NCBI GenBank assembly: GCA_038141355.1 | Contig: JAYQHX010000002.1 | Location: 1,214,478-1,278,477, forward strand | Length of the DNA: 64,000 nucleotides | Direction: 5' to 3' | DNA from: Methanobacteriota archaeon | GTDB lineage: Archaea; Thermoplasmatota; Poseidoniia; Poseidoniales; Poseidoniaceae | Shown here: positions 1 to 64,000 of the stretch, one piece after another | How positions within the stretch are numbered: the stretch's first letter is position 1 | Layout of the letters: the number at the start of each line of letters is the position of its first letter | The notes under the pieces: generated by a model | The model's database searches: none | The model's input: the letters and a program-made list of their open reading frames with translations, nothing else | What the model was told of the DNA's origin: nothing | Program-made: the position numbers and the translations under genes

Positions 1-86
1 CCGCGGGCAATATTATCTTCTTGAATAATACCCTCTAAGTATTTTACAAGCCATATAGTGATAAGTAAAAACAAGCATCCTAACAT

Positions 87-1853
87 ATGGCAGACGACCA
101 ACGCGTACGAGGATACTGTGCATATGACTGGGGTAAAAGCGCCTTTGAAACATCTGTGACAACAGCAGTGTTTCCGGCATGGTTCGCTTATCTTTTCGCA
201 GAAGCAAACGGTATCTCTACAAAGGTACTTGGATCAGAATGGACAGCAGATGCAATGTTTTCCGCAGCTGTAATGATTGGAGCATTACTTGTTGCCCTTT
301 GCGCACCATCTCTAGGTGTTATTGCAGATAGGAGAATGATCAAAATATGGTGGCTAAGAACCCTCACCTTAGTTGGTTCAATCTCTTGTATATTGCTCGC
401 TCTATCACCTTATTTGGGAGTTTCAATGGGCTGGATTTGGGCGATGATAATGTTCATGATTGCAAATGTTGGTCTCAATGGTGCAGGTGTATTCTACAAT
501 GCGCTATTGCCTCACATGGGTGATGAAACAGAAATGGATGCGATATCAAACAAAGCATTCGCTGCAGGTTATCTTGGCGGTGGATTGCTGTTGGTAGTTC
601 ACCTTGGAATGGTATTGTCCCTAGACGGAGGATGGGTCATTCCATTCGTAATGGCATCATCTGGAATCTGGTGGCTAGGTTTCGCACAGATGACATTCAA
701 AATGGTCCCAGAACCTCATATCGAGGACGAAATGGAACCAATGGGTCTCGTTGCTTCAACCAAAATGGCATTGAATGTGGTAATCTCTACATTGAAAGAC
801 ATCAAGAGTTTCAAAACACTATTCTTTTACATGCTTGCATATTTCTGTTTCATTGATGGAATAAACTCTGTGACTGCACTTGCAGGAGTTTTCGGCATTG
901 TCGTATTAGGCCTCACAACTACCGGGTTAATTCTTACAATCTTGATTATTCAATTCGTTGCAGCTCCTGCTGCGATAGGATTCACAAAATTAGCAGAAAA
1001 ATGGGGGACAAAGAAAGCATTGCAATTCTCTCTAATATGTTGGTGTGCAGTAATTGTTGGCGCTCTATCGTTCGCACCACTAGAATTGAAAGAACATTCG
1101 GAATATGACATACAATATACTTGGATTGAAGAAGATAGCACATATGTTGTAGAAGCACGTGAAGGAGTAAACAATATTGCAGCATTACCAGATGACGATG
1201 AACAAAAGTGGGCATTAGAATTTGAGGAGATACTTCCAGTTGAGCAAAATGATGATGTCAAAAGGCAAGGCTATGCTGTTAAATGGGCTTATGATGATGA
1301 TGGCGCACCAGTAGCAATACCAGTGACATTGACTGCGGAAGCATTGGCTAGTCTAGAAGATTCGATGGATAAATCAAGATTCTCATACAGTGTGGAAGGA
1401 GGAGAATTTGCTGATGATAATGGGCTTGGAGTCAATCACCCAACCAGTTTAGGTGATGGGAAATTAGATTTCATTCCCGATACTGCTCGCTCATGGATTT
1501 GGGAACCTTTAGGAATTAGTGTATTCTTCCAGTTCTTATTACTGGGCGTATTTGCTGGGGCATTGCTCGGTGGCTCCCAAGGATTAGCAAGGTCAATGTT
1601 TGGCCAAATGGTACCTGAAACTAGATCTGCAGAATTCTTTGGATTCTTTGGATTCTTCGGAAAGGTAGCTGCACTATTAGGACCCCTAATCTACTCTCTG
1701 ATGACGGTTTGGTTTGATTCAAGAGTAGGAATTTTTGCAATATCTTTGCTGATTGTTGCTGGGGCTCTATTATTGCGCAAGGTGGATGTTGAAGACGGCA
1801 TTGCAGTAGCAAAAGCAGAGGATGAAAAGAACCGTTCGGCCGTTGCGGAGTGA
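87..1853 (+). CDS. MFS transporter, UMF1/Atg22-like, with a large acidic loop insertion
   Basis: N-terminal YDWGKSAFETSVTTAVFPAW, GVIADR loop motif, GGSQGLARSMFGQMVPETRSAEFFGFF and ~12 hydrophobic segments; ~140-aa hydrophilic insert late in the C-terminal half. Confidence 0.85.
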   Translation: MADDQRVRGYCAYDWGKSAFETSVTTAVFPAWFAYLFAEANGISTKVLGSEWTADAMFSAAVMIGALLVALCAPSLGVIADRRMIKIWWLRTLTLVGSISCILLALSPYLGVSMGWIWAMIMFMIANVGLNGAGVFYNALLPHMGDETEMDAISNKAFAAGYLGGGLLLVVHLGMVLSLDGGWVIPFVMASSGIWWLGFAQMTFKMVPEPHIEDEMEPMGLVASTKMALNVVISTLKDIKSFKTLFFYMLAYFCFIDGINSVTALAGVFGIVVLGLTTTGLILTILIIQFVAAPAAIGFTKLAEKWGTKKALQFSLICWCAVIVGALSFAPLELKEHSEYDIQYTWIEEDSTYVVEAREGVNNIAALPDDDEQKWALEFEEILPVEQNDDVKRQGYAVKWAYDDDGAPVAIPVTLTAEALASLEDSMDKSRFSYSVEGGEFADDNGLGVNHPTSLGDGKLDFIPDTARSWIWEPLGISVFFQFLLLGVFAGALLGGSQGLARSMFGQMVPETRSAEFFGFFGFFGKVAALLGPLIYSLMTVWFDSRVGIFAISLLIVAGALLLRKVDVEDGIAVAKAEDEKNRSAVAE

Positions 1854-1889
1854 AAATACTGATAGCCAGAGCCTAAGGGCGGTAAAACA

Positions 1890-3320
1890 ATGAGTCCATA
1901 TTGGGTAATGATGGGAATAATCCTAATCTTAACCCCAATTATTTGCTGGTTGTTTACGATTGGCAGAGAAGAAACAAGAACACCATTGAACAAAATTTTC
2001 GCAGTAATTCATGAAAAGCGATACTACCTGCATACTCTGGGTTATCTTGTAATTATCAAATGGAAAGCTCTCACTGATGACCTGAATGAACCAATTAAAG
2101 TCACAACTGGAAACTGGACTGAATTGGTCTATTCGCTAGAAGGTAATGTCACATTGTGGATTCAGCAAGCATTTGAAAATGCTTTGTTGACCGAATTTCT
2201 TAACTTTCATTATTTGTTTATTTACCTATTCTTAATCTATGTGACGACAGTGTATTTTGCGTACGTAGGTGAAAGAGATATGACAGATAAAGTCACTCTA
2301 AACTACCTCCTTATCTATGCCCTTGCCGTACCTTATTACCTCTTTTTCAATGTTGAAGTGACCTCGTCTTGGATACCTGGGATGAAAGCGCTTCTTTACC
2401 ACGATGGCTGGTATACAGTATTCTATGCTACTCACGACCCTCTAGACAATGCGATACCATCTTTGCATGTAGCGATACCATTCGGAATTATTCTCCTGAA
2501 TTGGCTACATTGTAAAGAAAAAGGAATCAAGATGCGAGAATGGACACATTGGCCCTATCACCTTTTCATCGTGTTAAACACAATACTGTTTATTTTTACC
2601 ATCGCATATCTTGGAATCCATTGGCTTATCGATATTCCATTTGGAATCATAATTGGAGGAATTGGCGCATTATTCATTCATCATCTGCAACCTAGAATGA
2701 GGAATGACCACGGAAGAATGTTTGAAGGAGTCACCAAAAAGAAAGTTATCAATCACACCTTTTGGGAAGGTGCTGCAACGCTAGTGATACTCTTCTTCGT
2801 ATTATCAGCAGTCTCCTATCAAGAAAGTAATCTAGATGACAGAGTTTCAATGAGACTGGGTGGCGGAGATTCTACCTATGAAATTTTAATTCCGCTTGAA
2901 AATGAACAAGAGGTCACTACTTCTATTACTAATTTAGATAACTCGCTTACACTTGAATTTGCCATATTATGGGTAGAAGAATCAGTTGATTCGATGAAAG
3001 ATGGAGTCATCGATTGGTCTGTTATTGAAGAAGAATACACGGTATACTCTGTTGCTCCAGGAGAAACAAAAAATGTGACTGTAAGCGATGAAAACCTTTG
3101 GCATCTAGTAATTTTGCACAATGCTGCCAAAGATGTGGATGATGTTATCGAAGTGAAAATAATCAATGATTATGGCGATAATGAAATGTGGAAAGCAATC
3201 GCTTTATCCATACCTTCTATGTGGATGACAGGATTTGTTATTCACAGAATAAAGCGACTAAAACAAGCAGGCCGTTCTTTTATTGATTCGACACCATCTC
3301 ATCTGTGGGAGGAAGAATGA
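1890..3320 (+). CDS. PAP2-superfamily (Aur1/IPC-synthase-like) membrane protein with a C-terminal soluble domain and final TM
   Basis: DNAIPSLH and GIHWLID match the PSxH and HxxxD catalytic motifs of PAP2/IPC synthase proteins; multiple TM segments. Confidence 0.75.
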   Translation: MSPYWVMMGIILILTPIICWLFTIGREETRTPLNKIFAVIHEKRYYLHTLGYLVIIKWKALTDDLNEPIKVTTGNWTELVYSLEGNVTLWIQQAFENALLTEFLNFHYLFIYLFLIYVTTVYFAYVGERDMTDKVTLNYLLIYALAVPYYLFFNVEVTSSWIPGMKALLYHDGWYTVFYATHDPLDNAIPSLHVAIPFGIILLNWLHCKEKGIKMREWTHWPYHLFIVLNTILFIFTIAYLGIHWLIDIPFGIIIGGIGALFIHHLQPRMRNDHGRMFEGVTKKKVINHTFWEGAATLVILFFVLSAVSYQESNLDDRVSMRLGGGDSTYEILIPLENEQEVTTSITNLDNSLTLEFAILWVEESVDSMKDGVIDWSVIEEEYTVYSVAPGETKNVTVSDENLWHLVILHNAAKDVDDVIEVKIINDYGDNEMWKAIALSIPSMWMTGFVIHRIKRLKQAGRSFIDSTPSHLWEEE

Positions 3321-4058
3321 ATGAATGAAAATCTATCAATAGATCCAGAATTTACTAATCTGTTGAAACAGATTTCAAATCACATTAGGTCAAAATTTAA
3401 AATAATCGTTGCCTTATTCCTACTAGGTATAGTAATTGGCATCCCAATTGCTCATAGAATAGTAGATTGGCTATTAACATCCAATTTAATTCCAGATGAT
3501 GTAAACATCATCATTTTAACACCTGTAGAATTTATAATGCTTCAAGTGAAAATTGGAGCATGGCTAGGGGTTTTACTTGCAACATTTTGGTTGCTCATTG
3601 ATGGCGCAATAAAAACAGAACTAGTAAATAAAATACCTAATCCTTCTTTTGCAATTACAAAATATGCATTAGGAAGTATGGTTCTAATGATAATGGGATT
3701 GGCATATTCATGGTATTTGTTGACACCAATGCTACTCGATTATTTAGCAGCGGATGCACAAGCTGCAGGAATTTCAACAGAATGGAGGTTATCGGCCTTC
3801 ATCGGTTTCATTGGTGGTTTATGCTTTGCATGCATAATTGGTTTTCAGGCTCCTCTTTTCACATTACTTTCAATTAATAGTGAAGTGGTTTCTAGAGAGG
3901 AATTGTTGCTTTACAGAAGACACATTTGGTTTGCAACTTTTGTACTAGGTGCTGCTTTTTCACCACCAGACCCTCTTTCTTTATTCCTGGTTGCAATACC
4001 GATTATATTGCTATTTGAGGTCGCGATATTTTGGAGTTCATTCACAGACAAAAACTAG
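3321..4058 (+). CDS. tatC: Twin-arginine translocase subunit TatC
   Basis: LTPVEFIMLQVK, FQAPL, YRRHIW, FSPPDPLSLFLVAIPIILLFE motifs; about 6 TM segments. Confidence 0.9.
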   Translation: MNENLSIDPEFTNLLKQISNHIRSKFKIIVALFLLGIVIGIPIAHRIVDWLLTSNLIPDDVNIIILTPVEFIMLQVKIGAWLGVLLATFWLLIDGAIKTELVNKIPNPSFAITKYALGSMVLMIMGLAYSWYLLTPMLLDYLAADAQAAGISTEWRLSAFIGFIGGLCFACIIGFQAPLFTLLSINSEVVSREELLLYRRHIWFATFVLGAAFSPPDPLSLFLVAIPIILLFEVAIFWSSFTDKN

Positions 4059-4869
4059 AATGAAGATATTTCATTGGAACCACCATTTTACCGGGGCTAG
4101 GTCTTGCTTCAGTTCCATGAGAATCTCCGCCGACTGTAATTGGCATCCCCTGCTCCATCAATTCCAATCTATAAGATTCTGAATGAGAGGAATGGAAAGC
4201 CTCTATGCAATCAACACCCAATTGCTTTAGTCTTGCTATTAATTTTGGAGTTTCTATTCCGTAATACTTTGAATGCGCCAAAGAAGTTATCCCTCCAGCC
4301 ATCCTTACCCGAGAAACTGCTTCGGAAATCGTAGGCAGCGGCCTCTCTCTAAATGCAGAACATCCATCTCCGATTAACTCATCAAAGGCAGCACTTACAG
4401 AATCAACATATCCCTTTTCAACCAGAGCTCTAGCAAGATGAGGTCTGCCGATTGCACCTGTTGAAAATTTTTGAACATCTTCGAATGTTAGGTCATAGCC
4501 CATCTCATTCAATGCAGAAATCATATTTTTCATCCTAGGGACTCTTGCATCTTTCAAACCATCAAGCCAAGTTCGGAAATCTGAATTTGAGCCATTCGGG
4601 AAATAAGCCAACAGATGCCAAGATTTTGGATCTAAAATTTCTGATTGCAGTTCAACTTTGCAAGTGATCTCAACTCCTTGAATAAATTTGATTCCTAATT
4701 TTTCACATTCGGCTTGCGCCTCTTCCCAACCTTTACTTGTATCATGGTCGGTAAGTGACCAAATTTTCACACCTGCTAAAAATGCTCGATTTGCCATTTC
4801 TGCAGGAGAGTGTAAGCCATCGCTGTAATATGAATGACTGTGTAAATCAACCGCTTCAGTCCACATCAT
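4042..4869 (-). CDS. PHP-domain metal-dependent phosphoesterase (TrpH/YciV-like)
   Basis: DLHSHSYYSDG, LTDHDT, GVEIT, GRPHLA, GGDSHG. Start placed at ATG 4869 (or 4866), just after the upstream stop at 4877, rather than 4932. Confidence 0.88.
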   Translation of the reverse strand: MMWTEAVDLHSHSYYSDGLHSPAEMANRAFLAGVKIWSLTDHDTSKGWEEAQAECEKLGIKFIQGVEITCKVELQSEILDPKSWHLLAYFPNGSNSDFRTWLDGLKDARVPRMKNMISALNEMGYDLTFEDVQKFSTGAIGRPHLARALVEKGYVDSVSAAFDELIGDGCSAFRERPLPTISEAVSRVRMAGGITSLAHSKYYGIETPKLIARLKQLGVDCIEAFHSSHSESYRLELMEQGMPITVGGDSHGTEARPSPGKMVVPMKYLHSSFCL

Positions 4870-4876
4870 ACCCAAC

Positions 4877-5506
4877 TCAAAAATCTGGTAATTCTGGTAA
4901 ATCAAGTTGTGTTTGAGGACTATCCTCCTCATTTAGAAAGTCGTCTAAGTCAATCATTGAGGAAACAGGTTGGTCGATTTCTATTGGTTCATCATCAAAA
5001 CTAGGCAACGGGACTGATTTTACTTCAGCAGTGGGTAAATTTACCTCAGCATCAGCGAGGTTTACTTTTGCGTGCTGAACTTGGTTAACAGTTGCAGCAT
5101 ATTCAGAAGCTGCACCAATTTCACCTGATGATAAAACATCAATTGCCCCAACAACCTGGGATTTGGATTGTGTGGTTTGTACGCCGACAATTGATTCAAT
5201 AACTGCAGCAGTGTTTGAATTCACAAAGTTTCCTTGACCTCCTGATACCATAGTAGGAAGGTCTTCCAATTCCATGTATTGTGATTCAGAACTTCCATGT
5301 TCATGGACAACTGGTATTTCGTGTTCCTTCTTAGCCCAATAGGAAATTCCAGTCGAAATTACTAGCAGTATAGCCAATACTGTTTCGATTTGACGCCATC
5401 CTTTTGGCGTAAAAATTGGGAAAATGAATGAGAAGATTAGAGCCATTAAAAAAAACAATCCAATTAGGCTTGAAGTGAATCCTATTACCGGGTGCTTTGG
5501 GTCCAT
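4877..5506 (-). CDS. Hypothetical membrane protein (2 TM plus acidic low-complexity tail)
   Basis: 209-aa ORF with two N-terminal hydrophobic helices, lying between folD and the PHP gene on the same strand. Confidence 0.65.
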   Translation of the reverse strand: MDPKHPVIGFTSSLIGLFFLMALIFSFIFPIFTPKGWRQIETVLAILLVISTGISYWAKKEHEIPVVHEHGSSESQYMELEDLPTMVSGGQGNFVNSNTAAVIESIVGVQTTQSKSQVVGAIDVLSSGEIGAASEYAATVNQVQHAKVNLADAEVNLPTAEVKSVPLPSFDDEPIEIDQPVSSMIDLDDFLNEEDSPQTQLDLPELPDF

Positions 5507-5531
5507 GTCTATACTCGGCAGTATCGAATTA

Positions 5532-6393
5532 TCAATGTTGGCCTTTCGCGGCCGCTACAGTATTCGCCATTAGCATCGCAACTGTCATGGGTCCAACTCC
5601 TCCCGGAACCGGTGATATCAAAGAAGCAACTTCGAACACTTCAGGGTCAACATCACCTGCAAGTCGCCAGCCTATTTCTCTAGAATCATCATCAACACGG
5701 TTTATTCCAACATCTATTACAACCGCACCGGGTTTTATCCAATCCGCCTTAACCATCTCGGGAGAGCCTACTGCTGCGACAACGATATCGGCTTCTTTGC
5801 AGATTGATTTTGCATCCGTTGTTCTTGAATGAACAACAGTCACCGTTGCATCGGACCCTTTGGCAGATAGTAGCAGAGCCTGTGGCATTCCAACATTGAA
5901 AGAACGACCTATCACAACAGCCTTTTTCCAGATAATTCGACTTTGGCCCACGATAACATCTCCATAACGCCAGCAGGGGTACAAGGGACCATTCCATTTT
6001 TCTGCCTTGAACAATCCTACCAAGATTACTTGGATGAAACCCATCAACATCTTTCATTGGGTCAATCAAATCGGTCAATGCTTCCTCATCGAGATGGGAG
6101 GGGAGTGGCGATTGAATTAGTATACCATTGATTGATGAATCATTATTCATTTCAATTATTTTTGACTCTAATTCTGATTGGTCGGTGCTTGATGGCAACT
6201 CTACGTGGGTAGACTTTATTCCAAGCCTTTCACATGATTTGATTTTATTACGGACATAGACATGGGATGCAGGGTCATCACCGACGATTATTACCGCTAA
6301 ATGTGGATTGATATCCATTTTGGAGATCTCATCCTTCAAACGCTGTTCAAGGTCTGCTGCACAGGCCTTTCCATCAAGAATCGTCGCTGGCAT
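5532..6393 (-). CDS. folD: Bifunctional methylenetetrahydrofolate dehydrogenase/cyclohydrolase (two -1 indels; ~287 aa joined)
   Basis: [22 protein letters not shown], then PCTPAGV in a second frame, then [12 protein letters not shown] and [10 protein letters not shown] in a third. Each junction is an A5 run that needs A6 (~5997-6001 and ~5933-5937). Confidence 0.93.
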
Positions 6394-6438
6394 ATTCTAT
6401 CCGAAAAAGAATCATGACATGATAGTTTTGACTAACTA

Positions 6439-6816
6439 TCATTCTTCTTCATCTTTCCAAAGTTCTCTATTGCAGGCAGGGCAGGTAAATTGAGTTGGTC
6501 TATCCCCATCAACTGTGACTAGACTCCCACATGGGCCGCAAAGTATTGTAGATTTTTTCGGCTCGTCTAGGGTAACATCTACTCTAAACATGAATCTACC
6601 CGCATCGGGAAGCCTCTCCATAGAAGGCTGCCAATTCGCAATAGCCTCTGGACTCATCCCTAATTCGCTCGGAATCGACATACCAATAATGAAACACAAG
6701 ACGCCACTTATGCCCATTACACCTCCCATGGCGATATTTACTCCAAGTGAAAAAATCGCACCCAAGACAATGAGTACTATACCTGATATCAGGAAATTTT
6801 CCCGCTTATTTTTCAT
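6439..6816 (-). CDS. Small membrane protein with C-terminal Zn ribbon
   Basis: Two N-terminal TM helices; CGPC...CPAC. Confidence 0.7.
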   Translation of the reverse strand: MKNKRENFLISGIVLIVLGAIFSLGVNIAMGGVMGISGVLCFIIGMSIPSELGMSPEAIANWQPSMERLPDAGRFMFRVDVTLDEPKKSTILCGPCGSLVTVDGDRPTQFTCPACNRELWKDEEE

Positions 6817-6820
6817 ATAA

Positions 6821-8098
6821 TCAACTCAAAGCTTGAGCGAGAGCCTCTGCTACTCGAGAAATCTTTTCTTCAGGAATTGCACAGAGTCCTATCCTAATAC
6901 CGCCTTGTAGAGGCACTAGATACACATCATACTCTACGCATTTTTCTGCGATTGATTCTGGGTCTTCATGATCGAGCCATGCAAAAAATCCGTCCATAGT
7001 AGGGTTGATTGGAATTCCCAGCGATTCACATTCTGAAATAAATTTGGTTCTTCTTGAATCTAGTAGTTGGGCTAATCTATCTTTTTCTTGTGACCACTTT
7101 TCGGCGATATCTTCAGAATTATGAATTGCACACGCACTATATTGACCCAATCTTGATGTTGCACTCCAGGTTTGTCTTGCCGTGACGCCCATTACAGAAT
7201 TAATTCTAGAAATAAAATCCCCGTCAGGATGTAAACTAACCAGTGCACCTGTTCTCAATCCGTATATCGTATGTGATTTTGATAGAGAGATGGCAAAACA
7301 AATTAGCAAATTTTCAGGCCACAACATGCCGTTTTCAATGCTGTTTAGAATAGTTTCAGCCCAACCAAATGGCTCATCAGCATATAGGGAATAAGCTGAA
7401 TCAATCAACAATGTGTGCCCGACATTTGCATTATTTATTGCAGATTCTACAAATGAATTCAAACACTCCATTCTATCTTCTTCAGACATTGAAAGACCGG
7501 TTGGGTTGTGAGCAGGGTCGTTAATCCATGTCATGACTTTCGACTGATTTGAACACAGTTTTTCCAATTGCTCTTCAAATTCTTCTTTTGCAAAATACTT
7601 CAAATTATCAGATTTATTTTTTGGAAGCAAAGGCCATGTCACGAAACCTAATCCATTATTTGTTAAAAAACCAGAATAAGGCTTCCAATGTCTATCTCTA
7701 AGTAGAACATTTTGTCCTGGTTCTAGGAAATTGTTTGCTGCTAAATACAAGGCCCCGCTTCCTCCAGGGCTTGCAGTAGCACCAACGCTAAAACCGAGTT
7801 CAGAGAAATTTTCTCTGGCATCCCCAAGTGCTAGTGATTTTGCTAAATCAAGAAAATCAGGCAAACCTGAAAGTGGAGCGTATGATGCTATATCATTTGC
7901 AGGTGATTCCCTGATAACTTCGTCTACAATTTTATTGATTGCTAACTGTCCATCATCTTCTAACAAAGCGCCAATAGTACCATTTACTGCGTCTCTTCCT
8001 TCCTTGACGGCATCTTGATATCTGGCCCACCATGAAAAGATTGTATCATTGCCTTTCTTGACAGAACCTGTTTCGTTAATTAGAAGATGTTCTGCCAT
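6821..8098 (-). CDS. PLP-dependent aminotransferase class I/II
   Basis: NGTIG, PGGSGAL, NDPAHNPTG, LIDSAY, SLSKSHTIYGLRTG (PLP lysine), GGIRI. Confidence 0.9.
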   Translation of the reverse strand: MAEHLLINETGSVKKGNDTIFSWWARYQDAVKEGRDAVNGTIGALLEDDGQLAINKIVDEVIRESPANDIASYAPLSGLPDFLDLAKSLALGDARENFSELGFSVGATASPGGSGALYLAANNFLEPGQNVLLRDRHWKPYSGFLTNNGLGFVTWPLLPKNKSDNLKYFAKEEFEEQLEKLCSNQSKVMTWINDPAHNPTGLSMSEEDRMECLNSFVESAINNANVGHTLLIDSAYSLYADEPFGWAETILNSIENGMLWPENLLICFAISLSKSHTIYGLRTGALVSLHPDGDFISRINSVMGVTARQTWSATSRLGQYSACAIHNSEDIAEKWSQEKDRLAQLLDSRRTKFISECESLGIPINPTMDGFFAWLDHEDPESIAEKCVEYDVYLVPLQGGIRIGLCAIPEEKISRVAEALAQALS

Positions 8099-8171
8099 GG
8101 CTTACGGAGCGAGTTATCTAATATTGTCTTGCCGTTGCATTCATGAATAGAACCTGCCTCGGGTGGTCAGC

Positions 8172-8247
8172 GCCAACGTAGCATAGCTGGTAGTGCTTCG
8201 GATTTGTAATCCGACGGTCGGGGGTTCGAGTCCCTCCGTTGGCTCCA
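8172..8247 (+). tRNA. trnT: tRNA-Thr(UGU) with encoded CCA
   Basis: Acceptor GCCAACG/CGTTGGC, anticodon arm TCGGA-TTTGTAA-TCCGA, T arm GGGGG-TTCGAGT-CCCTC, discriminator U, then CCA. Confidence 0.96.
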
Positions 8248-8320
8248 AATAAACCAAATCATATTTTATTCATGGATATTTATTTGAAAGGATGTGGCTG
8301 CGCCATAATCGGGTAGACAT

Positions 8321-10849
8321 ATGATTAGCCGGAAGAGTGCTGTTTTTGCATTGATTATTCCGATGTTAATACCACTCATAACAACTGGAATTAGTATTGT
8401 AGAAGGTCCAGATTATCCACAAAAGATTTCAATCCAACCTCCTGAAGACCATGATAGAATTTCTGATGGAATTTTGATAATTGTTCTAGATGGGCTACCT
8501 GCATATGTGATGGATAATCCGGACTATATGCCAAGTCTAGCAACTTGGCAAACTTTTGGTGCAAAAGCGAATGTATCAACGAGTGAGATTACCCTTACCG
8601 GACCTTGTGTAAAAGAAATGTCAACAGGAATCCATGCCTCACCGATTGATGCAATGAGAAATTGGGCTATCGAATATGAAGGTAAGGATGACCCATTCCA
8701 CTATGCTCTTGATGCAAATATGAGCGTAGCATTTACTGGTTTTTATGTATGGGCGAATCTTTTTACCGATGATAGATTTATTCACGAAACGATATATGAT
8801 TCAGGATTTAGTGACATATATGTCGCAGATGATAAAATTATCAAAAATGTTGAGAAATGGATAGAATCTGAAGAACATGATTTGATGGTCGCACACTTAG
8901 GTGGAACAGATCATGCAGGTCATATGTTTGGAACTGAAAGTGAAAAATACCGACAGAAAATGCTTCATCTTGATAATCAACTAAACAACATAAGGCAAAC
9001 AATTCCAAGTGATTGGACATTGATAATCACCGCAGACCATGGTATGTCTGAATCTGGTGGCCACGCAATCAGCACTGGTAGTTTAGCAATGAATGTAAAC
9101 ATGTTAATGTATGGCGCAGGTGTCAAATCAGGTTCCTACGAAGAAATCAATCAGAGGGATATTGCATCAATTCCACTGACTCTGTTTGACCTACCATTTC
9201 CGATATCTGCTGATTCTAGAATTCCTTTACAATTATTTGATTTTAGTGAAGAGCAACTAGATTACCTTGAAGAATGGAATTGGGAGACTCAAATCGCTAG
9301 GCAACAATGGCTCGAACAAAATGACTATCCTTATGCCGAAATATCTTCAGATATTATTGAGTGGGACAAACTTCCAACTCTAACACAATTTCCAACATTG
9401 CTAGATATTATTGCTTCCTTTTTCCCCATGATTGGTGTTGGTTATTTAGCATATCACAACAAGAAAAAGAAACCTCTGATGGAGAAAAACGCTCTACCGA
9501 TTTTAGGTTTGAGTTTAGGTTACTGTGCTTTCATCTGGGCACATTACATTTGGTTTTACGAAATAGATTTACACATTTGGACAACCATCTGGGTCAGAAA
9601 AACAATCGGCATTCTCAGTGTTATGTTGGTCGCAGGGTTAGCATTTTACTCTGTTTTTATTCATTCAAAGAAAGATAATTTCAAAATGCCAGAAGTCCCA
9701 ACCTGGACCCCATTTGTTCTCATGGCTGCAGTTTTATGGCAACCAGATAGTAGGTTATCGCCAGCACTGATTGTTTTTTGTTTATCTTTGATTATTTACT
9801 TAAGACGACAAAAAACCAATCAAAAAAATAGAATAAATTCTTATGTTTTCATGTTGATTATACTACTACCACTTTGGACAATTGTGAATTATTACATTGG
9901 ATTAATTCTGAACATAAAGTTGTATGAGTTAACAGGCATAGATTTCTTTTACAAATTTTGGCAACAAATAATATCAACATTCACGACTGAAAACTTGATA
10001 CCTGCGTTTATTTTATCGACAATTTGTGCCTACATTGGAGATAAAATATTGTTCAAAGAGAGTAATCTTCAATGGTTAAAATTAGCTACTCCAATGTATA
10101 TTGTAATATTTCTCCATTCATTAGCAAATTCATGGTATGATAGAATCATCATTGCCTTTATTTTGTTTAGCATCGTTCAAATGGTAATGGTTAGAATTAA
10201 TCACCCAATGGCATACAAATCTCCATTTAGAGCTAAATGGAGTGAGATTTTTTGTTTGAGCATCATCATTCCTACTTGGGGCGTATGGCCAGCGACAATA
10301 ACCTTCCTTTTGGTTAGAAGCATTCCAATATTCGTTGAAGAAAATCTAACTTGGTTGAATGAAAGGAATGAAAATATGTTATTAGAGTCTTGCAGAAAAG
10401 TAGTATTAGCCTTAATTCCTTGGATGTTGCTATGCATCATATGGACTCATTATTCATTACTTACACCAATGGGATTAATCGAATTTAATCCGAGTAAAAT
10501 AATCGTTACAGGTGGATTTTTCGGAGCAAGGACCGACCCGCCGATAATTTGGATGGTTATGATGGTGTCATTACCTCTTGCAATATCTTGTATTCTAGCA
10601 GTAAACACTTGGTCAAAATCTGGATTTGATCTATTTCCTTCAATTATTCTAACCCTATTCATGATAGCCTCGAATGTTTCAATTATGTGGATGGTTTTGT
10701 TTAGGACTCAAGTTTTGCTAATTATTGGATTTTCAACAATAGTATACTTATTCTGGCTAATGTGTTTGGTATTAGGCCAGACCACAATGACAGCAATATT
10801 GAACGGAGAAGGAGAAGATTCCTTGCTACACGCTGAATTGAAGAATTAA
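8321..10849 (+). CDS. Alkaline-phosphatase-superfamily membrane enzyme resembling GPI ethanolamine-phosphate transferases (PIG-G/O/N architecture)
   Basis: N-terminal TM; AlkP core motifs IVLDG, TLTGP (nucleophile Thr), HLGGTDHAGH, ITADHGM; then a long multi-TM C-terminal region. Confidence 0.75.
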   Translation: MISRKSAVFALIIPMLIPLITTGISIVEGPDYPQKISIQPPEDHDRISDGILIIVLDGLPAYVMDNPDYMPSLATWQTFGAKANVSTSEITLTGPCVKEMSTGIHASPIDAMRNWAIEYEGKDDPFHYALDANMSVAFTGFYVWANLFTDDRFIHETIYDSGFSDIYVADDKIIKNVEKWIESEEHDLMVAHLGGTDHAGHMFGTESEKYRQKMLHLDNQLNNIRQTIPSDWTLIITADHGMSESGGHAISTGSLAMNVNMLMYGAGVKSGSYEEINQRDIASIPLTLFDLPFPISADSRIPLQLFDFSEEQLDYLEEWNWETQIARQQWLEQNDYPYAEISSDIIEWDKLPTLTQFPTLLDIIASFFPMIGVGYLAYHNKKKKPLMEKNALPILGLSLGYCAFIWAHYIWFYEIDLHIWTTIWVRKTIGILSVMLVAGLAFYSVFIHSKKDNFKMPEVPTWTPFVLMAAVLWQPDSRLSPALIVFCLSLIIYLRRQKTNQKNRINSYVFMLIILLPLWTIVNYYIGLILNIKLYELTGIDFFYKFWQQIISTFTTENLIPAFILSTICAYIGDKILFKESNLQWLKLATPMYIVIFLHSLANSWYDRIIIAFILFSIVQMVMVRINHPMAYKSPFRAKWSEIFCLSIIIPTWGVWPATITFLLVRSIPIFVEENLTWLNERNENMLLESCRKVVLALIPWMLLCIIWTHYSLLTPMGLIEFNPSKIIVTGGFFGARTDPPIIWMVMMVSLPLAISCILAVNTWSKSGFDLFPSIILTLFMIASNVSIMWMVLFRTQVLLIIGFSTIVYLFWLMCLVLGQTTMTAILNGEGEDSLLHAELKN

Positions 10850-10866
10850 GAGGAAGTGCAAGGCTT

Positions 10867-12327
10867 ATGGCGGAGTTAACCAATCCCGAAAAGAGGATGC
10901 TTCGCATCTTGAAAGATAGAGAAGGGGATTGGACACTAGAGGAAGTATTGAGCGCATGTGATTGGGATGACCAAGCAATTGCTGTATCTGCCGGGCATGG
11001 TTTGTCTAACCACGGCTTTGTAAAAATCACCGAATCTAGTAAAACAGATGTAATTCTTGGAAGCGAGGGTGAAAAAGCAGTAAAAGATGGGCTTCTTGAA
11101 GAAAGGTTGTGGAACTACATCAAAGAAAATAAATCAGCTACTATGGCTGATTTGTCATCGAATTTTGAACGCCATGAAGCAGGCCCTGGTATCGGCCTTC
11201 TCAAAGGTCTTGGAGTTTCATTGGAAGGAGGGAAATTTTCCTGCAATAGCCCTGAACAAGTCACCAAGAAAATCGCTGAAAGAACTGATTTTATTAATTC
11301 ACCAACGATAGATAGCCCTCTTATTGACCATTTCAAAGGCCGGAAAAATTTGATCGAAATTGTGGAGGTTATTACGAGAACTTGGACGATAACTGAAAGT
11401 GGTAAAGTCGTATCAGATTCCGATTTAGAGGAAGTTGTAAAAATTTCTGAAATCACACCCGAATTACTTCAAGGAGACAGTTGGAAGGATGCAGAATTTA
11501 GACCATATGATGTAAGCCTTGAAGCATCAATTCCTCGTTCAGGTAAAAGTCACCCTATGCAAGCCTTGATTGAGCGAATTCGTTCAATCTTCTTAGAAAT
11601 GGGATTCTCGGAAATTGTAGAAGATTACGTACAAACAGCGGGCTGGAACATGGATGCTCTCTTTATTCCCCAAGACCACCCTGCAAGGGAAATGCAAGAT
11701 ACATTTTATCTCGATGAACCAAAGTCAATACCATTGGACGAATCTTTGTTGAAAAGTTGGAAAGATATTCACGAACATGGCGGAGATACAGAATCAACTG
11801 GTTGGGGTGGAACTTTCAGTGAAGAAATTTCGCAAAAGGGACTACTTAGGACACACACTACAGTGAATACAATCCAATATCTAGCAGAAAACCCAACAGA
11901 ACCATGTAGAGTATTTGCTATCGATAGAGTGTTCAGAAAAGAAAGCATAGACAGAACTCATCTTCCCGAATTCCATCAAATTGAAGGAATTATCATGGAA
12001 CCTGGTGCTAATTTGGGAATGCTGGTAAGTACCCTCAAAACATTTTACCAAAAAATGGGCTATCCCGAGGTTAGAGTTAGGCCTGCTTATTTCCCATACA
12101 CCGAACCATCCTTAGAAGTCGAGGTAAAATGGCGTGGCAAATGGTTGGAGTTAGGCGGTGCAGGAATTTTTAGGCCAGAAGTCACAGAACCATTGGGAAT
12201 CAAGGATCCTGTATGCGCTTGGGGAATGGGTCTTGAGCGTCTTGCTATGCTGGTCTTGGACCTTGATGATATCAGACAATTGTATATCTCGGATTTAGAA
12301 TGGTTGAGAAATCAACCTATACTTTGA
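10867..12327 (+). CDS. pheS: Phenylalanine--tRNA ligase alpha subunit (archaeal type)
   Basis: PQDHPAREMQDTFY, LLRTHTT, FRKESIDRTHLPEFHQIEG, YFPYTEPSLE, WGMGLERLAM. Confidence 0.97.
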   Translation: MAELTNPEKRMLRILKDREGDWTLEEVLSACDWDDQAIAVSAGHGLSNHGFVKITESSKTDVILGSEGEKAVKDGLLEERLWNYIKENKSATMADLSSNFERHEAGPGIGLLKGLGVSLEGGKFSCNSPEQVTKKIAERTDFINSPTIDSPLIDHFKGRKNLIEIVEVITRTWTITESGKVVSDSDLEEVVKISEITPELLQGDSWKDAEFRPYDVSLEASIPRSGKSHPMQALIERIRSIFLEMGFSEIVEDYVQTAGWNMDALFIPQDHPAREMQDTFYLDEPKSIPLDESLLKSWKDIHEHGGDTESTGWGGTFSEEISQKGLLRTHTTVNTIQYLAENPTEPCRVFAIDRVFRKESIDRTHLPEFHQIEGIIMEPGANLGMLVSTLKTFYQKMGYPEVRVRPAYFPYTEPSLEVEVKWRGKWLELGGAGIFRPEVTEPLGIKDPVCAWGMGLERLAMLVLDLDDIRQLYISDLEWLRNQPIL

Positions 12328-12374
12328 AGAAATATATACTCAAAACTAATATCCTTCCATATTAAGCCACATCC

Positions 12375-12695
12375 ATGCAAATGATGGTTTCGAACACAGA
12401 AACAATTCCTGGGGCAAAAATTACCCAACATATTGGCATCGTTACTGGTTCTACAGTTAGAGCAAAACATATTGGAAAAGATATACTTGCAGGATTCAAA
12501 AATATTGTCGGAGGCGAAATAAAAGCGTACACAGAATTGCTTAATGAAGCAAGAAATGAAGCCTTGCAACGCATGTTGACATCTGCAAATGCAATGGGTG
12601 CTAATGCTGTTGTTAATGTCAGGTTTGCGACAAGCAGTGTATCGGGTGGCGCAGCAGAATTGTTCGCCTATGGAACCGCTGTTAAGGTAGAATAG
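12375..12695 (+). CDS. YbjQ family (UPF0145) protein
   Basis: GSTVRAKHIGKDILAGFKNIVGGE...ARNEALQRM...GANAVVNVRF. Confidence 0.92.
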   Translation: MQMMVSNTETIPGAKITQHIGIVTGSTVRAKHIGKDILAGFKNIVGGEIKAYTELLNEARNEALQRMLTSANAMGANAVVNVRFATSSVSGGAAELFAYGTAVKVE

Positions 12696-12703
12696 GTGAT
12701 TAA

Positions 12704-13213
12704 TTGGAAGAACTAATTTTCACTATTTTGATTATCTTTTTTTACGTTTTTTTAGTTGGCCTCTCCGTATTTAGCAGTGTTGCATTTTTGTATTCAATAT
12801 TTTTCACAAATATGCATCAAAATAGAGGTATAATAAAACTGCAACAAAGGACTGAACTTTTCATAAAATCAATGGAACATGATATGCTCTCAACAACTCA
12901 AAAACCACAGAGAATCGACAATGTGGAAGATTCTGGATTAATTATGGTCAATGTAACTATGGGTGCATCTTGGGCACAAGTATTCTTTGCAGGATTCAAG
13001 TCATTGATTGGAGGTAGAATCGATTCTTACAAAAAGGTGCTAACCCATGGAAGAAATGAAGCATTACAGAGACTAAGGGAACAGGCGATTGCACAAGGTT
13101 GGTCAGAAGTAATCAATGTTCGAATTGAAACCTCTAACATTATGGCAAATGTCGACAAAGGTAAGCGTGGAGGATTCTTTGAAGTTATTGCTTACGGCAC
13201 AGGAGTTAAGTGA
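12704..13213 (+). CDS. YbjQ family protein with N-terminal TM anchor
   Basis: TTG start with AGGTGA SD-like site upstream; FAGFKSLIGG...GRNEALQRL...VINVRIET...VIAYGT. Confidence 0.85.
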   Translation: MEELIFTILIIFFYVFLVGLSVFSSVAFLYSIFFTNMHQNRGIIKLQQRTELFIKSMEHDMLSTTQKPQRIDNVEDSGLIMVNVTMGASWAQVFFAGFKSLIGGRIDSYKKVLTHGRNEALQRLREQAIAQGWSEVINVRIETSNIMANVDKGKRGGFFEVIAYGTGVK

Positions 13214-13216
13214 AAC

Positions 13217-14655
13217 ATGCGAAGAACTCGAGTAATTGCAACCATTGGGCCTTCATCTTGGGATTTGCAAAGCCTATCTAATTTATTCAATGCTGGAACC
13301 GATGTTTTCCGATTGAATTATTCTCATGGAGAACCCGAGGATAAGACTGAATTATACGAAAGAATAAGGTCATTAGAAACCGATTCGAAACGTACGTGTA
13401 TTCTCGCAGATCTTCCCGGCCCCAAACTTCGATTAGGAGAATTTGAAGGAGTTAGAATCTTAGAAGAGGGCGCCTCAATTAACCTACTATGTGGCAAGTT
13501 GTCACACACAGGAGACGAATTACCAGTCGAATATGGAGGCCTATCCGCTGAACTAAAGACCGGAGATTCCATTCTAATTGCAGATGGTTTAATTCGATTA
13601 CTTGTAAAGAATACACCAGGGAAGACAAACTCAGTTATCGAATGTGTAGTCGAAGACGGGGGTCCGGTCAGCAGTAGAAAAGGAATCAATGTTCCTTCCA
13701 CAAATATCAATTTACCAGCGATAGGAGAAAAGACGAGAAAGCATTAGCTCATGCTTTGGATAATGGTGCAGATTGGGTTGCTGTATCCTATGTTAGGACA
13801 GCAGAGGACCTAAGGCCAGCCAGAGAGGCAATCAAGAAAGCAGGTAAACATACTCCGATTATTGCAAAAATCGAGCACCCTGTTGCCTTATCGAACTTAC
13901 AATCTATTCTTGATGAAGCAGATGCAGTTATGGTTGCAAGAGGAGACCTCGGAGTAGAGATACCACTTGAACAAGTACCATTAGCGCAACAACGGATAAT
14001 AGAATCCGGATTGATGAGAGGAATGGTAGTAATTATTGCCACACAAATGCTTGAAACTATGACGGAAAATCTACGCCCCACCAGAGCAGAAGTAAGCGAT
14101 GTATCAAACGCTATCAGATATGGTGGAACCGCTGTAATGCTTTCGGGTGAAACCGCATCAGGAAAATATCCCTTGAAAGCAGTTGAAACTATGGTAAAAA
14201 TAGTCGATGCTACTGAGCAAGGACTTATTTCATCAGGGGCAAAGCCGGGTGCGCTTTCAAAATTCAGATCGACAAGAGCGGTAGCTCACGCAGGAGTTGA
14301 ACTTGCACGATTATCAGGTGCAAACCACATTTTAGTCGCTTCTAAACATGGAAATGCACCGAGATTTGTATCTGGATATAGGCCAGATATTCCTGTAATC
14401 GCTGTCACAGACAGAATTCGAACTGCAAGAAGAATAAATCTACTACCCGGAGTAAGTTCCGTTTTCGTAGAAGAAAATGAAAGAGGTTCAAAGACAATGC
14501 AAAACGCAATACAAATTCTTGCCGAAAAAGGTGACATAAAGCCTGGTCAAAGGATTGTTGCGATTTCTGGCTCACCTCAGGCAATAAGCGGAGCCACTAG
14601 TACCGTCAGATTGTATAAATTGCAATCAGATGGAACGATTTCGGGCACAGAGTAA
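13217..14655 (+). CDS. pyk: Pyruvate kinase (one -1 indel at ~13727-13730; ~479 aa joined)
   Basis: RTRVIATIGPSS, RLNYSHG, DLPGPKLR, SRKGINVP in the first frame; IIAKIE, MVARGDLGVE, ATQMLE, PTRAEVSD, MLSGETA in the second. Junction GAAAAGAC needs one more A. Confidence 0.95.
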
Positions 14656-14680
14656 GACATTCGCTTCAATTAAAGCGCAA

Positions 14681-14688
14681 GGTTCAAT
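14681..14688 (+). promoter_or_regulatory. Candidate core promoter element GGTTCAAT
   Basis: 31 nt upstream of ATG 14712; the same motif and spacing occur before several other genes. Confidence 0.5.
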
Positions 14689-14711
14689 TCTATCCACTAT
14701 TCACGCCAACC

Positions 14712-17700
14712 ATGAATCTAAAGCCATTGAACCTAAGTGCCATCGGCATCGGCTTTGTACTAATCATCCTAAATCTAGCAGCAATTGGGCCTCTTGCCAC
14801 TGGCGCAGTACCCGATGCAGTGAAGGATGCCGTCGCTACAAAAGTCAAAGATGACATTTGTGAAGACGTGCTATGTCTAACCGTCACTGATGACTGGGCA
14901 GAATCAACCAGTCAGAGGGATTTCTATGCGTGGTCAATACTCAACGTTGATGATGTTGAAAATAACGGTAGCGCTCCAATTTACGAAGAGATCGGTCCGA
15001 TTACGTATGATGTAACTCTAAAGAGAGCGGTAGAAGAGTATGACATCAAAAATGGTTTATTGACCTACAGTCAAATAACATCTTACGAATGTTCAGCAGA
15101 TACTTTAGTCGCCTGTGATACAGAAGTAAGCCAACTAAACATTGCGTTTAACCCGCAAGTAGTGGGTGCAACTGGAACCGCTATCAATGCTGTAATGGAT
15201 ATCACAAAAGTTGGATTCGTTTCTGGAGTGATAGACATACACTTCCAACAAGTATCTGCAGCATATGGTGTAGCCGAAGAAATCAGAGAAGAGCACATGG
15301 CTATCTTGACCACGGTTGAAGGACCTGGTTCGATTTACATTATTGATACCCTTTTACACAATACCGCTGAATCTTTCTTTTTGGATGGAGTCTTTTCAGC
15401 ATTCGATGAAGCATATGGTGACGCATTCCTAGACGACCCCAATGTCACATACTTGAGTTCCGGAGGCGTTGAACCACAGTGGATTTCTGGTACGTGGAAT
15501 GATGACGGAGATGGTGAAATAGAATATGACGAAGAATGGCGCGACCCTGAAACTGGAACTCTTTACGGAGATGAAGATGGAAATGGTATTATCGAAGGTA
15601 ATGAAACGTTGGAAGGAGACATTAACGGAAACGGAATAGAAGATAATGAATCTAGTTCTTTCGTCTCTGACATTGACCTTGAGCATATGTTCTATCATGC
15701 AGTTGGACCGGGTGGGGAAGACCTCGCCTTCATCAATTACATGGGACCACTTGTTTATGCTGCTATGGGAGAGCCAAATACTCTAGAAGAAATTGAAAAC
15801 AACCCGGAAGATTCGATTACTCTGCAGCGAGCTGAAATTTGGGGCTTCGCACATCCAACTGATATTGAAATCACACTCGCAAGAGATTGGACTCTGTACG
15901 GTGGAATGGGTAGTTTGATGATAGATTATGGCGCAGCGGCTGATGATTATTTGACTAATGAATCTGAAGATGCAGTTCAACTCTCAACTAGAATGGAAGC
16001 GCTCCTTGGAATAGAAATTAGCAATGAGGCTGCCAGAGCGGTACTAGGTTTGGGAGATGGAACAGATGAGCCATTGGGAATCGTTGCGGTAAGTGAGTCT
16101 GGAACTTCATTCGGACTAGATGCGTATGTTTCAATGTCAAGGGATGAAGCAATGAGCACCTATGGAATAACTTCAAGCCAACACGATGTAATCAAAGGAT
16201 TCGCATTAGGATGGCTTACCAACCAAGAGGCACTACCGCTAATCTTAGTAGGTGGAGAAGGGACAATAACCGCATCTGAGTTTGTTAATCAGTCATTTGG
16301 AGCAATCAATCCAATAGATGACACCTACATGGAGTACTCTCTAAATGCTGGTGGCATGTGGGGTTCTGGAATTCTTGGATTCCCTTCTGCGCCAGCAGTT
16401 AACCTAAGTCAAGCCCAAAGTGCAAATATGTTATACGGACCGTATGGCCTAACCACTACAAATGGATCTTCGATGTTCCTTTACGGAGAATTGAGTGGTA
16501 AAACCCTGCCAATAAACTACACAACTGGCGAGTTAGCACCAGCACAAGAATGGAATGATGAAGCGGTAGCCGCGATTTACGGAATTGATGTAAATGCTGC
16601 AGCTGCTGCACGTTTACTCATGATGGAGGTTGTATTCAGCAACTTCGTACCTGAATTCTTAATCGATTCTTTTGGAACATCGAAATACCTTACTCAGCCT
16701 GTTAATAACTGGCTTCTTGGTTGGCATGACCCTGTCAATGCGTATTTAGCGACTGGAGATTCTTCTGACATGACAGCAGGATGGACTAGTCTTGAATCAA
16801 ATGAAACATATTTCGGGTCCGCAGCCTATGTGGAAGGCGGAATTTCGACAGGTGACCCTGCTATCATAACAATGTGTACAGGTGAGGCAGAAGGTTGCGA
16901 TAAGGGAGAGACTGTGAAAGTTGGGGACAGCGATTACATTAGTTGGAGGACCGAAGAAAAAGAAATTGCTACTTTCGGATTAATAACTGCGGAACTTCAA
17001 GGCGAAACCGTTGGCCCATTCATTACTGGAGAAGGGGATTTAGTTGACCTATCCGGCTATGGAATAGTAGACCTAAACTGCGATTCAAAGGGTGAATTAA
17101 AGGAAGTTCCAGTAGATATATGTAAAGCAAAAATGGACCCCTAGATAGGCCGATACAAGCGAAATTAATCAACAATGGAGACTTGTTAGATGCAATACCT
17201 GGCGCATTACCAGTCTACTTTGGCAGTGATGTTACGATAAAAGCCGAACAAATTAGCAAGGTAATTATTGGAGGAGAATCCGAATCTATATTCTATCTAG
17301 ACACAAGGCCAACTACCGAGCAACAAGATGCCCCTACAATGGACAACTTGCAAGAAGTATTCATGATCAAAACTTCAGGGGAGTTAGATGATGAAACAGC
17401 CGATGCGCTAGTTTCTAATATCGTGGTAAATCAAGACCCTGTGATGTATTTTTCGAATTTCGACCACTGGATTGATTGGGTGACCCTTGTATTCTGGATT
17501 ATGGGAATTGCTGGAATTGCCTTAGGAGCGTTCTTAGCATTCAAACCAGAATCAGAATTTGACGGGATAAATCTCGCAGATGAGATGTCTGCAACTGATT
17601 CGATAGAATCTTCAGGTGATACTACTGTCAACATCACAAATATCTCAATCAATGATTCTGTTGTCATTGACTCTGTTATTGGTAGTTCAGATGAAGAGTC

Positions 17701-17719
17701 CCCGAAAGATGAAGAATGA
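14712..17719 (+). CDS. CD36/scavenger receptor class B-like protein with a large insertion (one -1 indel at ~17137-17140; ~1002 aa joined)
   Basis: N- and C-terminal TMs; collinear CD36-like blocks W..FYAWSILN..APIYEEIGPITY..NG, QLNI, YLTQPVNNWLLGWHDP, MCTGE..W, LQGE..GPF, and VFMIKTSGELDDETA before the last TM. Joining ORFs 14712..17144 and 17183..17719 needs one more C in GACCCCTAG. Confidence 0.72.
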
Positions 17720-17761
17720 AATCATACATAATTTCAAGTAGAATTTTATTGACAACATCTC

Positions 17762-18124
17762 ATGGGCGCTCAAAAGAATGTGTTAGGACAGGACATCGGC
17801 GAATGCTCTTGTAAACCACTTACGGGATGGTATCGAGACGGTCATTGCAATACAGATGATAGTGACCGTGGTTCTCACACTGTATGCTGCATTGTGACAG
17901 AAGAATTTCTCGATTTTGCTAGAATGCGAGGCAACGATTTGATTACACCTGCCCCACACTTCAATTTCCCTGGATTAAAGCCCGGAGATTCATGGTGTGT
18001 TTGCGCTAGAACATGGCTTGATGCACTCAATAACGGAGTTGCATGCCCTGTTGATTTAGAAGCGACCAACGAGAAGGCTCTCGATATAATTCCTCTAGAA
18101 TTGCTTGAAGAAAGAGCTGTGTAA
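17762..18124 (+). CDS. DUF2237 family protein
   Basis: NVLG..C..KPLTGWYRDGHC, GSHTVC, GNDLITP, FPGLKPGDSWCVCA..W. Confidence 0.9.
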   Translation: MGAQKNVLGQDIGECSCKPLTGWYRDGHCNTDDSDRGSHTVCCIVTEEFLDFARMRGNDLITPAPHFNFPGLKPGDSWCVCARTWLDALNNGVACPVDLEATNEKALDIIPLELLEERAV

Positions 18125-20898
18125 TCACTCAGATTCTTGAACACTTTCTGAAATAATTCGTTTCGCATCCTTCTTCAAGAATGGTGAATACAGTGGTGGC
18201 AAAATCATCAAACTTGAAATCAATGCCAATATGATGGCAACCACGAATACTTGACCGAACAATTGTAGTGGAACCAAGGATGATAGGTTGAGTACAGAAA
18301 ATCCTCCGGCGGTTGTCAACGCTGCACCAAACATTGCTCTACCTGTTGTTGCACTTGATTTAGACACCCATTCCGTAGGATCTGATTTTGGATTGTGTTC
18401 AACCTCTTCTTCCAAACGAGTGGTTAGGTGGACGGCATAATCAACTCCCAACCCTAAGGTCAAAGCACCAATCGTAACAGATTGTGAATTGAGTTGATAT
18501 CCTGTTAGTCCCATGATTCCATACACCCACACAACGACTACCATCAGTGGTATCCAAGTGACGAAACCTCTAGCAGCCCCTTGCACTATGTCTTGTTGTC
18601 TGACCGCATTTATTCCTATTAGCATACACAAAATTACTCCTGCTACAGTTGCGGTTGAAATTACAGCGGATTCTGCAACATCTGCTGTGACTTGCGCAAG
18701 AACCAATGACCTACCCGATATTTTCGCATCAAAATTATCGCCGTTTCCACTAGATACATCTGATAGTTTTGAGCTCAGCCCGGTCTCAAAATCAACTGAA
18801 TCCTGCCAATCTAGAGTAGCTGCTTGGAAGGATATCACGGTCTGTGAAGCATCAGAATTCAAATTCCCACTCGAAATGTTTCTGCCGTCTTCACTCAATA
18901 ACCAAGATTTCAAGTCGCTGTAAACTGATTCATCTGTATCTATATTTTCCAGCAAATTATCTAATTCAGGGAAATTTATTCTCGATTCTTCTAATATGCT
19001 CCAAAGCCCTACTGGGACACCATTTACCCCTTCAGTTGAGTCTAATTCTGCCATTACATCATCATACATCGCCTTACCTTCAGCAGAAACAACATCTCCA
19101 TTGATTACAACATACAATGGAGACGGACTGCTTTGGAATTCGTCGGCTATCAATAAAAAATCTTGAACTACTGGAACTGAATCATCAAAATTGTCCCCGT
19201 ATCGAAACCGACTTCTAATTGTTGGAATCCGACAAACATAGGAATAGAAACGATTATTGTGACAAGTATAACCTTTGCAGGCACCTTGGTAAGAGAACCA
19301 ATCCAGTTTGCTATCGGGCCGATTTCAACAGAACCTGATTTCTCTAATTTCAATTTCTTTGGAGGAATTAACATCATTAGAGCCGGTAAAACGGTAATAC
19401 TAAGAATGTAAATGTAAAACAAACCAATCGCTATGACAGTACCAAATGAAACCAAAAATTGTTGAGAGGAAAACCTGAATGAAAGGAAACCAACTATATC
19501 TGTAAAAATGGCAACCATCAATGCTGCTGAGGTCAATAATGTTCCTTTTCGAATCGCTTCCCTTCTTGCTTCAATTCCGAAATCCTTCAGAGTTTCTCTG
19601 TTCTGTGGATTCTTATTTTCTTCATCGATTAACTCTTCCCGTATTCTTGATACAACGTGCAATCCATAATCGACTCCGATTGCTAATAGTAAAATTGGAA
19701 TAGAGTTCATAGCAGCATTGAATACCATATTTACTCCAAGCAAAGTCAGCAAACCTGCAGTTCCGTAAGGTGCTAAAATCGCAAACACAGTCAAAATCAA
19801 AACGTTTGCTGTATCTCTTTTACTTCTGAATTTAGTCCACAATATGAATCCTAATAGCAACAAACAAACCGAGTTCAAAATCCCTAATTCCTTACCGATG
19901 TTCGCATTCTGACCGGTGGCTAATTGCGAGAATGAAAACACACTGACATCATCATCGCCGGTTTCTTCAACCGCTTTGGATAACAATTCCTCAGCCCAAA
20001 TTGCAACTGTCTCTTGAACATCACCTATGACTTCTGCATCGTGGACTTCCGGGTCGGTGACAACAACAAATGTCGTTAGGATAGGGCCGTCTGATTGCCA
20101 TGGATTTTCCTTGTCTTCCGCTGGTAAATTTGAAACCATTAATTGCTTGTAATCTATGGATTGCATGCCCATTAAAATACCGATTTTTCCAGAAATCTGT
20201 CCTGCGGCAGATGCCACTAAAGATGCGTTTTGGCCGAGATTTTCAAGCATGAACTCGATGTTGGAATTTATGTCAAACAAATTGGAAGAAATATTTGACC
20301 CATTATCTAAACGCAGTAGCCATTCAGAAGGATTTCCAGGATTCCAATTTCTCAACTCTTCGGCTGAAACTGGCATTGGCGAAGGTATCGAATCAATCTT
20401 ATCATTAAGTGCTGCAATTGTGGCATTACGGTTTTCACTTGTTGAGTTTGCAACTAGGTTTATGTGTTGAGCAAGAGAGAAAATCCAAGGCATATTGGTT
20501 TCAGGATCCTGTAATTTTAACCACTGAATAGCTGAACTTGCCATTCCATTATTTGCTTGGATACCGTATAGAGGATATTGGAATTCTTGTAAGTCTTGGT
20601 TTTCAAGTAAGATGGCTTCAAGCACAGCGAGATGTTGCCATGTACTATTTTCATACAAATCACCAGATTCGATTTTGTCGATAAATCGAATGAAATCTAT
20701 TGATGCTTGATATTCATCTTCAACTTCGTTCAGCAATTGTACTGTTTCATTGTCAGGAAAGAAAGCGTCTTCACTGTTATCAAAATTGATGAACATTGCA
20801 AAAGGTGAGAGAATCAAAACGGAGATCAGGAATATACATACTGCTGACTTAGGCCTATCAGCACTAAAACTTGTCATACTATCAAGAACAGATTTCAT
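18125..20898 (-). CDS. MMPL/RND family transporter (one -1 indel at ~19195-19198; ~925 aa joined)
   Basis: Duplicated RND halves with AIGVDYGLH and GLGVDYAVH motifs. G4 run needs G5 to read GFDTGDNFDDSVPVVQDFLLIADEF. GAGGTGA SD-like site upstream of ATG 20898. Confidence 0.9.
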
Positions 20899-20974
20899 GT
20901 CTATCACCTCACGTAGGAAACTTTCCTAGTTATATCCTATTGTTTACAAACAACTTTAGGAATTGATTTCTCTA

Positions 20975-21107
20975 TGGTGCCGGGAGCGGGGCTTGAACCC
21001 GCGACCTGCGGATGTCTCAGACATGAGAAGGGGTTTTTGGTACGTCTCAATTAGTTCTTTTGAACTGCCCTATGAGTCCGACGCGCCACCAACTACGCCA
21101 CCCCGGC
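20975..21107 (-). tRNA. trnM: Elongator tRNA-Met(CAU) with a 57-nt canonical intron (21014-21070) and encoded CCA
   Basis: Acceptor GCCGGGG/TCCCGGC (G1-C72), anticodon CAT, intron after A37. Bulge-helix-bulge: CGGA-CUCA-UAG-GGCA pairs with UGUC-UGAG-ACA-UCCG. T arm GCGGG-TTCAAGC-CCCGC. Confidence 0.93.
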
Positions 21108-21226
21108 ATGTAGCCTGCCCACCGCCCTCCCCTCTTTGAATAATGCGGCAAATATAATCCGACGATTTCACAAAATTTCCTAAATCGACCACAGCCTTCA
21201 TTCACTGTCAACTTACCGCATGAGCA

Positions 21227-22078
21227 ATGGTGGACATCAATACTGCCTTGGCTGCCGCGGCTACCGAAAGGAAAAATCGCGGCACTGGAGGCAAAGAGCG
21301 TAAAAAAAACCGCTCAGGTGCCGATATGGGGATAGAATCTTTCGACCCTGTCAAACACGTTGCTAAAGAAAAAGCAGAAACTATCTCAATGTGGTTGGTT
21401 TTGAGTTTCGGTGCGACTATCGCACTCCTCATGCGTTATGTGGCAATGCCAAGTTCTCAGGATAGCCCTGATTTGCTATGGTTTTTACCATTGATGTGTA
21501 TCTTCATCTTACCGTCTCTACATAGAGCAGTATTGCCTGAGAAATTTGTCGAACACTACACAAAAGGAACCTGGTTCAAGGCTTCATTTTTGCATGTTTT
21601 TACTTGGCTTGCTCTTACATTCATTCTAACCAATGCACCATTAGCAGATATTGTTGCTCCGCAAGTCGATAGTGGATGGGGCATGATATCTGAATCAGAG
21701 GAAGGTTATGATTTCACAAAATCATCTAGTGGTGAAGTATCACTGCTTGAAAACTACACAGGTAATCATTACATTGTAGTATCATTTTCTGACAATGTTT
21801 TAGCTTCTGGTGCAAGTTATACAATCTCTGCTGATTGGAGCGAAGAGACGGTTGGAAATTCTTGGACTAATATATCGGCAATCGATGACAAAGCACTAGA
21901 TGATGTTCGAACTCACAAAGACATCGATTATCCAATAGCCATACTTGTTCCAGATGGACTCGCAGCCGGATCATATGACATTTCAATCAACGTTGTAGAA
22001 GAAGGTGACCCTTGGGTGAATTCAAGGAATGTTGTTATGACAATCGTGATTGAGCAAATCCAAGAGTCAACCGAGTAG
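21227..22078 (+). CDS. Hypothetical membrane protein (basic N-terminus, ~4 TM, acidic C-terminal beta-rich domain)
   Basis: 283-aa ORF with clear hydrophobic segments; no family recognised. Confidence 0.7.
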   Translation: MVDINTALAAAATERKNRGTGGKERKKNRSGADMGIESFDPVKHVAKEKAETISMWLVLSFGATIALLMRYVAMPSSQDSPDLLWFLPLMCIFILPSLHRAVLPEKFVEHYTKGTWFKASFLHVFTWLALTFILTNAPLADIVAPQVDSGWGMISESEEGYDFTKSSSGEVSLLENYTGNHYIVVSFSDNVLASGASYTISADWSEETVGNSWTNISAIDDKALDDVRTHKDIDYPIAILVPDGLAAGSYDISINVVEEGDPWVNSRNVVMTIVIEQIQESTE

Positions 22079-23020
22079 TTTTGACAAGCGCGCTGTCAGT
22101 GCATCGAGTTGTATTGATTCTCCTCCACCTTCAACGAGTCTGAAATCGATTTCAGCCATCAATTCAGTTAAATCCAATTTTTGAATTTCTGAAAGAAAAT
22201 CTGTTGAATAAAGTTCTCGATGCAATTGGTTGACAAAATCGGTCCCAGCGAGCCCATACCTGTCTAACAATTCTCTAAGTCTCCTCCTCGCTGCATGGAA
22301 ACCATCTTGCTTGCATGCCATCAAATATTGATGCAGAGATTCTGGAGGGGCGGTTGCGCTTGTTTCATAGATTAATTCTCTTGAAACATTTGTTTCTAAA
22401 GCAGCGGCTACCTGTAGAGCAGTTATCGCTTTTCTAAGGTCTCCTTGTGAAATTCTGACCAGTGCTTCTGCTGCATCGTTAGCCAATGAGACCCCTTCCA
22501 GTTTTGCTACATCCATAACCTGACTCATTACCTCTGCATCGGGCAGAGGTCTGAATCTGAATACGGCACATCTGCTTTGAATCGGTTCGATGATTTTACT
22601 GGAATAATTGCATGATAATATGAATCGACAAGTATGAGCATATTGCTCCATTATTCTTCGCAATGCACCTTGAGCATCATTTGTCAAAGCGTCTGCTTCG
22701 TCCAAGAAAATTATTTTGAATTTCGCATCCCCGTATGGTGAAGTTCTAGCGAATTGTTTTACTTTGGACCTGATGCTTTCGAGTTTTCTTTCATCGCTCG
22801 CGTTCATTTCAAGAAGGTTATTTCTGTAATCTTCACCAAAAACATCTCTGGTCAATGCCATTGCAGCGGTTGTTTTTCCAGTACCAGGTGGCCCAGCAAA
22901 AAGTAAGTGAGGGAAATCAGAAACCTTTGCATAGGATGCTAATCTTTGAACCACTGATGACTGACCTCTGATGGCAGAAACAGTTCGAGGACGATGCCTC
23001 TCTACCCAAAGTTCGCTCAT
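22067..23020 (-). CDS. rfcS: Replication factor C small subunit
   Basis: WVERHRP, GPPGTGKTT, NASDER, FLDEAD, SRC motif. Start placed at MSELW (23020). No intein. Confidence 0.96.
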   Translation of the reverse strand: MSELWVERHRPRTVSAIRGQSSVVQRLASYAKVSDFPHLLFAGPPGTGKTTAAMALTRDVFGEDYRNNLLEMNASDERKLESIRSKVKQFARTSPYGDAKFKIIFLDEADALTNDAQGALRRIMEQYAHTCRFILSCNYSSKIIEPIQSRCAVFRFRPLPDAEVMSQVMDVAKLEGVSLANDAAEALVRISQGDLRKAITALQVAAALETNVSRELIYETSATAPPESLHQYLMACKQDGFHAARRRLRELLDRYGLAGTDFVNQLHRELYSTDFLSEIQKLDLTELMAEIDFRLVEGGGESIQLDALTARLSKLLG

Positions 23021-23045
23021 TAACAACCCGTCAAAACTGGATAAC

Positions 23046-23053
23046 TTTGAACC
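23046..23053 (-). promoter_or_regulatory. Candidate core promoter element GGTTCAAA preceded by GCGAA
   Basis: 33 nt upstream of the rfcS ATG at 23020. Confidence 0.5.
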
Positions 23054-23152
23054 TTCGCTTTGGATTAAAATTGTCATAATCCCAACAGCCACCCTACGGG
23101 TGGCTAGCCGAAAGGAAACTATACCTCCTCCTTGGTTGCAGAACCGAGCCCG

Positions 23153-26100
23153 ATGTCACAAATTGGTACAAACCCCCGAAAAACCGCTGTTTCAATTGTC
23201 TTAGTATTGATGTTCATTTTTGCTGATTTGGCATTACCTGAAGCCATTCCTGAGTGGAAAAACGAAGAGTTGAAAGAAGAAAATTTCATCCAAAAAACTA
23301 CGTCCTCCTCACGGTAAACATCGATACTGCAATCGATTCTTCTAATCCAAACACAAATTATGGGAGCGAGACTGAGGTCTCTTTAGGGTTCACTAGTTCG
23401 ACTGAGTCTAGAATTCTTATCGAATTCAACAACACCGTGCCAACCGGGGACATGGTACTATCTGCTAACTTGGAGTTGACATGTGGAATCGACCCAACGG
23501 ACCTTGACAACATCACAATTTATCCAACAAGGCTGAAGCAATCTTGGGATGAAGATAACGCTACATGGGGCTCAAGTGATTTCGGTGTAAACTGGAACGA
23601 ACCAGGAGCAAATGGATTGCAAGACAGGGATATTTGGTCTGTACCATTTTACGGATATTCTAACAACACATTCGTAATCAATGTCACAGAATTTGCTCAA
23701 GATGCTGTGATTAATTCCCGCAGCACAATTAATTTGCTGATTGCAGCCATTGGTCCAATCTACACATGCGCCATGTCTGAAAATTCAACAAACCAACCGT
23801 CACTTGAAATCGTTCACCAAGCCGGAACACATACCAGTGGAGGAACTCTATCTCCAAATTTTGTTGAAGATAATTCTCCTCTAATGGACATGACACAGTT
23901 CGTTCTTTCAGCGGATTTGACACCAGAGGCAACATGGGAAAATCAAAACGGTAGCGCTGTTCAAGTACAGTTCTCATTGTATGATTCTTTCAAAGGAGAA
24001 GAAGGAAATTGGTACTTTAATTCTGATGATAATAATTCATTATTCAACTGGAATAGCGTCGCTGGTACTGGATCAATGCAAGTTCCTGCAACCAATTCAT
24101 TCTCTAACGGAACAACAATGCATTACCGTATGCGAGCTGTAGATGCATCCGGAACAATAGGTAGTTGGGAATCTGGAAATTTCCACCTGCCTGAACACGA
24201 TGTCACTGTCGCAAACGGATTCGGTACCGTTTCGATAAATGCAAGTAGTCTGCAAATATCAGAGAGTACCATTGAAGATTCATTCGTAGATTCTGTTGGA
24301 AGTTATTCAAACACAAATTATGGATATGATGAAAATATTACAATTGGATCACACTCTTCTAGTCAGCAATACGGCCTAATGAGATTGAATTTAGACGATA
24401 TTGGAATGCACCTAAACTCAACAATCCAGTCTGCGATTTTGTCATTCGAGCGAAGTGATTATTCAGGAGACGCAGAAATTTCTTTCCACATAATGGACAA
24501 TACCGACTGGACTGAAAGCGGAGTGACCTGGAGAAGGTATGACGGTTCAAGTACATGGGATGACGGAGGAAGAACTACCTCAATGTCTGTTGGAAATTTC
24601 ACAGGTAGTCAAACATCATCTACTATCGAAGTAAACCTCACCGTAGCAATTCAGTATTGGCTAGACAATTATGCTAACGATATTCTAAACGGCCAATCAA
24701 CAACCGATTCACTAGAATTAATGTTGGTTGCATCGTCTTGGATGGAATCTGTTTCATCCTCTACGTCTGCAAAATTATGTTCCAGTGATGCACCTAATTG
24801 TGAGGTTCCGACTTTAGAAATCACATATGATTGGGATAGTACTGGAGCACCACAAATTCCGACACAAACATTGCCTCTAGACGGTCATGGCGTATGGAAT
24901 GTATCTAATCACAACCTTAGTGCTAACACAATGCCAACCCTTGAATGGGATGGTTCTATATCATGGACAGGAGATATGATTCTCGAAGTTGCATCAGATG
25001 TCGAATTCAGAAACATCATTCACTCATTTAACACAGCGACAACCTCAGAATTTGTCGAAACAGATGGAAATTGGAGTTTCGATGCCAGCCAATCCCTAGA
25101 CGACGGAGTAATGTATCATTGGAGAGTCGCACAACAAGATTCTTCAAACAATCACCACTCATGGTGGAATTCCTCCTCATTCCTTGTTTCATCCTTAGAA
25201 TCTGAATATATCCAGAGCGACGATGAAAGAAGAATGCGTCTATCTCACGGAAATGGTACAACTCTTGGTGATGCCCCAGTATGTCAAGACACATACATCG
25301 ACAGCGGTGATCCATCGGGCAATTACAATGATGAGTACGAGATGACTATCTCCTACAACACATACCCTGCTGAAACATCCTACCTCATGGGATGTGATTT
25401 GACCTCACACCTACTACCATCAGGTTATGCTGTAAAGACTGCAACTTTCAAATTCCAACTATCGTCAACTCCAAATGGAAACCCTGCGATTGGAGTTTGG
25501 GAAAGCAGACAACACAACTGGACTGAGGATACTGCTACTTGGCAGAAATTCGATGGTGCAAATTCATGGGGTACTTCCGGAGCCAAGGGGTGGGAAAGAA
25601 GTAGCCTGTTAGACACTGTCACACTAGGTAGCTCTTACTCAACGAATGATTGGGTTGAATTTGATGTCACCTCTTGCTGTTCAAAATGCAATGAGAGAAG
25701 GAAGAAGCGTGGACCTAATATTCGCAATGATCGGTTATGGTACAGGTGGAAACAGAGATGCTTACTTCTTTGGGAACAATCAAATCTCAAGCGTCCGGCC
25801 TGAAATATCATTCGTCTATGTACCAGGTTCCAATGCTATACCAGATACGCCGGTGCCAAACAGTCCACTCAACGGTTCTTGGGCAGTTGAGACTGGAATC
25901 AACCCTGCGCCAGATACCAAGCCACAATTGAACTGGAACTACAGTTCAAGTGGTGCAGCCGTTGGAGGATGGTCTATCGAATTAGATACAACGACAAGTT
26001 TTGATTCTCAGAAATTTTATGGCAACTAGTTGGACTGACAATGGTTTTGATGTGAACAATTCAACGTTTGATGTGCAAAACGAACTAGAAACCGGAAATA

Positions 26101-29100
26101 CATGGTACTGGAGAGTAAGAGCGACAAGTACCACAAACCAAATTGGAAATTGGTCATCTGTTTACAACTTCTTACTACCTGACATCACGACATGGCCAAT
26201 CGACAGCAATACTACTGCTGTTGAATTACATCATAGAGAAGCAATGCCTTCGCTAAATATACCCAATTTCATTGATTCGTGGGTAGCTGATTCAGGAGTA
26301 GGAAATACATCTAGTCAATTCTCCTCATCGAGTATAACTGTTGGAACAAGTAGTAGCGGAATAAATGCAACTGGTATGATGAAAATACCTCTTACTGCTT
26401 TGCCAAATCCACAAAATGCGCACATTAAGAATGCAACACTGAATTTGTATTCTCAAACCAGTTCTGATACTGGAAACGCAATCTCAATTCATCCATCCAC
26501 TGTAGCGTGGAACGAAAGTGCAAATGGAACCACATATGATGGCGTGAATAATTGGTCTGCCTTGGGGGCGACTGGTGCCGCAGACAGAGGATTCATGGGA
26601 GATATTCAGCAAACCGTCTCTTCAAATTGGATGACATTTGACATAACTGAATTAGTTCAACACGCATTTGCAAATGGAGATTCACATCTATCACTGATGA
26701 TTGTTGGCTCGGTTGGAGAAGGTCAAACATTCTTCACCTCCTCTGATGGTTCGAGTTCTGAGAGACCATGGGTGAACCTCACTTGGGCAACTGGAAACCC
26801 CTCTACTCCTGATTCAGCCGGAAGCAATTACCTACCAATGAATAATGACATTGTTTGGAATGTTTCTACACATGCACTATTACCTAATTTGACCCCTACA
26901 TTTACATGGAATCATTCATCTAACTCTGTAGATGATTGGAGAGTTTATGTTTGGAATGATGCATTTGATTCGAGACAGGGTTGGTCTGTTTTCGATAGTA
27001 GATTTGCTTCAACCAACGCTGGTTTTGACCTAGCAAATAATTCTTGGACACCTCAATTCAATCTAAGTGACGCTGAAACCTACAAGTGGTTTGTTCAGCC
27101 AATTACCGATGACATTCTTGGTGCAAGAGGGAACGACACTATATTCCATGTACCCAAGGAAACTGGAAGCATGATTAACTCAACTGATGCAGATCTCATA
27201 CTTAGAGAAGGAGAAATTGTTCCGTCTATGGCTTACCCTGCCATATTCATGGATACATTCATCGATTCAGGAACATCTAATACGCAATTTGAAACCTCAA
27301 CTTCGATGTATATGGGACAGTCGACTGTCACAACTTCATCAAATCACTACAGCCTAATGCTAATTCAAGTGGATTGGTCTACCCTGCCGATACCAGGAAC
27401 ATATGAATTTACAGAAGCATATCTTACACTGTACAAGCTTTCAGGAGGCACGGCTCAACAGGAAAACATCACAGTAGCAATTTGCGAAGTAAATGATGAC
27501 TGGAATGAAAGCGTGTCTTTCAACAACCCAAGAGGCAGTGGAACTTCATGGTCCTCCAACAGATGTGACATACCATTTGAGGTAACTGAAATCTCTTACA
27601 ATGATGCATCGATTGATTTCGACATCACATACGCAGTACAACATGCACATGCTTCAGGAAACGACAAAGTGAATTTGATGTTTTACGTTGCATCTGCCAC
27701 CACTGATGAGTGGGAATTCGCCTCTAGCGACCATACTATCGATGAAAGTAGAAGACCTGCTCTAGACCTTACTTGGAGAACTGGGGACCAGTGGTTGCCA
27801 AGTGCTTCTACTGGCCTTGGACCTGCTGATGATTCCACTCTTTGGAACACATCAGCATCACAGCCAATGGGTGTCGATTCTGTTGATTTGAATTGGACAA
27901 ACCAGGTTTCTAACGGAACAACATGGATTTTACAATTAAGCAAATCTCCTGATTTTGCTAGAGGCAATGACACATCGACATTCGACTTATCCGAAATCAA
28001 TTCATCGATTGGCGAATGGGATAGTCAGAACTTAACGTTCACTTTCGATGAAAACACCACATGGGGTGATTTCTGGACATACTGGAGAGTTAGAGTAGAC
28101 CAAGATTATCGTTTAGGAAAATGGTCTGATGCGCATAGTTTCAGAGTACCTAGAACGATTGGTGTGAGTGACGGAAATGGAAATGTCACCGTAGACCTAT
28201 ACCAAGGATCGATATTCTCATCATCAGGAAATCTACCAAATATTCCTGATGCAACAGTAGACTCAAACCAAGCCAATTCTAATCTAGAATCTGATGGCTA
28301 CTTGAATTTGGGAATCTCTTCGACGGGTACCGGTGAATCAAGGATATTCATTGAATTTGACCTCTCTGAAATACCATTCCCTGCAGCAATGACTCCTACC
28401 AACGCCCTGCTACAACTTGAAAGATTCAACGTGACTGGAACCTCTGCGTTAACAGTCAGTGCTCATGCTTGTAATTCTTTTACAGAATCATCTGTCACTT
28501 GGAATAGTTCACCGGTCTGTTCGTCCAATGAAATTACTCGCTCAACATTGCTTGTGTCCCAAAGTACAACACAAGTATGGGACGTAACATCACTTGCTCA
28601 ATCGAATATTGCAAATGGAAATACAACACTAACCATCATGCTAAAGGCCGTAGGAACTCCAGGGTCTAGTCATAAATTCTATGATAATACTGCACAGAAT
28701 GGAACCGATAGACCAAATTTAACATTGGAATATGTTGACAACGTCAATGGAATTATTCCACCTGGCCAGCCAACATTGAACTATCCTGATGATGGTTCTG
28801 TTCTTTACAACAATTCTGAATGGGTTTTGACATCCATGGATAAGCCACAACTGACATGGAACAATGTTTCAGATGCTACAGGATACATTGTGACCATCTC
28901 TGACGGAAATAATCAAGTTAGATACAACTCTGCAACTTCTTCCGAAATCTCTGGAACCACCTTCACCTTCTCTAACAACCTGACAACTGGTACGGTGTAT
29001 ACATGGTGGGTGCAGGCTCTGAATAACTCGATTCCTGGACCTTCATCTAGCAGGAGAACATTCGCTTTGGGAGACCCTGTTGAACATACATACAACGGAG

Positions 29101-32100
29101 ACAACACATGGACATACACTTTCCAAACAGGAAATGAAGTACCTGAATTTGGTCATACAAATATCAGAGATTCTTACCTCGGTAGCGGAAACGCAGACAC
29201 AAACCATGGTTCTGATTTAATCGCTGTTGGAGGGGATTGTGAAGGTACAGGAACAGAGTGTAGAGGAGTATTTGCGCTTGATAATGCACAAGTACCACTA
29301 CCTTTGGCCGCAAATATACATTCAGTATCAATCGAATTGATGGTCGAGACCGCACCTCAAAATGGATTCAATCTAAATGTTCACCGATTGTTAACAAACG
29401 CTTGGAACCAAGCTGGTTCGACCTGGAACAGTTCTTCCAGCGGAACACCATGGTCTGCAGGAGGAATGACTGCTGGTGTCGAATACGAAGCTACACCAAT
29501 ATCTACCACTTACATTTCACAGGGTACAACTGAAGTTTTCCTTGAGATAGGTCATGCTGGAATGCTGATGGATGGAGACTACGGTTGGGTAATTATCGGA
29601 TCCAACTACGGAGGTAATCCGTCATTTGTGAAGTTCTATTCAAGTGAATCTGCGCAATCATTCAAGCCAAAGATTTCTCTGAATTACACCGATGTTGATG
29701 ACATTATGTTGTCACCGATGTCCCAAACTACTGATGCTGACACTGTGGTTCAATTCTCTCACATACTACAGGATGCATTGGGTGCAAACATCGCTGGAGA
29801 TGTTGAATGGTCTGCAAGCAATGGAGTGATTGATGTGGATGGAAACTTTACACCTGAATTAGTAGGAAATCACACAATTACTGCATGTTTCGGTGTAATA
29901 TGCCGTTCAACAAACATCATTGTCACCCCAGGCGCTCCTGTCCTATTGGTTGTTGGAGATACTGAGGAAACAATCACTGCGGATGAATCATTCGAAATTT
30001 TAGCATTAATTCAAGACCAGCATGGAAACCTCGTATCAGGTGAAACAATCACATACACGCCGTCCAATGGTTCGATGACTGGAGCAACGTTCTATCCTTA
30101 CAGTTCTGGGGTCCAGACTGTTGTAGTTGGATGGAACGGCCAGAGTATCGATGTAGAAATTACCGTTAGTGGTGGAGCCCCTGTTTACTACCTTACATCT
30201 GGCTGTGAATCGGTAATTAGGGCCGGTACAACTTGCACTCTAACTTGGACTTTACATGACCAATACGGAAATATGCTCGACATAAATGATGGAGGAGGAA
30301 TCACTTGGAATGCAGGTGGTGGAGTATTCACTGAGGCAAATGGTACTTTCTTTGCAACAACTGTTGGAACATACAACATAACGATGCAATCAACAGGAGG
30401 AATATCTAATTCAGTTCCGATCATTGTTGACTATGGAGAAATGGCTTCACTTGAGGTGATTGCATCTTCAACATCCGTGACTGCTGATGATATTGTTTGG
30501 TTGAATACAACTCGAATTGATATTATGGGCAACAGATTACCAGTAGTAATTCCATTATCAAATTGGACGATAAGTGATGGTATGATCTATGAAGGCCAAC
30601 CTGCGGAATGGCATGCTCAAAGGAGAGGTACAAAATCTATCACAGCGAGTTATGCTGGAATGGATACCACTGTAGAAATACAAGTCACTGAAGGAGCAAT
30701 TACTGAATTAATTCTAACCATCGATGCTGAAGATTCTACATACGAAAGGTTCGACATAACCGCAGATGACGAATTGACAATCAAGGTAAAGGCGATGGAT
30801 GCTGATGAAAACCGGTGGACTGTAAATGTAGCTTGGACTGTTTTGCATCCACAGTATAATGACCAATCAGTACTAATGGATTTGACATATGGAAGTACAA
30901 CAAGGTTTGTTCCAGTATTTTCATCTGATTCATTCTATACTCTGGTTGCAACTTACACTGATGAAAACATTACACTAGATGCTAATATTACAATTATGGT
31001 TGAGCATGGTGACCTTGTAAAGGTTGAATTATTGAGTCCTACGAGTTTATTACAAAACATCGATGCTGATGATGATTTAACATTCATTCCAGAGTTAACA
31101 GATAGTGATGGAAATATCATTGACCCATCAAGAATAACATATACTTGGGCAGGAGGACCAGATGGAATAGTCAACATTACATCAATCATTATTGGGAATG
31201 GAGGAATTTGGGAAGCCACAGCTGTTGGTGAACAAACCATTACCGCCTGGGCAATCTCAGATGCTGGATACAATATTTCACAAACCGTTGCAATAAACGT
31301 TGATTATGGTAAATCACAGACTGTGGACATCGATGTTATCGCTGACACAGCAAAGGCAGGAGACGTATATGACATCATAATTACTGGAACTGACGCAGAC
31401 GGAAATCAATTCAATGAAAGCGTAATTTGGACTCAGAATGGCAAAGCTGTTCCACAGTCCACAATTTCTGGCATAGGAGGAGTTTATACATTCAGTGCTA
31501 CAACCGCAGGAGTACACACATTCAACTTCAAGTCGCCAAGTTCTCAGATGAATGAATGGACTGTGACTGTTTCTCCGCATCAAACTGTAGCGGTTATCAA
31601 TCTAACAATACTTGAGACAAACGTACCTCAGTTAGAATCTTTCCGAATCGAAGTCAAGACATTCGATGGGTGGGATAACCAAATCCCTGTACCTCCTGAA
31701 ACTGTTGTTAAACTGACTGGAAGGATGACTGCGGAAAGAGAAGGGCAAACTGGTAATTGGACTATTACTACCCTTGATGATGGCGAACAAATCGTGACTA
31801 TATCTGTTCACAACAAGGAAGAATCTGGTTCTATTATGGTTGATGGAACCTTCATGGGATTCTTTGAAGCAGGTGGACCATTGTATTACGCAGGAGGAGC
31901 TCTCGCGGTATTGATTGTGATTGTTCTCCTTGTGGTGATTACTATGGTATTACGTTCTGGTCGAGGTTTGGATTACGATGACGATGATGAGTATGAAGAT
32001 GAAGAAGATGATGATGACGAGCCAGCAGCATCTGGACCAGGCCCTAGTGCTGGGCCAGCAGGACCACCACCTCAACCAGTAGAACCTGAGAGGGAGGATT

Positions 32101-32213
32101 GGATGTCTGATCTACGAATGGATGATGATGGAACTGCATGGGCAGAAGACCAAGATGGAAATTGGTACTATCAAGAACCTGGTTCCAGTGATTGGAATGA
32201 ATGGTCTGATTGA
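23153..32213 (+). CDS. Giant surface protein: signal anchor, seven DNRLRE-like/Fn3-like units, Ig-like stalk, C-terminal TM and Trp-rich tail (three indels; ~3020 aa joined)
   Basis: ORFs 23132..23317, 23254..25803, 25646..26029 and 26001..32213 join via -1 (~23305), +1 (~25670) and +1 (~26012) indels. Recurrent D(T/S)xID/VDS..N.N(Y)G starts about every 320-335 aa; TM near 31880-31955. Confidence 0.8.
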
Positions 32214-32246
32214 TTACAGATTAGAGGTCATTAACACAATGGATGG

Positions 32247-34817
32247 ATGAAAGTGAAGAATAGATTCGCTTGCTTTCTAATTTTCATTTTGCTTTCACCT
32301 CTAACAATCGGCCTTGTTTCAGCCAATCCCGCTGCAATAAACATCGAGTCACATCCAACAAGTGTTAGTGCCGACCAAGGAATACAATTTACAGCGATTG
32401 TCACGGACTCGTCAGGTAGCACTATCGATGAGACTGTGTATTGGAGTGCGAGTTCTGGAACAATAGATTCTTCGGGCTTTTTCACGCCTGGACTGGCGGG
32501 TAATGTCAACATCACAGCTAGCGCTGGCGCTGTAAATACTACTACCAGTTTAACAGTAACGAAAGGATGGCCACACTCTATTCAGTCAAACTTTCAATCA
32601 TTAGATGTCAGCGTGGATGACATAGTTCCATTGGATGCATTTTTGCTTGATAGAGCGGGCAATCAACTTGATGAAGATCTAGTTTACAGATGCCAAAACG
32701 GGTTAATTGATTATGAAAATAAAACTTGGTCTCCATCTACAATTGGAAATACTACAATGAGAATAATGTATCAGGAATTAGAGCATCAGGTCCATTTCAA
32801 TGTACAACCGGGTAATGCTAGTTTTATTGAGTTCCCATTAGGATTAACCGTACAAAGTGGATCGACCCTCCATATCAATGTCACCGTTTACGATTCACAT
32901 GGGAATGAGGTCAAACTATCCAATGCAGGCCAACTTTCCTTTGAAGTTGAAAACGGGAGTATCTCAAACACTGGATTATACTACGCCAATGCTCCAGGAA
33001 ATTGGAATCTAAGTGTTAACAGCACCTCAGGTGCCGTGGGACATGGTAGAATCAAAGTACTGCCTGCCCAAGCAACTGGACTTGATATAGAAATTGAAAA
33101 TATGGAAATTAGAGCAGGTTCTACTGTCAATCTTTCAGCGATTAGAACTGATATTTTTGGTAATTCCGGAGAAATCGACCTACCTCTTGCTAACTGGACA
33201 ACTCCATCGGGTACACTAGCAAAGGTTAACCAAACCATTCAATGGACTCCTTCCAGTATTGGCACATGGACGATTGGAGTAGCCGACCAAGGTTATTCAA
33301 CTACAATATCTGTCACAGTGATTCAAGGATTTGCTAACAAAATTGACTTTAGTTTCTCTCAACCGATTTTCAAGTCTGGAGACCTGATTGTAGCCTCGCT
33401 TGCAGTATATGATGCTGCGGGCAACTCTCTCTCTATCGATGGAGCTTGGGATATATCTACGGCGATTTCATCGGTGAACCACGGAACATGGCAAGAATTG
33501 AGACCAGGTCTAATAGGCAACTATACAATCTCAGCAACATGGTTTGATAATGAAACTCAACGGGTTTTCGAAGTTGAAAAATTAATGCATATCGTTGCCG
33601 GTGATCTCGCTAGAATTATTCTTCCCGAGAGTGGGACTCAAGTCGCTTCAGATGATGTACTGAGCATGAATCCACAGTTCGAAGATGAATATGGAAACAC
33701 AGTAGATGGTGTCCTAGTTGATTGGATAATTGAAGATGAAGACATGACTATGTCAATTAGGTTGGCAGGAAATAAATGGGCACCTGATAAATTAGGGATT
33801 CATGAGATAAGAGCAATTTCACAAGGCATTTTCGCGATTACTGAGGTAGAAGTAATTCCAGGAGTAGCAAGACAAATTTTCACTAATTACAATGAGACCA
33901 TCACCATTCAGAGTGGAAAGAAGGTCGAAATTCAAATTTTCACACTAGATGTAAATGGAAACCAAGCAATGGCCAACGATGTAAGTTTTGATTTTGACGA
34001 CCCATCTGGCAAAGTGTCACCATCACCAACAGGAATTGGTTATTGGTATATTGAAGGTGGAATCGAAGGTTCATGGAATCTTAGATTATCAAGCGGCACA
34101 GCAATTGAAGATTTAACCGTAAACATTACCGTTGGAGAAGCAGTTCGTTTAATTGCAGAAATTCCGGAAAAAACACCTGAAGAAGGAGAAGATATGATTA
34201 TCCGTATTTACGGATTAGACCAGGCTGGAAATATAGTTCAAGTACCCTCTACGGAGGTAACCCTTCAATGTACTGCAGGAAGTACAAAACACGTTTCAGA
34301 TGACACATACATCCTTACAATCGATAAAGCAGGACAATCTCAATCTTGTAATGTATTATGGGATGATTTAGTCGCTCAAAGATTCTTTGACGTAGATGCA
34401 GTATTATTTGGTGGAGGATTAGGAAGCACCAACACTGCGCTAACAATGGTTTCCATCATTATTTTGTTATTTGTTGCGATAATGATGGTTTTGATTCGAA
34501 GAATAAGACCCGATACCTCTCGAGAAGATTTGTGGGACGATGAGTATGAAGATGATGTTGAATCAATAGTTGAAGTCGAGTTAAAAAAAGAAACCCCGGT
34601 AATCAAAGAAACAAAAGAACCCGAAACCGTCTCTGTAGAAAAAGAAGAATCGTCCGAGGACATTCGATCTCGCTTAGCAGCAGAAGCTAAGCGAACTGGA
34701 ATCATGCAGGCAGCACCGGGAACTGAACAAGGAAAAACCGGATGGTACATCGATTCTACGGGTGAATTAACTTCATGGCTTGTTGCTGAAGATGGTAGTT
34801 GGACTAAGATGTCTTAG
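32247..34817 (+). CDS. Secreted/membrane-anchored protein with tandem Ig-like repeats, C-terminal TM and Trp-containing tail
   Basis: Signal peptide, repeated (V/Y)DxxGN and GxxA..I motifs, TM LTMVSIIILLFVAIMMVLIRR, tail GWYIDSTGELTSWLVAEDGSW. Confidence 0.8.
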   Translation: MKVKNRFACFLIFILLSPLTIGLVSANPAAINIESHPTSVSADQGIQFTAIVTDSSGSTIDETVYWSASSGTIDSSGFFTPGLAGNVNITASAGAVNTTTSLTVTKGWPHSIQSNFQSLDVSVDDIVPLDAFLLDRAGNQLDEDLVYRCQNGLIDYENKTWSPSTIGNTTMRIMYQELEHQVHFNVQPGNASFIEFPLGLTVQSGSTLHINVTVYDSHGNEVKLSNAGQLSFEVENGSISNTGLYYANAPGNWNLSVNSTSGAVGHGRIKVLPAQATGLDIEIENMEIRAGSTVNLSAIRTDIFGNSGEIDLPLANWTTPSGTLAKVNQTIQWTPSSIGTWTIGVADQGYSTTISVTVIQGFANKIDFSFSQPIFKSGDLIVASLAVYDAAGNSLSIDGAWDISTAISSVNHGTWQELRPGLIGNYTISATWFDNETQRVFEVEKLMHIVAGDLARIILPESGTQVASDDVLSMNPQFEDEYGNTVDGVLVDWIIEDEDMTMSIRLAGNKWAPDKLGIHEIRAISQGIFAITEVEVIPGVARQIFTNYNETITIQSGKKVEIQIFTLDVNGNQAMANDVSFDFDDPSGKVSPSPTGIGYWYIEGGIEGSWNLRLSSGTAIEDLTVNITVGEAVRLIAEIPEKTPEEGEDMIIRIYGLDQAGNIVQVPSTEVTLQCTAGSTKHVSDDTYILTIDKAGQSQSCNVLWDDLVAQRFFDVDAVLFGGGLGSTNTALTMVSIIILLFVAIMMVLIRRIRPDTSREDLWDDEYEDDVESIVEVELKKETPVIKETKEPETVSVEKEESSEDIRSRLAAEAKRTGIMQAAPGTEQGKTGWYIDSTGELTSWLVAEDGSWTKMS

Positions 34818-34819
34818 TC

Positions 34820-36478
34820 TCATTCTTCTTCAGCGATGTGTATAGATGCCAAGAACTGATCAATGTCGATATATCCGTTCGCTTCTTTGTCAACATGGTG
34901 GAAAATATCCCTATATTCATCATTTGTAAAGGTGAAATGTAGTGCTTTTAGAGCAGCAATAAATTCTCTTAATGTTAGGTGATTCTTTCCGCCTAGGTCA
35001 GCGGCGTGGAATGCTGCTTCTCGAATCGTTCTCTGCGTTGGGTCTGATTCAGACAACATTTTCATGAATGTATCAAAAGGAGTTGTTCGAATGTGACTGT
35101 GTTTTACACCATATGAATAATAAGTCACCGCACCAATAATGAACGCAGCAAATGCGCCCAAAATAGCCTTTTGTCCCATCAAATACACAAGATATGTACC
35201 ACTTATTACTCCAAAGATTTGCAACCACGGATAAAGTGGTGATTTATACTTAGGGTGGTACCAGCCATGAGCAAAATTTGCTCTTCTAAGTACTATCACA
35301 CTAATGTTGATTAGAACGAAAACCATAATCTGGAAACCTGAAGCCAGTTTTGCTACATCTTTAACTGGAAGGAGGATAATACATGCAGCCATTGTTAGTG
35401 AAGTGATAATAATGGCCCAATGTGGAGTTTCAAATCTCGCATTAACATCTTCCAATGCTTGAGGTAAGAGATTATCTCTTGACATAGCAAACAAGAATCT
35501 AGAAGAGGCAAGAACTCCTGCTAATGCTCCAGAAATCATTGTCAAAATCGCCAAGATAGCCATGAAAATTCCAATCTTTGTTCCTGCTACGGCATCAACA
35601 AATGCAAAGACAGAATCTTCTCGAGGCTCTCCACCATCGTTTAGCCACCATTCACCCGGAACAGAGGCCATCATTACAAATGTCACAAAACAATACAGTA
35701 ATATTGCCACAGAAAGAGAAATTATAATTCCAGATGGAAGGTTCTTTTCAGGATCCTTAACCTCTCCACCAATTGCTCCTACCTTAATGATACCAGAATA
35801 TGCAATAATGACAAGTGCTGCTGCTTCTCCAAGTAGTAATGGGTCATTCTTCACAACATCGATGGCTCCATTATAAGGAACTGAAAAATCCGTACTTGAA
35901 TCAAACAATTGAACTATACAGATTAAAATCAAGACCGCTACTGTGACAATCAGAATTGGTGATTGTACTTTCTTAATTTTCTTAATTCCATAGATGTTAA
36001 GAATCGTGATAACAAGAAGAGCAACCATCGAAACTAGTAATGTGTCAACAGTGGTATCAAAATAAGTCGTTACCGCGTATAGATAAGCAGTAAATCCAAT
36101 CAACGCAAACGCTGATTTTAATAAAAATGAAGCCCATAAACCCAGACCACTAATCGTACCAATAAGTGGTCCAAAAGTTCTCTCTAAGTAAACATAGGAA
36201 CCACCGCTAGACGGCATTGCAGAACCTAATTCCGACTTTGAAATGGCACCTGGTATAACCACAATTCCTGCCAGCAAAAAAGCCATCCAAATACCGGGCC
36301 CCATTATATCAGCCGTGAATGATGGAAGAACAAATAATCCAGAGCCAATCATTGCTGCAAGTGAAATGATAACTAAACCAGCAAGGTTCAGAGACCGCTC
36401 AATCTTAACCTTCACGTCTTTAACAACAGATTTGATTTCGCCCTTAGCGAGTTGGGATGCAGTTTTTCTCAAATCCAT
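34820..36478 (-). CDS. APC-family amino acid permease fused to a C-terminal EF-hand pair
   Basis: AAMIGSGLFVLP, AELG-like SELGSAMPSSGGSYVY, GEVKDPEKNLP, ~12 TM; C-terminal DLGGKNHLTLRE and DKEANGYIDIDQ loops. Confidence 0.88.
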   Translation of the reverse strand: MDLRKTASQLAKGEIKSVVKDVKVKIERSLNLAGLVIISLAAMIGSGLFVLPSFTADIMGPGIWMAFLLAGIVVIPGAISKSELGSAMPSSGGSYVYLERTFGPLIGTISGLGLWASFLLKSAFALIGFTAYLYAVTTYFDTTVDTLLVSMVALLVITILNIYGIKKIKKVQSPILIVTVAVLILICIVQLFDSSTDFSVPYNGAIDVVKNDPLLLGEAAALVIIAYSGIIKVGAIGGEVKDPEKNLPSGIIISLSVAILLYCFVTFVMMASVPGEWWLNDGGEPREDSVFAFVDAVAGTKIGIFMAILAILTMISGALAGVLASSRFLFAMSRDNLLPQALEDVNARFETPHWAIIITSLTMAACIILLPVKDVAKLASGFQIMVFVLINISVIVLRRANFAHGWYHPKYKSPLYPWLQIFGVISGTYLVYLMGQKAILGAFAAFIIGAVTYYSYGVKHSHIRTTPFDTFMKMLSESDPTQRTIREAAFHAADLGGKNHLTLREFIAALKALHFTFTNDEYRDIFHHVDKEANGYIDIDQFLASIHIAEEE

Positions 36479-36576
36479 AACAAAATCCTCGATTTACTGC
36501 CGTATTCCGACCAACAATTAGCGCCAAAGGTGGAAACTAGTTAGTGGTTTTGCATATTTAAATCGGAAAATGAAAT

Positions 36577-37971
36577 TTATTGTACTCTAGCAATTACCTT
36601 CATCTCAACAGCGATTGGAGTAGGCAATGCACTAATTGCTAATGTCGTGCGAGTGGGTCCTACTTTGCCTAGCGTTTCAGCCCAAACCTCATTGTACCCT
36701 GAGAAATCTCTATCCATATCAACCAAGAAAGATGTCACATCGATGACATTATCGATTGAAGACCCTGCTTCTTCTAATATTCTAGAAATATTTTGGATTA
36801 CGGCATGGGTTTGGGCTTTGATATCATATTCTAGTGGTTTTCCATTAGCATCTTTGATTGGTCCACCTGGTATTGAATTATCACCTGGCTGTCTTGGACC
36901 AACACCTGAAAGATAAATCAAATCACCTTCACGACGAGCATGAGGATAGGCACCCACTGGTTTTGGTGCTTTTTCAGAATTTACTGAATTTTTGGATTCA
37001 ACAGGATCATACAGTTCTGGCCCACTGTTGATACTATTATTTTCTGAGTCGTTATCTGAGTCGAGTACGTCTCTATCTCCTCCGTAGAACTCAACATCAT
37101 CCTCATCATATTCCTTATCTCCTGTTCCATTGGATTCAGGATCTAAAACTACAACAGCGGCTCCTGCACCATGAATTGCCTCGTAAGCTAAAACATCACC
37201 ACTCAAGTCATTTCGATTACTGTTCATTGCTGATAACCACCACATTGGTTTGAATGCGACGACCTTCTTTACTCTAATTTGGTCTTGGATTGTACGGCTT
37301 AATTGACCAACATCCTCGAGCCTTCCTTTTCCTAAGAATTCGAGAATTTTTCTATTCCATTCATCGTCTTTCAAAGAGTGAATTCGATCTTCATGAGGCT
37401 CGATTGGTTCAGTAAACATCCTGTTTGAAAGGGACATAACAGATACAGCAACCGCTTTCTTACCTTGAGATTTGATAACGTCAAGGCAGGATTTTGCGAG
37501 AACCGTGGTCTCTGCTCTATTTGAATAAACATTGCTTGAACAAATAACGGCAGGAATTCGATTGTCTGGATTCAATAATTGCAGAGCAACGACAGAACCG
37601 ACATCTATCGGGAACCCTTCATAGGCAACTGTTCGTGATTGCAAACCGCGAGAAATATTTGCATCATTCCAAGCATGCGCAAACTCACTATCGATGTTTA
37701 GTGAGTAATGGATACTGCCTAAATCGTGGAAATCCGCATCCACTAAAACCCATTTAGGATTAGGATCCGCCTGAATTTGGTGTCCAATGATACTAGGCCA
37801 AAGCGTTGAATAAATCACAATCAAATCAGCATCTGATTCTTCAATTTGCCTCTTTGCTTCATCGTAAGCATCTCTTATTCTCTGCCAACCTTCGTTTTTT
37901 TCAGGGCACAAAACAGGGTGAGGATGAGCCGGAACAATTAGCGATTTTACAATCTCTCCAGTCATAGTCAC
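36577..37971 (-). CDS. amnA: 2-aminophenol 1,6-dioxygenase alpha-subunit-like domain fused to a RidA/YjgF (2-aminomuconate deaminase-like) domain
   Basis: N-domain YSTLW, GFPIDVGS, SSNVY, EDRI..DDEWNR matches my recall of the LigB-like alpha subunit. C-domain PVGAYPHARR, LSGVGP, PTRTT, LPTPIAVEMKVIA is Rid-family. GTG start overlaps the amnB stop. Confidence 0.82.
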   Translation of the reverse strand: MTMTGEIVKSLIVPAHPHPVLCPEKNEGWQRIRDAYDEAKRQIEESDADLIVIYSTLWPSIIGHQIQADPNPKWVLVDADFHDLGSIHYSLNIDSEFAHAWNDANISRGLQSRTVAYEGFPIDVGSVVALQLLNPDNRIPAVICSSNVYSNRAETTVLAKSCLDVIKSQGKKAVAVSVMSLSNRMFTEPIEPHEDRIHSLKDDEWNRKILEFLGKGRLEDVGQLSRTIQDQIRVKKVVAFKPMWWLSAMNSNRNDLSGDVLAYEAIHGAGAAVVVLDPESNGTGDKEYDEDDVEFYGGDRDVLDSDNDSENNSINSGPELYDPVESKNSVNSEKAPKPVGAYPHARREGDLIYLSGVGPRQPGDNSIPGGPIKDANGKPLEYDIKAQTHAVIQNISRILEEAGSSIDNVIDVTSFLVDMDRDFSGYNEVWAETLGKVGPTRTTLAISALPTPIAVEMKVIARVQ

Positions 37972-38861
37972 TCACCCCATTCACTTACAGGCCACTCCAT
38001 AATCGCATTACCTGTTCCAATGATTGTCCCATAGCCATGCAATTTCGCTGGTTGGTTAGGAATTCCTAATGTAGATAACAACCATGTTAGAGCGCCACCA
38101 TCGGTCTCAGCAATCGCTTGTTCACAAAATTCTGGCATCTCGTCGATTATCTGTTGTGATTTCCCATTTCTCATCAATTCAATCATTCGCATATCCCAAA
38201 GATGCATTGCGTGGCTAGTGATATGTTCTTTACTCATGTCTTCAGGAGGGTTTGTTTCTGAAACAAAGTGCCTGTGAGATAAGGAATTGCTAGCTACTAG
38301 TAAGCACTTCTTACCGCTTGCCTCAATCGCCTTCGCGGTCGATTTTCCAAGTTCGAGCATCATTTCTTGCATTACTTCAACCGAATAATAATGCATACCT
38401 CTGTTAGAAGATAATGCAACGATTGGTTTATCCCATTCAGGACGAATCATGTGGCAGGAAACAATTGTCCCATAATCTACTCTGAAATCAGGATTTTCCA
38501 TCATTTTGACAGCCAGACCGTCTGATTTAGCCTGGTCATGAATTGATTTAGCCAATTCAACATCGACTGTCAAGTCATAGTTGTATCTGAAAAGGTTGGG
38601 AAAAATAGGGTCCACGCTTTTGGATTGAAATTTTTCAATACCAAGGAAATGAGTTCCAATGTAGGTTTGCCAATGTGGAGACATTATCACAATAACATCA
38701 TAATCGATGTCTTTAATTGATTCTCGCAATCTTTCATAGCCCCATCTCAATTGCTCCCAACCACCTTCTGAAGTTGGCTCATTTTGGGTAGGATTCTCTG
38801 CATAAACGAGGTGCGGAGGATGTGGAGCGAGACATGCTGCTACAATGCTACCTTTCGCCAT
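37968..38861 (-). CDS. amnB: 2-aminophenol 1,6-dioxygenase beta (catalytic) subunit
   Basis: APHPPHLVYAENP.QNEP, GGWEQLRWGYER, SPHW, SVDPIFPNLFRY, FRVDYGT, SLSH, AE, YGTIIGTGNAIMEW are near-identical to my recall of AmnB/CnbCb, with Fe-ligand His/His/Glu retained. Start placed at MAKGSIV. Confidence 0.92.
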   Translation of the reverse strand: MAKGSIVAACLAPHPPHLVYAENPTQNEPTSEGGWEQLRWGYERLRESIKDIDYDVIVIMSPHWQTYIGTHFLGIEKFQSKSVDPIFPNLFRYNYDLTVDVELAKSIHDQAKSDGLAVKMMENPDFRVDYGTIVSCHMIRPEWDKPIVALSSNRGMHYYSVEVMQEMMLELGKSTAKAIEASGKKCLLVASNSLSHRHFVSETNPPEDMSKEHITSHAMHLWDMRMIELMRNGKSQQIIDEMPEFCEQAIAETDGGALTWLLSTLGIPNQPAKLHGYGTIIGTGNAIMEWPVSEWGE

Positions 38862-38916
38862 GAGACTGCGACAAGGTTCCGCACCTTCTATCATTCGCTT
38901 CCTCGTGGCGGTGAAC

Positions 38917-39324
38917 ATGGGGGACAAAACAGACCTCAAATTCCGGCATGTATTGTGGCCAACATTGTTAGCTGTAGTCTTAATTTCAATTTGTGCAGCA
39001 ACATTGGAAATTCACAGATTTCCTCCGATGATATTGTGCCTTGTGGTGGCGGTTCTTTTCGCACCATTATTAGCCAAATTAACCAATGCCGGTGAAATGA
39101 AAGAACACGCTATTGGAGTGGCATTGGTTTGCATACCGATGGCAGTTGTTTGGTCACTTGGTTCAAATTACTTCAATATCGCAATTCCGTTTATGGCTTG
39201 GGTTTGGCAATCAGCTTCTTGGTCCAAATCAAATCAACCTCCGATAAAATACGGGGTTTGGCACGGATTTGGCATAGCGTTTGCGATAATACCTGGCGCT
39301 ATGCTGTACGAGGCCCTATTCTAG
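38917..39324 (+). CDS. Small hypothetical membrane protein (~4 TM)
   Basis: GGTGA SD-like site before ATG 38917; hydrophobic throughout. Confidence 0.6.
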
Positions 39325-40136
39325 TAAGATTCCTCATCATTTGGAAAATCTTTTGACCGTACATCCGAGCAATATTGCTCTACTGCGTTTGTTATCTGAT
39401 TCTCTAAATCAAGATACCTTCTCAAAAATCTTGGGCTAAAATCAGTAGTAATTCCAAGCATGTCGTGGAGAACCAATACCTGACCATCACAATCAGGACC
39501 TGCCCCGATACCTATTGTTGGGATTGATATTGATTCACTAACCTTTTTCGCTAAATGCGCTGGTATCTTCTCCAATACAATAGCAAAACAACCAGCCTCC
39601 TCCAATACCTTGGCATCGGAAATTAACTTTTCAGCCTCTTCTTCTTCTTTGGCACGAACTGAATATGTTCCAAATTTGTAAATTGATTGAGGGGTTAATC
39701 CCAAGTGACCCATCACTGGAATACCAGCGGTTAGGATTCTCTCGATGCTTCCAACGATTTCTGTTCCGCCTTCTAATTTGACAGCGTGGCCATTTGATTC
39801 TTTCATTATTCTGATGGCACTTTCCAATGCAATTGCAGAATTTCCTTGGTATGATCCAAATGGCATGTCAACCACTATCAAAGCCCTATCGACTGCTCTT
39901 TCTACACATTGAGCATGATAGATCATATGGTCAAGGCTCATTGGGACTGTTGTATCCCTACCTGCCATTACATTAGAGGCTGAATCTCCGACTAGAATTA
40001 CATCTACGCCGCCTCTATCAACTAGTTTTGCAAGACTGTAATCATATGCTGTAAGCATAGTGATTTTTTCACCAGCACGCTTCATTTCCTGAAGCGTATG
40101 GGTCGTGACTTTCTTGGCTTGCCCATGAACGGACAT
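39321..40136 (-). CDS. panB: 3-methyl-2-oxobutanoate hydroxymethyltransferase
   Basis: [55 protein letters not shown]. Confidence 0.97.
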
Positions 40137-40187
40137 AGTTATTCCACGAGTGTTGCCGTTTTGAATCCCTCGCTACGATGAATTTAA

Positions 40188-40907
40188 TCAAATTTCAATT
40201 ACATCTAACTGTTCTAGTAGCATATCATAGAGTGATTGTTCATCATCACATTCAAGCATTTGGTATCGAATTTCAGGATCGCTAACAGTCATTGCAGCGA
40301 TTGTGTAAATAGCATTGGGATTGTTATACATAATTACAGAGATTTGATTCTCTATCCAGTCATCAAAAATGGAGTTATCCAATCGTAGAAGTTTACCGAT
40401 TTTTGACAAGATTTTTCGGAGAATTTCTTCTAACTCATCTAATTTGTTATCAGATAAAAACATCTCATCTTCAATATATTCAACACTGGCTGAAATGTAC
40501 AACTTACTGTTTGCACTATCTTCAGGTATTTTGCTAAGTATTGTCTCTAAGTCAGGGAAAATACCCTCTTCGGGAATGATGTCCAACATCGATTCATCAC
40601 TAAATGGAGGTAGTGCAGGTGAGTTGACAGACTTGATTTGAAACCTTCTGCGACCGATAATTTCGATAAAGTGGTTTGACCCTTTTGTCTCATGATGAAC
40701 AATCTCTGCTTCACAACCAAACTTTCTTGGAGAATCCCATCCGTTAATTTTCGAAAAATCATCGTTCAAAATCAATCCAAAATTTTTCTCATCAAGGAGG
40801 CAGTCATCTAACATTTGTTTGTACCTAGGCTCAAAAATTCTCAACTGTTGAACCTCACCTGGCATCAGAATCATCGGAAGAACAAACAAGGGTAGTTCTT
40901 CTGACAT
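40188..40907 (-). CDS. Stand-alone LON peptidase substrate-binding (N-terminal) domain protein
   Basis: LPLFVLPMILMPGE..LRIFEPRYKQML..C, FGL, GC.AEI, IIGRRRFQI; no ATPase or protease domain. Confidence 0.85.
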   Translation of the reverse strand: MSEELPLFVLPMILMPGEVQQLRIFEPRYKQMLDDCLLDEKNFGLILNDDFSKINGWDSPRKFGCEAEIVHHETKGSNHFIEIIGRRRFQIKSVNSPALPPFSDESMLDIIPEEGIFPDLETILSKIPEDSANSKLYISASVEYIEDEMFLSDNKLDELEEILRKILSKIGKLLRLDNSIFDDWIENQISVIMYNNPNAIYTIAAMTVSDPEIRYQMLECDDEQSLYDMLLEQLDVIEI

Positions 40908-40931
40908 GGGTTTAGATTACTCGCTATTACT

Positions 40932-40939
40932 TTTGAACC
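40932..40939 (-). promoter_or_regulatory. Candidate core promoter element GGTTCAAA
   Basis: 32 nt upstream of ATG 40907. Confidence 0.5.
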
Positions 40940-40947
40940 TGTGTTCA

Positions 40948-42324
40948 TCAGTTCTTTACACAAATATTGCTAAACTCGGAAAAAAAGTCTACTGACCATT
41001 GTCCGCCTTCTCTACCTACTCCGGAATTTTTGACTCCTCCAAACGGCGTACGTAAGTCACGATGAAGCCAGGTATTGACCCAAATTACTCCAGATTCGAT
41101 TTGTTTTGCAACGTCAAATCCCCTACTTTTTGACCATACGCTACCGGACAAACCATACTCTGTGCAGTTAGCAATTTCAATCGCTTCACTATCAGTATTG
41201 AAACGGTGAACTGTGACTACAGGTCCAAAAATTTCTTCGGTTGCAGTTCGGGATTCATGGGAAATATTTGTGATAACCGTTGGCTGAATCCATGCTCCAT
41301 CCCTGTCTATGATATTCCCTCCATACAATATTTCACCCCCTTCTTGTTTTGCCAGTTTTATGTATGAATGCACCTTGTCTCTATGCTGTTTATTGATTAC
41401 TGGACCGATTTCAAATTCTTGTAATCCTTCCAAGTATTCCTTCATGAATTGTTCATAAATTGAGTCATGTACTAAAACCCTAGAACCACACAAACATATC
41501 TGTCCTGAATTTAGGAAAGAGGACCTGATTACACCTGGAACAGCGATTTCTAAATCAGCATCATCAAGTACTATGGCTGCATTCTTACCACCTAATTCTA
41601 GGCTTAATTTCTTAAACATTGGAGCTGCAGTTGCTGCGACTATTTTCCCTGTTGCCGTGCCGCCAGTAAAGGATATTGCCTTGATTTTTGGGTGTTCAAC
41701 AATTGCCTGTCCGACTTCTGGTCCGTATCCATGCACAATATTCAAAACGCCTTCTGGGAGACCAATTTGAATAGAAATTTTCGCCAAAAAGAATGCAGTT
41801 AATGGTGTCAACTCACTCGGTTTAGCGATTACAGTGTTTCCCATCAATAGAGCAGGTGCTATTTTCCAAGAAAGAAGGTATAGAGGTAAATTCCAAGGGG
41901 AGATTAGACCGACAATACCAACTGGTTTTCTCACTACCAAATTTGTCGCATCGCTCATGTCAAACCTTTTTTCTTCAATTCCTTTACCAAATTCTGCAAA
42001 AAATCTGAAATTGTAAACTGAGCGATTAGCATCGACATTGAGCGCAACCTCGTGAGGTTTTCCAGTATCAAGACTTTCAAGTCTAGCGATCTCTTCGATT
42101 TCTTCTTCTAAGGCATCGGCGATTTTTTCCAACCAAATACACCTTTCTTCAATACTGAGATTTGACCAGGTGGGTAGAGCTTTTTCCGCTGCCATTACCG
42201 CATCTTCTACTGATTTTGTCCGAGGTATACTTGCAATAATACTATCATCTAAAGGAGAAATGTCGTCGAATGTTTCTTCAGTTCTTACAAAACAACCTCC
42301 GACCAGATTCTGGACTTCAATCAT
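40948..42324 (-). CDS. Aldehyde dehydrogenase, 2-aminomuconate/2-hydroxymuconate semialdehyde dehydrogenase (AmnC/ALDH8-like)
   Basis: PWNLPLYLLSWKIAPAL, FTGGT, SLELGGKN, GQICLCGSR, EEIFGPV, RDLRTPFGG. Confidence 0.88.
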   Translation of the reverse strand: MIEVQNLVGGCFVRTEETFDDISPLDDSIIASIPRTKSVEDAVMAAEKALPTWSNLSIEERCIWLEKIADALEEEIEEIARLESLDTGKPHEVALNVDANRSVYNFRFFAEFGKGIEEKRFDMSDATNLVVRKPVGIVGLISPWNLPLYLLSWKIAPALLMGNTVIAKPSELTPLTAFFLAKISIQIGLPEGVLNIVHGYGPEVGQAIVEHPKIKAISFTGGTATGKIVAATAAPMFKKLSLELGGKNAAIVLDDADLEIAVPGVIRSSFLNSGQICLCGSRVLVHDSIYEQFMKEYLEGLQEFEIGPVINKQHRDKVHSYIKLAKQEGGEILYGGNIIDRDGAWIQPTVITNISHESRTATEEIFGPVVTVHRFNTDSEAIEIANCTEYGLSGSVWSKSRGFDVAKQIESGVIWVNTWLHRDLRTPFGGVKNSGVGREGGQWSVDFFSEFSNICVKN

Positions 42325-43436
42325 AAGTCCACCTCATACAGCCATCTATCCTTGTCTGGGTCCCATTCATCCCATGTTGGTATCGTCTTCAGAACTTCAT
42401 GTAGGTTAGATGGAACAATTCCTGGTACTATGAACGCTTTTTGACGATGGAGAGGGTAAGGATTCCTCAGTTCAATACCTAAGCATCCCAAAATGGCTCT
42501 CGCAAGATACCAAGTGGCCTGAGAATTCCAGCCGTGTGCGATTTTCACCACAATTCCTAGTCCGTTTGGATAATCAGGATGTTCAACGGCTAGACCAAGC
42601 AGTCCATCAGCGCCTTCTTTGGCAATTACTTTCCCATTACCAATTTTCAATATAGTCGAGTCTAATCTATTGAATCCGCCTACTAGATCAGGATGTTTGC
42701 ACATTGCTTCCCAAATCCAGTCTGAATCCTTGTCTCGGACCAGACCAGCATAAATCTTGGCTAATTCAGCCACAGTATTGGATACTGTAGGTAATCCACA
42801 TCCATCTTTTGCGATTCTGAGTGGACTCCAATCTTCTCCCAAAAAGCGCCTAAGTTGTGCAATATAGGCCTTGAATACCTCATGAGTTGGTAGAGTATAA
42901 CCTGCCCTATTCCAACCTTTTGCTCTGCATCCGGCAAGTATTGCTGCGTGTTCACCACTACATGTGTGATACCATCTTCTTGGCCTCCTTACCTGCCTAC
43001 CAAATTGGACTAATGGCACGTCAAGAGGAGTCAACATCAGAGGCCATTCGGCTTCATTTAGCAATGATTGGGCTGCTGCAACGTGCTCTGTATCGCCATT
43101 GTGACTTGCAACAGCGATAGCCTTCTGCTCCCAAGAGCAATGATTCAATTCATCGGTGAATGCTTTCAACATGAATGGCTTCATCATTGAACGACCATAA
43201 CACAAAACATTGCCGCCAAAAGAATGGATTACTTCATCGCCGTGACACCATGCTACTGCGCCGTGAATCGTAGTTTCTGAAACACCATTTCTTCGATAAT
43301 CGACAAGTGGTTCCCATTCAACATCTCTGCCGGTAGGAATTCCTTCGATATCCTCTCCCAAGGGAGAATTTGGGAATACTTCAGAACCAGGTCTTCCCGG
43401 TGCTACCGCTGAATTTCCATCGTGATTTAATCCCAC
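42321..43436 (-). CDS. L-asparaginase II (class 3, Rhizobium-type) family amidohydrolase
   Basis: RSMMKP, ASHNG, TCSGEH, DGCGLP, AKEGADG; stop overlaps the ALDH start. Confidence 0.82.
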   Translation of the reverse strand: MGLNHDGNSAVAPGRPGSEVFPNSPLGEDIEGIPTGRDVEWEPLVDYRRNGVSETTIHGAVAWCHGDEVIHSFGGNVLCYGRSMMKPFMLKAFTDELNHCSWEQKAIAVASHNGDTEHVAAAQSLLNEAEWPLMLTPLDVPLVQFGRQVRRPRRWYHTCSGEHAAILAGCRAKGWNRAGYTLPTHEVFKAYIAQLRRFLGEDWSPLRIAKDGCGLPTVSNTVAELAKIYAGLVRDKDSDWIWEAMCKHPDLVGGFNRLDSTILKIGNGKVIAKEGADGLLGLAVEHPDYPNGLGIVVKIAHGWNSQATWYLARAILGCLGIELRNPYPLHRQKAFIVPGIVPSNLHEVLKTIPTWDEWDPDKDRWLYEVDL

Positions 43437-43438
43437 AT

Positions 43439-44653
43439 TCAGACCTCCAAAAGGGGTACAACTTCATTCCACCAAGCTTCCATGTTGCGAATTACACGTT
43501 CATTGTCATGATTAAAGAAATCAAACCAGCACATTAGCCTATCATCTGGATGGAATCTTTCCCTAACCTGATTTGCGACTTCTTGTGGATTTCCAATAAG
43601 TGCATTATTGGCTGCTTTTTCGACTTTTGTGGGATCGAGTGTACCCTCCAATGCCTTCCAATACTCACCAAGAGCAAGTCTTGCTTCTTCCTTAGCGGCA
43701 GCAGATTGTTCATCTGGTGAGAGGCCATCCTCGGCATTCAAGAAAACGAATGTTGTTCTAGGCATATCTCTCCTCTGCCAATCACCACCATCACTATGGA
43801 ACACCTGTTTCATTCTTTCATGAGTTGAATCAATGATTTCAGGAGAGGTTATTGACAGATTGAAAACCTTCACTGGTAAGAACTGATTTACAAATTCCTG
43901 TGCTCTAGGGTCGTGGGTTCCAGCCACTAATTCTAATCTGTCTCGTGGCCAGTCCTTTGGTACAGTTGAAATTTCTTCAAATTCATATCTTCTTGAGATT
44001 TCTATATGCTCCGAATCTTTACCTGCTGCAGATTGAACAGAAAGCCAATCCTCATCTGTTCTGAAATTGTCTCGCGTCAATACAGTTTCCCTAATATCGT
44101 TAGAATGAATTGTGTCACCTCGAAGTAACTCGAAGGAATATTTCACTTGCTTCCATGAAAATTTGTCCACGTAAAGCAGGCCATGCCGCTTTTTCGATTT
44201 CATTTCTTGGAACTATGCCATATGGCTTTGCCATGAATTCGAATCTACCTGCACTGAATCCGACATGCAATTTTCTATTATCATCAAAAAAGAGAGGTAT
44301 TGAACTGTATTCGCAATCCTCTCTGCAAGAGCCACAGGCCCTCCTCCAGCGAGAATACTTACAACTGCTGAACCTACATCAATATTGGAAGTTCGCCTAA
44401 ATGATTCCAATGCGAGTTGACAAAAATCAGTACAAAGACCTACTTCTCCTTTCCAATGGGGAACCACAGGATTACTGTTCAATTGTTGAGTCACTGTAGA
44501 AAGATGTGATTGTGCAATCCATGCAACTCCGAAACCGAGTCTATCCGCCGCTTCTAATTGAGAAAAATAATTTGAGAACATTTCTGTTTCACTTGGCGTG
44601 AAGCCATTGTGGTCTGGAGTTTGAGAAATCGAGAAGAAAATGTCAAACTCCAT
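43439..44653 (-). CDS. Luciferase-like (LLM) flavin-dependent monooxygenase (compensating -1/+1 indels; ~404 aa)
   Basis: AADRLGF..AWIAQSH, GSAV, P..LAERI, LHVGFSAGRF (alternate frame ~44135-44290), LIGNPQEV. The two ORFs are in the same frame and are bridged by an open alternate frame. Confidence 0.82.
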
Positions 44654-44698
44654 AGGATGCCTCCATCACTCGGACTAAGAGCCAATGTATCAATATCA

Positions 44699-45487
44699 CT
44701 ATGATTCGGTAAGTTTTGCAATTCGCTGTTTTACTAAGTCAGGAACGATTTCTCCTTCTTCCATGAATTTAGTCATGATATCTGAAAGTTGAACCATTGC
44801 TTCATCAGGTTGGTCTGAAATTTCCGCTAAGTCCGCAAGACCCCACTTGGCAACTAATATTCCCGATAATTCGTTCAATTGAATTGCCAAATCGAGAGAT
44901 TCTATCAACAGATTTTGGGCATCTTCTAATTCTCCAACTGTTGCGTGTATGTGGGCTAAGTCTGCTAGTGCCTCCATTCTCTCAAAAGATTCCTTTTCTG
45001 GAATAATTTCCAATCTTTTCTTGAGATGCATTTTACTTTCATCAAACTTTTCTTCCTCTTTTGCAATATGAGCTAAAAGTGCATGACCATAGATCATTCC
45101 TTCGAGGTCGTCCACTTCTTCCCTGAGTCTCATTGAACGATTAGCGAAAGACATGGCCTCGTCGGTTCCGAGCGACATTAGTGCAGCATGATGAAAAATA
45201 CCTGCTGCAAGACCTTTCAGTCCTTCACTTTCGCTTGCCATTCCCAAACCGATTATTTCCTCCCTAGGACTATTTTGATGTTTCATTAATTCAAATTGGC
45301 ACCATCCTTGTTCTTCTGCATCGCTTGCTACTTTTACAGCGTGGTCGAGCAACCTCGTGACCAAATAATCACGACCTAGTTCCCGTGCTAACTCACTTAG
45401 ATGTAGTGCCAAACTAGTATTCATTGCTTCCATTCCTTCGCCTTCAGCAAACATTTCTAGCAATTCTTCAGCCTTCTGTTGACTCAT
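44699..45487 (-). CDS. TPR-like helical repeat protein
   Basis: Repeated helical patterns such as ALADLAHIHATVGELEDAQNLLIESL and A..GLADLAE. Start placed at MSQQK. Confidence 0.6.
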   Translation of the reverse strand: MSQQKAEELLEMFAEGEGMEAMNTSLALHLSELARELGRDYLVTRLLDHAVKVASDAEEQGWCQFELMKHQNSPREEIIGLGMASESEGLKGLAAGIFHHAALMSLGTDEAMSFANRSMRLREEVDDLEGMIYGHALLAHIAKEEEKFDESKMHLKKRLEIIPEKESFERMEALADLAHIHATVGELEDAQNLLIESLDLAIQLNELSGILVAKWGLADLAEISDQPDEAMVQLSDIMTKFMEEGEIVPDLVKQRIAKLTES

Positions 45488-45506
45488 TTCTGTCAAAATA
45501 ATCACC

Positions 45507-46292
45507 TTAGATTGAACGTAATCTACCGCCATCAACAGCAAGCGAAACTCCTCGAATTGCTCCAGAAATTGGCATGCAGAGATAAGTGATTGCAGCAGCT
45601 GTTTCAAGTGGATCTATCAATCTACCAATTGGTACTTGGGAAATCCAACCATCGTGGATTTCATCTATACTTTTCCCAGTTCTGGCATTGATGGAATTAG
45701 CTAGTGATTCTAGCCTGTCCGTATCAGTAAATCCAGGTAAGACGTTGTTAATCGTAATACATTTTGGTAATTCACTGGAGAGCGATTTTGCCCAAGAGGC
45801 CATTGCTCCTCGGAGAGTATTAGATAAACCGATATTTGGAATTGGTTCTTTCACCGAAGTTGAAATAATGTTTACGATTCTGCCCATACCAGATTTTTCC
45901 ATCAAGGGTACAACACCTTTGGTTAATTGATGTGAAGCATGTAAATGACGCTTGAAAGGTGTGAGGAAATCTTCAGTGGAATTATCGAGAAGTGGACCGC
46001 CTGGAGGACCTGCTGCATTGTTGATAAGTATGTCACAATTTTCAATTGAAGAAATAAAATTACCAATTGCTTTTTCATCTTCTAAATCGAGGCTTATTTC
46101 ACTGTGTCCCTCTCCTTCAAAAGAGTTTGAAACACCATTTGGATTCCGACTTATTGCAGTCACTTTTGCTCCTGCCTTTGCCAGCATTTGTGCTGTAGCT
46201 TTCCCTATTCCTTTTGATGCTCCACACACAATTGCATGCTTGCCATCTAGTGCATTTATCGCAAATGGAAAGTCGTTTCCTAGCCAGTCCAT
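45507..46292 (-). CDS. SDR family oxidoreductase
   Basis: CGASKGIG, INNAAGP, RIVNIIST, SNTLR in place of YxxxK, NNVLPG, VDGG. Confidence 0.9.
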   Translation of the reverse strand: MDWLGNDFPFAINALDGKHAIVCGASKGIGKATAQMLAKAGAKVTAISRNPNGVSNSFEGEGHSEISLDLEDEKAIGNFISSIENCDILINNAAGPPGGPLLDNSTEDFLTPFKRHLHASHQLTKGVVPLMEKSGMGRIVNIISTSVKEPIPNIGLSNTLRGAMASWAKSLSSELPKCITINNVLPGFTDTDRLESLANSINARTGKSIDEIHDGWISQVPIGRLIDPLETAAAITYLCMPISGAIRGVSLAVDGGRLRSI

Positions 46293-46315
46293 GCATAGCC
46301 TAGATGAGTGATACA

Positions 46316-46323
46316 TTTGAACC
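46316..46323 (-). promoter_or_regulatory. Candidate core promoter element GGTTCAAA preceded by GTGAA
   Basis: 31 nt upstream of the SDR ATG at 46292. Confidence 0.5.
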
Positions 46324-46324
46324 T

Positions 46325-47080
46325 TCACAGCCAATCTTTGATGGCCTCTATCTGCGATAACCAATCATCACTTGCTACATCGATAATCGAATAGTGGTCA
46401 CCTGGCAACCATAATTTTTGGACCGATACTCCTTTCGCATTCATAGCCCGAACATATGATTCGGATTGAGTCCAAGGAACATCTGCGTCAGATTTTCCGT
46501 GGATTACCAAAACCGATGTCTTGGCAGGCATATCAATTGGATTAATACTTCTCCAAATCGATTCGTTTTCCTCAGGTGGGCAACCAATCCATCTTCTGAC
46601 AGCATCACCTTCGTCGGACAATTTAGCATGGTCGGCAGCAACCAGGTCACTTATCGGTGATTGTGCAATTGCAAGCCATGGTTTTCTTTCTGCTACAGCC
46701 GACATTAGCAAGGCTAAGTGGCCACCAGCGGAGTGGCCCATAATCATCGATCGTACAATATCTATTCCAGGAAGTAAAGCAAGTTGCCCCCAAGCTCGCA
46801 TGATATCTGAAAGTGTATCTTGCCAAACACCTTCGTCTCCATCTTCCCATCTCTTGTATTCAACATTCCAGGCTGCAATTCCGTTATCGGCCAATTCTTC
46901 TGCGATTGGAGCCATCAATTCCAAACCGTATTTTTTCTTCCAAAATCCGCCATGAATTAGCATTATACAAGGTATGCCTTCGTCTTTTTGAAAATCAGAT
47001 GGCTCATCTGGCATGTACAAATCTGCAAATTGCCATTCCTCTGCACCCCACTGCATGCGGTCTACTGACAATTTGATCAA
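46325..47080 (-). CDS. Alpha/beta hydrolase (HSL/arylformamidase-like)
   Basis: LIHGGFW oxyanion loop, GHSAGGH nucleophile elbow, HGKSDADVP, GDH. Confidence 0.85.
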   Translation of the reverse strand: MIKLSVDRMQWGAEEWQFADLYMPDEPSDFQKDEGIPCIMLIHGGFWKKKYGLELMAPIAEELADNGIAAWNVEYKRWEDGDEGVWQDTLSDIMRAWGQLALLPGIDIVRSMIMGHSAGGHLALLMSAVAERKPWLAIAQSPISDLVAADHAKLSDEGDAVRRWIGCPPEENESIWRSINPIDMPAKTSVLVIHGKSDADVPWTQSESYVRAMNAKGVSVQKLWLPGDHYSIIDVASDDWLSQIEAIKDWL

Positions 47081-47081
47081 C

Positions 47082-48487
47082 TCAAGGAGTGACTCGGCTT
47101 CTATCTCTCGGGAATAGAACTGTTTCTCTTACATTTCTAGAACCAGTCAGGACCATCAACAATCTAGCCACACCTAATCCCCAACCAGCGTGAGGAGGCG
47201 CTCCATATCGGAAACCATCGGTATAGAAAGTGAACCCTTCAGGGTCAAGACCTTTGTTTCGCAGATTTTGTTCGAGAATATCCACATTATGTTCTCTCTG
47301 GCCACCGCTTGTCATTTCGTCCCTACCATAATTTAGGTCAAAACCTCTGGACAACTGTTCGCCTGTTGTTCCAACCTCGCCTTCAACGTGGTGTATGTAG
47401 AATGGTTTCATCTCCATTGGCCACCTTGGTATGAAATGGAAACCAGGGTATTGCGCAGCAATAATATCACAGTGGGAGGAATCAATATCATCTCCCCAAG
47501 AAATTTCTTCACCTGCATCCTGAATCATTTTGATTGCATCACAGTATGAAATTCTTGGAAAAGGTAAACTTGGCACATCCACGGAAATAGGTTCGTCGCC
47601 TTGAGATTCACGGTATCTATTAATCGCTTCAACCTGTTCTTGGTCGTGTTCTGCTACCATTTTCCAAATGTGGTGAATCATTCTTTCTTGGACTCCCATC
47701 ACGTCTTCATCACTCATCCAAGCACCTTCAATATCGAAAGAAATGAATTCGTTCAAATGTCTGTACGTGTCGTGTTTTTCAGCTCTGAATGCTGGACCTA
47801 TCTCAAAACTCTTTCCATTCCACCAAGAACTGTAAGTTGCTTGTACAGTTGTGGGCTTTGTGATAAAAAGGCAGGAGTGTCAAAATACATCATTGGGAAA
47901 AGATTAGTTCCACCTTCTGATGCTGAAGCAATAATTTTTGGAGAATTGATTTCTTTGAATCCTTCTGTAATCAGATGCTCTCTCCCATATTGCAGTACCC
48001 TTGCTCGCAATGTAAACATTGCATTTACGTGCTCTCTTCTTAGGTCTAGGAACCTATTGTCTAATCTGGTATCCAAACCGATTGACACCGTATCGGTGAC
48101 GCCCAATGGCAATGGAGTATTTGCTTTTGATAATATTTGAACTTCTTTGCTACTACCTCGTATGACGGGGGGTACTGGTTCACCTTCAGGTACCTTAGGA
48201 GGTCTCTTTTCTGCGACTTCTCCTACGACTTGAATGGTTGATTCTCTGGACAGTGTTTGAGCAGTATCCAATTCTTCATCAGATACCATTCCTTCTTTCA
48301 AGAATACCTGAACTTTGCCTGTACCGTCTCTGATATCGATGAAACAAATTTTTCCTTTTCCTCTGTTTGCTTCCATAAATCCACAGATAGTGACATCTCT
48401 GCCGACAAGTTGTCCTCCATTGTTTTGTATTTCACCAAGAGTATGCGTTCTGTAGGCTGTCGGATGCCATGTGATATCATTCGCCAT
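47082..48487 (-). CDS. aspS: Aspartate--tRNA ligase, archaeal type (-1 indel at ~47805; probable hidden +1/-1 pair at ~48147-48172)
   Basis: OB fold FIDIRDG, RLDNRFLDLR, LSQSPQLYKQ, FRAEKHDTYRHLNEF (after frame repair), SGGQREH, GAPPHAGWGLG. Confidence 0.94.
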
Positions 48488-48571
48488 GTTTGAGGGCGGT
48501 AGTATTTACAAAATGAACTCATCGCTGGTGAAAACACAGTCTTGATAGATGATTAATTGTGGCGCTTTATC

Positions 48572-49799
48572 ATGGGACAAGACCTATTCACATCAGAAAG
48601 TGTGGCATCCGGTCATCCCGACAAGTTGTGCGATGCCATCAGTGATGCAATTGTTGATGCTTGTCTGTCCATCGATTCAAACGCTAGAGTTGCAGTTGAA
48701 ACCAGTGTAAAAGGAGGAGAAGAAAAAGGAATCATTCTTCTTGCTGGAGAAGTGACTCTGAATGGTGATCACCCAAATTATGAATCAATAGCAAGAGAAA
48801 CTGCGAATATGATTGGATACAACGACCATTCAATCGGTTTTGATGCGACCACTGCTAATCGATGTGAAGTTATTCAAAAAATCACAGAGCAGGCTGCAAA
48901 CATAAGTCAGGGAGTTAACAATACTGAACAAGGTGCTGGAGACCAAGGGTTGATGTTTGGATACGCATGTAATGAAACTGAATCATATGAAGAATTACGA
49001 GGGCGATATTTCCCTCGCAGCCGCATTATCTCAAAGATTAACAAGAAGAATGACTAATGCAAGAAATGATGGTACTCTTCCTTGGGCAAGACCTGATGCT
49101 AAGAGTCAAGTCACCGTAGAATACGAAAACGGAAAGCCTGTCAGAGTGCATACTGTTGTCATTGCAATTCAGCATGACGCCGCCTTAAAGGATAGGTTTG
49201 ATGGTGATGAGTCAAAGGAGCGAGATTACATTACTTCTGAAATTAGAAAGCACGTTGTTGAGCACGCAATTCCCGCATCCCTCATTCGAGAAGGCTACAG
49301 ATTAGTGGTCAATGGAACTGGCAGATTTGCCGACCCTGGAGGGCCATATGCAGATGCTGGTTTGACAGGTAGGAAAATCATTGTCGACACATATGGTGGA
49401 ATGGGTAGACACGGCGGTGGTGCTTTTTCAGGAAAAGACCCTTCGAAGGTTGACCGGTCTGCTGCATACGCTGCAAGATGGGCTGCTAAACATGTTGTAG
49501 CATCAGGGCTTGCAGATAGATGTGAGATACAATTGGCATACGTAATCGGAGTTGCAGAACCGGTTAGCATTAGGGCTGAATCCTTTGGTACGTCGCAAAT
49601 CACTGATTCTGAATTAACTACTAAAGTCAAAGAGATTTTTGATTTTACACCAAAATCAATCGCTTCTGATTTGGATTTGCTGAGACCGATTTATTCTACA
49701 ACTGCAGCAGGTGGTCATTTTGGGAGAACTCCAAATGTAGACGGGGCATTCCCTTGGGAACAACTTGATGAAAACAAAATTCAACAATTAAATTCATAA
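48572..49799 (+). CDS. metK: S-adenosylmethionine synthetase, bacterial/eukaryotic type (indel at ~49012)
   Basis: [63 protein letters not shown]. Confidence 0.95.
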
Positions 49800-49854
49800 A
49801 AATCGAGACTTATCGTCCGATTGGATGAAATGCCAGCATAGATTCGGAATAACC

Positions 49855-52800
49855 ATGTCGCGAAGGTTAAGCGCCGTTATATTGGTCTTTGTCCTTACAT
49901 TAGCGCCTTTAGCAAATTTTGCCAGTGCTCATCCAGACATTGGTGTCTCAACAGATATTAGCCATGTGATTTTATCACCTGGTCAAACAACAAATGTCAC
50001 ACTTACAGTGGATAATGATGGAGATTCTATCGAATCATATGAAATCAACATTACAGACTATGATTCTGTTTGGGAAATTATTCCATCCAGCAATAATTTG
50101 TCAAGTGTAATTCCAACTGGTTCAGCATCTGCTACTATCGTGGTTAGATTGAGCACTGATGCTCTACCATCTAATTCTGGATCGATGAACATCACCGTCA
50201 CAGAACCTGATGCTGGAATATCGTCTTCAATAATTGTTTATCTATCAGTGCAGGCGGTATATTTACCAGCTATCGATACATCCTTGACTGGCGATAACGG
50301 CCTTGTAGAAATTGAACCAGGACAAGATTCTAACTTGTCGATTATGGTTCAAAACTCAGGAAACGTTGACGATACAATACTTCTTTCAGTTGACCAAAGT
50401 CCAGACTTAGTTGGCTTTTGGGCAAACTGGACGAGCGGAGGAAATAATTCAAACAACAATTCTGGCAACGGGACCGGAAATAATACTGGTGGGAATAACA
50501 CTGGAAATGGAACAGGGAACAATACTGGTGGAAATAATACAGGAGGAAATGGTTCTAACAACGGTTCAATGATGATGTCTGGCCCTGTTGGCTGGCAAGT
50601 TAGATTCACTGATGATACCATGGATATGATGGCTGCACACGAAATCAGGTATGCGACCCTTCGCATTACAATCCCTAGTAATGAAGTTCCAGGATACTAT
50701 GGATTTGACCTGTATGCTGCTAGTGCATTAGGAAATTTTTCGGTCAAATCTACTCTTGTTGTTGAGGTGACGGCCACGCATGACTTGGAATTCAGCATAA
50801 CAAACGGCATTGATTTATTGCCAGGATCTAACACGAGTTCTGAAGTTGAAATCACGAGTCTATCGACTGCAGATGGCAATTGGACATGGACTGCTTCAAC
50901 CGAATCCATGGGATGTTCCGTAGAACTTGACCAATATCAAACAACGATTATGATGGGATCAACTAGCACCTTGAATGTAATTACCACGGTTGGACCAAAT
51001 AATAACGTAGGTGATGAATGCCAAATCGAATTACAAGGTACACTTGATTCAGATTCAACAATTACTGAAACCTACCAATTCACAGTGTATGTTGGAGAAA
51101 ATTGGGGATTGAGTATGGTCATTCCAACATCTATTAAACTAGATGTCGACACATATGAGACATTCAATATTGCAATATCGAATGATGGTACAGAAGAAGA
51201 TACAATCTCTCTTATCGGAATCGACCAAGAAGGCATTACCTTCGATAATCCTGAACCGGTATCACTCGACAGAGGTCAATCACAATATGTCAGTGTAGGA
51301 GTGACGGTTGATTCTTCCATTGTAGGAAATATTACTCTTCAGTTTTACATGTCATCAACAAACAGTGGCATAGATGGGGTATTTGCTAATGGGACATTTG
51401 AGGTAAAACCATTCTCCATGTTATCTGTCAGTGGACCTCAAGATAATCGATTGATAATCGCCCCAGGAAGCAATTCCTCAATCACATTAAACATAACAAA
51501 CTTAGGAACTAGAACTCTAGAACTGACTCCCAGTGTAATTGGTCTGCCTAGTGGAGTATCCATCTTGTCGGGATTGGATTCTCTCACAATAGATTCCGGT
51601 GAAACTGTCGATGTTGTATTATTAGTTGGAGCAGCGACTAGTTCTGTTCAATCATCATCAATGTTTGAAGTGAAATTTACAAGTTCTTGGACTGAGGCTA
51701 GTATTGAATTGGAACTCCAAATCGTTGACAGAAAAGAAGTATCAATTGATTCGACTAAAAACAAAATTTACGCCTCTCCGATTGAAGATTCGAATATCAC
51801 GCTAATCATAACCAACCTTGGCACTACAGGTGATAATTTCATCATAGATGTCGATACATCAGAAGTGAGTGATTGGTTCAGTATAGGCATTAGTACCCTC
51901 TCAATGAACCTTGATTCAGGAGAATCTGGAATTGTTGAACTATCCGTAAGAGAAACTGCAACAGGTGCACCGCTTGGAGGAACCGATTTACTAATCTCCG
52001 TGGTCAGTGTCAATGATTATTCAATCAGTGATGACTTCACTCTTGAGATTATTCCACAGGTTTCAGATGGGATGCTTACTATTGCTTCGAATGTCGATTC
52101 TGGTGAACCCGGAGAAAATATCCGTGGAACAATTATCATAACAAATATGGGGACCTCTTATGACACTCTATCCTTGACAACTGTAGAGTTGGATTGTACT
52201 CTAAGCAAAACCAATGTTAGTTTGGAGCCAAGTATGTCATCCGCTCCAATCGATTGGAGTTGTACTATTCAGAGGATGCAAATGCAGGCGTTTATGCACT
52301 TACATTCAGACTAACATCTGCTGCAAGGTCAAACATGATCATAACCGGAGTTGAAGGATATGACGTCGAACCTGTTTGGGGAGATACAGCTGTTGAATTT
52401 GAGATTGAAAATGCAAACTTGGTATTTGATAAGAATAATGAGCAACAAACCATATCCCTAACAATATGTAATATTGCAAATACATACATCCAAGGTAGTT
52501 TGGAATTAGTCGGTAAAAATGAACCGCAAATGGATGGAGTTTTCTATCGTGCAGGTGAAACTGGAATTAATGCAACATACAGCCTTTCGAGTGGAGGTTG
52601 TCAAGACTTCAGATTGATGCTGACTCCATTGAATATGGATGGATTTGATGCTAATTTGAACATTCACGCTATTAGTCAGATTGATGGAAAAACCATCAGA
52701 GACGAGTCTCAACAATTGCGAATGGCAGTCTCGGGACCACATGTTCCTCCGGATGGAATCAACCTTGGATTCCTAGAATTAGATAACAAAAATTCAATGA

Positions 52801-53057
52801 TTATTCTTGCCAGTGGATGGGCTTTAGCCGCTCTTTTGCTGCTCTACATCAAACTATTCAGAAAACCTGTAGAGATTGAAGCGGAAGAAGAAATTGAGGA
52901 AGAAATTCCACTTGGTCCTAATGAGGTTAGAATCGATGAATACAACAAAGTGACTTGCACATCCTGTGAATCAAGATTAGGGGTGCCACAAGATTCTGAA
53001 CCACCGTTTAGGTTCACCTGCCCTAAGTGCCAAACACGAATTAGAGTTGTAGAATAA
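49855..53057 (+). CDS. Multi-Ig (NEW3/COG1470-like) membrane-anchored protein with C-terminal Zn ribbon (-1 indel at ~52268; ~1067 aa joined)
   Basis: Signal peptide, repeated I.N.GN..D motifs, TM MIILASGWALAALLLLYIKLFR, then CTSC...CPKC. Confidence 0.8.
50437..50568 (+). repeat. In-frame Gly/Asn/Thr low-complexity repeat
   Basis: GGNNSNNNSGNGTGNNTGGNNTGNGTGNNTGGNNTGGNGSNNGS. Confidence 0.9.
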
Positions 53058-53058
53058 T

Positions 53059-53842
53059 CTACTTTCTTTGTGCAATCAGTAGGAACGCTGTGTGCCCAAA
53101 TGGACCATTTACAGGCCTCACACCGCCTTTGGATGCTTTACCCCATTGCCTTTCAATAATCTCGCCAGCCCATACGACTTCAAGTCCAGCCTCTTCGCAT
53201 GAAAAGCCATGAATTTTCCAATTGGCTCGTAACCGGGCAATAACAAGCGATTCTTCCGCCAATTTTCAATAGAGGAGCACATGAATTGACAGCAGGAGTA
53301 TGATCTGGCAAATCTAAGATAATTGCATCAAAAGTTAATCCATCATTTGCTAGATTTTTTGCTGCATCTTCAACTGAACTGTCATGATGAACATGATTTG
53401 GAAAATCTGTCCATAAATTTCTTGCCCGCTCTAAATTTTCTAATCCAACAGCGGAATGTTCGCTTCTTGATTCAGCTGTGTGTAATTCACCACTTTGACC
53501 AAGAACTCGGCAAAGATGTAATGAAAGACCTGCGCTACCCAATCCCGCTTCTAGAATTTGATCACCAGCGCCAATTCCTAACTTAGAAATTAGAACACCA
53601 GCATCCTTGTCAGATATTGTTTGAGCACGTCTCTTCATGGATGCGATAACTTCGGGAAGTCTAGGAGATACCACAACCAAGTTTTTATTGCAAATTTCGA
53701 CAATGTCTCCATGATTCAGTTGAGAAAGAACTTGATGAGAATTGATAATTCCCAAACCTTTTACCTTTCTATTTTCATCTACTAATTCGATGCAGTATGT
53801 CTTTCCAGACTCTTCTTGAAGAAGAACCCAATCATCTGCCAT
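53059..53842 (-). CDS. trmI: tRNA (adenine-N1)-methyltransferase TrmI (+1 indel at ~53205; ~260 aa)
   Basis: RRAQTI..KDAG, LEAGLGSAGLS, IILDLPD, CYCP; C-terminus ERQW..VRP....GHTAFL in the second frame. Confidence 0.88.
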
Positions 53843-53941
53843 AGTACACCGTGCTTTTCGCTTATTTATTGATGATTCTAATAATTTAAAATTGAACTTG
53901 AAAGCGCTTTGTTCTTAAACTATGAAAATACACCGCAAGAC

Positions 53942-56900
53942 ATGAAGTCTAGCCCTGCTTTTATCTCGTCCTTACTTGTCGTTATATTTTTGTCAAGTTT
54001 GTCTGCGGGATTCTTTACCACAACATATGTAGAAAATCAACCTGAATTGGAAGAAGAACCAATGGTTGCCCAAAGTCATGGAACTCACGCAACCAGTCCA
54101 GGTCACGTAGTTTTCGGACAGTATATCTCATCTGATAACTGCAGCCACTGCTCTAAAGTTGGAGGTGGTTCAGATGCCCACCACTCAATCAAAGAAACAT
54201 TCCCTGATGAGTATGTGTACGTGACTTACATGTCTTCTTCTTACGGAGACACTGACACCGCAAGAGCAGGAAATGTAGCACCATACAATTGGGCATGGTC
54301 AACAGGTGGGGCGCCTGACGCATACTTCGGCGACAGAACAGATAAGAATCAAGGTGGAGCCAACGCCCAATACACCACATACGATTCACTTTTCTCGTCC
54401 GGTGGAGGAATGCACAGCACTGTAAACGACTACGGGATGTCTGCTGCAATTAGCCAAAACGGAAACGTTTACGACATTAGCGTTGGATACAAGTACAAAG
54501 GATCAGGAACACCAGCATCTAACATGAAGTTGTATGCTGCACTTGTTGACAAGGATTGTACAGGTTATTCTTATTCATCAGGAATCCCTCACGGATACAA
54601 CTGCTGGATGGCTTGGCTTACTTCTGGAGACACATACAAATCCAAGAGTTCCGGAACTGGTTCTTCTTTCGCAAGTGTATCAGTCACTTCTACTGAACAG
54701 TTTACCACATGGTCATCAGTACCTACAAATGTTGTCCCTGGTGGAATTAACAAGGCAATCGTAGTTGCTGTACTAATGGCAGGAAATCAAGTATCTGTGG
54801 GAGGCACAAGCCCTCACGTTTACCACGCAGTCGATTCAACAATGGGCCCTGTGATTGATGTCGGAGTCAAGTCTCTAACTGTGACCAACTCAAATGCTCC
54901 AAACGGAGGGTACATTAACGGCGATATGCTTGACTTGGAAGCAACCATAGCAAACAATGGTGACGAACCATACCTTGATGGAGGAAGTGTCAAGTTCTTC
55001 TACAAAGATGGAATCACAAAGAATTACGTCGGTGGAACACAGAGTTTGTCAAGTTTCACCACATCTGGTGCAACACAATCTTTCACGCAAACAATCGACA
55101 CATCCAACCTTCCTGCAAACGCATATCAAACATCATTCGGTGTCGAAATAAACGGTTTGATAGATGATAAATATCCTTCAAATAATGAAAATACACAAAC
55201 CGTCCCTCATGACCTTGCTCCTTCAGCAAGAAAAGCTCAGGTAATTGGAAGCAATGAGATTTCAAGAGGCGACAACTTCCTGATTGAGGCAAAGGTCACA
55301 ATTAATGACGCCGTTGACCTAAACACTTCCTTCTATACGTTGAAGTAGAATTCTCACCTGCTGGCCAAAACCAATGGCTTGGCGGTGAAGAATATGTTGT
55401 AGGTGGCGAATCAGTGTACCAAGAAGGAACTTCCAATGAACACAGGCAATACCTAATCAAGCCAACAATGGAAATGGGCGCCGGAGATTATGACATCAGA
55501 ATTCGTGCTATGGATTCTAGAATGCAGGTTAGTGATTGGCAAATCACTGAAGATGCATTTGCCCTGATGAATGCAGTCCCAACCATCACTGCAGAACCAA
55601 TTCCAACCGTCAAGGTCCAGACCTCTACAAAGGTTTCAATTGTTGACAATATCAACGATGCAGAGACTCCACGAGGCGACTTGGTGATTTCAAGTTCAAG
55701 CCCTAACTTCGTTGCATGGCATGCAGATACCGAAGAAATCGAAGTATACTTTGAGAACATTAAGTATGTCAACGGCCAGCCAACTGCTACTGGAATCGAA
55801 GTTTCAGTTTCTGACGGCATCGATACAGCTTATGGAACACTCTTGTTCAACGTCATAGAAAACGGACAACCTCGCTGGGCAGGTGTTGCAAAGCAATTTG
55901 TTGATGAAGGTTCATCCTCTTCGACAAATCTGCTTCCATATATCTCAGATACAGATGAACAAGGCAATCCTGCTTCAACTGATGACATCGTTCTAGCAAT
56001 TGTGGATAACACAAACCCTGATTTGCTAGAATTTGACTTGAGAGGTTTCACTCTGAACTATGCAACTTCTGATGATGATGTAAACGGAGAAACAACTGTC
56101 ACAATTCGTGCAAGCGATGGATCACAATACTCCGACCAGATGATTACAATCGCAATCAACCCAGTCAACGACGCTCCAAGATTAGACTTGTCCGAGTATG
56201 AAGGACTAAGGCTGAAGGTAGGAACTCAGAAGGTAATTTACCTATCAGAGATTCTAACCGACATTGATGGAAGTACTGACGATATCACTGTCACAGCCAG
56301 CAATGAAGTACCTGGAGCAGCAAGATACAGTTTCCTAGACAATACACTAACAATGATTTGGGAACAGGAAGGAATGCAAACCGTGACTATTCAGGTTGAG
56401 GACAGGTATGATGCTCAAATTTACCATTTAGAAATCGAGGTTTACGACTCAGTACCTCTGCTAGTGGGTTCAGGACCTGATGCGGATGTGACTATCGAAG
56501 CATCAAACGTTTACAAATTTGAACAGCCAGTTGTGACAATGTTCCTCAACAAGGATGATGTGACTATCACTTCTCTATCTACAACATGGCAATTGTGCAA
56601 TGGAATGACTGGTGTTTGTTCCATCAACAGTGTGATTGAACACGACATTACACAAAAGAGCCTAGGTTGGACATACGACCCACTCGGCGGACAATTAAGC
56701 GCGGAGGGTATGCTTCACCAAGACTACATCACCCTTGCCAAAGTAGTTGCGATGTCTTCCAGTGGTGAGAAGTTCCAATATCAGGGAACTTCAATCAAGT
56801 ATACTGCAGAAGAGGAAGCACCAGGCCCTGAGTCAATGACTGAGGAGGAAGTAATCAGCCTGATCGAAACCTTAGATGAAGAAATTCAGACTCTAAAAGC

Positions 56901-57372
56901 AGAAATCGCTGCTCTTGAGGCTGGAAGTCAGGCTCATAACGCTGCAACAGCAGAATTGGCAGACCTAGAAGCTGACAGAGATGAGGCTTGCCAATACACT
57001 ACTTGTGACGAAGCCAAGTCTGCTGCGACTGATGTTGCAGAAGGCGGTCTTGATACAACCATGATTCTAATCATCGTTGGAGTTGTCATCGTAGCCCTTC
57101 TAGTTGGAATCATGATGATGAGAGGCGGAAAGGGCGAAGGAGTGGAGGTCGTAGATTGGGCTAACTCACTACCTGCTCACGACACTGTTGCAAACTCAAT
57201 GTACGGAGGAACACAAGAAATCTTCCAACAACAAGTAGCACCACCTTCTGCAGTAGCACCTCAAGTTCCAGCAGGAGCACCTCCTCTTCCACCTGGTGGA
57301 TTACCAGCAGGCTGGACAATGGAACAATGGGCTTACTACGGCCACCAATATTACGACCAATACAATCAGTGA
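53942..57372 (+). CDS. Surface protein: thioredoxin/Omp28-like CxxC domain, CARDB/Ig and cadherin-like repeats, coiled coil, TM, PxGW tail (-1 indel at ~55335; ~1143 aa joined)
   Basis: SSDNCSHC, ATIANNGDE, PVNDAP, heptad-rich LDEEIQTLKAEIAAL, TM ILIIVGVVIVALLVGIMMM, tail PLPPGGLPAGWTMEQWAYYG. Confidence 0.78.
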
Positions 57373-57394
57373 TGGAAAATCTACAGGTTGAAAT

Positions 57395-59509
57395 ATGCCT
57401 GAAGATACACAAACCCATAAAATGGTCCGGATAGGAGGGATACATGTGCCTGAAGACGAATTAGTGAATGAAGCGGCTTCCTCTGCCGAAGATGAGGTTG
57501 CCGACGAAGGCCCTGTCGAAGAGGAGCCATTGGTCACTATTTGGAGTCCAGAGTCAGGAAACAATGTGGACTTAAACGAGACACCTGTAGATGAATGGGT
57601 GCGAAGTATCGATTTCGATTCAACAGAAGATGTACCAATCCCTGAGAGGCTTGTCGACCAAGTAATTGGACAAGAGGCCGGTTCTGTCGTTATCAAAAAG
57701 GCTGCTGAACAAAGAAGACACATGATGATGATTGGAGACCCTGGCACTGGCAAATCAATGCTAGCGAGGTCTATGACCGAACTCTTACCCCAAGATAAGT
57801 TAGAAGATATTCTATGCTATCCCAATGCGGATGATGAAAATGAACCAAGAGTTCGAACAGTTCCCGCTGGTAGAGGCGATAGAATCGTTAAATCTCAAAA
57901 AGAAGCTATTCGCATTCAAAAAGAAAAGAGCCAAAAAATGCTAATGATCGGTTTCGTGGCGATTGCATTTTTGTTGGCAATCGTTGCAATACAAAGCGGA
58001 GATATCCTAACATTACTATTTGGAATGCTTTTGCTGATGTTTGGATACATGTTCCTAAGGTCCCGATTAGGTGGCGCTGAGGAAAACAGAATCCCAAAAG
58101 TATTAGTCAAGCATCAAGCAAATGATGCACCGCCATTCGTTGATGCAACCGGTACACTATCTGGAAGTTTACTTGGTGATGTAAGGCACGACCCTTTCCA
58201 GAGTGGTGGCATGGAAACTCCAGCCCATGAAAGAGTTGAGCCTGGTGCGATTCACAGAGCACACGGTGGAGTTCTTTACATCGATGAGATCAACTTGTTA
58301 AGACTCGAAGAGCAACAGGCCTTGTTAACCGCTATGCAAGAGAGAGCGTTTCCTATTTCAGGGCGCTCTGAAAGGTCTAGTGGTGCTCTAACCAAAACAG
58401 AGGCTGTTCCATGTGATTTCATACTAATCGCAGCTGGAAATCTAGACGCTATTCAAGGCATGCACCCTGCTTTGAGGAGCCGTATTCGTGGATATGGATA
58501 CGAAGTTTACGTTAACTCACACATGCCTGATACAACGGCTAACAGAAGGAGACTGATACGATTCATCGCTCAAGAAGTGAGAAGAGATATGGGTACTTCC
58601 AGAGAAATTCCACATTTCGATAGGTCTGGTGTTTCTGTGATTTTACGTGAAGCACAAAGAAGAGCAGGTCGAAGAGGAAAACTCTCACTTCGTCTTCGTG
58701 AATTAGGTGGATTGGTTAGAATCGCAGGAGATCTAGCATGCGAAGAAGGTGCACAATATACCACATCTAAGCATGTCTTAGCCGCCCGTAATATCGCTAA
58801 ACCATTAGAGCAGCAAGTCGCTGATAGAATGATTGAAAGAAGGCAAGAATATTCTCTAGTTGTAAACTCTGGAAATAGAATTGGAAGAGTCAATGGTCTT
58901 GCAGTCCTGGGTGCTGATTCTGGACTTTCCGATTACAGCGGAATCATGCTCCCAGTAGAAGCATTGGTTACCCCGTCTTTGGGAGGCGGTGGAAAAGTTC
59001 TTGCCACAGGTGGGCTTTCAGATTTAGCGAAAGAGAGTGTGACCAACGTGAGTGCAGTAATCAAGAAACTCACAGGAAAAGATGTTTCAGATTACGACAT
59101 TCATATTCAGTTTGTAGATACACACGGGGTCGATGGAGATTCCGCTTCCATTACTATTGCAACTGCGATTATTTCCGCATTGGAAAACATCCCAATTAGA
59201 CAAGACCTAGCAATGACAGGTAGCCTGTCTGTAAGAGGAGAAGTCTTACCTATTGGAGGAGTTACTGCAAAGATTGAATCTGCTGCTAAATCAGGGATTA
59301 AAACCGTGGTAATACCAAGAGCAAATGCTCAAGACGTCCTCCTAGACCAGCAATTCGAAAGTATCGAAGTAATTCCAGTAGATACACTGGATGAAGTAAT
59401 GGAACATGCGCTGATTGTCGGCGAGAATAAAACCAGCCTAGTTGAAAGACTAACAGCTGTTATTGACAGATTAACACCTGATATTACTGCAAGTAAACAG
59501 ATGTCTTGA
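57395..59509 (+). CDS. lonB: Archaeal membrane-bound ATP-dependent protease LonB
   Basis: GDPGTGKS, two-TM insertion, YIDEI, DGDSAS catalytic Ser and GGVTAK Lys. True start may be GTG 57446 (GGAGG SD-like site at 57434-57438). No intein. Confidence 0.96.
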
Positions 59510-59561
59510 GTAAACACTCAACACGGGATTACCTCAAGTATGTGTAATCTTTGTAGCGACT

Positions 59562-60974
59562 ATGGGCGAAGTTGGGCATGACTCAGCGACATCTAATTTC
59601 CAAGAACGTATTACGATATTCTCCCACTCACTAATTATCATAGCAGTGATTTGTATAGCAATGATTCATCTTGAGAGTGTTTTGAAACCATTCTTCATTG
59701 CATTGGGTATTTATTTTGTATTGAAACCGGGGGCAGACAAACTTTCAAAGAATAATTTCCCTGTTTTCTTATCATATTTGACCATGCTAATGTTATTCAT
59801 TCTGATTATCACCTCAGCAGCATTCTTTGCATGGACTCAAGTTCAGGGCCTAGTTGAGGATGAAGACAAACAGTCAGAGTATGATGATAAACTTGACATC
59901 CGTTGGAAGCAACTCAAAGATTTCCCTGTTATTGGAGGAATGATAAAAGACACAACCGGAGATGATACTGACTCATTTGCCTCTGGTCTTCAATCACTAG
60001 GTATTGGTTCTGGTGGAGGAACCTCTGACTTAATCACGTCTGTAGTTAGCGAAATTGGGGCTGTGATTACCACAAGCATAACTGTACTATTTTTCTTGAT
60101 TTTCATAATTTTCGAAGCACACTTACTACCAGGAAGAATTGAACGTGCATGGCCTGATTCCAGTTCCAAAAAGATGGCAGTTATTCAAAATCAAATCGAG
60201 GAAGGCATCAACACATACATCATTGTAAAGACCGGTTGTGGGCTTGGAAGTGCAGTTGTTGCAGCGATAGTAATGATGGCTTTCGGAATCGACCTTTGGT
60301 TTGTTTGGGCAGTTCTAACATTCATTCTGAATTATGTTCCATACATCGGTTCCCTTATTGCTACAATTCCACCTCTAATTATTGGGTTGATTTTGCTAAA
60401 ACCAATTGGACTAATTGTACTGGCATTACTTCTTCTAGTCAATCAACAAGTTTGGGGAAATTACATAGAAACAAAATGGGCAGGAAGAGCATTGGACTTA
60501 TCGCCGGTAATTTTGCTATTGATTACTGCATTCTCCTTCTGGCTATGGGGAATTGTGGGAATGGTTTTGGCAGTACCGCTCTTCGTTATCGTTAAAATCG
60601 TATTAGAAAACATTGAGGAAACAAGACCTATCGCAATTCTACTTTCTGAAAGAGCACCGACTCTTAACGAAGCATGGCTTGATGCACTTAGAGATGGAAA
60701 CTTGTCGATTGGGGAATATCATAAGTTTACCGAATTACAGAAGAGTTTGGGCGTCTCTGATAAAGAAGTCACACGTATTTCAGGAATTTCTGCAATTAAA
60801 ATAATTAGCAAAAGAGGCAGAGCAAGACCGAGTGAAATCGAATTTGTTTTATCTGCTGCAGTTGGAACGGTGTATTACGATTTGTTCGAAGAAAATCTAA
60901 CCACTGGAAAGATATCTCAGACAATGAGAAAAGACCTTGACAAATTGAAAGATTTACTTTCAGAAGAAGAGTAA
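59562..60974 (+). CDS. AI-2E family transporter with C-terminal cytoplasmic extension
   Basis: LKPFFIAL..YF.L.P, YIIVKT, LNYVPYIGS, GNYIE.K, LSPVILL, WG..GMVLAVP. Confidence 0.9.
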   Translation: MGEVGHDSATSNFQERITIFSHSLIIIAVICIAMIHLESVLKPFFIALGIYFVLKPGADKLSKNNFPVFLSYLTMLMLFILIITSAAFFAWTQVQGLVEDEDKQSEYDDKLDIRWKQLKDFPVIGGMIKDTTGDDTDSFASGLQSLGIGSGGGTSDLITSVVSEIGAVITTSITVLFFLIFIIFEAHLLPGRIERAWPDSSSKKMAVIQNQIEEGINTYIIVKTGCGLGSAVVAAIVMMAFGIDLWFVWAVLTFILNYVPYIGSLIATIPPLIIGLILLKPIGLIVLALLLLVNQQVWGNYIETKWAGRALDLSPVILLLITAFSFWLWGIVGMVLAVPLFVIVKIVLENIEETRPIAILLSERAPTLNEAWLDALRDGNLSIGEYHKFTELQKSLGVSDKEVTRISGISAIKIISKRGRARPSEIEFVLSAAVGTVYYDLFEENLTTGKISQTMRKDLDKLKDLLSEEE

Positions 60975-61244
60975 TCACAAAGATTCTCTAAGTAATTTTT
61001 CCAATTCGGTGTTGATCATTAGAATCAGAGTTCCGAATTCGGGTGGAATGTTTGGATCTTCATACAATTCTTCCAATTGATTTTGGGTCATAGCGATTCT
61101 GACATCCATTTCTTTTGCCTTATTTAGCAACCAATTTTCGCATGACTCTTTAGCACCTTTCCTAATATTTCTTGGCACCTTAGGGTCATCGATTTGATTG
61201 ATAACAGTCGCGATTTGTTCTAATTTAGTTTCAATATCGGACAT
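60975..61244 (-). CDS. UPF0147 family protein
   Basis: IDDPKVPRNIRK.A.E, LEEL..DPNIP; GGTGA SD-like site before ATG 61244. Confidence 0.85.
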   Translation of the reverse strand: MSDIETKLEQIATVINQIDDPKVPRNIRKGAKESCENWLLNKAKEMDVRIAMTQNQLEELYEDPNIPPEFGTLILMINTELEKLLRESL

Positions 61245-61323
61245 GACCATCACCTGCACAAAGACTCGTGCAACCCTTCGACTGAAGTGTCGGATTTAAG
61301 TTAATTGCCGCATTCCGAGTAAT

Positions 61324-62307
61324 ATGGAGTCCGGAGAAATCATCGCTTGGACTCGAATATCTGTACTGATTTTAGCCCTCGGAATTGCTGCCTGGTTAGA
61401 CCATAAAGAAAGAAGAGTACCAAACGAATTTTGGATTACTTGGTCTAAACCCGCTATTTTTCTTTGGACACTAGATTTGTTGAATCAAGAGGCTGAGTGG
61501 TACATTTTCGCCTCAGCAGCAGGAGTTGTTGCATATGCTTCAATAGCCTTAATCGGTAGACCAACATTCAAAGATATCAAAAATGGAAATCGACTTGATA
61601 TTGCTGTTTCGGTATGGTACATAGTCGGTATATTTGGAATTGCAGTGGGCATTTCAAACCATTACACAGATGACTTAGTAGCAATTTTGAATGGAGAAGG
61701 TGAACATCAGGCTCAATTATGGTGGTCAACTGTCGCTGTTTTCATTCCGATTGCATTAATCGATTTTGCCTGGCGAGCGAGATTAATCCATGGGGGCGCT
61801 GATTGTAAAGGTTTGATGTGGGCATCAATTCTCATTCCATCCTGGTCAAGTATTCCTGTGATATATCCAGAGACCATTGATTCTACAATTATCGCTTTGC
61901 CGCCAGCAATTGCATTGCTAGTTTGGGGAGGTTTTGCTTTCTTGATTTTACCATTCATTATGGTTATCAAGAATCTGAAAGAAGGAAATACAAATTTCAG
62001 ATTGATTTGGCACGCTGAAAAGATGAATGTAAATGATGTAATGAAATCACATGTTTGGTTGTTATCAAGCATTGTAGAGATGCCGAGTGGCGATAAGAAA
62101 ATTGTTCACAAAACTAGAGCGCCTTCTAAGACTCCCACAGTCGAAAAGTTGCAACAAAGCATTGACCAACTGATTGAAAATGATGTAGAGAAGGTTTGGG
62201 TCACTAGGAAATATCCGCTACTAGTTTTCCTTTGGCCAGCAACCTTACCCCTATTGTTGGTAGGAGGGCCGATGGCAATTATTTTGCCTGCAATTGGCTT
62301 AGTATGA
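61324..62307 (+). CDS. A24 family prepilin/prearchaellin peptidase (FlaK/PibD-like)
   Basis: First Asp in WLDHKERRVP, GxGD-like HGGADCK, C-terminal VWVT...P.LV. Confidence 0.82.
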   Translation: MESGEIIAWTRISVLILALGIAAWLDHKERRVPNEFWITWSKPAIFLWTLDLLNQEAEWYIFASAAGVVAYASIALIGRPTFKDIKNGNRLDIAVSVWYIVGIFGIAVGISNHYTDDLVAILNGEGEHQAQLWWSTVAVFIPIALIDFAWRARLIHGGADCKGLMWASILIPSWSSIPVIYPETIDSTIIALPPAIALLVWGGFAFLILPFIMVIKNLKEGNTNFRLIWHAEKMNVNDVMKSHVWLLSSIVEMPSGDKKIVHKTRAPSKTPTVEKLQQSIDQLIENDVEKVWVTRKYPLLVFLWPATLPLLLVGGPMAIILPAIGLV

Positions 62308-62457
62308 TCAAGCACCCTTTCGCTCAATGTTCTTAGGGCGTAGTCCCTTATAGCTACACTTTCTACAGGACTTGGCTTTGACTGCATTTCTTGCATTACA
62401 CTTCATGCAGATGCTTCGCTTTAGCATGCGGGCTTCTGCTTCAGGGAATCGAGCCAT
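62308..62457 (-). CDS. rpl40e: 50S ribosomal protein L40e (49 aa; below the ORF-track cutoff)
   Basis: Manual translation [49 protein letters not shown]; CxxC-x10-CxxC. Confidence 0.96.
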
Positions 62458-62543
62458 AATGCGCCGACCTGCTTCCCATATTTAACCCAAACCATCGCCG
62501 CATTACCTCTTAATTCAAGGGATGTCACCCTTTCGAGGTAGTT

Positions 62544-63317
62544 GTGCGTATTATCAGGTTACCTGGAATCCACCATGATTCGAACGCGATTATTTTTTCA
62601 GGTTCAGATTCAAATGTACTGATTGATGCTGGTACAACATGGCACCAAATGCTGCAAGTTGAGAGAATAATCGGACACGTTGGTGACGAAGGAACAATCG
62701 ATAATATCTTGCTTACTAGTCGCAGATATCCATTTTCAGGTGCTGCAAAATACATTAGTGAAGCATTTGACAATGCACCAATTTTTATTCACAACGATGC
62801 TATTTCTGTAATGGAAACCGGTGACTTTTTCTCAACTTGGGCTAATCGATATGATTCAGATATGCCTAGTACCAAATGTAATCCAATAGCACAAGGGGAC
62901 AATTTCAATTTGGGCGATGGCGCGATTGTTGCGCTTTCTTTACCCGGTCATTGCCCGGATGGTATGGGATTTTTTGAGAAAGACAGGGGGGTTCTTGTAA
63001 CTGGAGCGCTACTTCCAAGAGCAGATAACCCAACAAGATGGGATATGCCGGGTGGTAGCCTTCCCGAACTGATAACTTCTTTCAAAACAATTCATGACTT
63101 AAATCCACAAAGTATTGTCCCTGCGAGAGGGCCTTCAATAAGGGGAGAATCAAGAGTCGAGGAAGTAATTACTCAGCATCTCAATTTCTTTGAAGAATGT
63201 CAAGAAAATTCTGGTGCTGCACCAAGAAGTTGGCCCCGACCAGCGCGAACGGCGTATTATCTTGTTTCAGATCCGCCGTGGCCACTGAAAGAAAAAGAAT
63301 CTTCAAGCAATAAGTAA
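62544..63317 (+). CDS. MBL-fold protein with degenerate metal site
   Basis: VLIDAG, LLTSRRYPFSG in place of THxHxDHxG, LPGHCPD, VTGAL in place of GD, PARGP in place of PGHG. Confidence 0.75.
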   Translation: MRIIRLPGIHHDSNAIIFSGSDSNVLIDAGTTWHQMLQVERIIGHVGDEGTIDNILLTSRRYPFSGAAKYISEAFDNAPIFIHNDAISVMETGDFFSTWANRYDSDMPSTKCNPIAQGDNFNLGDGAIVALSLPGHCPDGMGFFEKDRGVLVTGALLPRADNPTRWDMPGGSLPELITSFKTIHDLNPQSIVPARGPSIRGESRVEEVITQHLNFFEECQENSGAAPRSWPRPARTAYYLVSDPPWPLKEKESSSNK

Positions 63318-63800
63318 GGTCTTTTCTCCAAGCCAATCTACTACTTTTCTGTCCCATCCTTGATGGATATGTAAGTTGGTTCCCTCGACCTTCAATGCGG
63401 AAGCTGGTCCATCCAACTCGAATAATGTCACTTTGTTATCTGGAACATTTTGGCCTACAATGTGGACCTTGCCATCTTCACAACCGACCAATATGCTTTC
63501 TCCGCTGATGGAAGAGCAACACAATGAACGAATTTTCGACATCCCGACAACATAACGGTCAATTAATTCCATTTGAGGTATTGAAACAAAACTAACCCCA
63601 CCATAGTCATCTCCTATGACAACTCTGTCGATCTTACCATTTGGGCCAATTAATCCTAACAAAACACTGGCTTGGGCTGCTATTTTCAGTCTTCTTTCTC
63701 TTTCCCCTTTTTGCTTCCAGATTATTGATGCATCATCTAATGCGACCAATGTACCATACTGCGTGACAAGGGACCTTATTACTGCTCTAAACTGTCTCAT
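63303..63800 (-). CDS. Hypothetical protein, beta-propeller/WD-like segment
   Basis: ILVGCEDGKVHIV and ELDGPASALKV resemble WD blades. Confidence 0.55.
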   Translation of the reverse strand: MRQFRAVIRSLVTQYGTLVALDDASIIWKQKGERERRLKIAAQASVLLGLIGPNGKIDRVVIGDDYGGVSFVSIPQMELIDRYVVGMSKIRSLCCSSISGESILVGCEDGKVHIVGQNVPDNKVTLFELDGPASALKVEGTNLHIHQGWDRKVVDWLGEKTLLIA

Positions 63801-63867
63801 GACATCTGAAACAGGGCACTACGGTACTGATGCTTTTTCATGACACATTAAGTGAAAGTGAAAGTGA

Positions 63868-63999
63868 TTAGTACTGGGTGTTTTTATCTTCCTTGTTATC
63901 CTTTTTCCAGACCTTGTAGCAATTCTTGCAAACCCGAACTCGATTTTTACGGACCGTAAAGCTACCTTCTCCCCAGGTTTCTATGCCATTCTCTTGGCT
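63868..63999 (-). CDS. 3' end of a gene running off the window (contains CxxC)
   Basis: Open frame ...GEGSFTVRKNRVRVCKNCYKVWKKDNKEDKNTQY-stop. Confidence 0.45.
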   Translation of the reverse strand, partial: SQENGIETWGEGSFTVRKNRVRVCKNCYKVWKKDNKEDKNTQY

Positions 64000-64000
64000 T

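Follow-up and report, generated by a model that had tools for sequence, protein, structure and literature searches.

A conserved gene set of Poseidoniales and some bacteria with a proposed role in tryptophan catabolism through 2-aminophenol

Genes at the locus

Eleven genes, all on the minus strand, occupy positions 34820–47080 of the window, as we call the whole 64,000-nt stretch of DNA analysed here. The host assembly belongs to the Poseidoniaceae (MGIIa; Marine Group II) and is rich in indel errors. All genes named in an earlier sequence-only reading could be located, and the stop/start overlaps it had claimed for asparaginase/ALDH (42321–42324) and amnB/amnA (37968–37971) were both verified, each with a length of 4 nt.

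The LigB-type protein AmnB (37968–38861) matches the solved 2-aminophenol dioxygenase 8ihg_A (54% identity, 3.3e-112) and 3vsg_B (9e-108). Homology begins at the ATG at 38861, the likely true start; the open reading frame itself reaches 38939. The iron ligands His40, His89 and Glu278 correspond to His13, His62 and Glu251 of CtAPD, and Tyr156 and His222 to its Tyr129 and His195. With all five active-site residues kept, AmnB is predicted to be the catalytic beta subunit of an extradiol dioxygenase of the 2-aminophenol 1,6-dioxygenase type. The overlapping gene (36577–37971) encodes a fusion in which an acidic linker connects AmnA (3vsg_A, 1.2e-39) with a RidA-family deaminase domain, whose best solved match is the 2-aminomuconate deaminase 6izh (6e-26). 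The AmnA part has no equivalents of His62 and Glu251 and is predicted to be a non-catalytic alpha subunit; the RidA Arg is retained. In some MGIIb and in Marine Group III (MGIII), AmnA and RidA are separate, translationally coupled genes. The AmnC/NbaE-like ALDH (40948–42324) has 2-aminomuconate-6-semialdehyde dehydrogenase (AMSDH) structures as its best solved relatives (4npi and 4i1w, E 1e-129) and keeps equivalents of the AMSDH catalytic Cys302 and Glu268 and of the carboxylate-binding Arg120 and Arg464.

Upstream of the ALDH lie a class-3 asparaginase (Asparaginase_II) homologue (42321–43436; PF06089, 9.8e-49), a highly divergent luciferase-like flavin monooxygenase (LLM; 43439–44653) and an atypical SDR (45507–46364, with a probable true start near 46292; PF13561, 2.7e-32). 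The catalytic YxxxK of the SDR is replaced by an invariant S-N-T-L-R, in which S181, N182 and R185 do not vary (alignment A1). The LLM gene named by the sequence-only reading is present, but here it is split over two open reading frames (44213–44653 and 43439–44203) by two compensating frameshifts, which leave ∼54 codons out of frame and an in-frame TAG at 44213–44215. In contrast, it forms one intact reading frame of 404–420 aa in all 20 relatives examined, and contigs of the same species (100% identity) carry it unbroken. Since the AspRS, MetK and geranylgeranyl reductase genes elsewhere in the genome are similarly frameshifted, the breaks are most likely indel errors of the assembly.

The LLM family is small, with 317 representatives among 1.84 billion, of which 68 match at E ≤ 1e-30, and we detected no sequence match between the LLM and any solved structure. 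An AF2 model (pLDDT 84.9) searched with Foldseek returned the luciferase-like fold, with luciferases, a PKS OX domain and the type II Baeyer–Villiger 3,6-diketocamphane monooxygenase as neighbours. TM-scores were 0.5–0.66 to all of them and did not separate Baeyer–Villiger enzymes from other LLMs. The asparaginase homologue is the most conserved gene of the set, with 82–88% identity within the Poseidoniaceae and 69–76% to other archaeal lineages. It keeps both Ser–Lys tandems and both Cys, and the zinc ligand Lys138 is replaced by Glu; one MGIII orthologue has lost both Cys.

Conservation across lineages

Two blocks are kept across the Poseidoniales, SDR–LLM–asparaginase–ALDH and amnB–amnA–RidA. 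Each occurs in loci from 19 of 22 genera, and 20 genera are covered jointly. The arrangement is far beyond chance: 29 loci, from 20 of the 22 genera, repeat the gene order, and it recurs in other lineages too. Conservation of the neighbourhood, which the sequence-only reading had named as a check, was borne out by AmnB in 144 and the ALDH in 147 of 151 Poseidoniales genomes. Co-occurrence was also tight: among 251 Thermoplasmatota genomes, AmnB and the asparaginase homologue occur together in 57 of the 59 that have either (each alone in one, neither in 192), and they are present or absent jointly even inside a single family (f4). In small MGIIb genomes >100 kb separates the two blocks; in MGIII, families f29 and f31, and bacteria they are directly joined as one operon. 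Of the 28 archaeal loci with a complete ALDH block, 21 have the SDR directly beside the LLM, and the other seven, all from Poseidoniaceae, have one TPR gene between the two; in f29 the SDR sits on the opposite side of the cluster.

The core set is made up of the SDR, LLM, class-3 asparaginase homologue, AMSDH-type ALDH, AmnB, AmnA and the RidA deaminase, and it is common to the whole order Poseidoniales and some bacteria. Three further genes that had been counted as cluster members turned out to be lineage-specific insertions or synteny. The TPR-repeat protein (44699–45607; weak TPR_MalT/TPR_12 matches) is specific to Poseidoniaceae, being absent from MGIIb, MGIII, f29/f31 and the bacterial clusters. 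The stand-alone LON N-terminal (substrate-binding) domain protein (40188–40907; PF02190, 2.6e-20) is a variable insertion outside the pathway, found in three of 20 Poseidoniales loci (genera g11, g12 and g15) and missing even from a locus of the same genus (L024). The ketopantoate hydroxymethyltransferase gene panB (39321–40136; PF02548, 4.5e-116) lies on one side of amnBA in MGIIa and on the other in MGIIb, and the MGIII, f29 and bacterial clusters lack it; it represents conserved synteny only and is outside the pathway.

At the downstream edge, an APC-family amino-acid permease with a C-terminal EF-hand pair (34820–36478; PF13520, 1e-43; EF-hand, 4e-8) lies 0.04–2.5 kb from amnA in 16 of 20 Poseidoniales loci and is absent from MGIII, f29 and the bacterial clusters. 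From its synteny, it may be a substrate importer. The alpha/beta hydrolase at the other edge (46325–47080; BD-FAE/Peptidase_S9-like; PF20434, 4e-19) carries HGG and GHSAG motifs; six of eight Poseidoniaceae loci have it, and all other cluster loci that were examined lack it. Among solved structures it comes closest to a carboxylesterase (1e-18) and matches no kynurenine formamidase; we regard it as a candidate arylformamidase or aryl-esterase. A homologue with 27% identity is present in a bacterial TDO–asparaginase–LLM cluster (L076).

Links to tryptophan and missing kynurenine-pathway enzymes

Tryptophan 2,3-dioxygenase (TDO) was found in all 31 relatives tested; of the 59 genomes carrying AmnB or the asparaginase homologue, 58 have it. 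In the window's genome it is unlinked, ∼800 kb away (G000:C2:450699-451778). MGIII, by contrast, has a single operon with 4-bp overlaps and the order TDO–SDR–LLM–asparaginase–ALDH–amnB–amnA–RidA, and in f29 TDO is physically clustered with these genes and KynB sits inside the cluster. Two bacterial loci (L080 and L077) hold amnB–amnA–RidA–ALDH, two FAA_hydrolase genes, the LLM and an asparaginase::KynB fusion, with TDO at most 3 kb away; in L076, TDO, asparaginase and LLM are translationally coupled. It is in Bdellovibrionota-like bacteria that amnB–amnA–RidA–ALDH–LLM and the fusion lie beside TDO, and the fusion itself makes up about 90 bacterial protein clusters. The cluster-bearing bacterial contigs are of several kinds, some of them named Bdellovibrionota or Pseudomonadota by their sources. 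The tryptophan catabolic reading of the region is therefore supported, both by the presence of TDO in all 31 relatives and by its clustering in MGIII, f29 and bacteria.

The same 31 genomes (the window's genome and 30 relatives) contain no match above the family cut-off for 3-HAO (nbaC), kynureninase or KynB. The search for KMO, made with the FAD_binding_3 family, found none either; its two best loci are geranylgeranyl reductases. No recognised formamidase is present in the window's genome. Without a 3-HAO match, a full 3-HAO/ACMSD route elsewhere in the genome cannot explain the ALDH, SDR and RidA. The sequence-only reading had proposed that a 2-aminophenol dioxygenase replaces 3-HAO and ACMSD. 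Its tryptophan route is supported, but the replacement is not confined to the 3-HAO stage: with kynureninase and KynB absent and KMO not found, the rewiring begins as early as kynurenine, ahead of 3-hydroxyanthranilate. This gap must be bridged by the conserved partners, the LLM and the asparaginase homologue, which in archaea and bacteria are paired with each other and with TDO.

A proposed route through 2-aminophenol and its alternatives

We consider it likely that this region represents, in its Poseidoniaceae (MGIIa) form, a conserved but uncharacterised pathway that breaks down tryptophan via 2-aminophenol; our literature search found no paper on tryptophan breakdown by this route. As its homology indicates, TDO would convert tryptophan to N-formylkynurenine, from which a formamidase would give kynurenine; the alpha/beta hydrolase may play this part here, as KynB would in other lineages. 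Family-typical chemistry and elimination suggest that the LLM may be a Baeyer–Villiger oxygenase of kynurenine (or N-formylkynurenine), which with reduced flavin and O2 would insert oxygen between aryl ring and ketone; we identified no flavin reductase partner for it. The product would be the beta-(2-aminophenyl) ester of aspartate or, after an O-to-N acyl shift, N4-(2-hydroxyphenyl)asparagine. On the same grounds, the asparaginase homologue may be a beta-aspartyl-(2-aminophenol) hydrolase, releasing L-aspartate and 2-aminophenol. The constant pairing of this gene with the LLM, together with its fusion to kynurenine formamidase in bacteria, makes free asparagine an unlikely substrate. Homology further supports ring cleavage of 2-aminophenol (or a close analogue) by AmnBA to 2-aminomuconate semialdehyde, which the ALDH would oxidize to 2-aminomuconate and the RidA domain would deaminate to 4-oxalocrotonate/2-oxohex-3-enedioate. 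The SDR may then reduce this C6 enedioate toward 2-oxoadipate, standing in for the decarboxylase and hydratase pair of bacterial versions; alternatively, it could be a flavin reductase.

Characterized 2-aminophenol meta-cleavage clusters, amnBACD of Pseudomonas sp. AP-3 and Burkholderia xenovorans LB400 and cnbCaCb/cnbZ of Comamonas CNB-1, share with this set a LigB-type dioxygenase of two subunits, whose iron ligands and second-sphere residues are identical, the AMSDH-type ALDH, the RidA-type 2-aminomuconate deaminase and the succession of steps that leads from 2-aminophenol to 4-oxalocrotonate. Unlike them, the present set has an archaeal host and consists of core, not accessory, genes of the host's order, its AmnA is fused to the deaminase, and the archaeal cluster has no genes for 4-oxalocrotonate decarboxylase, hydratase or aldolase (the window's genome has only one small FAA_hydrolase gene). 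Its companions are the LLM, asparaginase homologue, SDR and, in relatives, TDO or KynB, instead of nitroarene-reducing genes. With the kynurenine pathway of bacteria and eukaryotes (kynA, kynB, kmo, kynU, nbaC/3-HAO, nbaD/ACMSD, nbaE/AMSDH and nbaF/deaminase) it has in common the TDO start and the AMSDH and RidA-type deaminase end; the 3-HAO, kynureninase and KMO in between were not found. The steps after 2-aminomuconate are poorly known in eukaryotes too (bioRxiv 10.64898/2026.06.05.730449).

[quoted passage not shown] As judged from the predicted model, the 3,6-diketocamphane monooxygenase (4uwm/5aec) and LuxAB (1luc/3fgc) are among the LLM's nearest structural neighbours, whereas the LLM forms a small separate family without sequence match to them. 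The proposed logic has a precedent in the 4-hydroxyacetophenone pathway of Pseudomonas fluorescens ACB, which comprises a Baeyer–Villiger monooxygenase (hapA), an esterase (hapB), a dioxygenase (hapCD), a semialdehyde dehydrogenase (hapE) and a reductase (hapF). There, too, an aryl ketone becomes an aryl ester and, by hydrolysis, a phenol, followed by a two-subunit ring-cleavage dioxygenase, a semialdehyde dehydrogenase and a reductase. The hap enzymes are a type I FAD monooxygenase and an esterase, in contrast to the LLM and asparaginase folds of the archaeal cluster, whose substrate would be an amino acid and whose freed acyl fragment would be aspartate.

The LLM could instead be a KMO-like C3 hydroxylase, with AmnBA cleaving 3-hydroxykynurenine or 3-hydroxyanthranilate and the asparaginase homologue acting as arylformamidase or another amidase, which we regard as unlikely. 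Both substrates are o-aminophenols, TDO is clustered with these genes, and in Poseidoniales, which have no KynB, some hydrolase must deformylate N-formylkynurenine. However, KynB stands alongside the asparaginase homologue in f29 and is fused to it in bacteria, so the latter has a second, distinct role. Nor is a kynureninase or decarboxylase present to remove the side chain or carboxyl group, aromatic hydroxylation is an unusual reaction that LLM enzymes seldom carry out, and AmnB shares its 54% identity and active-site residues with true 2-aminophenol dioxygenases.

It is quite improbable that the genes serve catabolism of exogenous aromatic amines or aminophenols with no tie to tryptophan, the permease taking up candidates such as marine natural products, nitroarene or aniline derivatives or N-aryl amides, and the LLM and amidase freeing 2-aminophenol. 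The genes are core to an entire order of streamlined planktonic archaea, TDO and/or KynB lie in or beside the cluster in MGIII, f29 and several kinds of bacterial contig, and the annotated loci show no nitroreductase or hydroxylaminobenzene mutase; these points stand against the distance to TDO in the window's genome, the permease next to amnA and the role of known AmnBA systems in nitrobenzene and 2-aminophenol degradation (PMC3790839, PMC4539516). Hardly credible is a mere synteny in MGIIa of two unrelated modules, one for amide/aldehyde metabolism (SDR–LLM–asparaginase–ALDH) and one for separate ring cleavage (amnBA–RidA), as their distance in MGIIb might suggest, given the near-perfect joint presence and absence over 251 genomes with joint losses in f4, the single operons in MGIII, f29, f31 and bacteria, and an AMSDH-type ALDH in the first block that requires the product of the second.

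In the preferred route via 2-aminophenol, the aminophenol cleaved is probably 2-aminophenol itself; ACMS would then not arise as an intermediate, and the quinolinate/NAD branch would be missing as a consequence. Tryptophan breakdown in these archaea would dispense with KMO, kynureninase, 3-HAO and ACMSD.

Gene content and reading frames of the cluster

All eleven genes named in the sequence-only reading were found on the minus strand, within positions 34820-47080 of the window. They encode an alpha/beta hydrolase (46325-47080), an SDR (45507-46364), a TPR protein (44699-45607), a luciferase-like monooxygenase (LLM; 43439-44653), an Asparaginase_II homologue (42321-43436), an ALDH (40948-42324), a LON-N domain protein (40188-40907), PanB (39321-40136), AmnB (37968-38939), an AmnA::RidA fusion (36577-37971) and an APC permease that ends in a pair of EF-hands (34820-36478). 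The stop/start overlaps described for the asparaginase/ALDH and amnB/amnA pairs are real and span 4 nt each, and the core genes are present in one copy each in the window's genome. A scan for bacterial sigma-70 promoters and terminators gave no enrichment, the consensus being bacterial and not meaningful for an archaeon.

The EF-hand pair forms the C-terminal tail of the amino-acid permease (34820-36478), and we know of no other APC-type transporter with a calcium-binding tail. Two very large, mutually adjacent ORFs (2070 and 856 aa) lie next to the cluster at 26001-34817; based on weak matches of the second to Big_2, Invasin_D3 and MG2, they probably encode surface proteins. Homologues of the 856-aa ORF flank the cluster in ten examined Poseidoniales loci, eight of which belong to the Poseidoniaceae. 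Elsewhere in the window, a tRNA match of 130 nt (20978-21107; Rfam RF00005, 47.7 bits) is long enough to leave room for an intron, in keeping with the archaeal host. With its S-AdoMet_synt_N/M/C domains, the S-adenosylmethionine synthetase (48557-49799) represents the bacterial/eukaryotic MetK type and not the archaeal one.

The genome, a member of the Poseidoniaceae (Marine Group IIa), is assembled into 54 contigs (2.46 Mb in total), with the window on a contig of 1.53 Mb, and its completeness is rated at 79.7%. LLM is split into two ORFs, with ∼54 codons out of frame between two indels, and this frame shift creates an in-frame TAG at 44213-44215. In 20/20 relatives examined, the gene is a single unbroken ORF of 404-420 aa; it is also intact in two proteins from contigs of the same species (P0122 and P0123), which are 100% identical to the window's C-terminal ORF over the aligned 90% of its length. 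The genes for AspRS (47082-48487) and MetK (48557-49799) are split too, and a geranylgeranyl reductase gene on contig C2 of the same genome (G000:C2:987591-988790) is spread over four frame segments; all three are single ORFs in relatives. Because these genes are also broken and the relatives carry intact copies, we attribute the LLM breaks to indel errors of the assembly, which probably contains many of them; such errors would also depress the completeness estimate. In view of the double frameshift, the other frameshifted genes and the intact same-species copies, we rejected both a pseudogene and a gene recoded at the in-frame TAG. The frameshifts likewise explain why the window's LLM fragment scores 21.6 against PF00296, under the cut-off of 27.9.

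Predicted steps from 2-aminophenol to 4-oxalocrotonate

AmnB matched the solved beta subunits of 2-aminophenol 1,6-dioxygenase (8ihg_A, 3.3e-112; 3vsg_B, 9e-108). In the alignment with the Comamonas enzyme CtAPD, the iron ligands were kept as His40, His89 and Glu278 (CtAPD His13, His62 and Glu251), and so were the second-sphere residues Tyr156 and His222 (CtAPD Tyr129 and His195), the former set being the 2-His-1-carboxylate ligands and the latter pair the catalytic residues described for CtAPD (PMC5291488). The alpha part of AmnA::RidA matched the non-catalytic subunit 3vsg_A (1.2e-39); by inspection, His62 is replaced there by Leu, and the residue aligned with Glu251 is not a Glu. AmnA is an adjacent paralogue of AmnB, with overlapping genes, that has lost iron ligands. 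Given the 54% identity of AmnB to 8ihg_A, AmnBA likely cleaves 2-aminophenol between C1 and C6.

The RidA domain (PF01042, 8e-25) has the 2-aminomuconate deaminase 6izh as its best solved match (6e-26), and the carboxylate-binding Arg is present in the motif PTRTT, as read from the translation; against TIGR00004, the domain scores 84.6, under the cut-off of 106. For ALDH, the closest solved relatives are 2-aminomuconate-6-semialdehyde dehydrogenases (1e-129). Aligned to 4npi and 4i1w, it keeps the catalytic residues Cys302 and Glu268 as well as Arg120 and Arg464, which bind the carboxylate of the substrate (4i1w numbering). Its best family is the NCBIfam equivalog TIGR03216, with a score of 505.9 bits that falls under the cut-off of 693 and thus marks ALDH as a divergent member of the 2-aminomuconate / 2-hydroxymuconate semialdehyde dehydrogenases.

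On the strength of the AmnB, AmnA::RidA and ALDH homologies, AmnBA would convert 2-aminophenol to 2-aminomuconate semialdehyde, ALDH would oxidize this to 2-aminomuconate, and RidA would release ammonia to give 4-oxalocrotonate; the three are predicted to encode the whole route between these end points. This lower half belongs to the amn/cnb type of 2-aminophenol meta-cleavage, and the bacterial kynurenine pathway has its last two enzymes in common with it. Beyond 4-oxalocrotonate, the classical pair of 4-oxalocrotonate decarboxylase and 2-oxopent-4-enoate hydratase, expected as two FAA_hydrolase proteins of ∼260 aa and carried by the bacterial versions of the operon, is missing from the window's genome, since its sole FAA_hydrolase gene is a small open frame of 194 aa on another contig. 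Where the bacterial operons have their two FAA_hydrolase genes stands the archaeal SDR, a position suggesting that the SDR may reduce the C6 enedioate toward 2-oxoadipate. The protein lacks the catalytic Tyr of its family, with an invariant SNTLR instead of YxxxK.

Conserved neighbourhood and kynurenine-pathway genes

Within the Poseidoniales, AmnB was detected in 144/151 genomes, covering 22/22 genera, and the orthologous ALDH in 147/151 (53-80% identity). In the neighbourhoods fetched, 29 loci from 20 of the 22 genera, SDR-LLM-asparaginase-ALDH forms one invariant block and amnB-amnA-RidA another; the APC permease usually comes after the second. The two blocks lie side by side in the Poseidoniaceae, family f2 and several genera of the Marine Group II subgroup MGIIb, and >100 kb apart in small MGIIb genomes; one MGIIb genus has RidA as a gene of its own overlapping amnA. 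The neighbourhood is conserved in relatives, which speaks for the sequence-only reading. LON-N (in only three of the examined Poseidoniales loci), the TPR and alpha/beta hydrolase genes (specific to the Poseidoniaceae) and panB (whose side relative to the cluster varies) are not core.

Across a sample of 251 Thermoplasmatota genomes, the asparaginase orthologue (at least 69% identical) and AmnB occurred together in 57, each alone in 1 and neither in 192. Outside the Poseidoniales, they are found in families f4, f29 and f31. TDO (tryptophan 2,3-dioxygenase) was present in 58/59 of the genomes having AmnB or the asparaginase orthologue. In family f4, presumed to be Marine Group III, four genomes have both genes and three have neither; the f4 operon runs TDO-SDR-LLM-asparaginase-ALDH-amnB-amnA-RidA with 4-bp overlaps, followed by a gene for a Formyl_trans_N protein. 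At one f4 locus (L061, 4251-5060), this protein has 269 aa, and the stop of RidA overlaps with its start; a role in handling the formate set free from N-formylkynurenine is conceivable. In f29, a gene for the kynurenine formamidase KynB (Cyclase) sits between amnA::RidA and SDR, and TDO is located 0.4 to 1.8 kb upstream of LLM in the four f29 loci holding it. The f29 and f31 clusters are flanked mainly by unannotated or spurious ORFs in GC-rich DNA, with a MaoC/HpcH pair in f31.

In the window's own genome, TDO is encoded at G000:C2:450720-451715 (PF03301, 2e-63), in a neighbourhood with no pathway-related genes, and it was found in 31/31 relatives as well. KynB (PF04199) was found in 0/31 genomes. 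Kynureninase (TIGR01814) had no match at E ≤ 0.001 in the window's genome and reached at most 51 bits in relatives (cut-off 246), so that 0/31 pass. Searching with the general FAD_binding_3 profile PF01494 revealed no KMO (kynurenine 3-monooxygenase): the two best loci are geranylgeranyl reductases, a third (C9:79084, on contig C9) also matches geranylgeranyl reductase at 25% identity, and the remaining listed matches cover the N-terminal FAD motif only. For 3-HAO (3-hydroxyanthranilate 3,4-dioxygenase, PF06052), the 31 genomes gave weak matches below the cut-off only; without 3-HAO, ACMSD would have no substrate.

The same genes meet in bacterial contexts, behind which stand distant LLM members 31-48% identical to the archaeal protein. 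At locus L080, a single operon reads amnB-amnA-RidA-ALDH-FAA_hydrolase-(254 aa)-LLM-asparaginase::KynB, with TDO 2 kb away, and a Bdellovibrionaceae locus (L077) holds this gene set inside 12.4 kb. LLM is followed by an asparaginase::KynB fusion, with TDO alongside, at L073, and by the asparaginase homologue at L075 and on a JGI contig; at L076, TDO, asparaginase and LLM are translationally coupled in this order. The asparaginase::KynB fusion comprises ∼90 protein clusters, which one source labels merely 'arylformamidase'. RidA::KynB (Cyclase) fusions also exist (P0493, P0495 and L078 324-1409) and are a second Rosetta-stone link, connecting kynurenine formamidase to the deaminase step. The contig of one such fusion also encodes AmnB and an asparaginase orthologue with 73% identity. 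No gene called in the bacterial loci falls into the KMO, kynureninase, 3-HAO or ACMSD families. The association of TDO, a formamidase, LLM, the asparaginase homologue, AmnBA, ALDH and RidA thus extends over two domains of life.

The earlier proposal that AmnBA takes the place of 3-HAO and ACMSD in a natural tryptophan route is supported by the TDO-linked clusters elsewhere and by 3-HAO being found above the cut-off in 0/31 genomes. The data support extending it: kynureninase, KynB and probably KMO would be bypassed too.

Three contexts of the LLM family differ in their partners. At L076 (Logan SRR10168895, 2014-14940), the TDO-asparaginase-LLM module lies inside an apparent biosynthetic cluster with an alpha/beta hydrolase like that of the window, AMP-binding, PALP and DUF1611 proteins, an MR_MLE epimerase, an acyl-CoA-dehydrogenase-like protein, an acetyltransferase and an MFS transporter; in this setting, the module may serve to make an aminophenol building block instead of feeding catabolism. 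In a Micromonosporaceae locus (L071, GCA_053747735.1, 1-14400), a 47-48% identical LLM homologue has PrnB and tryptophan synthase TrpA/TrpB as neighbours; at a distance of 8 kb from it, microcompartment shell genes (BMC, EutN) surround a TDO gene. This locus may connect the actinobacterial 'ARO' microcompartment, in whose description tryptophan and kynurenine are never mentioned (PMC10470539), to one of these two compounds. Finally, a giant 1501-aa protein of the jakobid eukaryote Andalucia godoyi (P0245) has an N-terminus 46% identical to LLM, with GATase and ApbE (FMN transferase) domains after it.

A candidate route from tryptophan to 2-aminophenol

LLM and the asparaginase homologue are the only conserved candidates for the gap between kynurenine and 2-aminophenol. 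LLM belongs to a very small family: a search among 1.84 billion proteins gave 317 representatives at E ≤ 1e-3, 68 of them at E ≤ 1e-30. For the intact same-species protein, AF2 predicted a luciferase-like fold (pLDDT 84.9), and luciferases came out on top in a Foldseek search against the PDB (E 1e-14). Further structural neighbours are a PKS OX domain and 3,6-diketocamphane monooxygenase, the latter being one among many equally similar ones; with F420 enzymes and SsuD at similar scores, the type of reaction cannot be read from the fold. Enzymes of the LLM fold, among them luciferase and the diketocamphane monooxygenases, use a flavin peroxide against carbonyls, and type II Baeyer-Villiger monooxygenases carry out FMN-dependent oxygen insertion beside a ketone together with a separate flavin reductase. 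We identified no flavin reductase as a partner of LLM; acting as one is an alternative role for the SDR, beside the reduction toward 2-oxoadipate suggested by its position. An analogy to the Rut pathway (RutA LLM, amidohydrolase, RutC RidA and RutD hydrolase) was rejected, as LLM has no RutA match and the RidA domain is nearer to 2-aminomuconate deaminase.

Both Ser-Lys tandems of the class 3 L-asparaginase ReAV, Ser48-Lys51 and Ser80-Lys263, are retained in the asparaginase homologue, aligned as RSMMK, the Ser of ASH and the Lys of KEGADG; the catalytic roles of these tandems have been described for ReAV (PMC12292245). At the ReAV zinc site (Cys135-Lys138-Cys189), the homologue has both Cys and a Glu in place of Lys138 (CSGEH), and the Marine Group III orthologue has neither Cys. 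By analogy, an asparaginase-fold enzyme would be the kind of hydrolase expected to split a beta-aspartyl compound. The alpha/beta hydrolase, which carries HGG and GHSAG motifs and has a homologue in the L076 cluster, may be a formamidase or an aryl-esterase; considered as a kynurenine formamidase of the eukaryotic type, it was matched by none of the solved kynurenine formamidases at E ≤ 0.001.

In the route we propose, TDO would convert tryptophan to N-formylkynurenine, from which kynurenine would be formed. LLM would then attack the aryl ketone of kynurenine (or of N-formylkynurenine) in a Baeyer-Villiger oxygenation with aryl migration, yielding the beta-(2-aminophenyl) ester of aspartate, which could rearrange to N4-(2-hydroxyphenyl)asparagine. 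The asparaginase homologue would split the beta-aspartyl product into L-aspartate and 2-aminophenol, the substrate of AmnBA. In its logic, the route most resembles the 4-hydroxyacetophenone pathway, with its Baeyer-Villiger oxygenase, esterase, two-subunit dioxygenase, semialdehyde dehydrogenase and reductase. We consider it likely that the cluster encodes a catabolic pathway from tryptophan to 2-aminophenol. More tentatively, and with somewhat more doubt than belief, we propose this particular chemistry, LLM-catalyzed Baeyer-Villiger oxygenation and asparaginase-fold hydrolysis to L-aspartate and 2-aminophenol, as a third exit from kynurenine beside kynureninase and KMO. For this upper half, we found no described counterpart in the full-text literature, either in Marine Group II or in any organism, and the two main comparative-genomics papers on Marine Group II make no mention of tryptophan, aromatic, dioxygenase, aminobenzoate or asparaginase.

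If the route is true, tryptophan catabolism gains a branch independent of kynureninase and KMO, and 2-aminophenol dioxygenases a first natural, non-xenobiotic role, with 2-aminophenol as a central natural metabolite. The amn-type genes, regarded as 'xenobiotic', would then ancestrally be the lower half of a tryptophan pathway, one that belongs to the core of Marine Group II and also occurs in some of Marine Group III and among Bdellovibrionota-like bacteria. Two orphan subfamilies, the tiny clade of LLM and the asparaginase_II homologues with their KynB fusions, would acquire functions, and the archaeal SDR may shed light on the poorly known steps past 2-aminomuconate. According to the literature, Marine Group II are the most abundant archaea in ocean surface waters and degrade peptides and proteins; a core, order-wide tryptophan pathway would bear on the turnover of marine dissolved organic nitrogen.

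What the first reader, a model, noticed from the sequence alone, without database searches (positions are those of the whole stretch)
42321..43436. Class-3 asparaginase homologue with a changed metal-site motif
Seen: the Ser-Lys tandems are retained (RSMMKP, ASH, AKEG), but CSGKH is CSGEH. Known: in Rhizobium etli class-3 asparaginase the Lys of NCSGKH is a Zn ligand together with two Cys. Inference: altered metal site and substrate, perhaps an aryl-amide or ring-cleavage-product amidase coupled to the ALDH it overlaps.
Basis: partly seen in the sequence, partly recalled or inferred. Interest (0 to 1): 0.55.

Follow-up and report, generated by a model that had tools for sequence, protein, structure and literature searches.

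The report
Asparaginase-like hydrolase of a tryptophan-breakdown operon
This marine archaeal gene has the fold of the Rhizobium-type asparaginases but a rebuilt metal site, and it always sits beside a flavin oxygenase and 2-aminophenol ring-opening genes. It therefore most likely splits an aspartyl-aminophenol intermediate of an undescribed tryptophan breakdown route rather than asparagine.

Summary
Window 42321-43436 (minus strand) encodes a 371-aa PF06089 protein. It keeps both Ser-Lys tandems, Arg47, His139, Tyr156 and Asp187 (ReAV numbering), but has Glu where ReAV and ReAIV have the zinc ligand Lys138.

The change is a clade signature, not a one-off.
- All 121 closest database homologues and all 160 fetched loci read CSGEH.
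- Gln54, the water-mediated partner of Lys138, is replaced at the same time (Met here).
- In a sister archaeal family, orthologues in the same operon have replaced the whole triad, Cys/Glu/Cys to Ser/Gln/Asp.

Characterised class-3 asparaginases keep Cys/Lys/Cys and lie in permease-asparaginase-aspartase contexts. This clade lies directly after a divergent luciferase-like monooxygenase. In compact operons the order is tryptophan dioxygenase, SDR, monooxygenase, this gene, AmnC-like ALDH, AmnB, AmnA, RidA. Three database proteins fuse AmnA to this hydrolase.

Best reading (about 0.55): a beta-aspartyl-2-aminophenol hydrolase that releases aspartate and 2-aminophenol after oxygenation of kynurenine. 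Nothing has been tested biochemically.

"Coupled to the ALDH" is only adjacency.

Earlier notes of this scan reached the same pathway idea on other DNA. I used them as leads. I found no paper describing the pathway.

The parts
42321..43436 (-). Class-3-asparaginase-fold hydrolase, 371 aa (P0001), Cys/Glu/Cys form
   Evidence: PF06089 at E 9.8e-49. ReAIV and ReAV are the best PDB sequence matches. AF2 model has pLDDT 91 and pTM 0.90, and the only good Foldseek matches are ReAV/ReAIV, TM 0.67-0.77.
42948..42962 (-). CSGEH motif: Cys159, Glu162 (= ReAV Lys138), His163
   Evidence: Translation, alignment to 7os3 and 8cly, column table.
43170..43193 (-). RSMMKPFM: Arg82 (= Arg47, alpha-carboxylate anchor), Ser83 (= Ser48, nucleophile), Lys86 (= Lys51), Met89 (= Gln54 in Lys-type enzymes)
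   Evidence: Residue roles are from PMC12292245 and PMC12951835.
42798..42806 (-). DGC: Asp211 (= Asp187) and Cys213 (= Cys189, second Cys of the metal site)
43439..44653 (-). Divergent luciferase-like monooxygenase, the obligate upstream partner. In this window it is interrupted by an in-frame TAG at 44213-44215.
   Evidence: Weak PF00296 match. Its TGA stop lies 2 nt before the hydrolase start. TAG at codon 147. It is present or absent together with the hydrolase across 151 genomes.
40948..42324 (-). AmnC/XylG-like aldehyde dehydrogenase with an ATGA overlap onto the hydrolase stop
   Evidence: PF00171. Best NCBIfam match is 2-hydroxymuconic semialdehyde dehydrogenase, below its cut-off. Overlap shown.
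37968..38939 (-). AmnB-like LigB-family dioxygenase subunit
   Evidence: PF02900 at E 1.3e-23. Syntenic in archaeal and bacterial loci.
36577..37971 (-). AmnA-like subunit fused to a RidA-type deaminase
   Evidence: PF02900 plus PF01042. In P0272-P0274 the AmnA domain is fused to the hydrolase instead.
45507..46364 (-). SDR that travels with the operon
   Evidence: PF13561/PF00106. It lies between tryptophan dioxygenase and the monooxygenase in f3 and near them in L081.
46325..47080 (-). Alpha/beta hydrolase, a candidate formamidase of the MGIIa form of the cluster
   Evidence: PF20434/PF00326. Not found with this query in four f3 genomes, which carry other hydrolase and formyltransferase-like genes in the operon.

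Best explanation
The gene encodes a serine amidohydrolase of the class-3 asparaginase fold. It is a pathway-specific enzyme, not a housekeeping asparaginase. Ser83, activated by Lys86 with Ser111 and Lys273, attacks the gamma-carbonyl of a beta-aspartyl compound. Arg82 and the remodelled site Cys159/Glu162/Cys213 hold the alpha-amino-acid head.

The proposed substrate comes from the adjacent luciferase-like flavin monooxygenase acting on kynurenine. A Baeyer-Villiger insertion next to the aryl ketone would give the 2-aminophenyl ester of aspartate. That ester may shift to N4-(2-hydroxyphenyl)-asparagine. Hydrolysis gives L-aspartate and 2-aminophenol. AmnBA, the AmnC-like ALDH and RidA then degrade the 2-aminophenol.

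Shown: the fold, the retained catalytic residues, the changed triad, the linkage to the monooxygenase and Amn genes, the operons headed by tryptophan dioxygenase, and the AmnA fusions.

Inferred: the substrate, the oxygenase chemistry, and what Glu162 does. Glu162 could be a metal ligand, a direct partner of the substrate ammonium, or a helper for the aryl leaving group.
For: 1. Catalytic and head-binding residues are kept (Arg47, Ser48, Lys51, Ser80, His139, Tyr156, Asp187, Lys263). The metal triad is Cys/Glu/Cys and Gln54 is lost.
2. In ReAV the metal and Arg47 bind the alpha-amino and alpha-carboxy groups of L-Asn, and Ser48 is the nucleophile (PMC12951835, PMC12292245). The retained geometry therefore suits an aspartyl head.
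3. Of 151 Poseidoniia genomes, 138 have the gene and 140 the monooxygenase. Nine lack both, including genomes 91-97% complete. At least three of the six discordant cases have the monooxygenase cut at a contig end.
4. Compact operons run tryptophan dioxygenase, SDR, monooxygenase, hydrolase, ALDH, AmnB, AmnA, RidA in five loci of a second archaeal family and in a 65% GC bacterial contig.
5. Three distinct proteins fuse AmnA to this hydrolase, each with a different linker.
6. G000 has tryptophan dioxygenase, but no kynureninase, KynB-type formamidase or 3-hydroxyanthranilate dioxygenase was found.
7. G000 has PF00710 and PF01112 genes as other possible asparaginases.
8. Lys-type relatives lie in permease-asparaginase-aspartase contexts.
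Against: - There is no biochemical evidence for any step.
- The monooxygenase is so divergent that its chemistry is a guess (PF00296 E 1.5e-10; best PDB sequence match E 0.086).
- The metal site that binds the substrate head in ReAV is exactly what has changed, so the head itself may differ.
- Orthologues with Ser/Gln/Asp show that the Cys pair is dispensable, which leaves the role of Glu162 open.
- In this window the monooxygenase gene carries an in-frame TAG. Other genes here are also split, so assembly error is likely.
- G000 is only 80% complete, so absences are weak evidence.
Confidence: 0.55

Rival explanations
1. It is an ordinary L-asparaginase (Asn to Asp plus ammonia) that uses Glu instead of Lys as the third metal ligand.
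For: Both Ser-Lys tandems, Arg47, His139, Tyr156, Asp187 and both Cys are kept. ReAV K138A still has partial activity (PMC11024299). Databases name the homologues asparaginase.
Against: It is strictly linked to the monooxygenase and aminophenol genes and never seen with a permease-aspartase pair. The genome has two other asparaginase-family genes. Orthologues lose both Cys, although C135A and C189A abolish ReAV activity. The clade is separate from the characterised enzymes on the tree.
Confidence: 0.12
2. It is the formamidase of the pathway and removes the formyl group from N-formylkynurenine or from a formylated later intermediate.
For: The operons start with tryptophan dioxygenase, so a deformylation step is needed. 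No KynB-type cyclase was found in five genomes, and the MGIIa alpha/beta hydrolase is missing from four f3 genomes. The bacterial contig L081 shows no obvious formamidase in the cluster.
Against: MGIIa clusters carry a separate alpha/beta hydrolase. The f3 operon carries another alpha/beta hydrolase and a formyltransferase-like gene. The deformylation step therefore seems to be filled by varying enzymes, while this gene is constant. Its constant neighbour is the monooxygenase, not the dioxygenase. The retained Arg47 and Ser48 spacing fits a carbonyl two carbons from C-alpha, not the distant formamide.
Confidence: 0.12
3. It hydrolyses some other amide linked to the downstream ALDH, such as a ring-cleavage product or an unrelated aryl amide.
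For: ATGA overlap with the ALDH. The hydrolase-ALDH adjacency holds in nearly all loci.
Against: The known 2-aminophenol pathway has no amide intermediate, and the RidA domain already covers the deamination. The natural fusions are to AmnA, not the ALDH. The one apparent hydrolase-ALDH fusion (G084) is an artefact of a run of N.
Confidence: 0.08

Closest known systems
Class 3 L-asparaginases ReAV and ReAIV of Rhizobium etli (PF06089; PDB 7os3, 8cly, 9g66)
   Same: Same fold (TM 0.67-0.77). Same two Ser-Lys tandems, Arg47, His139, Tyr156, Asp187 and both Cys. The dimer-contact Glu17 is also kept.
   Different: About 22-26% identity. Lys138 is Glu and Gln54 is Met. There are clade-specific N- and C-terminal tails. 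The context is a tryptophan/aminophenol operon, not permease-asparaginase-aspartase. Orthologues can lose the whole Cys/Lys/Cys site.
4-Hydroxyacetophenone pathway of Pseudomonas fluorescens ACB (Baeyer-Villiger monooxygenase HAPMO followed by an aryl-ester hydrolase). Cited from my own knowledge, not checked here.
   Same: Same proposed logic: an aryl ketone is oxygenated to an aryl ester, which a hydrolase splits into a phenol and an acid before ring cleavage.
   Different: Both enzymes belong to different families. The substrate here would be an amino acid (kynurenine), and the products aspartate and 2-aminophenol. Nothing is demonstrated.
2-Aminophenol meta-cleavage clusters (amnBACD type)
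   Same: AmnB, AmnA, an AmnC-like ALDH and a RidA-type deaminase are present and syntenic.
   Different: By my recollection and the first readers' notes, not checked here, known amn clusters contain no PF06089 hydrolase, luciferase-like monooxygenase or tryptophan dioxygenase. Here they form one operon.
Glycosylasparaginase and isoaspartyl peptidases (class 2, Ntn asparaginase family). Cited from my own knowledge.
   Same: A precedent that an asparaginase family can diversify to hydrolyse N4- or beta-substituted aspartyl compounds.
   Different: Unrelated fold and mechanism.

Membership tests
Class 3 L-asparaginase (PF06089, ReAV/ReAIV type) | Two-domain glutaminase/beta-lactamase-like fold of ReAV | tested here: met
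   PF06089 at E 9.8e-49. AF2 pLDDT 91. Foldseek top hits are only ReAV/ReAIV, probability 1.0, TM 0.67-0.77.
Class 3 L-asparaginase (PF06089, ReAV/ReAIV type) | Ser48-Lys51 and Ser80-Lys263 tandems | tested here: met
   Ser83/Lys86 and Ser111/Lys273 align to them and are invariant in alignment A1.
Class 3 L-asparaginase (PF06089, ReAV/ReAIV type) | Arg47, His139, Tyr156, Asp187 (99% conserved in ReAV orthologues per PMC11024299) | tested here: met
   All present in P0001 and in all 160 loci.
Class 3 L-asparaginase (PF06089, ReAV/ReAIV type) | Zinc site Cys135/Lys138/Cys189 | tested here: not met
   The site is Cys/Glu/Cys here and Ser/Gln/Asp in f3 orthologues. Whether any metal binds cannot be tested here.
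Class 3 L-asparaginase (PF06089, ReAV/ReAIV type) | Gln54 paired with Lys138 through waters | tested here: not met
   Met89 here. Gln is present in 49/49 Lys-type representatives and in only 1 of the non-Lys forms sampled.
Class 3 L-asparaginase (PF06089, ReAV/ReAIV type) | L-asparagine hydrolysis | not testable with these tools
   Needs an enzyme assay.
Class 3 L-asparaginase (PF06089, ReAV/ReAIV type) | Asparagine-catabolic context (permease, aspartase) | tested here: not met
   R. etli and Deinococcus Lys-type genes have that context. This clade does not.
Baeyer-Villiger oxygenase plus aryl-ester/amide hydrolase pair | Oxygenase and hydrolase genes adjacent and co-inherited | tested here: met
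   Adjacent in all loci with enough flank. Joint presence or absence across 151 genomes.
Baeyer-Villiger oxygenase plus aryl-ester/amide hydrolase pair | The oxygenase performs a Baeyer-Villiger reaction on the aryl ketone | not testable with these tools
   Only a weak luciferase-like match.
2-Aminophenol meta-cleavage (amn) cluster | AmnB, AmnA, AmnC-like ALDH and RidA-type deaminase present together | tested here: met
   A PF06089 gene is an addition to the published gene set.

The most novel reading that the evidence does not exclude
Together with the adjacent flavin monooxygenase, this hydrolase replaces kynureninase. Kynurenine would be oxygenated to an aspartyl-aminophenol conjugate and split into aspartate and 2-aminophenol. 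That would define an undescribed tryptophan catabolic route that is nearly universal in Marine Group II/III archaea and shared by transfer with several bacterial groups. The enzyme would also have freed itself from the zinc anchor of its asparaginase ancestors (Cys/Glu/Cys, then Ser/Gln/Asp).
Probability: 0.5. Interest if true: 0.8.

Novelty: new variant of a known kind. Interest (0 to 1): 0.62.

Why it matters
Class-3 asparaginases are studied almost only as asparagine-hydrolysing enzymes and drug candidates. The zinc site is treated as a hallmark, with Lys138 97% conserved. This clade shows that the fold has been recruited to another job and that the hallmark site is evolvable.

If the proposed reaction is right, it gives a natural role to 2-aminophenol ring-cleavage enzymes, which are known mainly from pollutant degraders. 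It also explains how very abundant ocean archaea that have tryptophan dioxygenase but no kynureninase use tryptophan. And it supplies a simple motif rule (position 138 not Lys, position 54 not Gln) to keep these genes from being annotated as asparaginases.

Tried and rejected
I could not fetch contexts for the more distant Glu, Asn, Gln and His forms (P0123-P0166) or for the fusion proteins.
2. The single genome-contig scan and the single metagenome-contig scan returned almost only Poseidoniales loci. Only L081 is clearly bacterial.
3. Two loci with bacterial NCBI labels (L036, L063) belong to 1.8-2.0 Mb genomes with archaeal synteny, so they gave no bacterial handle.
4. A plasmid search found only Lys-type relatives at 32% identity or less.
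5. The apparent 832-aa hydrolase-ALDH fusion in G084 is a scaffold gap of N. The 844-aa open frame in G124 is two abutting genes.
6. No monooxygenase-hydrolase fusion was found among longer proteins.
7. The AF2 tool returns no coordinates, so the Cys-Glu-Cys geometry could not be measured.
8. Literature searches for the pathway, for Poseidoniales plus kynurenine, and for PF06089 subfamilies found nothing relevant.
9. I rejected a non-catalytic scaffold reading, because every catalytic residue is invariant.
Full report
**Observation.** The minus-strand ORF 42321-43436 begins at a GTG that has GGAGGT 5 nt upstream. It lies 2 nt after the TGA of the upstream gene and encodes 371 aa. Its stop overlaps the start of the next gene (ATGA). 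It matches Pfam PF06089 at E 9.8e-49 and matches no NCBIfam model.

phmmer against PDB sequences finds only the Rhizobium etli class-3 asparaginases: ReAIV 8cly at E 7.7e-17 and ReAV 7os3 at E 1.4e-15. The printed alignments put the Glu of CSGEH opposite Lys138 of NCSGKH. RSMMKP, ASHNG, DGCGLP and AKEGADG are in register with the ReAV blocks. Motif coordinates were checked by translation.

**Organism and spread.** The window lies in a Poseidoniales (Marine Group II) genome of 2.46 Mb that is 80% complete. PF06089 was found in 138 of 151 sampled genomes of the class, and in 61 of 65 high-quality ones.

The protein is unusually conserved. The 120 best database homologues are 73-90% identical. 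They include entries named Poseidoniaceae, Myxococcota, Alphaproteobacteria and Deltaproteobacteria. Some sit on contigs of up to 6.9 Mb, too large for these archaea. Between the window and the bacterial contig L081 it is the most conserved protein of the gene set. It is 76% identical, against 52-63% for its neighbours.

**Is CSGEH common?**
- All 121 close sequences read CSGEH.
- All 160 fetched loci are identical at twelve key positions, R S K M S C E H Y D C K. These are 80 species representatives and 80 metagenome contigs.
- An exhaustive search of 50%-identity cluster representatives shows a mixture at 39-54% identity: CSGEH, CSGNH, CSGQH, SSGNH, SSGHH and CSGKH. Further out it is almost only CSGKH.
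- Using an R. etli plasmid homologue whose numbering matches ReAV, I tabulated the active-site columns. Arg47, Ser48, Lys51, Ser80, His139, Tyr156, Asp187 and Lys263 are kept throughout.
- Position 54 co-varies with 138. It is Gln in 49 of 49 Lys-type sequences and Met, Leu, Thr, His, Tyr or Ala in the others, with one exception. The ReAV paper describes Lys138 as linked to Gln54 through two waters.
- That paper gives 97% conservation for Lys138 among ReAV orthologues. K138A keeps about 1% of kcat, while C135A and C189A are dead.
- A third characterised enzyme, from Paenibacillus thiaminolyticus, is reported to have the same zinc-binding residues as ReAV.
- I therefore found no characterised asparaginase with CSGEH.

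**A second state of the site.** In a sister family of the class (f3 in the tool's labels), 15 of 15 sampled orthologues from three genera read Ser135, Gln138 and Asp189. All other key residues are unchanged. They are 71-74% identical to P0001 and lie in the same operon. Ten of ten sampled f2 genomes read Cys/Glu/Cys.

On a maximum-likelihood tree, the Cys/Glu/Cys forms of archaea and bacteria, with the Ser/Gln/Asp forms nested inside, make one tight short-branched clade (SH-aLRT 99). A weakly supported wider group adds other non-Lys forms (Ser/Asn/Asp, Ser/His/Asp). Some Glu forms fall elsewhere among Lys forms in poorly resolved parts of the tree. The zinc site is thus in flux in this clade, and the two Cys are not needed for whatever the operon's enzyme does.

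The clade also has its own conserved N-terminal stretch (about residues 1-40) and C-terminal stretch (TWDEWDPD.DR). It has many private residues as well, for example Met84 next to the nucleophile and Asn220.

**Structure.** An AlphaFold2 model built from 71 sequences has mean pLDDT 91 and pTM 0.90. Confidence is low only in the two tails. Foldseek against the PDB returns ReAV and ReAIV chains only (probability 1.0, TM 0.67-0.77). Next come beta-lactamases and glutaminases at E of about 1e-3. The tool gives no coordinates, so the geometry around Glu162 could not be measured.

**Context.**
- In the window the minus-strand run is alpha/beta hydrolase, SDR, TPR protein, luciferase-like monooxygenase, this gene, AmnC/XylG-like ALDH, LON-N protein, panB, AmnB, AmnA::RidA, permease.
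- The monooxygenase-hydrolase-ALDH trio is kept in essentially all 160 loci.
- In five f3 loci with GC from 36 to 67% the set is compact: tryptophan 2,3-dioxygenase, SDR, monooxygenase, hydrolase, ALDH, AmnB, AmnA, RidA. In L162, the one f3 locus whose extra ORFs I scanned with Pfam, an alpha/beta hydrolase lies between the ALDH and AmnB and a formyltransferase-like gene follows RidA.
- The 65% GC contig L081 has bacterial-looking neighbours (imelysin, di-haem oxidoreductase, HTTM). It carries tryptophan dioxygenase, Rieske, SDR, pirin, monooxygenase, hydrolase, ALDH, AmnB, AmnA::RidA.
- Across the same 151 genomes the monooxygenase is found in 140 and tryptophan dioxygenase in 140.
- Nine genomes lack both monooxygenase and hydrolase. 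These include G003 (97% complete), G006 (96%), G009 (94%) and G013 (91%).
- Four genomes have the monooxygenase but no hydrolase. In three of them (G053, G077, G087) the monooxygenase is cut at a contig end, so the hydrolase is probably just unassembled. G021 could not be checked.
- Two genomes (G058, G066) have the hydrolase but no monooxygenase hit. These genomes are related to one another, so this is a pattern, not a statistic.
- Lys-type relatives look different. R. etli has permease, asparaginase, aspartate ammonia-lyase. Deinococcus has transporter, asparaginase.

**Fusions.** A search among longer proteins found three distinct proteins of 719-736 aa with a LigB domain followed by PF06089. 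The N-terminal half of P0273 is 51% identical to the AmnA part of the window's AmnA::RidA and only 25% identical to AmnB. The three linkers differ. The hydrolase halves keep the clade's N-terminal stretch, CSGEH, DGC and the WDEWDP tail. AmnA is therefore fused in some lineages to RidA, which would act two steps after the dioxygenase, and in others to this hydrolase. That fits a hydrolase acting just before the dioxygenase.

**Rest of the genome.** G000 has tryptophan dioxygenase about 760 kb away. No kynureninase was found. No KynB-type cyclase and no 3-hydroxyanthranilate dioxygenase above cut-off were found in G000 or in four f3 genomes. G000 has a PF00710 gene and a PF01112 gene, so other asparaginase candidates exist. 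G000 is 80% complete, so these absences are only suggestive.

**Mechanism proposed.** The side chain of kynurenine is aryl-CO-CH2-CH(NH2)-COOH. Its ketone carbon corresponds to the amide carbon of asparagine. Oxygen insertion between ring and carbonyl would give the 2-aminophenyl ester of aspartate. From general chemistry, that ester can shift its acyl group to the neighbouring amine and become an N4-aryl-asparagine. Either compound is an asparagine analogue with a larger leaving group.

In ReAV, Arg47 and the metal hold the alpha-carboxy and alpha-amino groups, and Ser48 attacks the amide (PMC12951835, PMC12292245). Those elements are kept here, apart from the metal ligands. A rotamer of Lys138 can reach Ser48 O-gamma and Gln54. 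Positions 138 and 54 are therefore close to the reaction centre, and their joint change is consistent with a different leaving group or a different way of holding the ammonium group. In both states of the site one carboxylate is present: Glu138 in Cys/Glu/Cys and Asp189 in Ser/Gln/Asp. This last part is inference.

The idea of a kynurenine Baeyer-Villiger step came to me from earlier notes of this scan. I used them as leads. What I tested myself is the linkage, the operons, the fusions, the residue patterns and the missing classical enzymes. The monooxygenase is too divergent to assign its chemistry.

**Rivals.**
- An ordinary asparaginase is not excluded, but it fits the context and the loss of both Cys in orthologues poorly.
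- A formamidase role is weakened because the operons carry varying hydrolase or formyltransferase-like genes that could fill it.
- An amidase tied to the ALDH has no obvious substrate. The only apparent hydrolase-ALDH fusion is a scaffold gap.

**Novelty.** Searches of the paper library found no description of this pathway or of non-Lys subfamilies of PF06089. The scan itself has flagged the same gene set on other DNA several times.

**Verdict.** This is a new functional variant of the class-3 asparaginase fold, and its substrate is still a prediction.

Noticed in passing
window 44213-44215 (within 43439-44653, minus strand): The luciferase-like monooxygenase gene is interrupted by an in-frame TAG at codon 147. 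In 144 other loci a single alignment spans the whole protein. Residues aligned to the stop vary (R/E/G/A), which suggests a locally garbled stretch.
   Followed up: partly
window 47082-48487 (minus strand) and 48557-49799 (plus strand): A class II Asp/Asn/Lys-type tRNA synthetase is split into two ORFs (229 and 224 aa). S-adenosylmethionine synthetase is split into two overlapping ORFs (166 and 280 aa). Several broken housekeeping genes in one window point to assembly or sequencing errors rather than real pseudogenes.
   Followed up: no
P0272, P0273, P0274 (database proteins, 719-736 aa): These are natural fusions of an AmnA-like dioxygenase subunit to the asparaginase-like hydrolase, with three different Pro/Gly-rich linkers. 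Their gene context could not be fetched.
   Followed up: partly
L162-L166 and L180-L189 (family f3 of the class): Orthologues in the same operon have Ser/Gln/Asp in place of the Cys/Glu/Cys site. In L162, RidA is a separate gene rather than fused to AmnA.
   Followed up: yes
window 43317-43436 and 42324-42386 (residues 1-40 and 351-371 of P0001): The N- and C-terminal tails are specific to this clade and well conserved (PGRPGS...SPLGE...GIPTGR and TWDEWDPD.DRW). They are predicted with low confidence. They may be docking peptides for partner enzymes.
   Followed up: no
L036 and L063 (genomes G002, G001): Contigs labelled Rhodobiaceae and Salipiger bermudensis at NCBI carry the archaeal form of the cluster and belong to 1.8-2.0 Mb assemblies. 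They are probably mislabelled or contaminated bins.
   Followed up: partly
L191 (G084:C4:127300-130700): An apparent 832-aa open frame joining the hydrolase and the ALDH is caused by a run of N in the scaffold, not by a gene fusion.
   Followed up: yes
L162:2345-3061 and L162:5305-6273: The f3 operon also holds a formyltransferase-like gene (PF00551) and an Abhydrolase_1 gene. These are candidates for removing the formyl group of N-formylkynurenine, and they differ from the hydrolase used in the window's own cluster.
   Followed up: no

Follow-up and report, generated by a model that had tools for sequence, protein, structure and literature searches.

Marine Group II archaea and members of the Bdellovibrionota, Myxococcota and Acidobacteriota appear, on balance, to degrade tryptophan by a route in which a luciferase-like monooxygenase (LLM) performing a Baeyer-Villiger oxygenation and an asparaginase homologue replace KMO, kynureninase, 3-HAO and ACMSD, and 2-aminophenol is the natural substrate of AmnAB. 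That the substrate of AmnAB is supplied by this LLM is strongly supported by comparative genomics. As to the chemistry, the LLM probably turns (N-formyl)kynurenine into a beta-aspartyl 2-aminophenyl ester, and cleavage of this ester by the asparaginase-like enzyme would give aspartate and 2-aminophenol. The gene under study, a candidate (N-formyl)kynurenine Baeyer-Villiger monooxygenase, is located at 43439..44653 on the minus strand of a 64-kb stretch of DNA (64,000 nucleotides, here called the window) from a Poseidoniaceae (Marine Group II archaea) MAG of marine plankton.

The minus strand of this interval holds a single gene-sized reading that ends in a stop codon at 43439-41. The gene is split into an ORF of 146 aa (44653..44213, TAG at 44213-15) and an ORF of 254 aa (44203..43439), and its three frame segments are separated by two 1-nt indels. 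The first frame break (44286..44291, minus strand) is a 1-nt deletion that leaves a T6 homopolymer where the intact allele (..YLSFFDD..) needs T7. The second (44127..44131, minus strand) is an additional base at about 44129, inside cttcgaGttactt, that brings the reading back to its original frame. The earlier note on this DNA had spoken of a repaired gene, implying a broken one, and two ORFs with two compensating 1-nt indels are what we found. Both fragments match an intact allele found elsewhere, P0071 (404 aa), at 99% identity, and the 54 codons between the two indels, which lie in the other frame, are identical to residues 122-175 of P0071. Splits also affect four housekeeping genes of the same window, those for a class II aaRS, MetK, FolD and pyruvate kinase. 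Since a 99% identical intact allele exists and four housekeeping genes are split as well, both indels are most likely assembly or sequencing errors. The two frame-disrupting indels and the in-frame TAG could also mark a true pseudogene, with this step of the pathway lost in the present organism. This is very unlikely, as the indels cancel out between flanks that match the intact allele, and one of them is a homopolymer length error of the same type as in the essential class II aaRS gene, which has T4 where the conserved ..ERVFEIG.. needs T5. The broken gene in the window should thus not be counted as a gene loss.

The gene product was confirmed as a very divergent luciferase-like protein with a predicted TIM-barrel fold, because the family profile matches luciferase alpha chains (LuxA, E=2e-6) and a confident AlphaFold model (pLDDT 91, pTM 0.90) matches LLM structures. 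The LLM label of the earlier note therefore stands with regard to family profile and fold, although the sequence score is weaker than had been assumed. PF00296 scored 21.6 bits (E=1.6e-4) on the N-terminal fragment and 23.7 bits on the intact homologue P0001, both below the 27.9-bit Pfam gathering threshold, and the Pfam search gave no PF00296 match on the C-terminal fragment. Pfam and NCBIfam searches of both fragments returned sub-threshold LLM matches only, and a single-sequence PDB search with the intact homologue returned nothing relevant. Precomputed PF00296 matches are present on many close homologues. Foldseek matched the AlphaFold model to LLM enzymes with a probability of 1.0 and E values of 1e-14 to 1e-10, and the TM scores of 0.64-0.79 to 7bip, 8cbb, 1luc and 2i7g correspond to a (beta/alpha)8 TIM-barrel of the LuxA/SsuD type. 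The nearest solved LLM structures are only 12-17% identical to the modelled protein. This predicted fold fits Baeyer-Villiger oxygenation and hydroxylation alike and does not discriminate between them.

The alignment of the LLM to LuxA is weak, and the FMN phosphate-binding residues could not be mapped reliably onto it. A gene for CofE (F420 ligase) was found in none of the five Poseidoniales genomes searched; therefore a flavin is likelier than F420 as the cofactor, and the reading of the protein as an F420-dependent reductase was rejected. Like the two-component type II enzymes, the LLM is without a reductase domain, so a separate reductase is expected. Each Poseidoniales genome examined has one PF01613 flavin reductase gene, far from the cluster. 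The only one in the present genome is ~89 kb past the end of the window, in agreement with the earlier statement that no flavin reductase is visible nearby. Scanning the upstream genes of ten bacterial loci revealed no flavin reductase; these genes encode Peptidase_M15, ferredoxin-like, GuaA, GlmU-like, FadL-like and other proteins. It had also been stated that the window holds no other oxygenase, and Pfam searches of its ORFs, three large surface-protein ORFs excepted, indeed detected no other oxygenase family.

The LLM gene is immediately upstream of a gene for an Asparaginase_II (class 3, ReAV-type) Ser-Lys amidohydrolase (42321..43436, minus strand; PF06089, E=1e-48), hereafter AspII. The gap between the LLM stop codon and the GTG start of AspII at 43436 is 2 nt, as the earlier note had read it, and AspII in turn overlaps the ALDH (AmnC) gene by 4 nt (42321-42324). 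The ReAV residues R47, S48, K51, S80, C135, D187, C189 and K263 are kept in AspII, including both tandems (Ser48-Lys51 and Ser80-Lys263) and the zinc-site cysteines Cys135 and Cys189, and Lys138 is replaced by Glu. S48 and K51 are the nucleophile and base of ReAV, and R47 anchors the alpha-carboxylate of its substrate (PMC12292245). The conservation of these catalytic residues together with the R47 anchor fits an aspartyl- or asparaginyl-type substrate. We propose AspII as a candidate beta-aspartyl aryl ester/anilide hydrolase that would release L-Asp and 2-aminophenol. The RSxxKP motif was present in 74/74 AspII homologues linked to an LLM gene, and the zinc-site motif varies or is missing across this linked subfamily.

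The window also encodes an amn-type set, in which homologues of AmnB, AmnA, AmnC and AmnD are all present on the minus strand. The AmnC-type 2-aminomuconate 6-semialdehyde dehydrogenase (40948..42324) matches the AMSDH structures 4npi/4i1w (E=1e-129), its best PDB match, at 436 bits versus 353 bits for the next class. AmnB, the catalytic beta subunit of 2-aminophenol 1,6-dioxygenase (37968..38939), matches 8ihg_A (E=3e-112) and 3vsg_B (E=9e-108). The gene at 36577..37971 encodes a fusion of AmnA, the alpha subunit, to a RidA-type 2-aminomuconate deaminase (AmnD-like); its N-terminal part matches 3vsg_A (1e-39) and its C-terminal part the 2-aminomuconate deaminase 6izh (6e-26), the best Rid match. 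LON-N and panB lie between amnC and amnB in the present genus and were treated as passengers because other lineages do not have them there. Downstream of amnA-ridA is a gene for an APC-family amino acid permease with an EF-hand tail (34820..36478, minus strand), a possible substrate importer whose gene is also a neighbour at loci L014 and L015. On the other side of the LLM gene is an SDR gene (45507..46364, minus strand; Pfam adh_short_C2 and adh_short), found beside the LLM gene in 8/8 Poseidoniales loci and in nine bacterial loci. It is directly upstream of the LLM gene in most lineages, and in the present genus a gene for a TPR-like protein (44699..45607, minus strand; 266 aa in relatives) lies in between. 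The PDB matches of the SDR are generic FabG-like ones from which no specific function can be read; it is a candidate for the flavin-reducing partner or for a reductase of the ring-cleavage product. The next gene encodes an alpha/beta hydrolase (46325..47080, minus strand; Pfam BD-FAE and Peptidase_S9), which was not found beside the cluster in other Poseidoniales genera. A role for it as an arylformamidase (eukaryote-type kynurenine formamidase) was unsupported, as its best PDB match is a carboxylesterase and no kynurenine formamidase was matched.

The gene order SDR-LLM-AspII-AmnC is kept in 7/8 loci of other Poseidoniales genera. AmnB is encoded within 10 kb of the LLM-AspII pair in several of these genera; in some Poseidoniales genera the distance between amnBA and the LLM block exceeds 100 kb. 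The best 80 bacterial loci come from Myxococcota, Bdellovibrionota/Oligoflexales and Acidobacteriota; 74 of them have AspII along with the LLM, at most 300 nt away in 59. For 42 bacterial loci at least 5 kb of sequence was available on both sides; 19 of these well-flanked loci contain TDO or KynB, 19 contain AmnB or AmnC, and 16 contain the LLM-AspII pair alone. LLM, AspII, AmnC, AmnB and AmnA-RidA occur together in many bacterial operons, and the full operon L102 reads TDO-LLM-AspII-AmnC-AmnB-AmnA-KynB. Many of the loci L030-L048 have an AspII-KynB fusion with TDO adjacent to it. The operon L041 includes two FAH-family genes; each archaeal genome has only one such gene, and the lower meta-cleavage pathway appears incomplete in the archaea. 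In GTDB species genomes the LLM clade is represented by at least 587 loci. Archaeal and bacterial AmnB share 51-59% identity. Judged by the linkage to TDO and KynB, the likely substrate of the LLM is kynurenine or N-formylkynurenine.

The distribution of tryptophan and kynurenine genes was compared with that of the LLM. TDO is encoded in 40/41 Poseidoniales genomes, including the present one, where it is on the same contig as the LLM gene (G000:C2:450720-451715). Five Poseidoniales genomes, the present one (80% complete) and four others (91-98% complete), were searched for the remaining pathway genes: kynureninase and 3-HAO gave nothing above cut-off, and KynB and the ACMSD family gave no match. 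With KynB absent and the neighbouring alpha/beta hydrolase carboxylesterase-like, no formamidase was identified in Poseidoniales. Every genome has weak matches to the generic model PF01494 (FAD_binding_3) in proteins of ~420 aa, among which a KMO-type flavoprotein may be present. Kynureninase was found in 0/10 LLM-bearing genomes (five archaeal and five bacterial). In a bacterial phylum sample of 61 genomes, the 26 LLM+ genomes had TDO in 26, AmnB in 24 and kynureninase in none, whereas the 35 LLM- genomes had AmnB in none and kynureninase in nine, all nine of them TDO+. The LLM was found in 0/13 TDO- genomes. Fisher p values for this pattern were 5e-15, 3e-4 and 3e-4, uncorrected for relatedness among genomes that are not phylogenetically independent. 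The proposal of the earlier note that the LLM supplies the substrate of AmnAB was thus strongly supported by co-occurrence with amnAB in other genomes, on which that proposal had been staked, by AmnC adjoining the LLM-AspII pair in seven of the eight Poseidoniales loci, and by the many bacterial operons that hold all of these genes.

The proposed route would start with TDO, which would form N-formylkynurenine, and deformylation to kynurenine could precede or follow the next two steps. We infer that a separate reductase provides the LLM with reduced FMN and that the resulting flavin peroxide attacks the aryl ketone of kynurenine. The peroxyflavins of LLMs are nucleophilic, and Baeyer-Villiger reactions are known for luciferase and the diketocamphane monooxygenases. 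Oxygen insertion with aryl migration would give L-aspartate 4-(2-aminophenyl) ester; aryl groups that are rich in electrons migrate more readily than primary alkyl groups, and the conversion of an aryl ketone via an aryl ester to a phenol is known for 4-hydroxyacetophenone. The ester could possibly undergo an O to N shift to N4-(2-hydroxyphenyl)-asparagine. The translationally coupled Ser-Lys hydrolase would then cleave the beta-aspartyl compound to L-aspartate and 2-aminophenol, whose ring would be opened by AmnBA. The resulting semialdehyde would be oxidised by AmnC, and 2-aminomuconate would be deaminated by the RidA domain that AmnA carries. The whole would amount to a kynureninase-independent catabolism of tryptophan. 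In the literature searched, mostly without subscription journals, there was no description of a Baeyer-Villiger step on kynurenine, of an LLM and asparaginase pair, or of kynurenine metabolism in Marine Group II.

The earlier note had suggested a different chemistry, in which the LLM would hydroxylate a free arylamine, or decarboxylate anthranilate oxidatively by analogy with salicylate hydroxylase, to give 2-aminophenol. The co-occurrence of the LLM with AmnAB in a cluster without another oxygenase is compatible with this. Anthranilate would need kynureninase, yet the enzyme was found neither in the ten LLM-bearing genomes nor in the LLM+ genomes of the phylum sample, and no task would be left for the tightly coupled asparaginase-like partner. 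Decarboxylative aromatic hydroxylation is carried out by single-component FAD enzymes and is not known from LLMs. In view of the missing kynureninase, the jobless partner and the TDO/KynB link to kynurenine, we regard this chemistry as highly improbable. Kynurenine was itself among the substrates that had been proposed for screening. Alternatively, the LLM might be a non-homologous kynurenine 3-hydroxylase, with an Amn-type dioxygenase opening 3-hydroxykynurenine or 3-hydroxyanthranilate and AspII hydrolysing a later amide or acyl bond. The gene linkage with TDO, KynB and the Amn set fits this reading too, hydroxylation is known among LLMs (LadA-type enzymes), and 3-hydroxykynurenine is itself an o-aminophenol. 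However, with neither kynureninase nor an ACMSD-family gene found in the genomes searched, 3-hydroxyanthranilate would be neither made nor brought to the substrate of AMSDH. The conserved AmnB matches bona fide 2-aminophenol dioxygenases (E ~1e-112), and an AspII with an asparagine-type alpha-carboxylate anchor would have no obvious substrate, which makes 3-hydroxylation quite unlikely.

A further possibility is that LLM and AspII together have a different substrate, for instance a ring-cleavage product or some other aryl ketone or amide, and that its association with tryptophan genes is indirect. The distant LLM homologues P0134 (locus L019) and P0126 (locus L027) have no AspII, TDO or Amn neighbours, the trio TDO-AspII-LLM of locus L029 is inside a biosynthesis-like cluster without Amn genes, and the pair stands alone in the 16 well-flanked loci mentioned above. 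But the genomes with a pair-only locus that we searched still carry TDO elsewhere in 5/5 cases and AmnB elsewhere in 4/5, with kynureninase in 0/5. Together with the presence of TDO in every LLM+ genome of the phylum sample, and with the many loci where the pair has TDO or KynB next to it or fused to it, this suggests that a different substrate is unlikely.

The Baeyer-Villiger reading can be compared with several known systems. The type II BVMOs (2,5- and 3,6-diketocamphane monooxygenases) and LuxA share the TIM-barrel LLM fold with the model (Foldseek probability 1.0; E ~1e-11 for 4uwm/5aec and ~4e-14 for LuxA), and their peroxyflavin attack on a carbonyl is the chemistry proposed here. Identity to these enzymes is only 14-16%, with the Pfam score below cut-off, and 4uwm (DKCMO) ranks 20th at 14% identity, no nearer than luciferases or SsuD. 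The present LLM has a ~15-residue insertion after the conserved His of strand 2 and other inserts (403 aa versus a 314-position model), and it would act on the aryl ketone of an amino acid, in contrast to the terpenoid diketone or aldehyde of the known enzymes. In the 4-hydroxyacetophenone pathway of Pseudomonas fluorescens ACB, the Baeyer-Villiger oxygenase HAPMO is followed by an aryl-ester hydrolase and ring cleavage. The logic of aryl ketone to ester to phenol to dioxygenase ring cleavage would be shared with the proposed route. HAPMO, however, is a single-component FAD/NADPH type I BVMO that works with an ordinary esterase, whereas here an LLM and a class 3 asparaginase homologue would take these parts and the acyl product would be aspartate. 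A cluster that runs from a ring- or bond-opening LLM oxygenase to a hydrolase, an SDR and an ALDH is also known for RutA/RutB, which act on pyrimidines, and for PyrA/PyrC, which act on pyridine in Arthrobacter sp. 68b. RutA is among the structural matches of the LLM model (6tee, E=2e-10). The hydrolase RutB/PyrC is an isochorismatase or amidohydrolase and not a class 3 asparaginase; these systems act on other substrates and are not closely related in sequence to the present one.

The canonical kynurenine pathway (TDO, KynB, KMO, kynureninase, 3-HAO, ACMSD, AMSDH, deaminase) shares its TDO start and its end, AMSDH and a RidA-type deaminase, with the proposed route, and its KynB is found in bacterial LLM operons. 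In place of four of its steps the proposed route would have the LLM, the asparaginase-like hydrolase and AmnAB, and it would free aspartate without loss of CO2, where the canonical pathway frees alanine. Clusters for 2-aminophenol meta-cleavage are known as amnBACD... from Pseudomonas sp. AP-3 and Burkholderia xenovorans LB400 (PMC3790839). These, and the cnb cluster of Comamonas CNB-1 (PDB 3vsg), share homologues of AmnB, AmnA, AmnC and AmnD with the present archaea, with strong scores. In the amn and cnb clusters the 2-aminophenol comes from nitroaromatic pollutants, and the LLM, the asparaginase-like gene and TDO are absent. The archaea differ further in the AmnA-deaminase fusion and in a seemingly incomplete lower pathway (AmnE, F, G, H: decarboxylase, hydratase, aldolase, acetaldehyde dehydrogenase).

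If the proposed route is correct, it would be a third branch from kynurenine beside those through anthranilate and 3-hydroxyanthranilate. Two large uncharacterised subfamilies, the divergent LLM clade and a clade of class 3 'asparaginases', would gain functions, and an amino acid substrate would join the short list of type II Baeyer-Villiger reactions. The 'xenobiotic' AmnAB ring-cleavage enzymes would have a natural substrate, which would explain the near-universal presence, in an order of uncultured ocean archaea, of dioxygenase genes for 2-aminophenol that are known from degraders of nitroaromatics. The annotation of tryptophan turnover by marine heterotrophs would also change, as their genomes otherwise seem to end at kynurenine. 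Marine Group II archaea are among the most abundant planktonic archaea.

The luciferase-like monooxygenase-type (LLM) gene is located on the minus strand at 43439-44653 of the window (G000:C2:1214478-1278477) in the source MAG, which comprises 2.46 Mb in 54 contigs and is 80% complete. Its single gene-sized reading is interrupted, giving one ORF of 146 aa (44653..44213) and another of 254 aa (44203..43439). Three-frame translation and DNA alignment with an intact relative revealed two compensating single-base indels, a T6 run with one T missing (44286-44291, minus strand) and one extra base near 44129 (minus strand). Read in the shifted frame, the intervening 54 codons encode exactly residues 122-175 of P0071, an intact 404-aa protein from another assembly, and the flanking parts match it at 122/123 and 228/229 positions. 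Uninterrupted frames of 403-420 aa were found in relatives from 37 of 41 genomes; close homologues come from sources named Candidatus Poseidoniaceae or Thermoplasmatota archaeon, which places them in Marine Group II. A class II aaRS gene 3 kb from the LLM break has T4 where the conserved ERVFEIG reading requires T5. This gene (Asp/Asn type; 47082-48487, minus), MetK (48557-49799, plus), FolD (5532-6393, minus) and pyruvate kinase (13217-14655, plus) are each broken, with the two resulting ORFs in different frames. Given the identity to P0071, the same homopolymer error in the aaRS gene, the other split genes and the intact relatives, the LLM break is very likely an assembly artefact and not gene loss. 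The pattern suggests roughly one indel error per 10 kb of assembly, probably originating from long reads.

Sequence alone supported the LLM assignment only marginally. Against a PF00296 cut-off of 27.9 bits, the N-terminal fragment scored 21.6 and an intact homologue 23.7, and a PDB search with a single sequence gave no relevant match. The LLM label of the earlier note nevertheless stood as regards fold: a profile built from 20 members of the family matched luciferase alpha chains (E=2e-6), and the AlphaFold model (pLDDT 91, pTM 0.90) matched LLM structures with a Foldseek probability of 1.0 at 12-17% identity. The matches included RslO1, luciferases, SsuD, RutA and the type II Baeyer-Villiger 3,6-diketocamphane monooxygenase. 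Together, the profile and the predicted structure settle the fold as LLM; at such identities no solved enzyme is close enough for its reaction to be transferred. F420 is an unlikely cofactor, since CofE was not found in five Poseidoniales genomes. These genomes each carry a single flavin reductase gene (PF01613), distant from the LLM cluster, and no flavin reductase was clustered with LLM in them or among the upstream genes of 10 bacterial loci. An SDR gene lies directly upstream of LLM in most lineages, with a TPR gene intervening in the source genus; its product is a candidate flavin reductase partner or may reduce a ring-cleavage product. A 1501-aa protein, P0125, with 45% identity to the first 211 LLM residues, may be a fused protein or the product of a wrong gene call.

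Downstream of LLM on the same strand are, in order, AspII, ALDH, LON-N, panB, AmnB, an AmnA-RidA fusion and an APC permease. AspII, a homologue of class 3 (ReAV-type) asparaginase, follows after a 2-nt gap and is overlapped by the ALDH gene by 4 nt. The best PDB matches of the ALDH are 2-aminomuconate 6-semialdehyde dehydrogenases (AmnC type; E=1e-129, 80 bits over the next class), AmnB matches the 2-aminophenol 1,6-dioxygenase beta subunit (E=3e-112), and the RidA domain fused to AmnA best matches 2-aminomuconate deaminase. The amn context that had been proposed for LLM is therefore correct. It had also been noted that the window has no other oxygenase able to supply 2-aminophenol, and no other oxygenase family was seen among the ORFs scanned with Pfam, a set that left out three large surface-protein ORFs. 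Upstream are the TPR protein, the SDR and an alpha/beta hydrolase. Considered as the archaeal formamidase, given that no KynB was found, this hydrolase resembles only a carboxylesterase. The AmnA-RidA fusion (36577-37971, minus) has frames of 457-537 aa in the source genus, the adjacent-cluster genera and family f2; unfused AmnA of ~310-325 aa occurs mostly in genera with amnBA far from the LLM block. The APC amino acid permease (34820-36478, minus), which adjoins amnA-ridA and could be the pathway importer, carries two EF-hands at its C-terminus, an observation that covers the window copy. Homologues of the permease adjoin amnA-ridA in two other genera (L014:1-1425, L015:16094-17671).

Among 41 sampled Poseidoniales genomes, LLM was present in 37, AmnB in 39 and tryptophan 2,3-dioxygenase (TDO) in 40. 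The SDR-LLM-AspII-AmnC block was kept in 7/8 loci from other Poseidoniales genera, and the amnB/amnA pair adjoins it in some genera and lies >100 kb away in others. We probed five genomes, the source MAG (80% complete) and four others (91-98% complete), for kynurenine enzymes. All five have TDO; kynureninase and 3-hydroxyanthranilate dioxygenase gave nothing above the cut-off, and neither a KynB-type cyclase nor an ACMSD-family gene was found. The archaea thus form N-formylkynurenine and carry the 2-aminophenol ring-cleavage set, with a gap between the two. A KMO-like flavoprotein may also be encoded.

Distant full-length LLM homologues (31-47% identity) from outside the archaea provided the main clue to the pathway. 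A scan of GTDB species genomes detected no fewer than 587 loci. The best 80, which were examined, are bacterial (Myxococcota, Bdellovibrionota/Oligoflexales and Acidobacteriota); 74 of them have AspII, in 59 cases within 300 nt of LLM. At 42 well-flanked loci (>=5 kb on both sides), AspII was found in 40, TDO or kynurenine formamidase (KynB) in 19 and AmnB or AmnC in 19. Complete operons occur, such as TDO-LLM-AspII-AmnC-AmnB-AmnA-KynB at L102. Locus L041 also has two FAH-family genes; each archaeal genome has a single one, so that the further conversion of 2-aminomuconate or 4-oxalocrotonate may be incomplete in the archaea. In a Polyangiaceae MAG, the gene after LLM encodes AspII fused to a PF04199 cyclase domain (the family of bacterial kynurenine formamidases), with TDO next in line. 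Such fusions recur in many Polyangiaceae and Bdellovibrionota loci (L030-L048, e.g. L030:11221-12810), usually with TDO convergent just downstream. In five genomes with the LLM-AspII pair alone at the locus, TDO was found elsewhere in 5/5, AmnB in 4/5 and kynureninase in none. Two distant homologues had no TDO, AspII or Amn neighbours. At L029:2014-14939, mutually overlapping TDO, AspII and LLM genes lie in a biosynthesis-like cluster without Amn genes (AMP-binding, PALP, DUF1611, MR_MLE, acyl-CoA-DH-like, acetyltransferase, MFS and a second LLM), where 2-aminophenol may be a building block. In Thermoanaerobaculia, a divergent Peptidase_M15 gene (D-Ala-D-Ala dipeptidase family) lies directly upstream of LLM (L083:9325-10020, L094:9274-10014, L077:9068-9844).

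The earlier note had named a lack of co-occurrence with amnAB in other genomes as a possible refutation, and co-occurrence was found. An even sample of 61 genomes (>=85% complete) was drawn across the phylum to which one LLM-bearing bacterium belongs. The 26 genomes with LLM had TDO in 26, AmnB in 24 and kynureninase in none, compared to AmnB in 0/35 and kynureninase in 9/35 genomes lacking LLM, all nine being TDO-positive. None of the 13 TDO-negative genomes had LLM. Fisher tests gave p = 5e-15 (LLM and AmnB), p = 3e-4 (LLM and TDO) and p = 3e-4 (LLM and kynureninase among TDO-positive genomes), significance levels that come out too strong, as related genomes do not count as independent. The mutual exclusion of LLM and kynureninase suggests that the LLM route replaces the middle of the pathway non-orthologously. 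Six genomes of the sample (G051, G056, G057, G079, G082, G098) have a strong TDO match and neither kynureninase nor LLM.

For the stretch from (N-formyl)kynurenine to 2-aminophenol, the loci consistently offer no more than an oxygenase and a hydrolase. We are fairly confident that LLM and AspII together lead from (N-formyl)kynurenine to the Amn substrate, and LLM was rightly proposed as the supplier of that substrate; the chemistry put forward with it, arylamine hydroxylation or oxidative decarboxylation of anthranilate, is probably wrong. A Baeyer-Villiger version of the link is somewhat favoured. Kynurenine is an aryl ketone, LLM enzymes are the group known for FMN-dependent Baeyer-Villiger reactions (luciferase, diketocamphane monooxygenases), and 4-hydroxyacetophenone is degraded from aryl ketone through aryl ester and phenol to ring cleavage. 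LLM would insert oxygen into kynurenine and the electron-rich aryl group would migrate, giving the 4-(2-aminophenyl) ester of L-aspartate, which could rearrange through its free ortho-amine to N4-(2-hydroxyphenyl)-asparagine. AspII, as an asparaginase-type Ser-Lys hydrolase, would hydrolyse either beta-aspartyl derivative via an acyl-enzyme. This route would yield aspartate and need no kynureninase, KMO, 3-HAO or ACMSD. The AspII-KynB fusions fit more than one order of steps: deformylation may also come last, with N-formylkynurenine as the LLM substrate. The gene belongs to a divergent LLM clade of probable kynurenine-cleaving oxygenases in an undescribed pathway of tryptophan degradation, with parallels to type II Baeyer-Villiger monooxygenases and to the kynurenine pathway. 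We found no description of the pathway or of the enzyme pair in the full-text literature, a scope with most subscription journals outside it.

In alignment, AspII keeps ReAV Ser48/Lys51 (nucleophile and base), Ser80/Lys263, both Cys, Asp187 and Arg47, the residue that positions the substrate alpha-carboxylate in ReAV (PMC12292245). The RSxxKP motif is invariant in the LLM-linked bacterial AspII homologues (74/74), whereas the zinc-site motif varies among them (L030-L109), reading CSGEH in 26, CSGKH in 14, CAGKH in 10, with no motif in 24.
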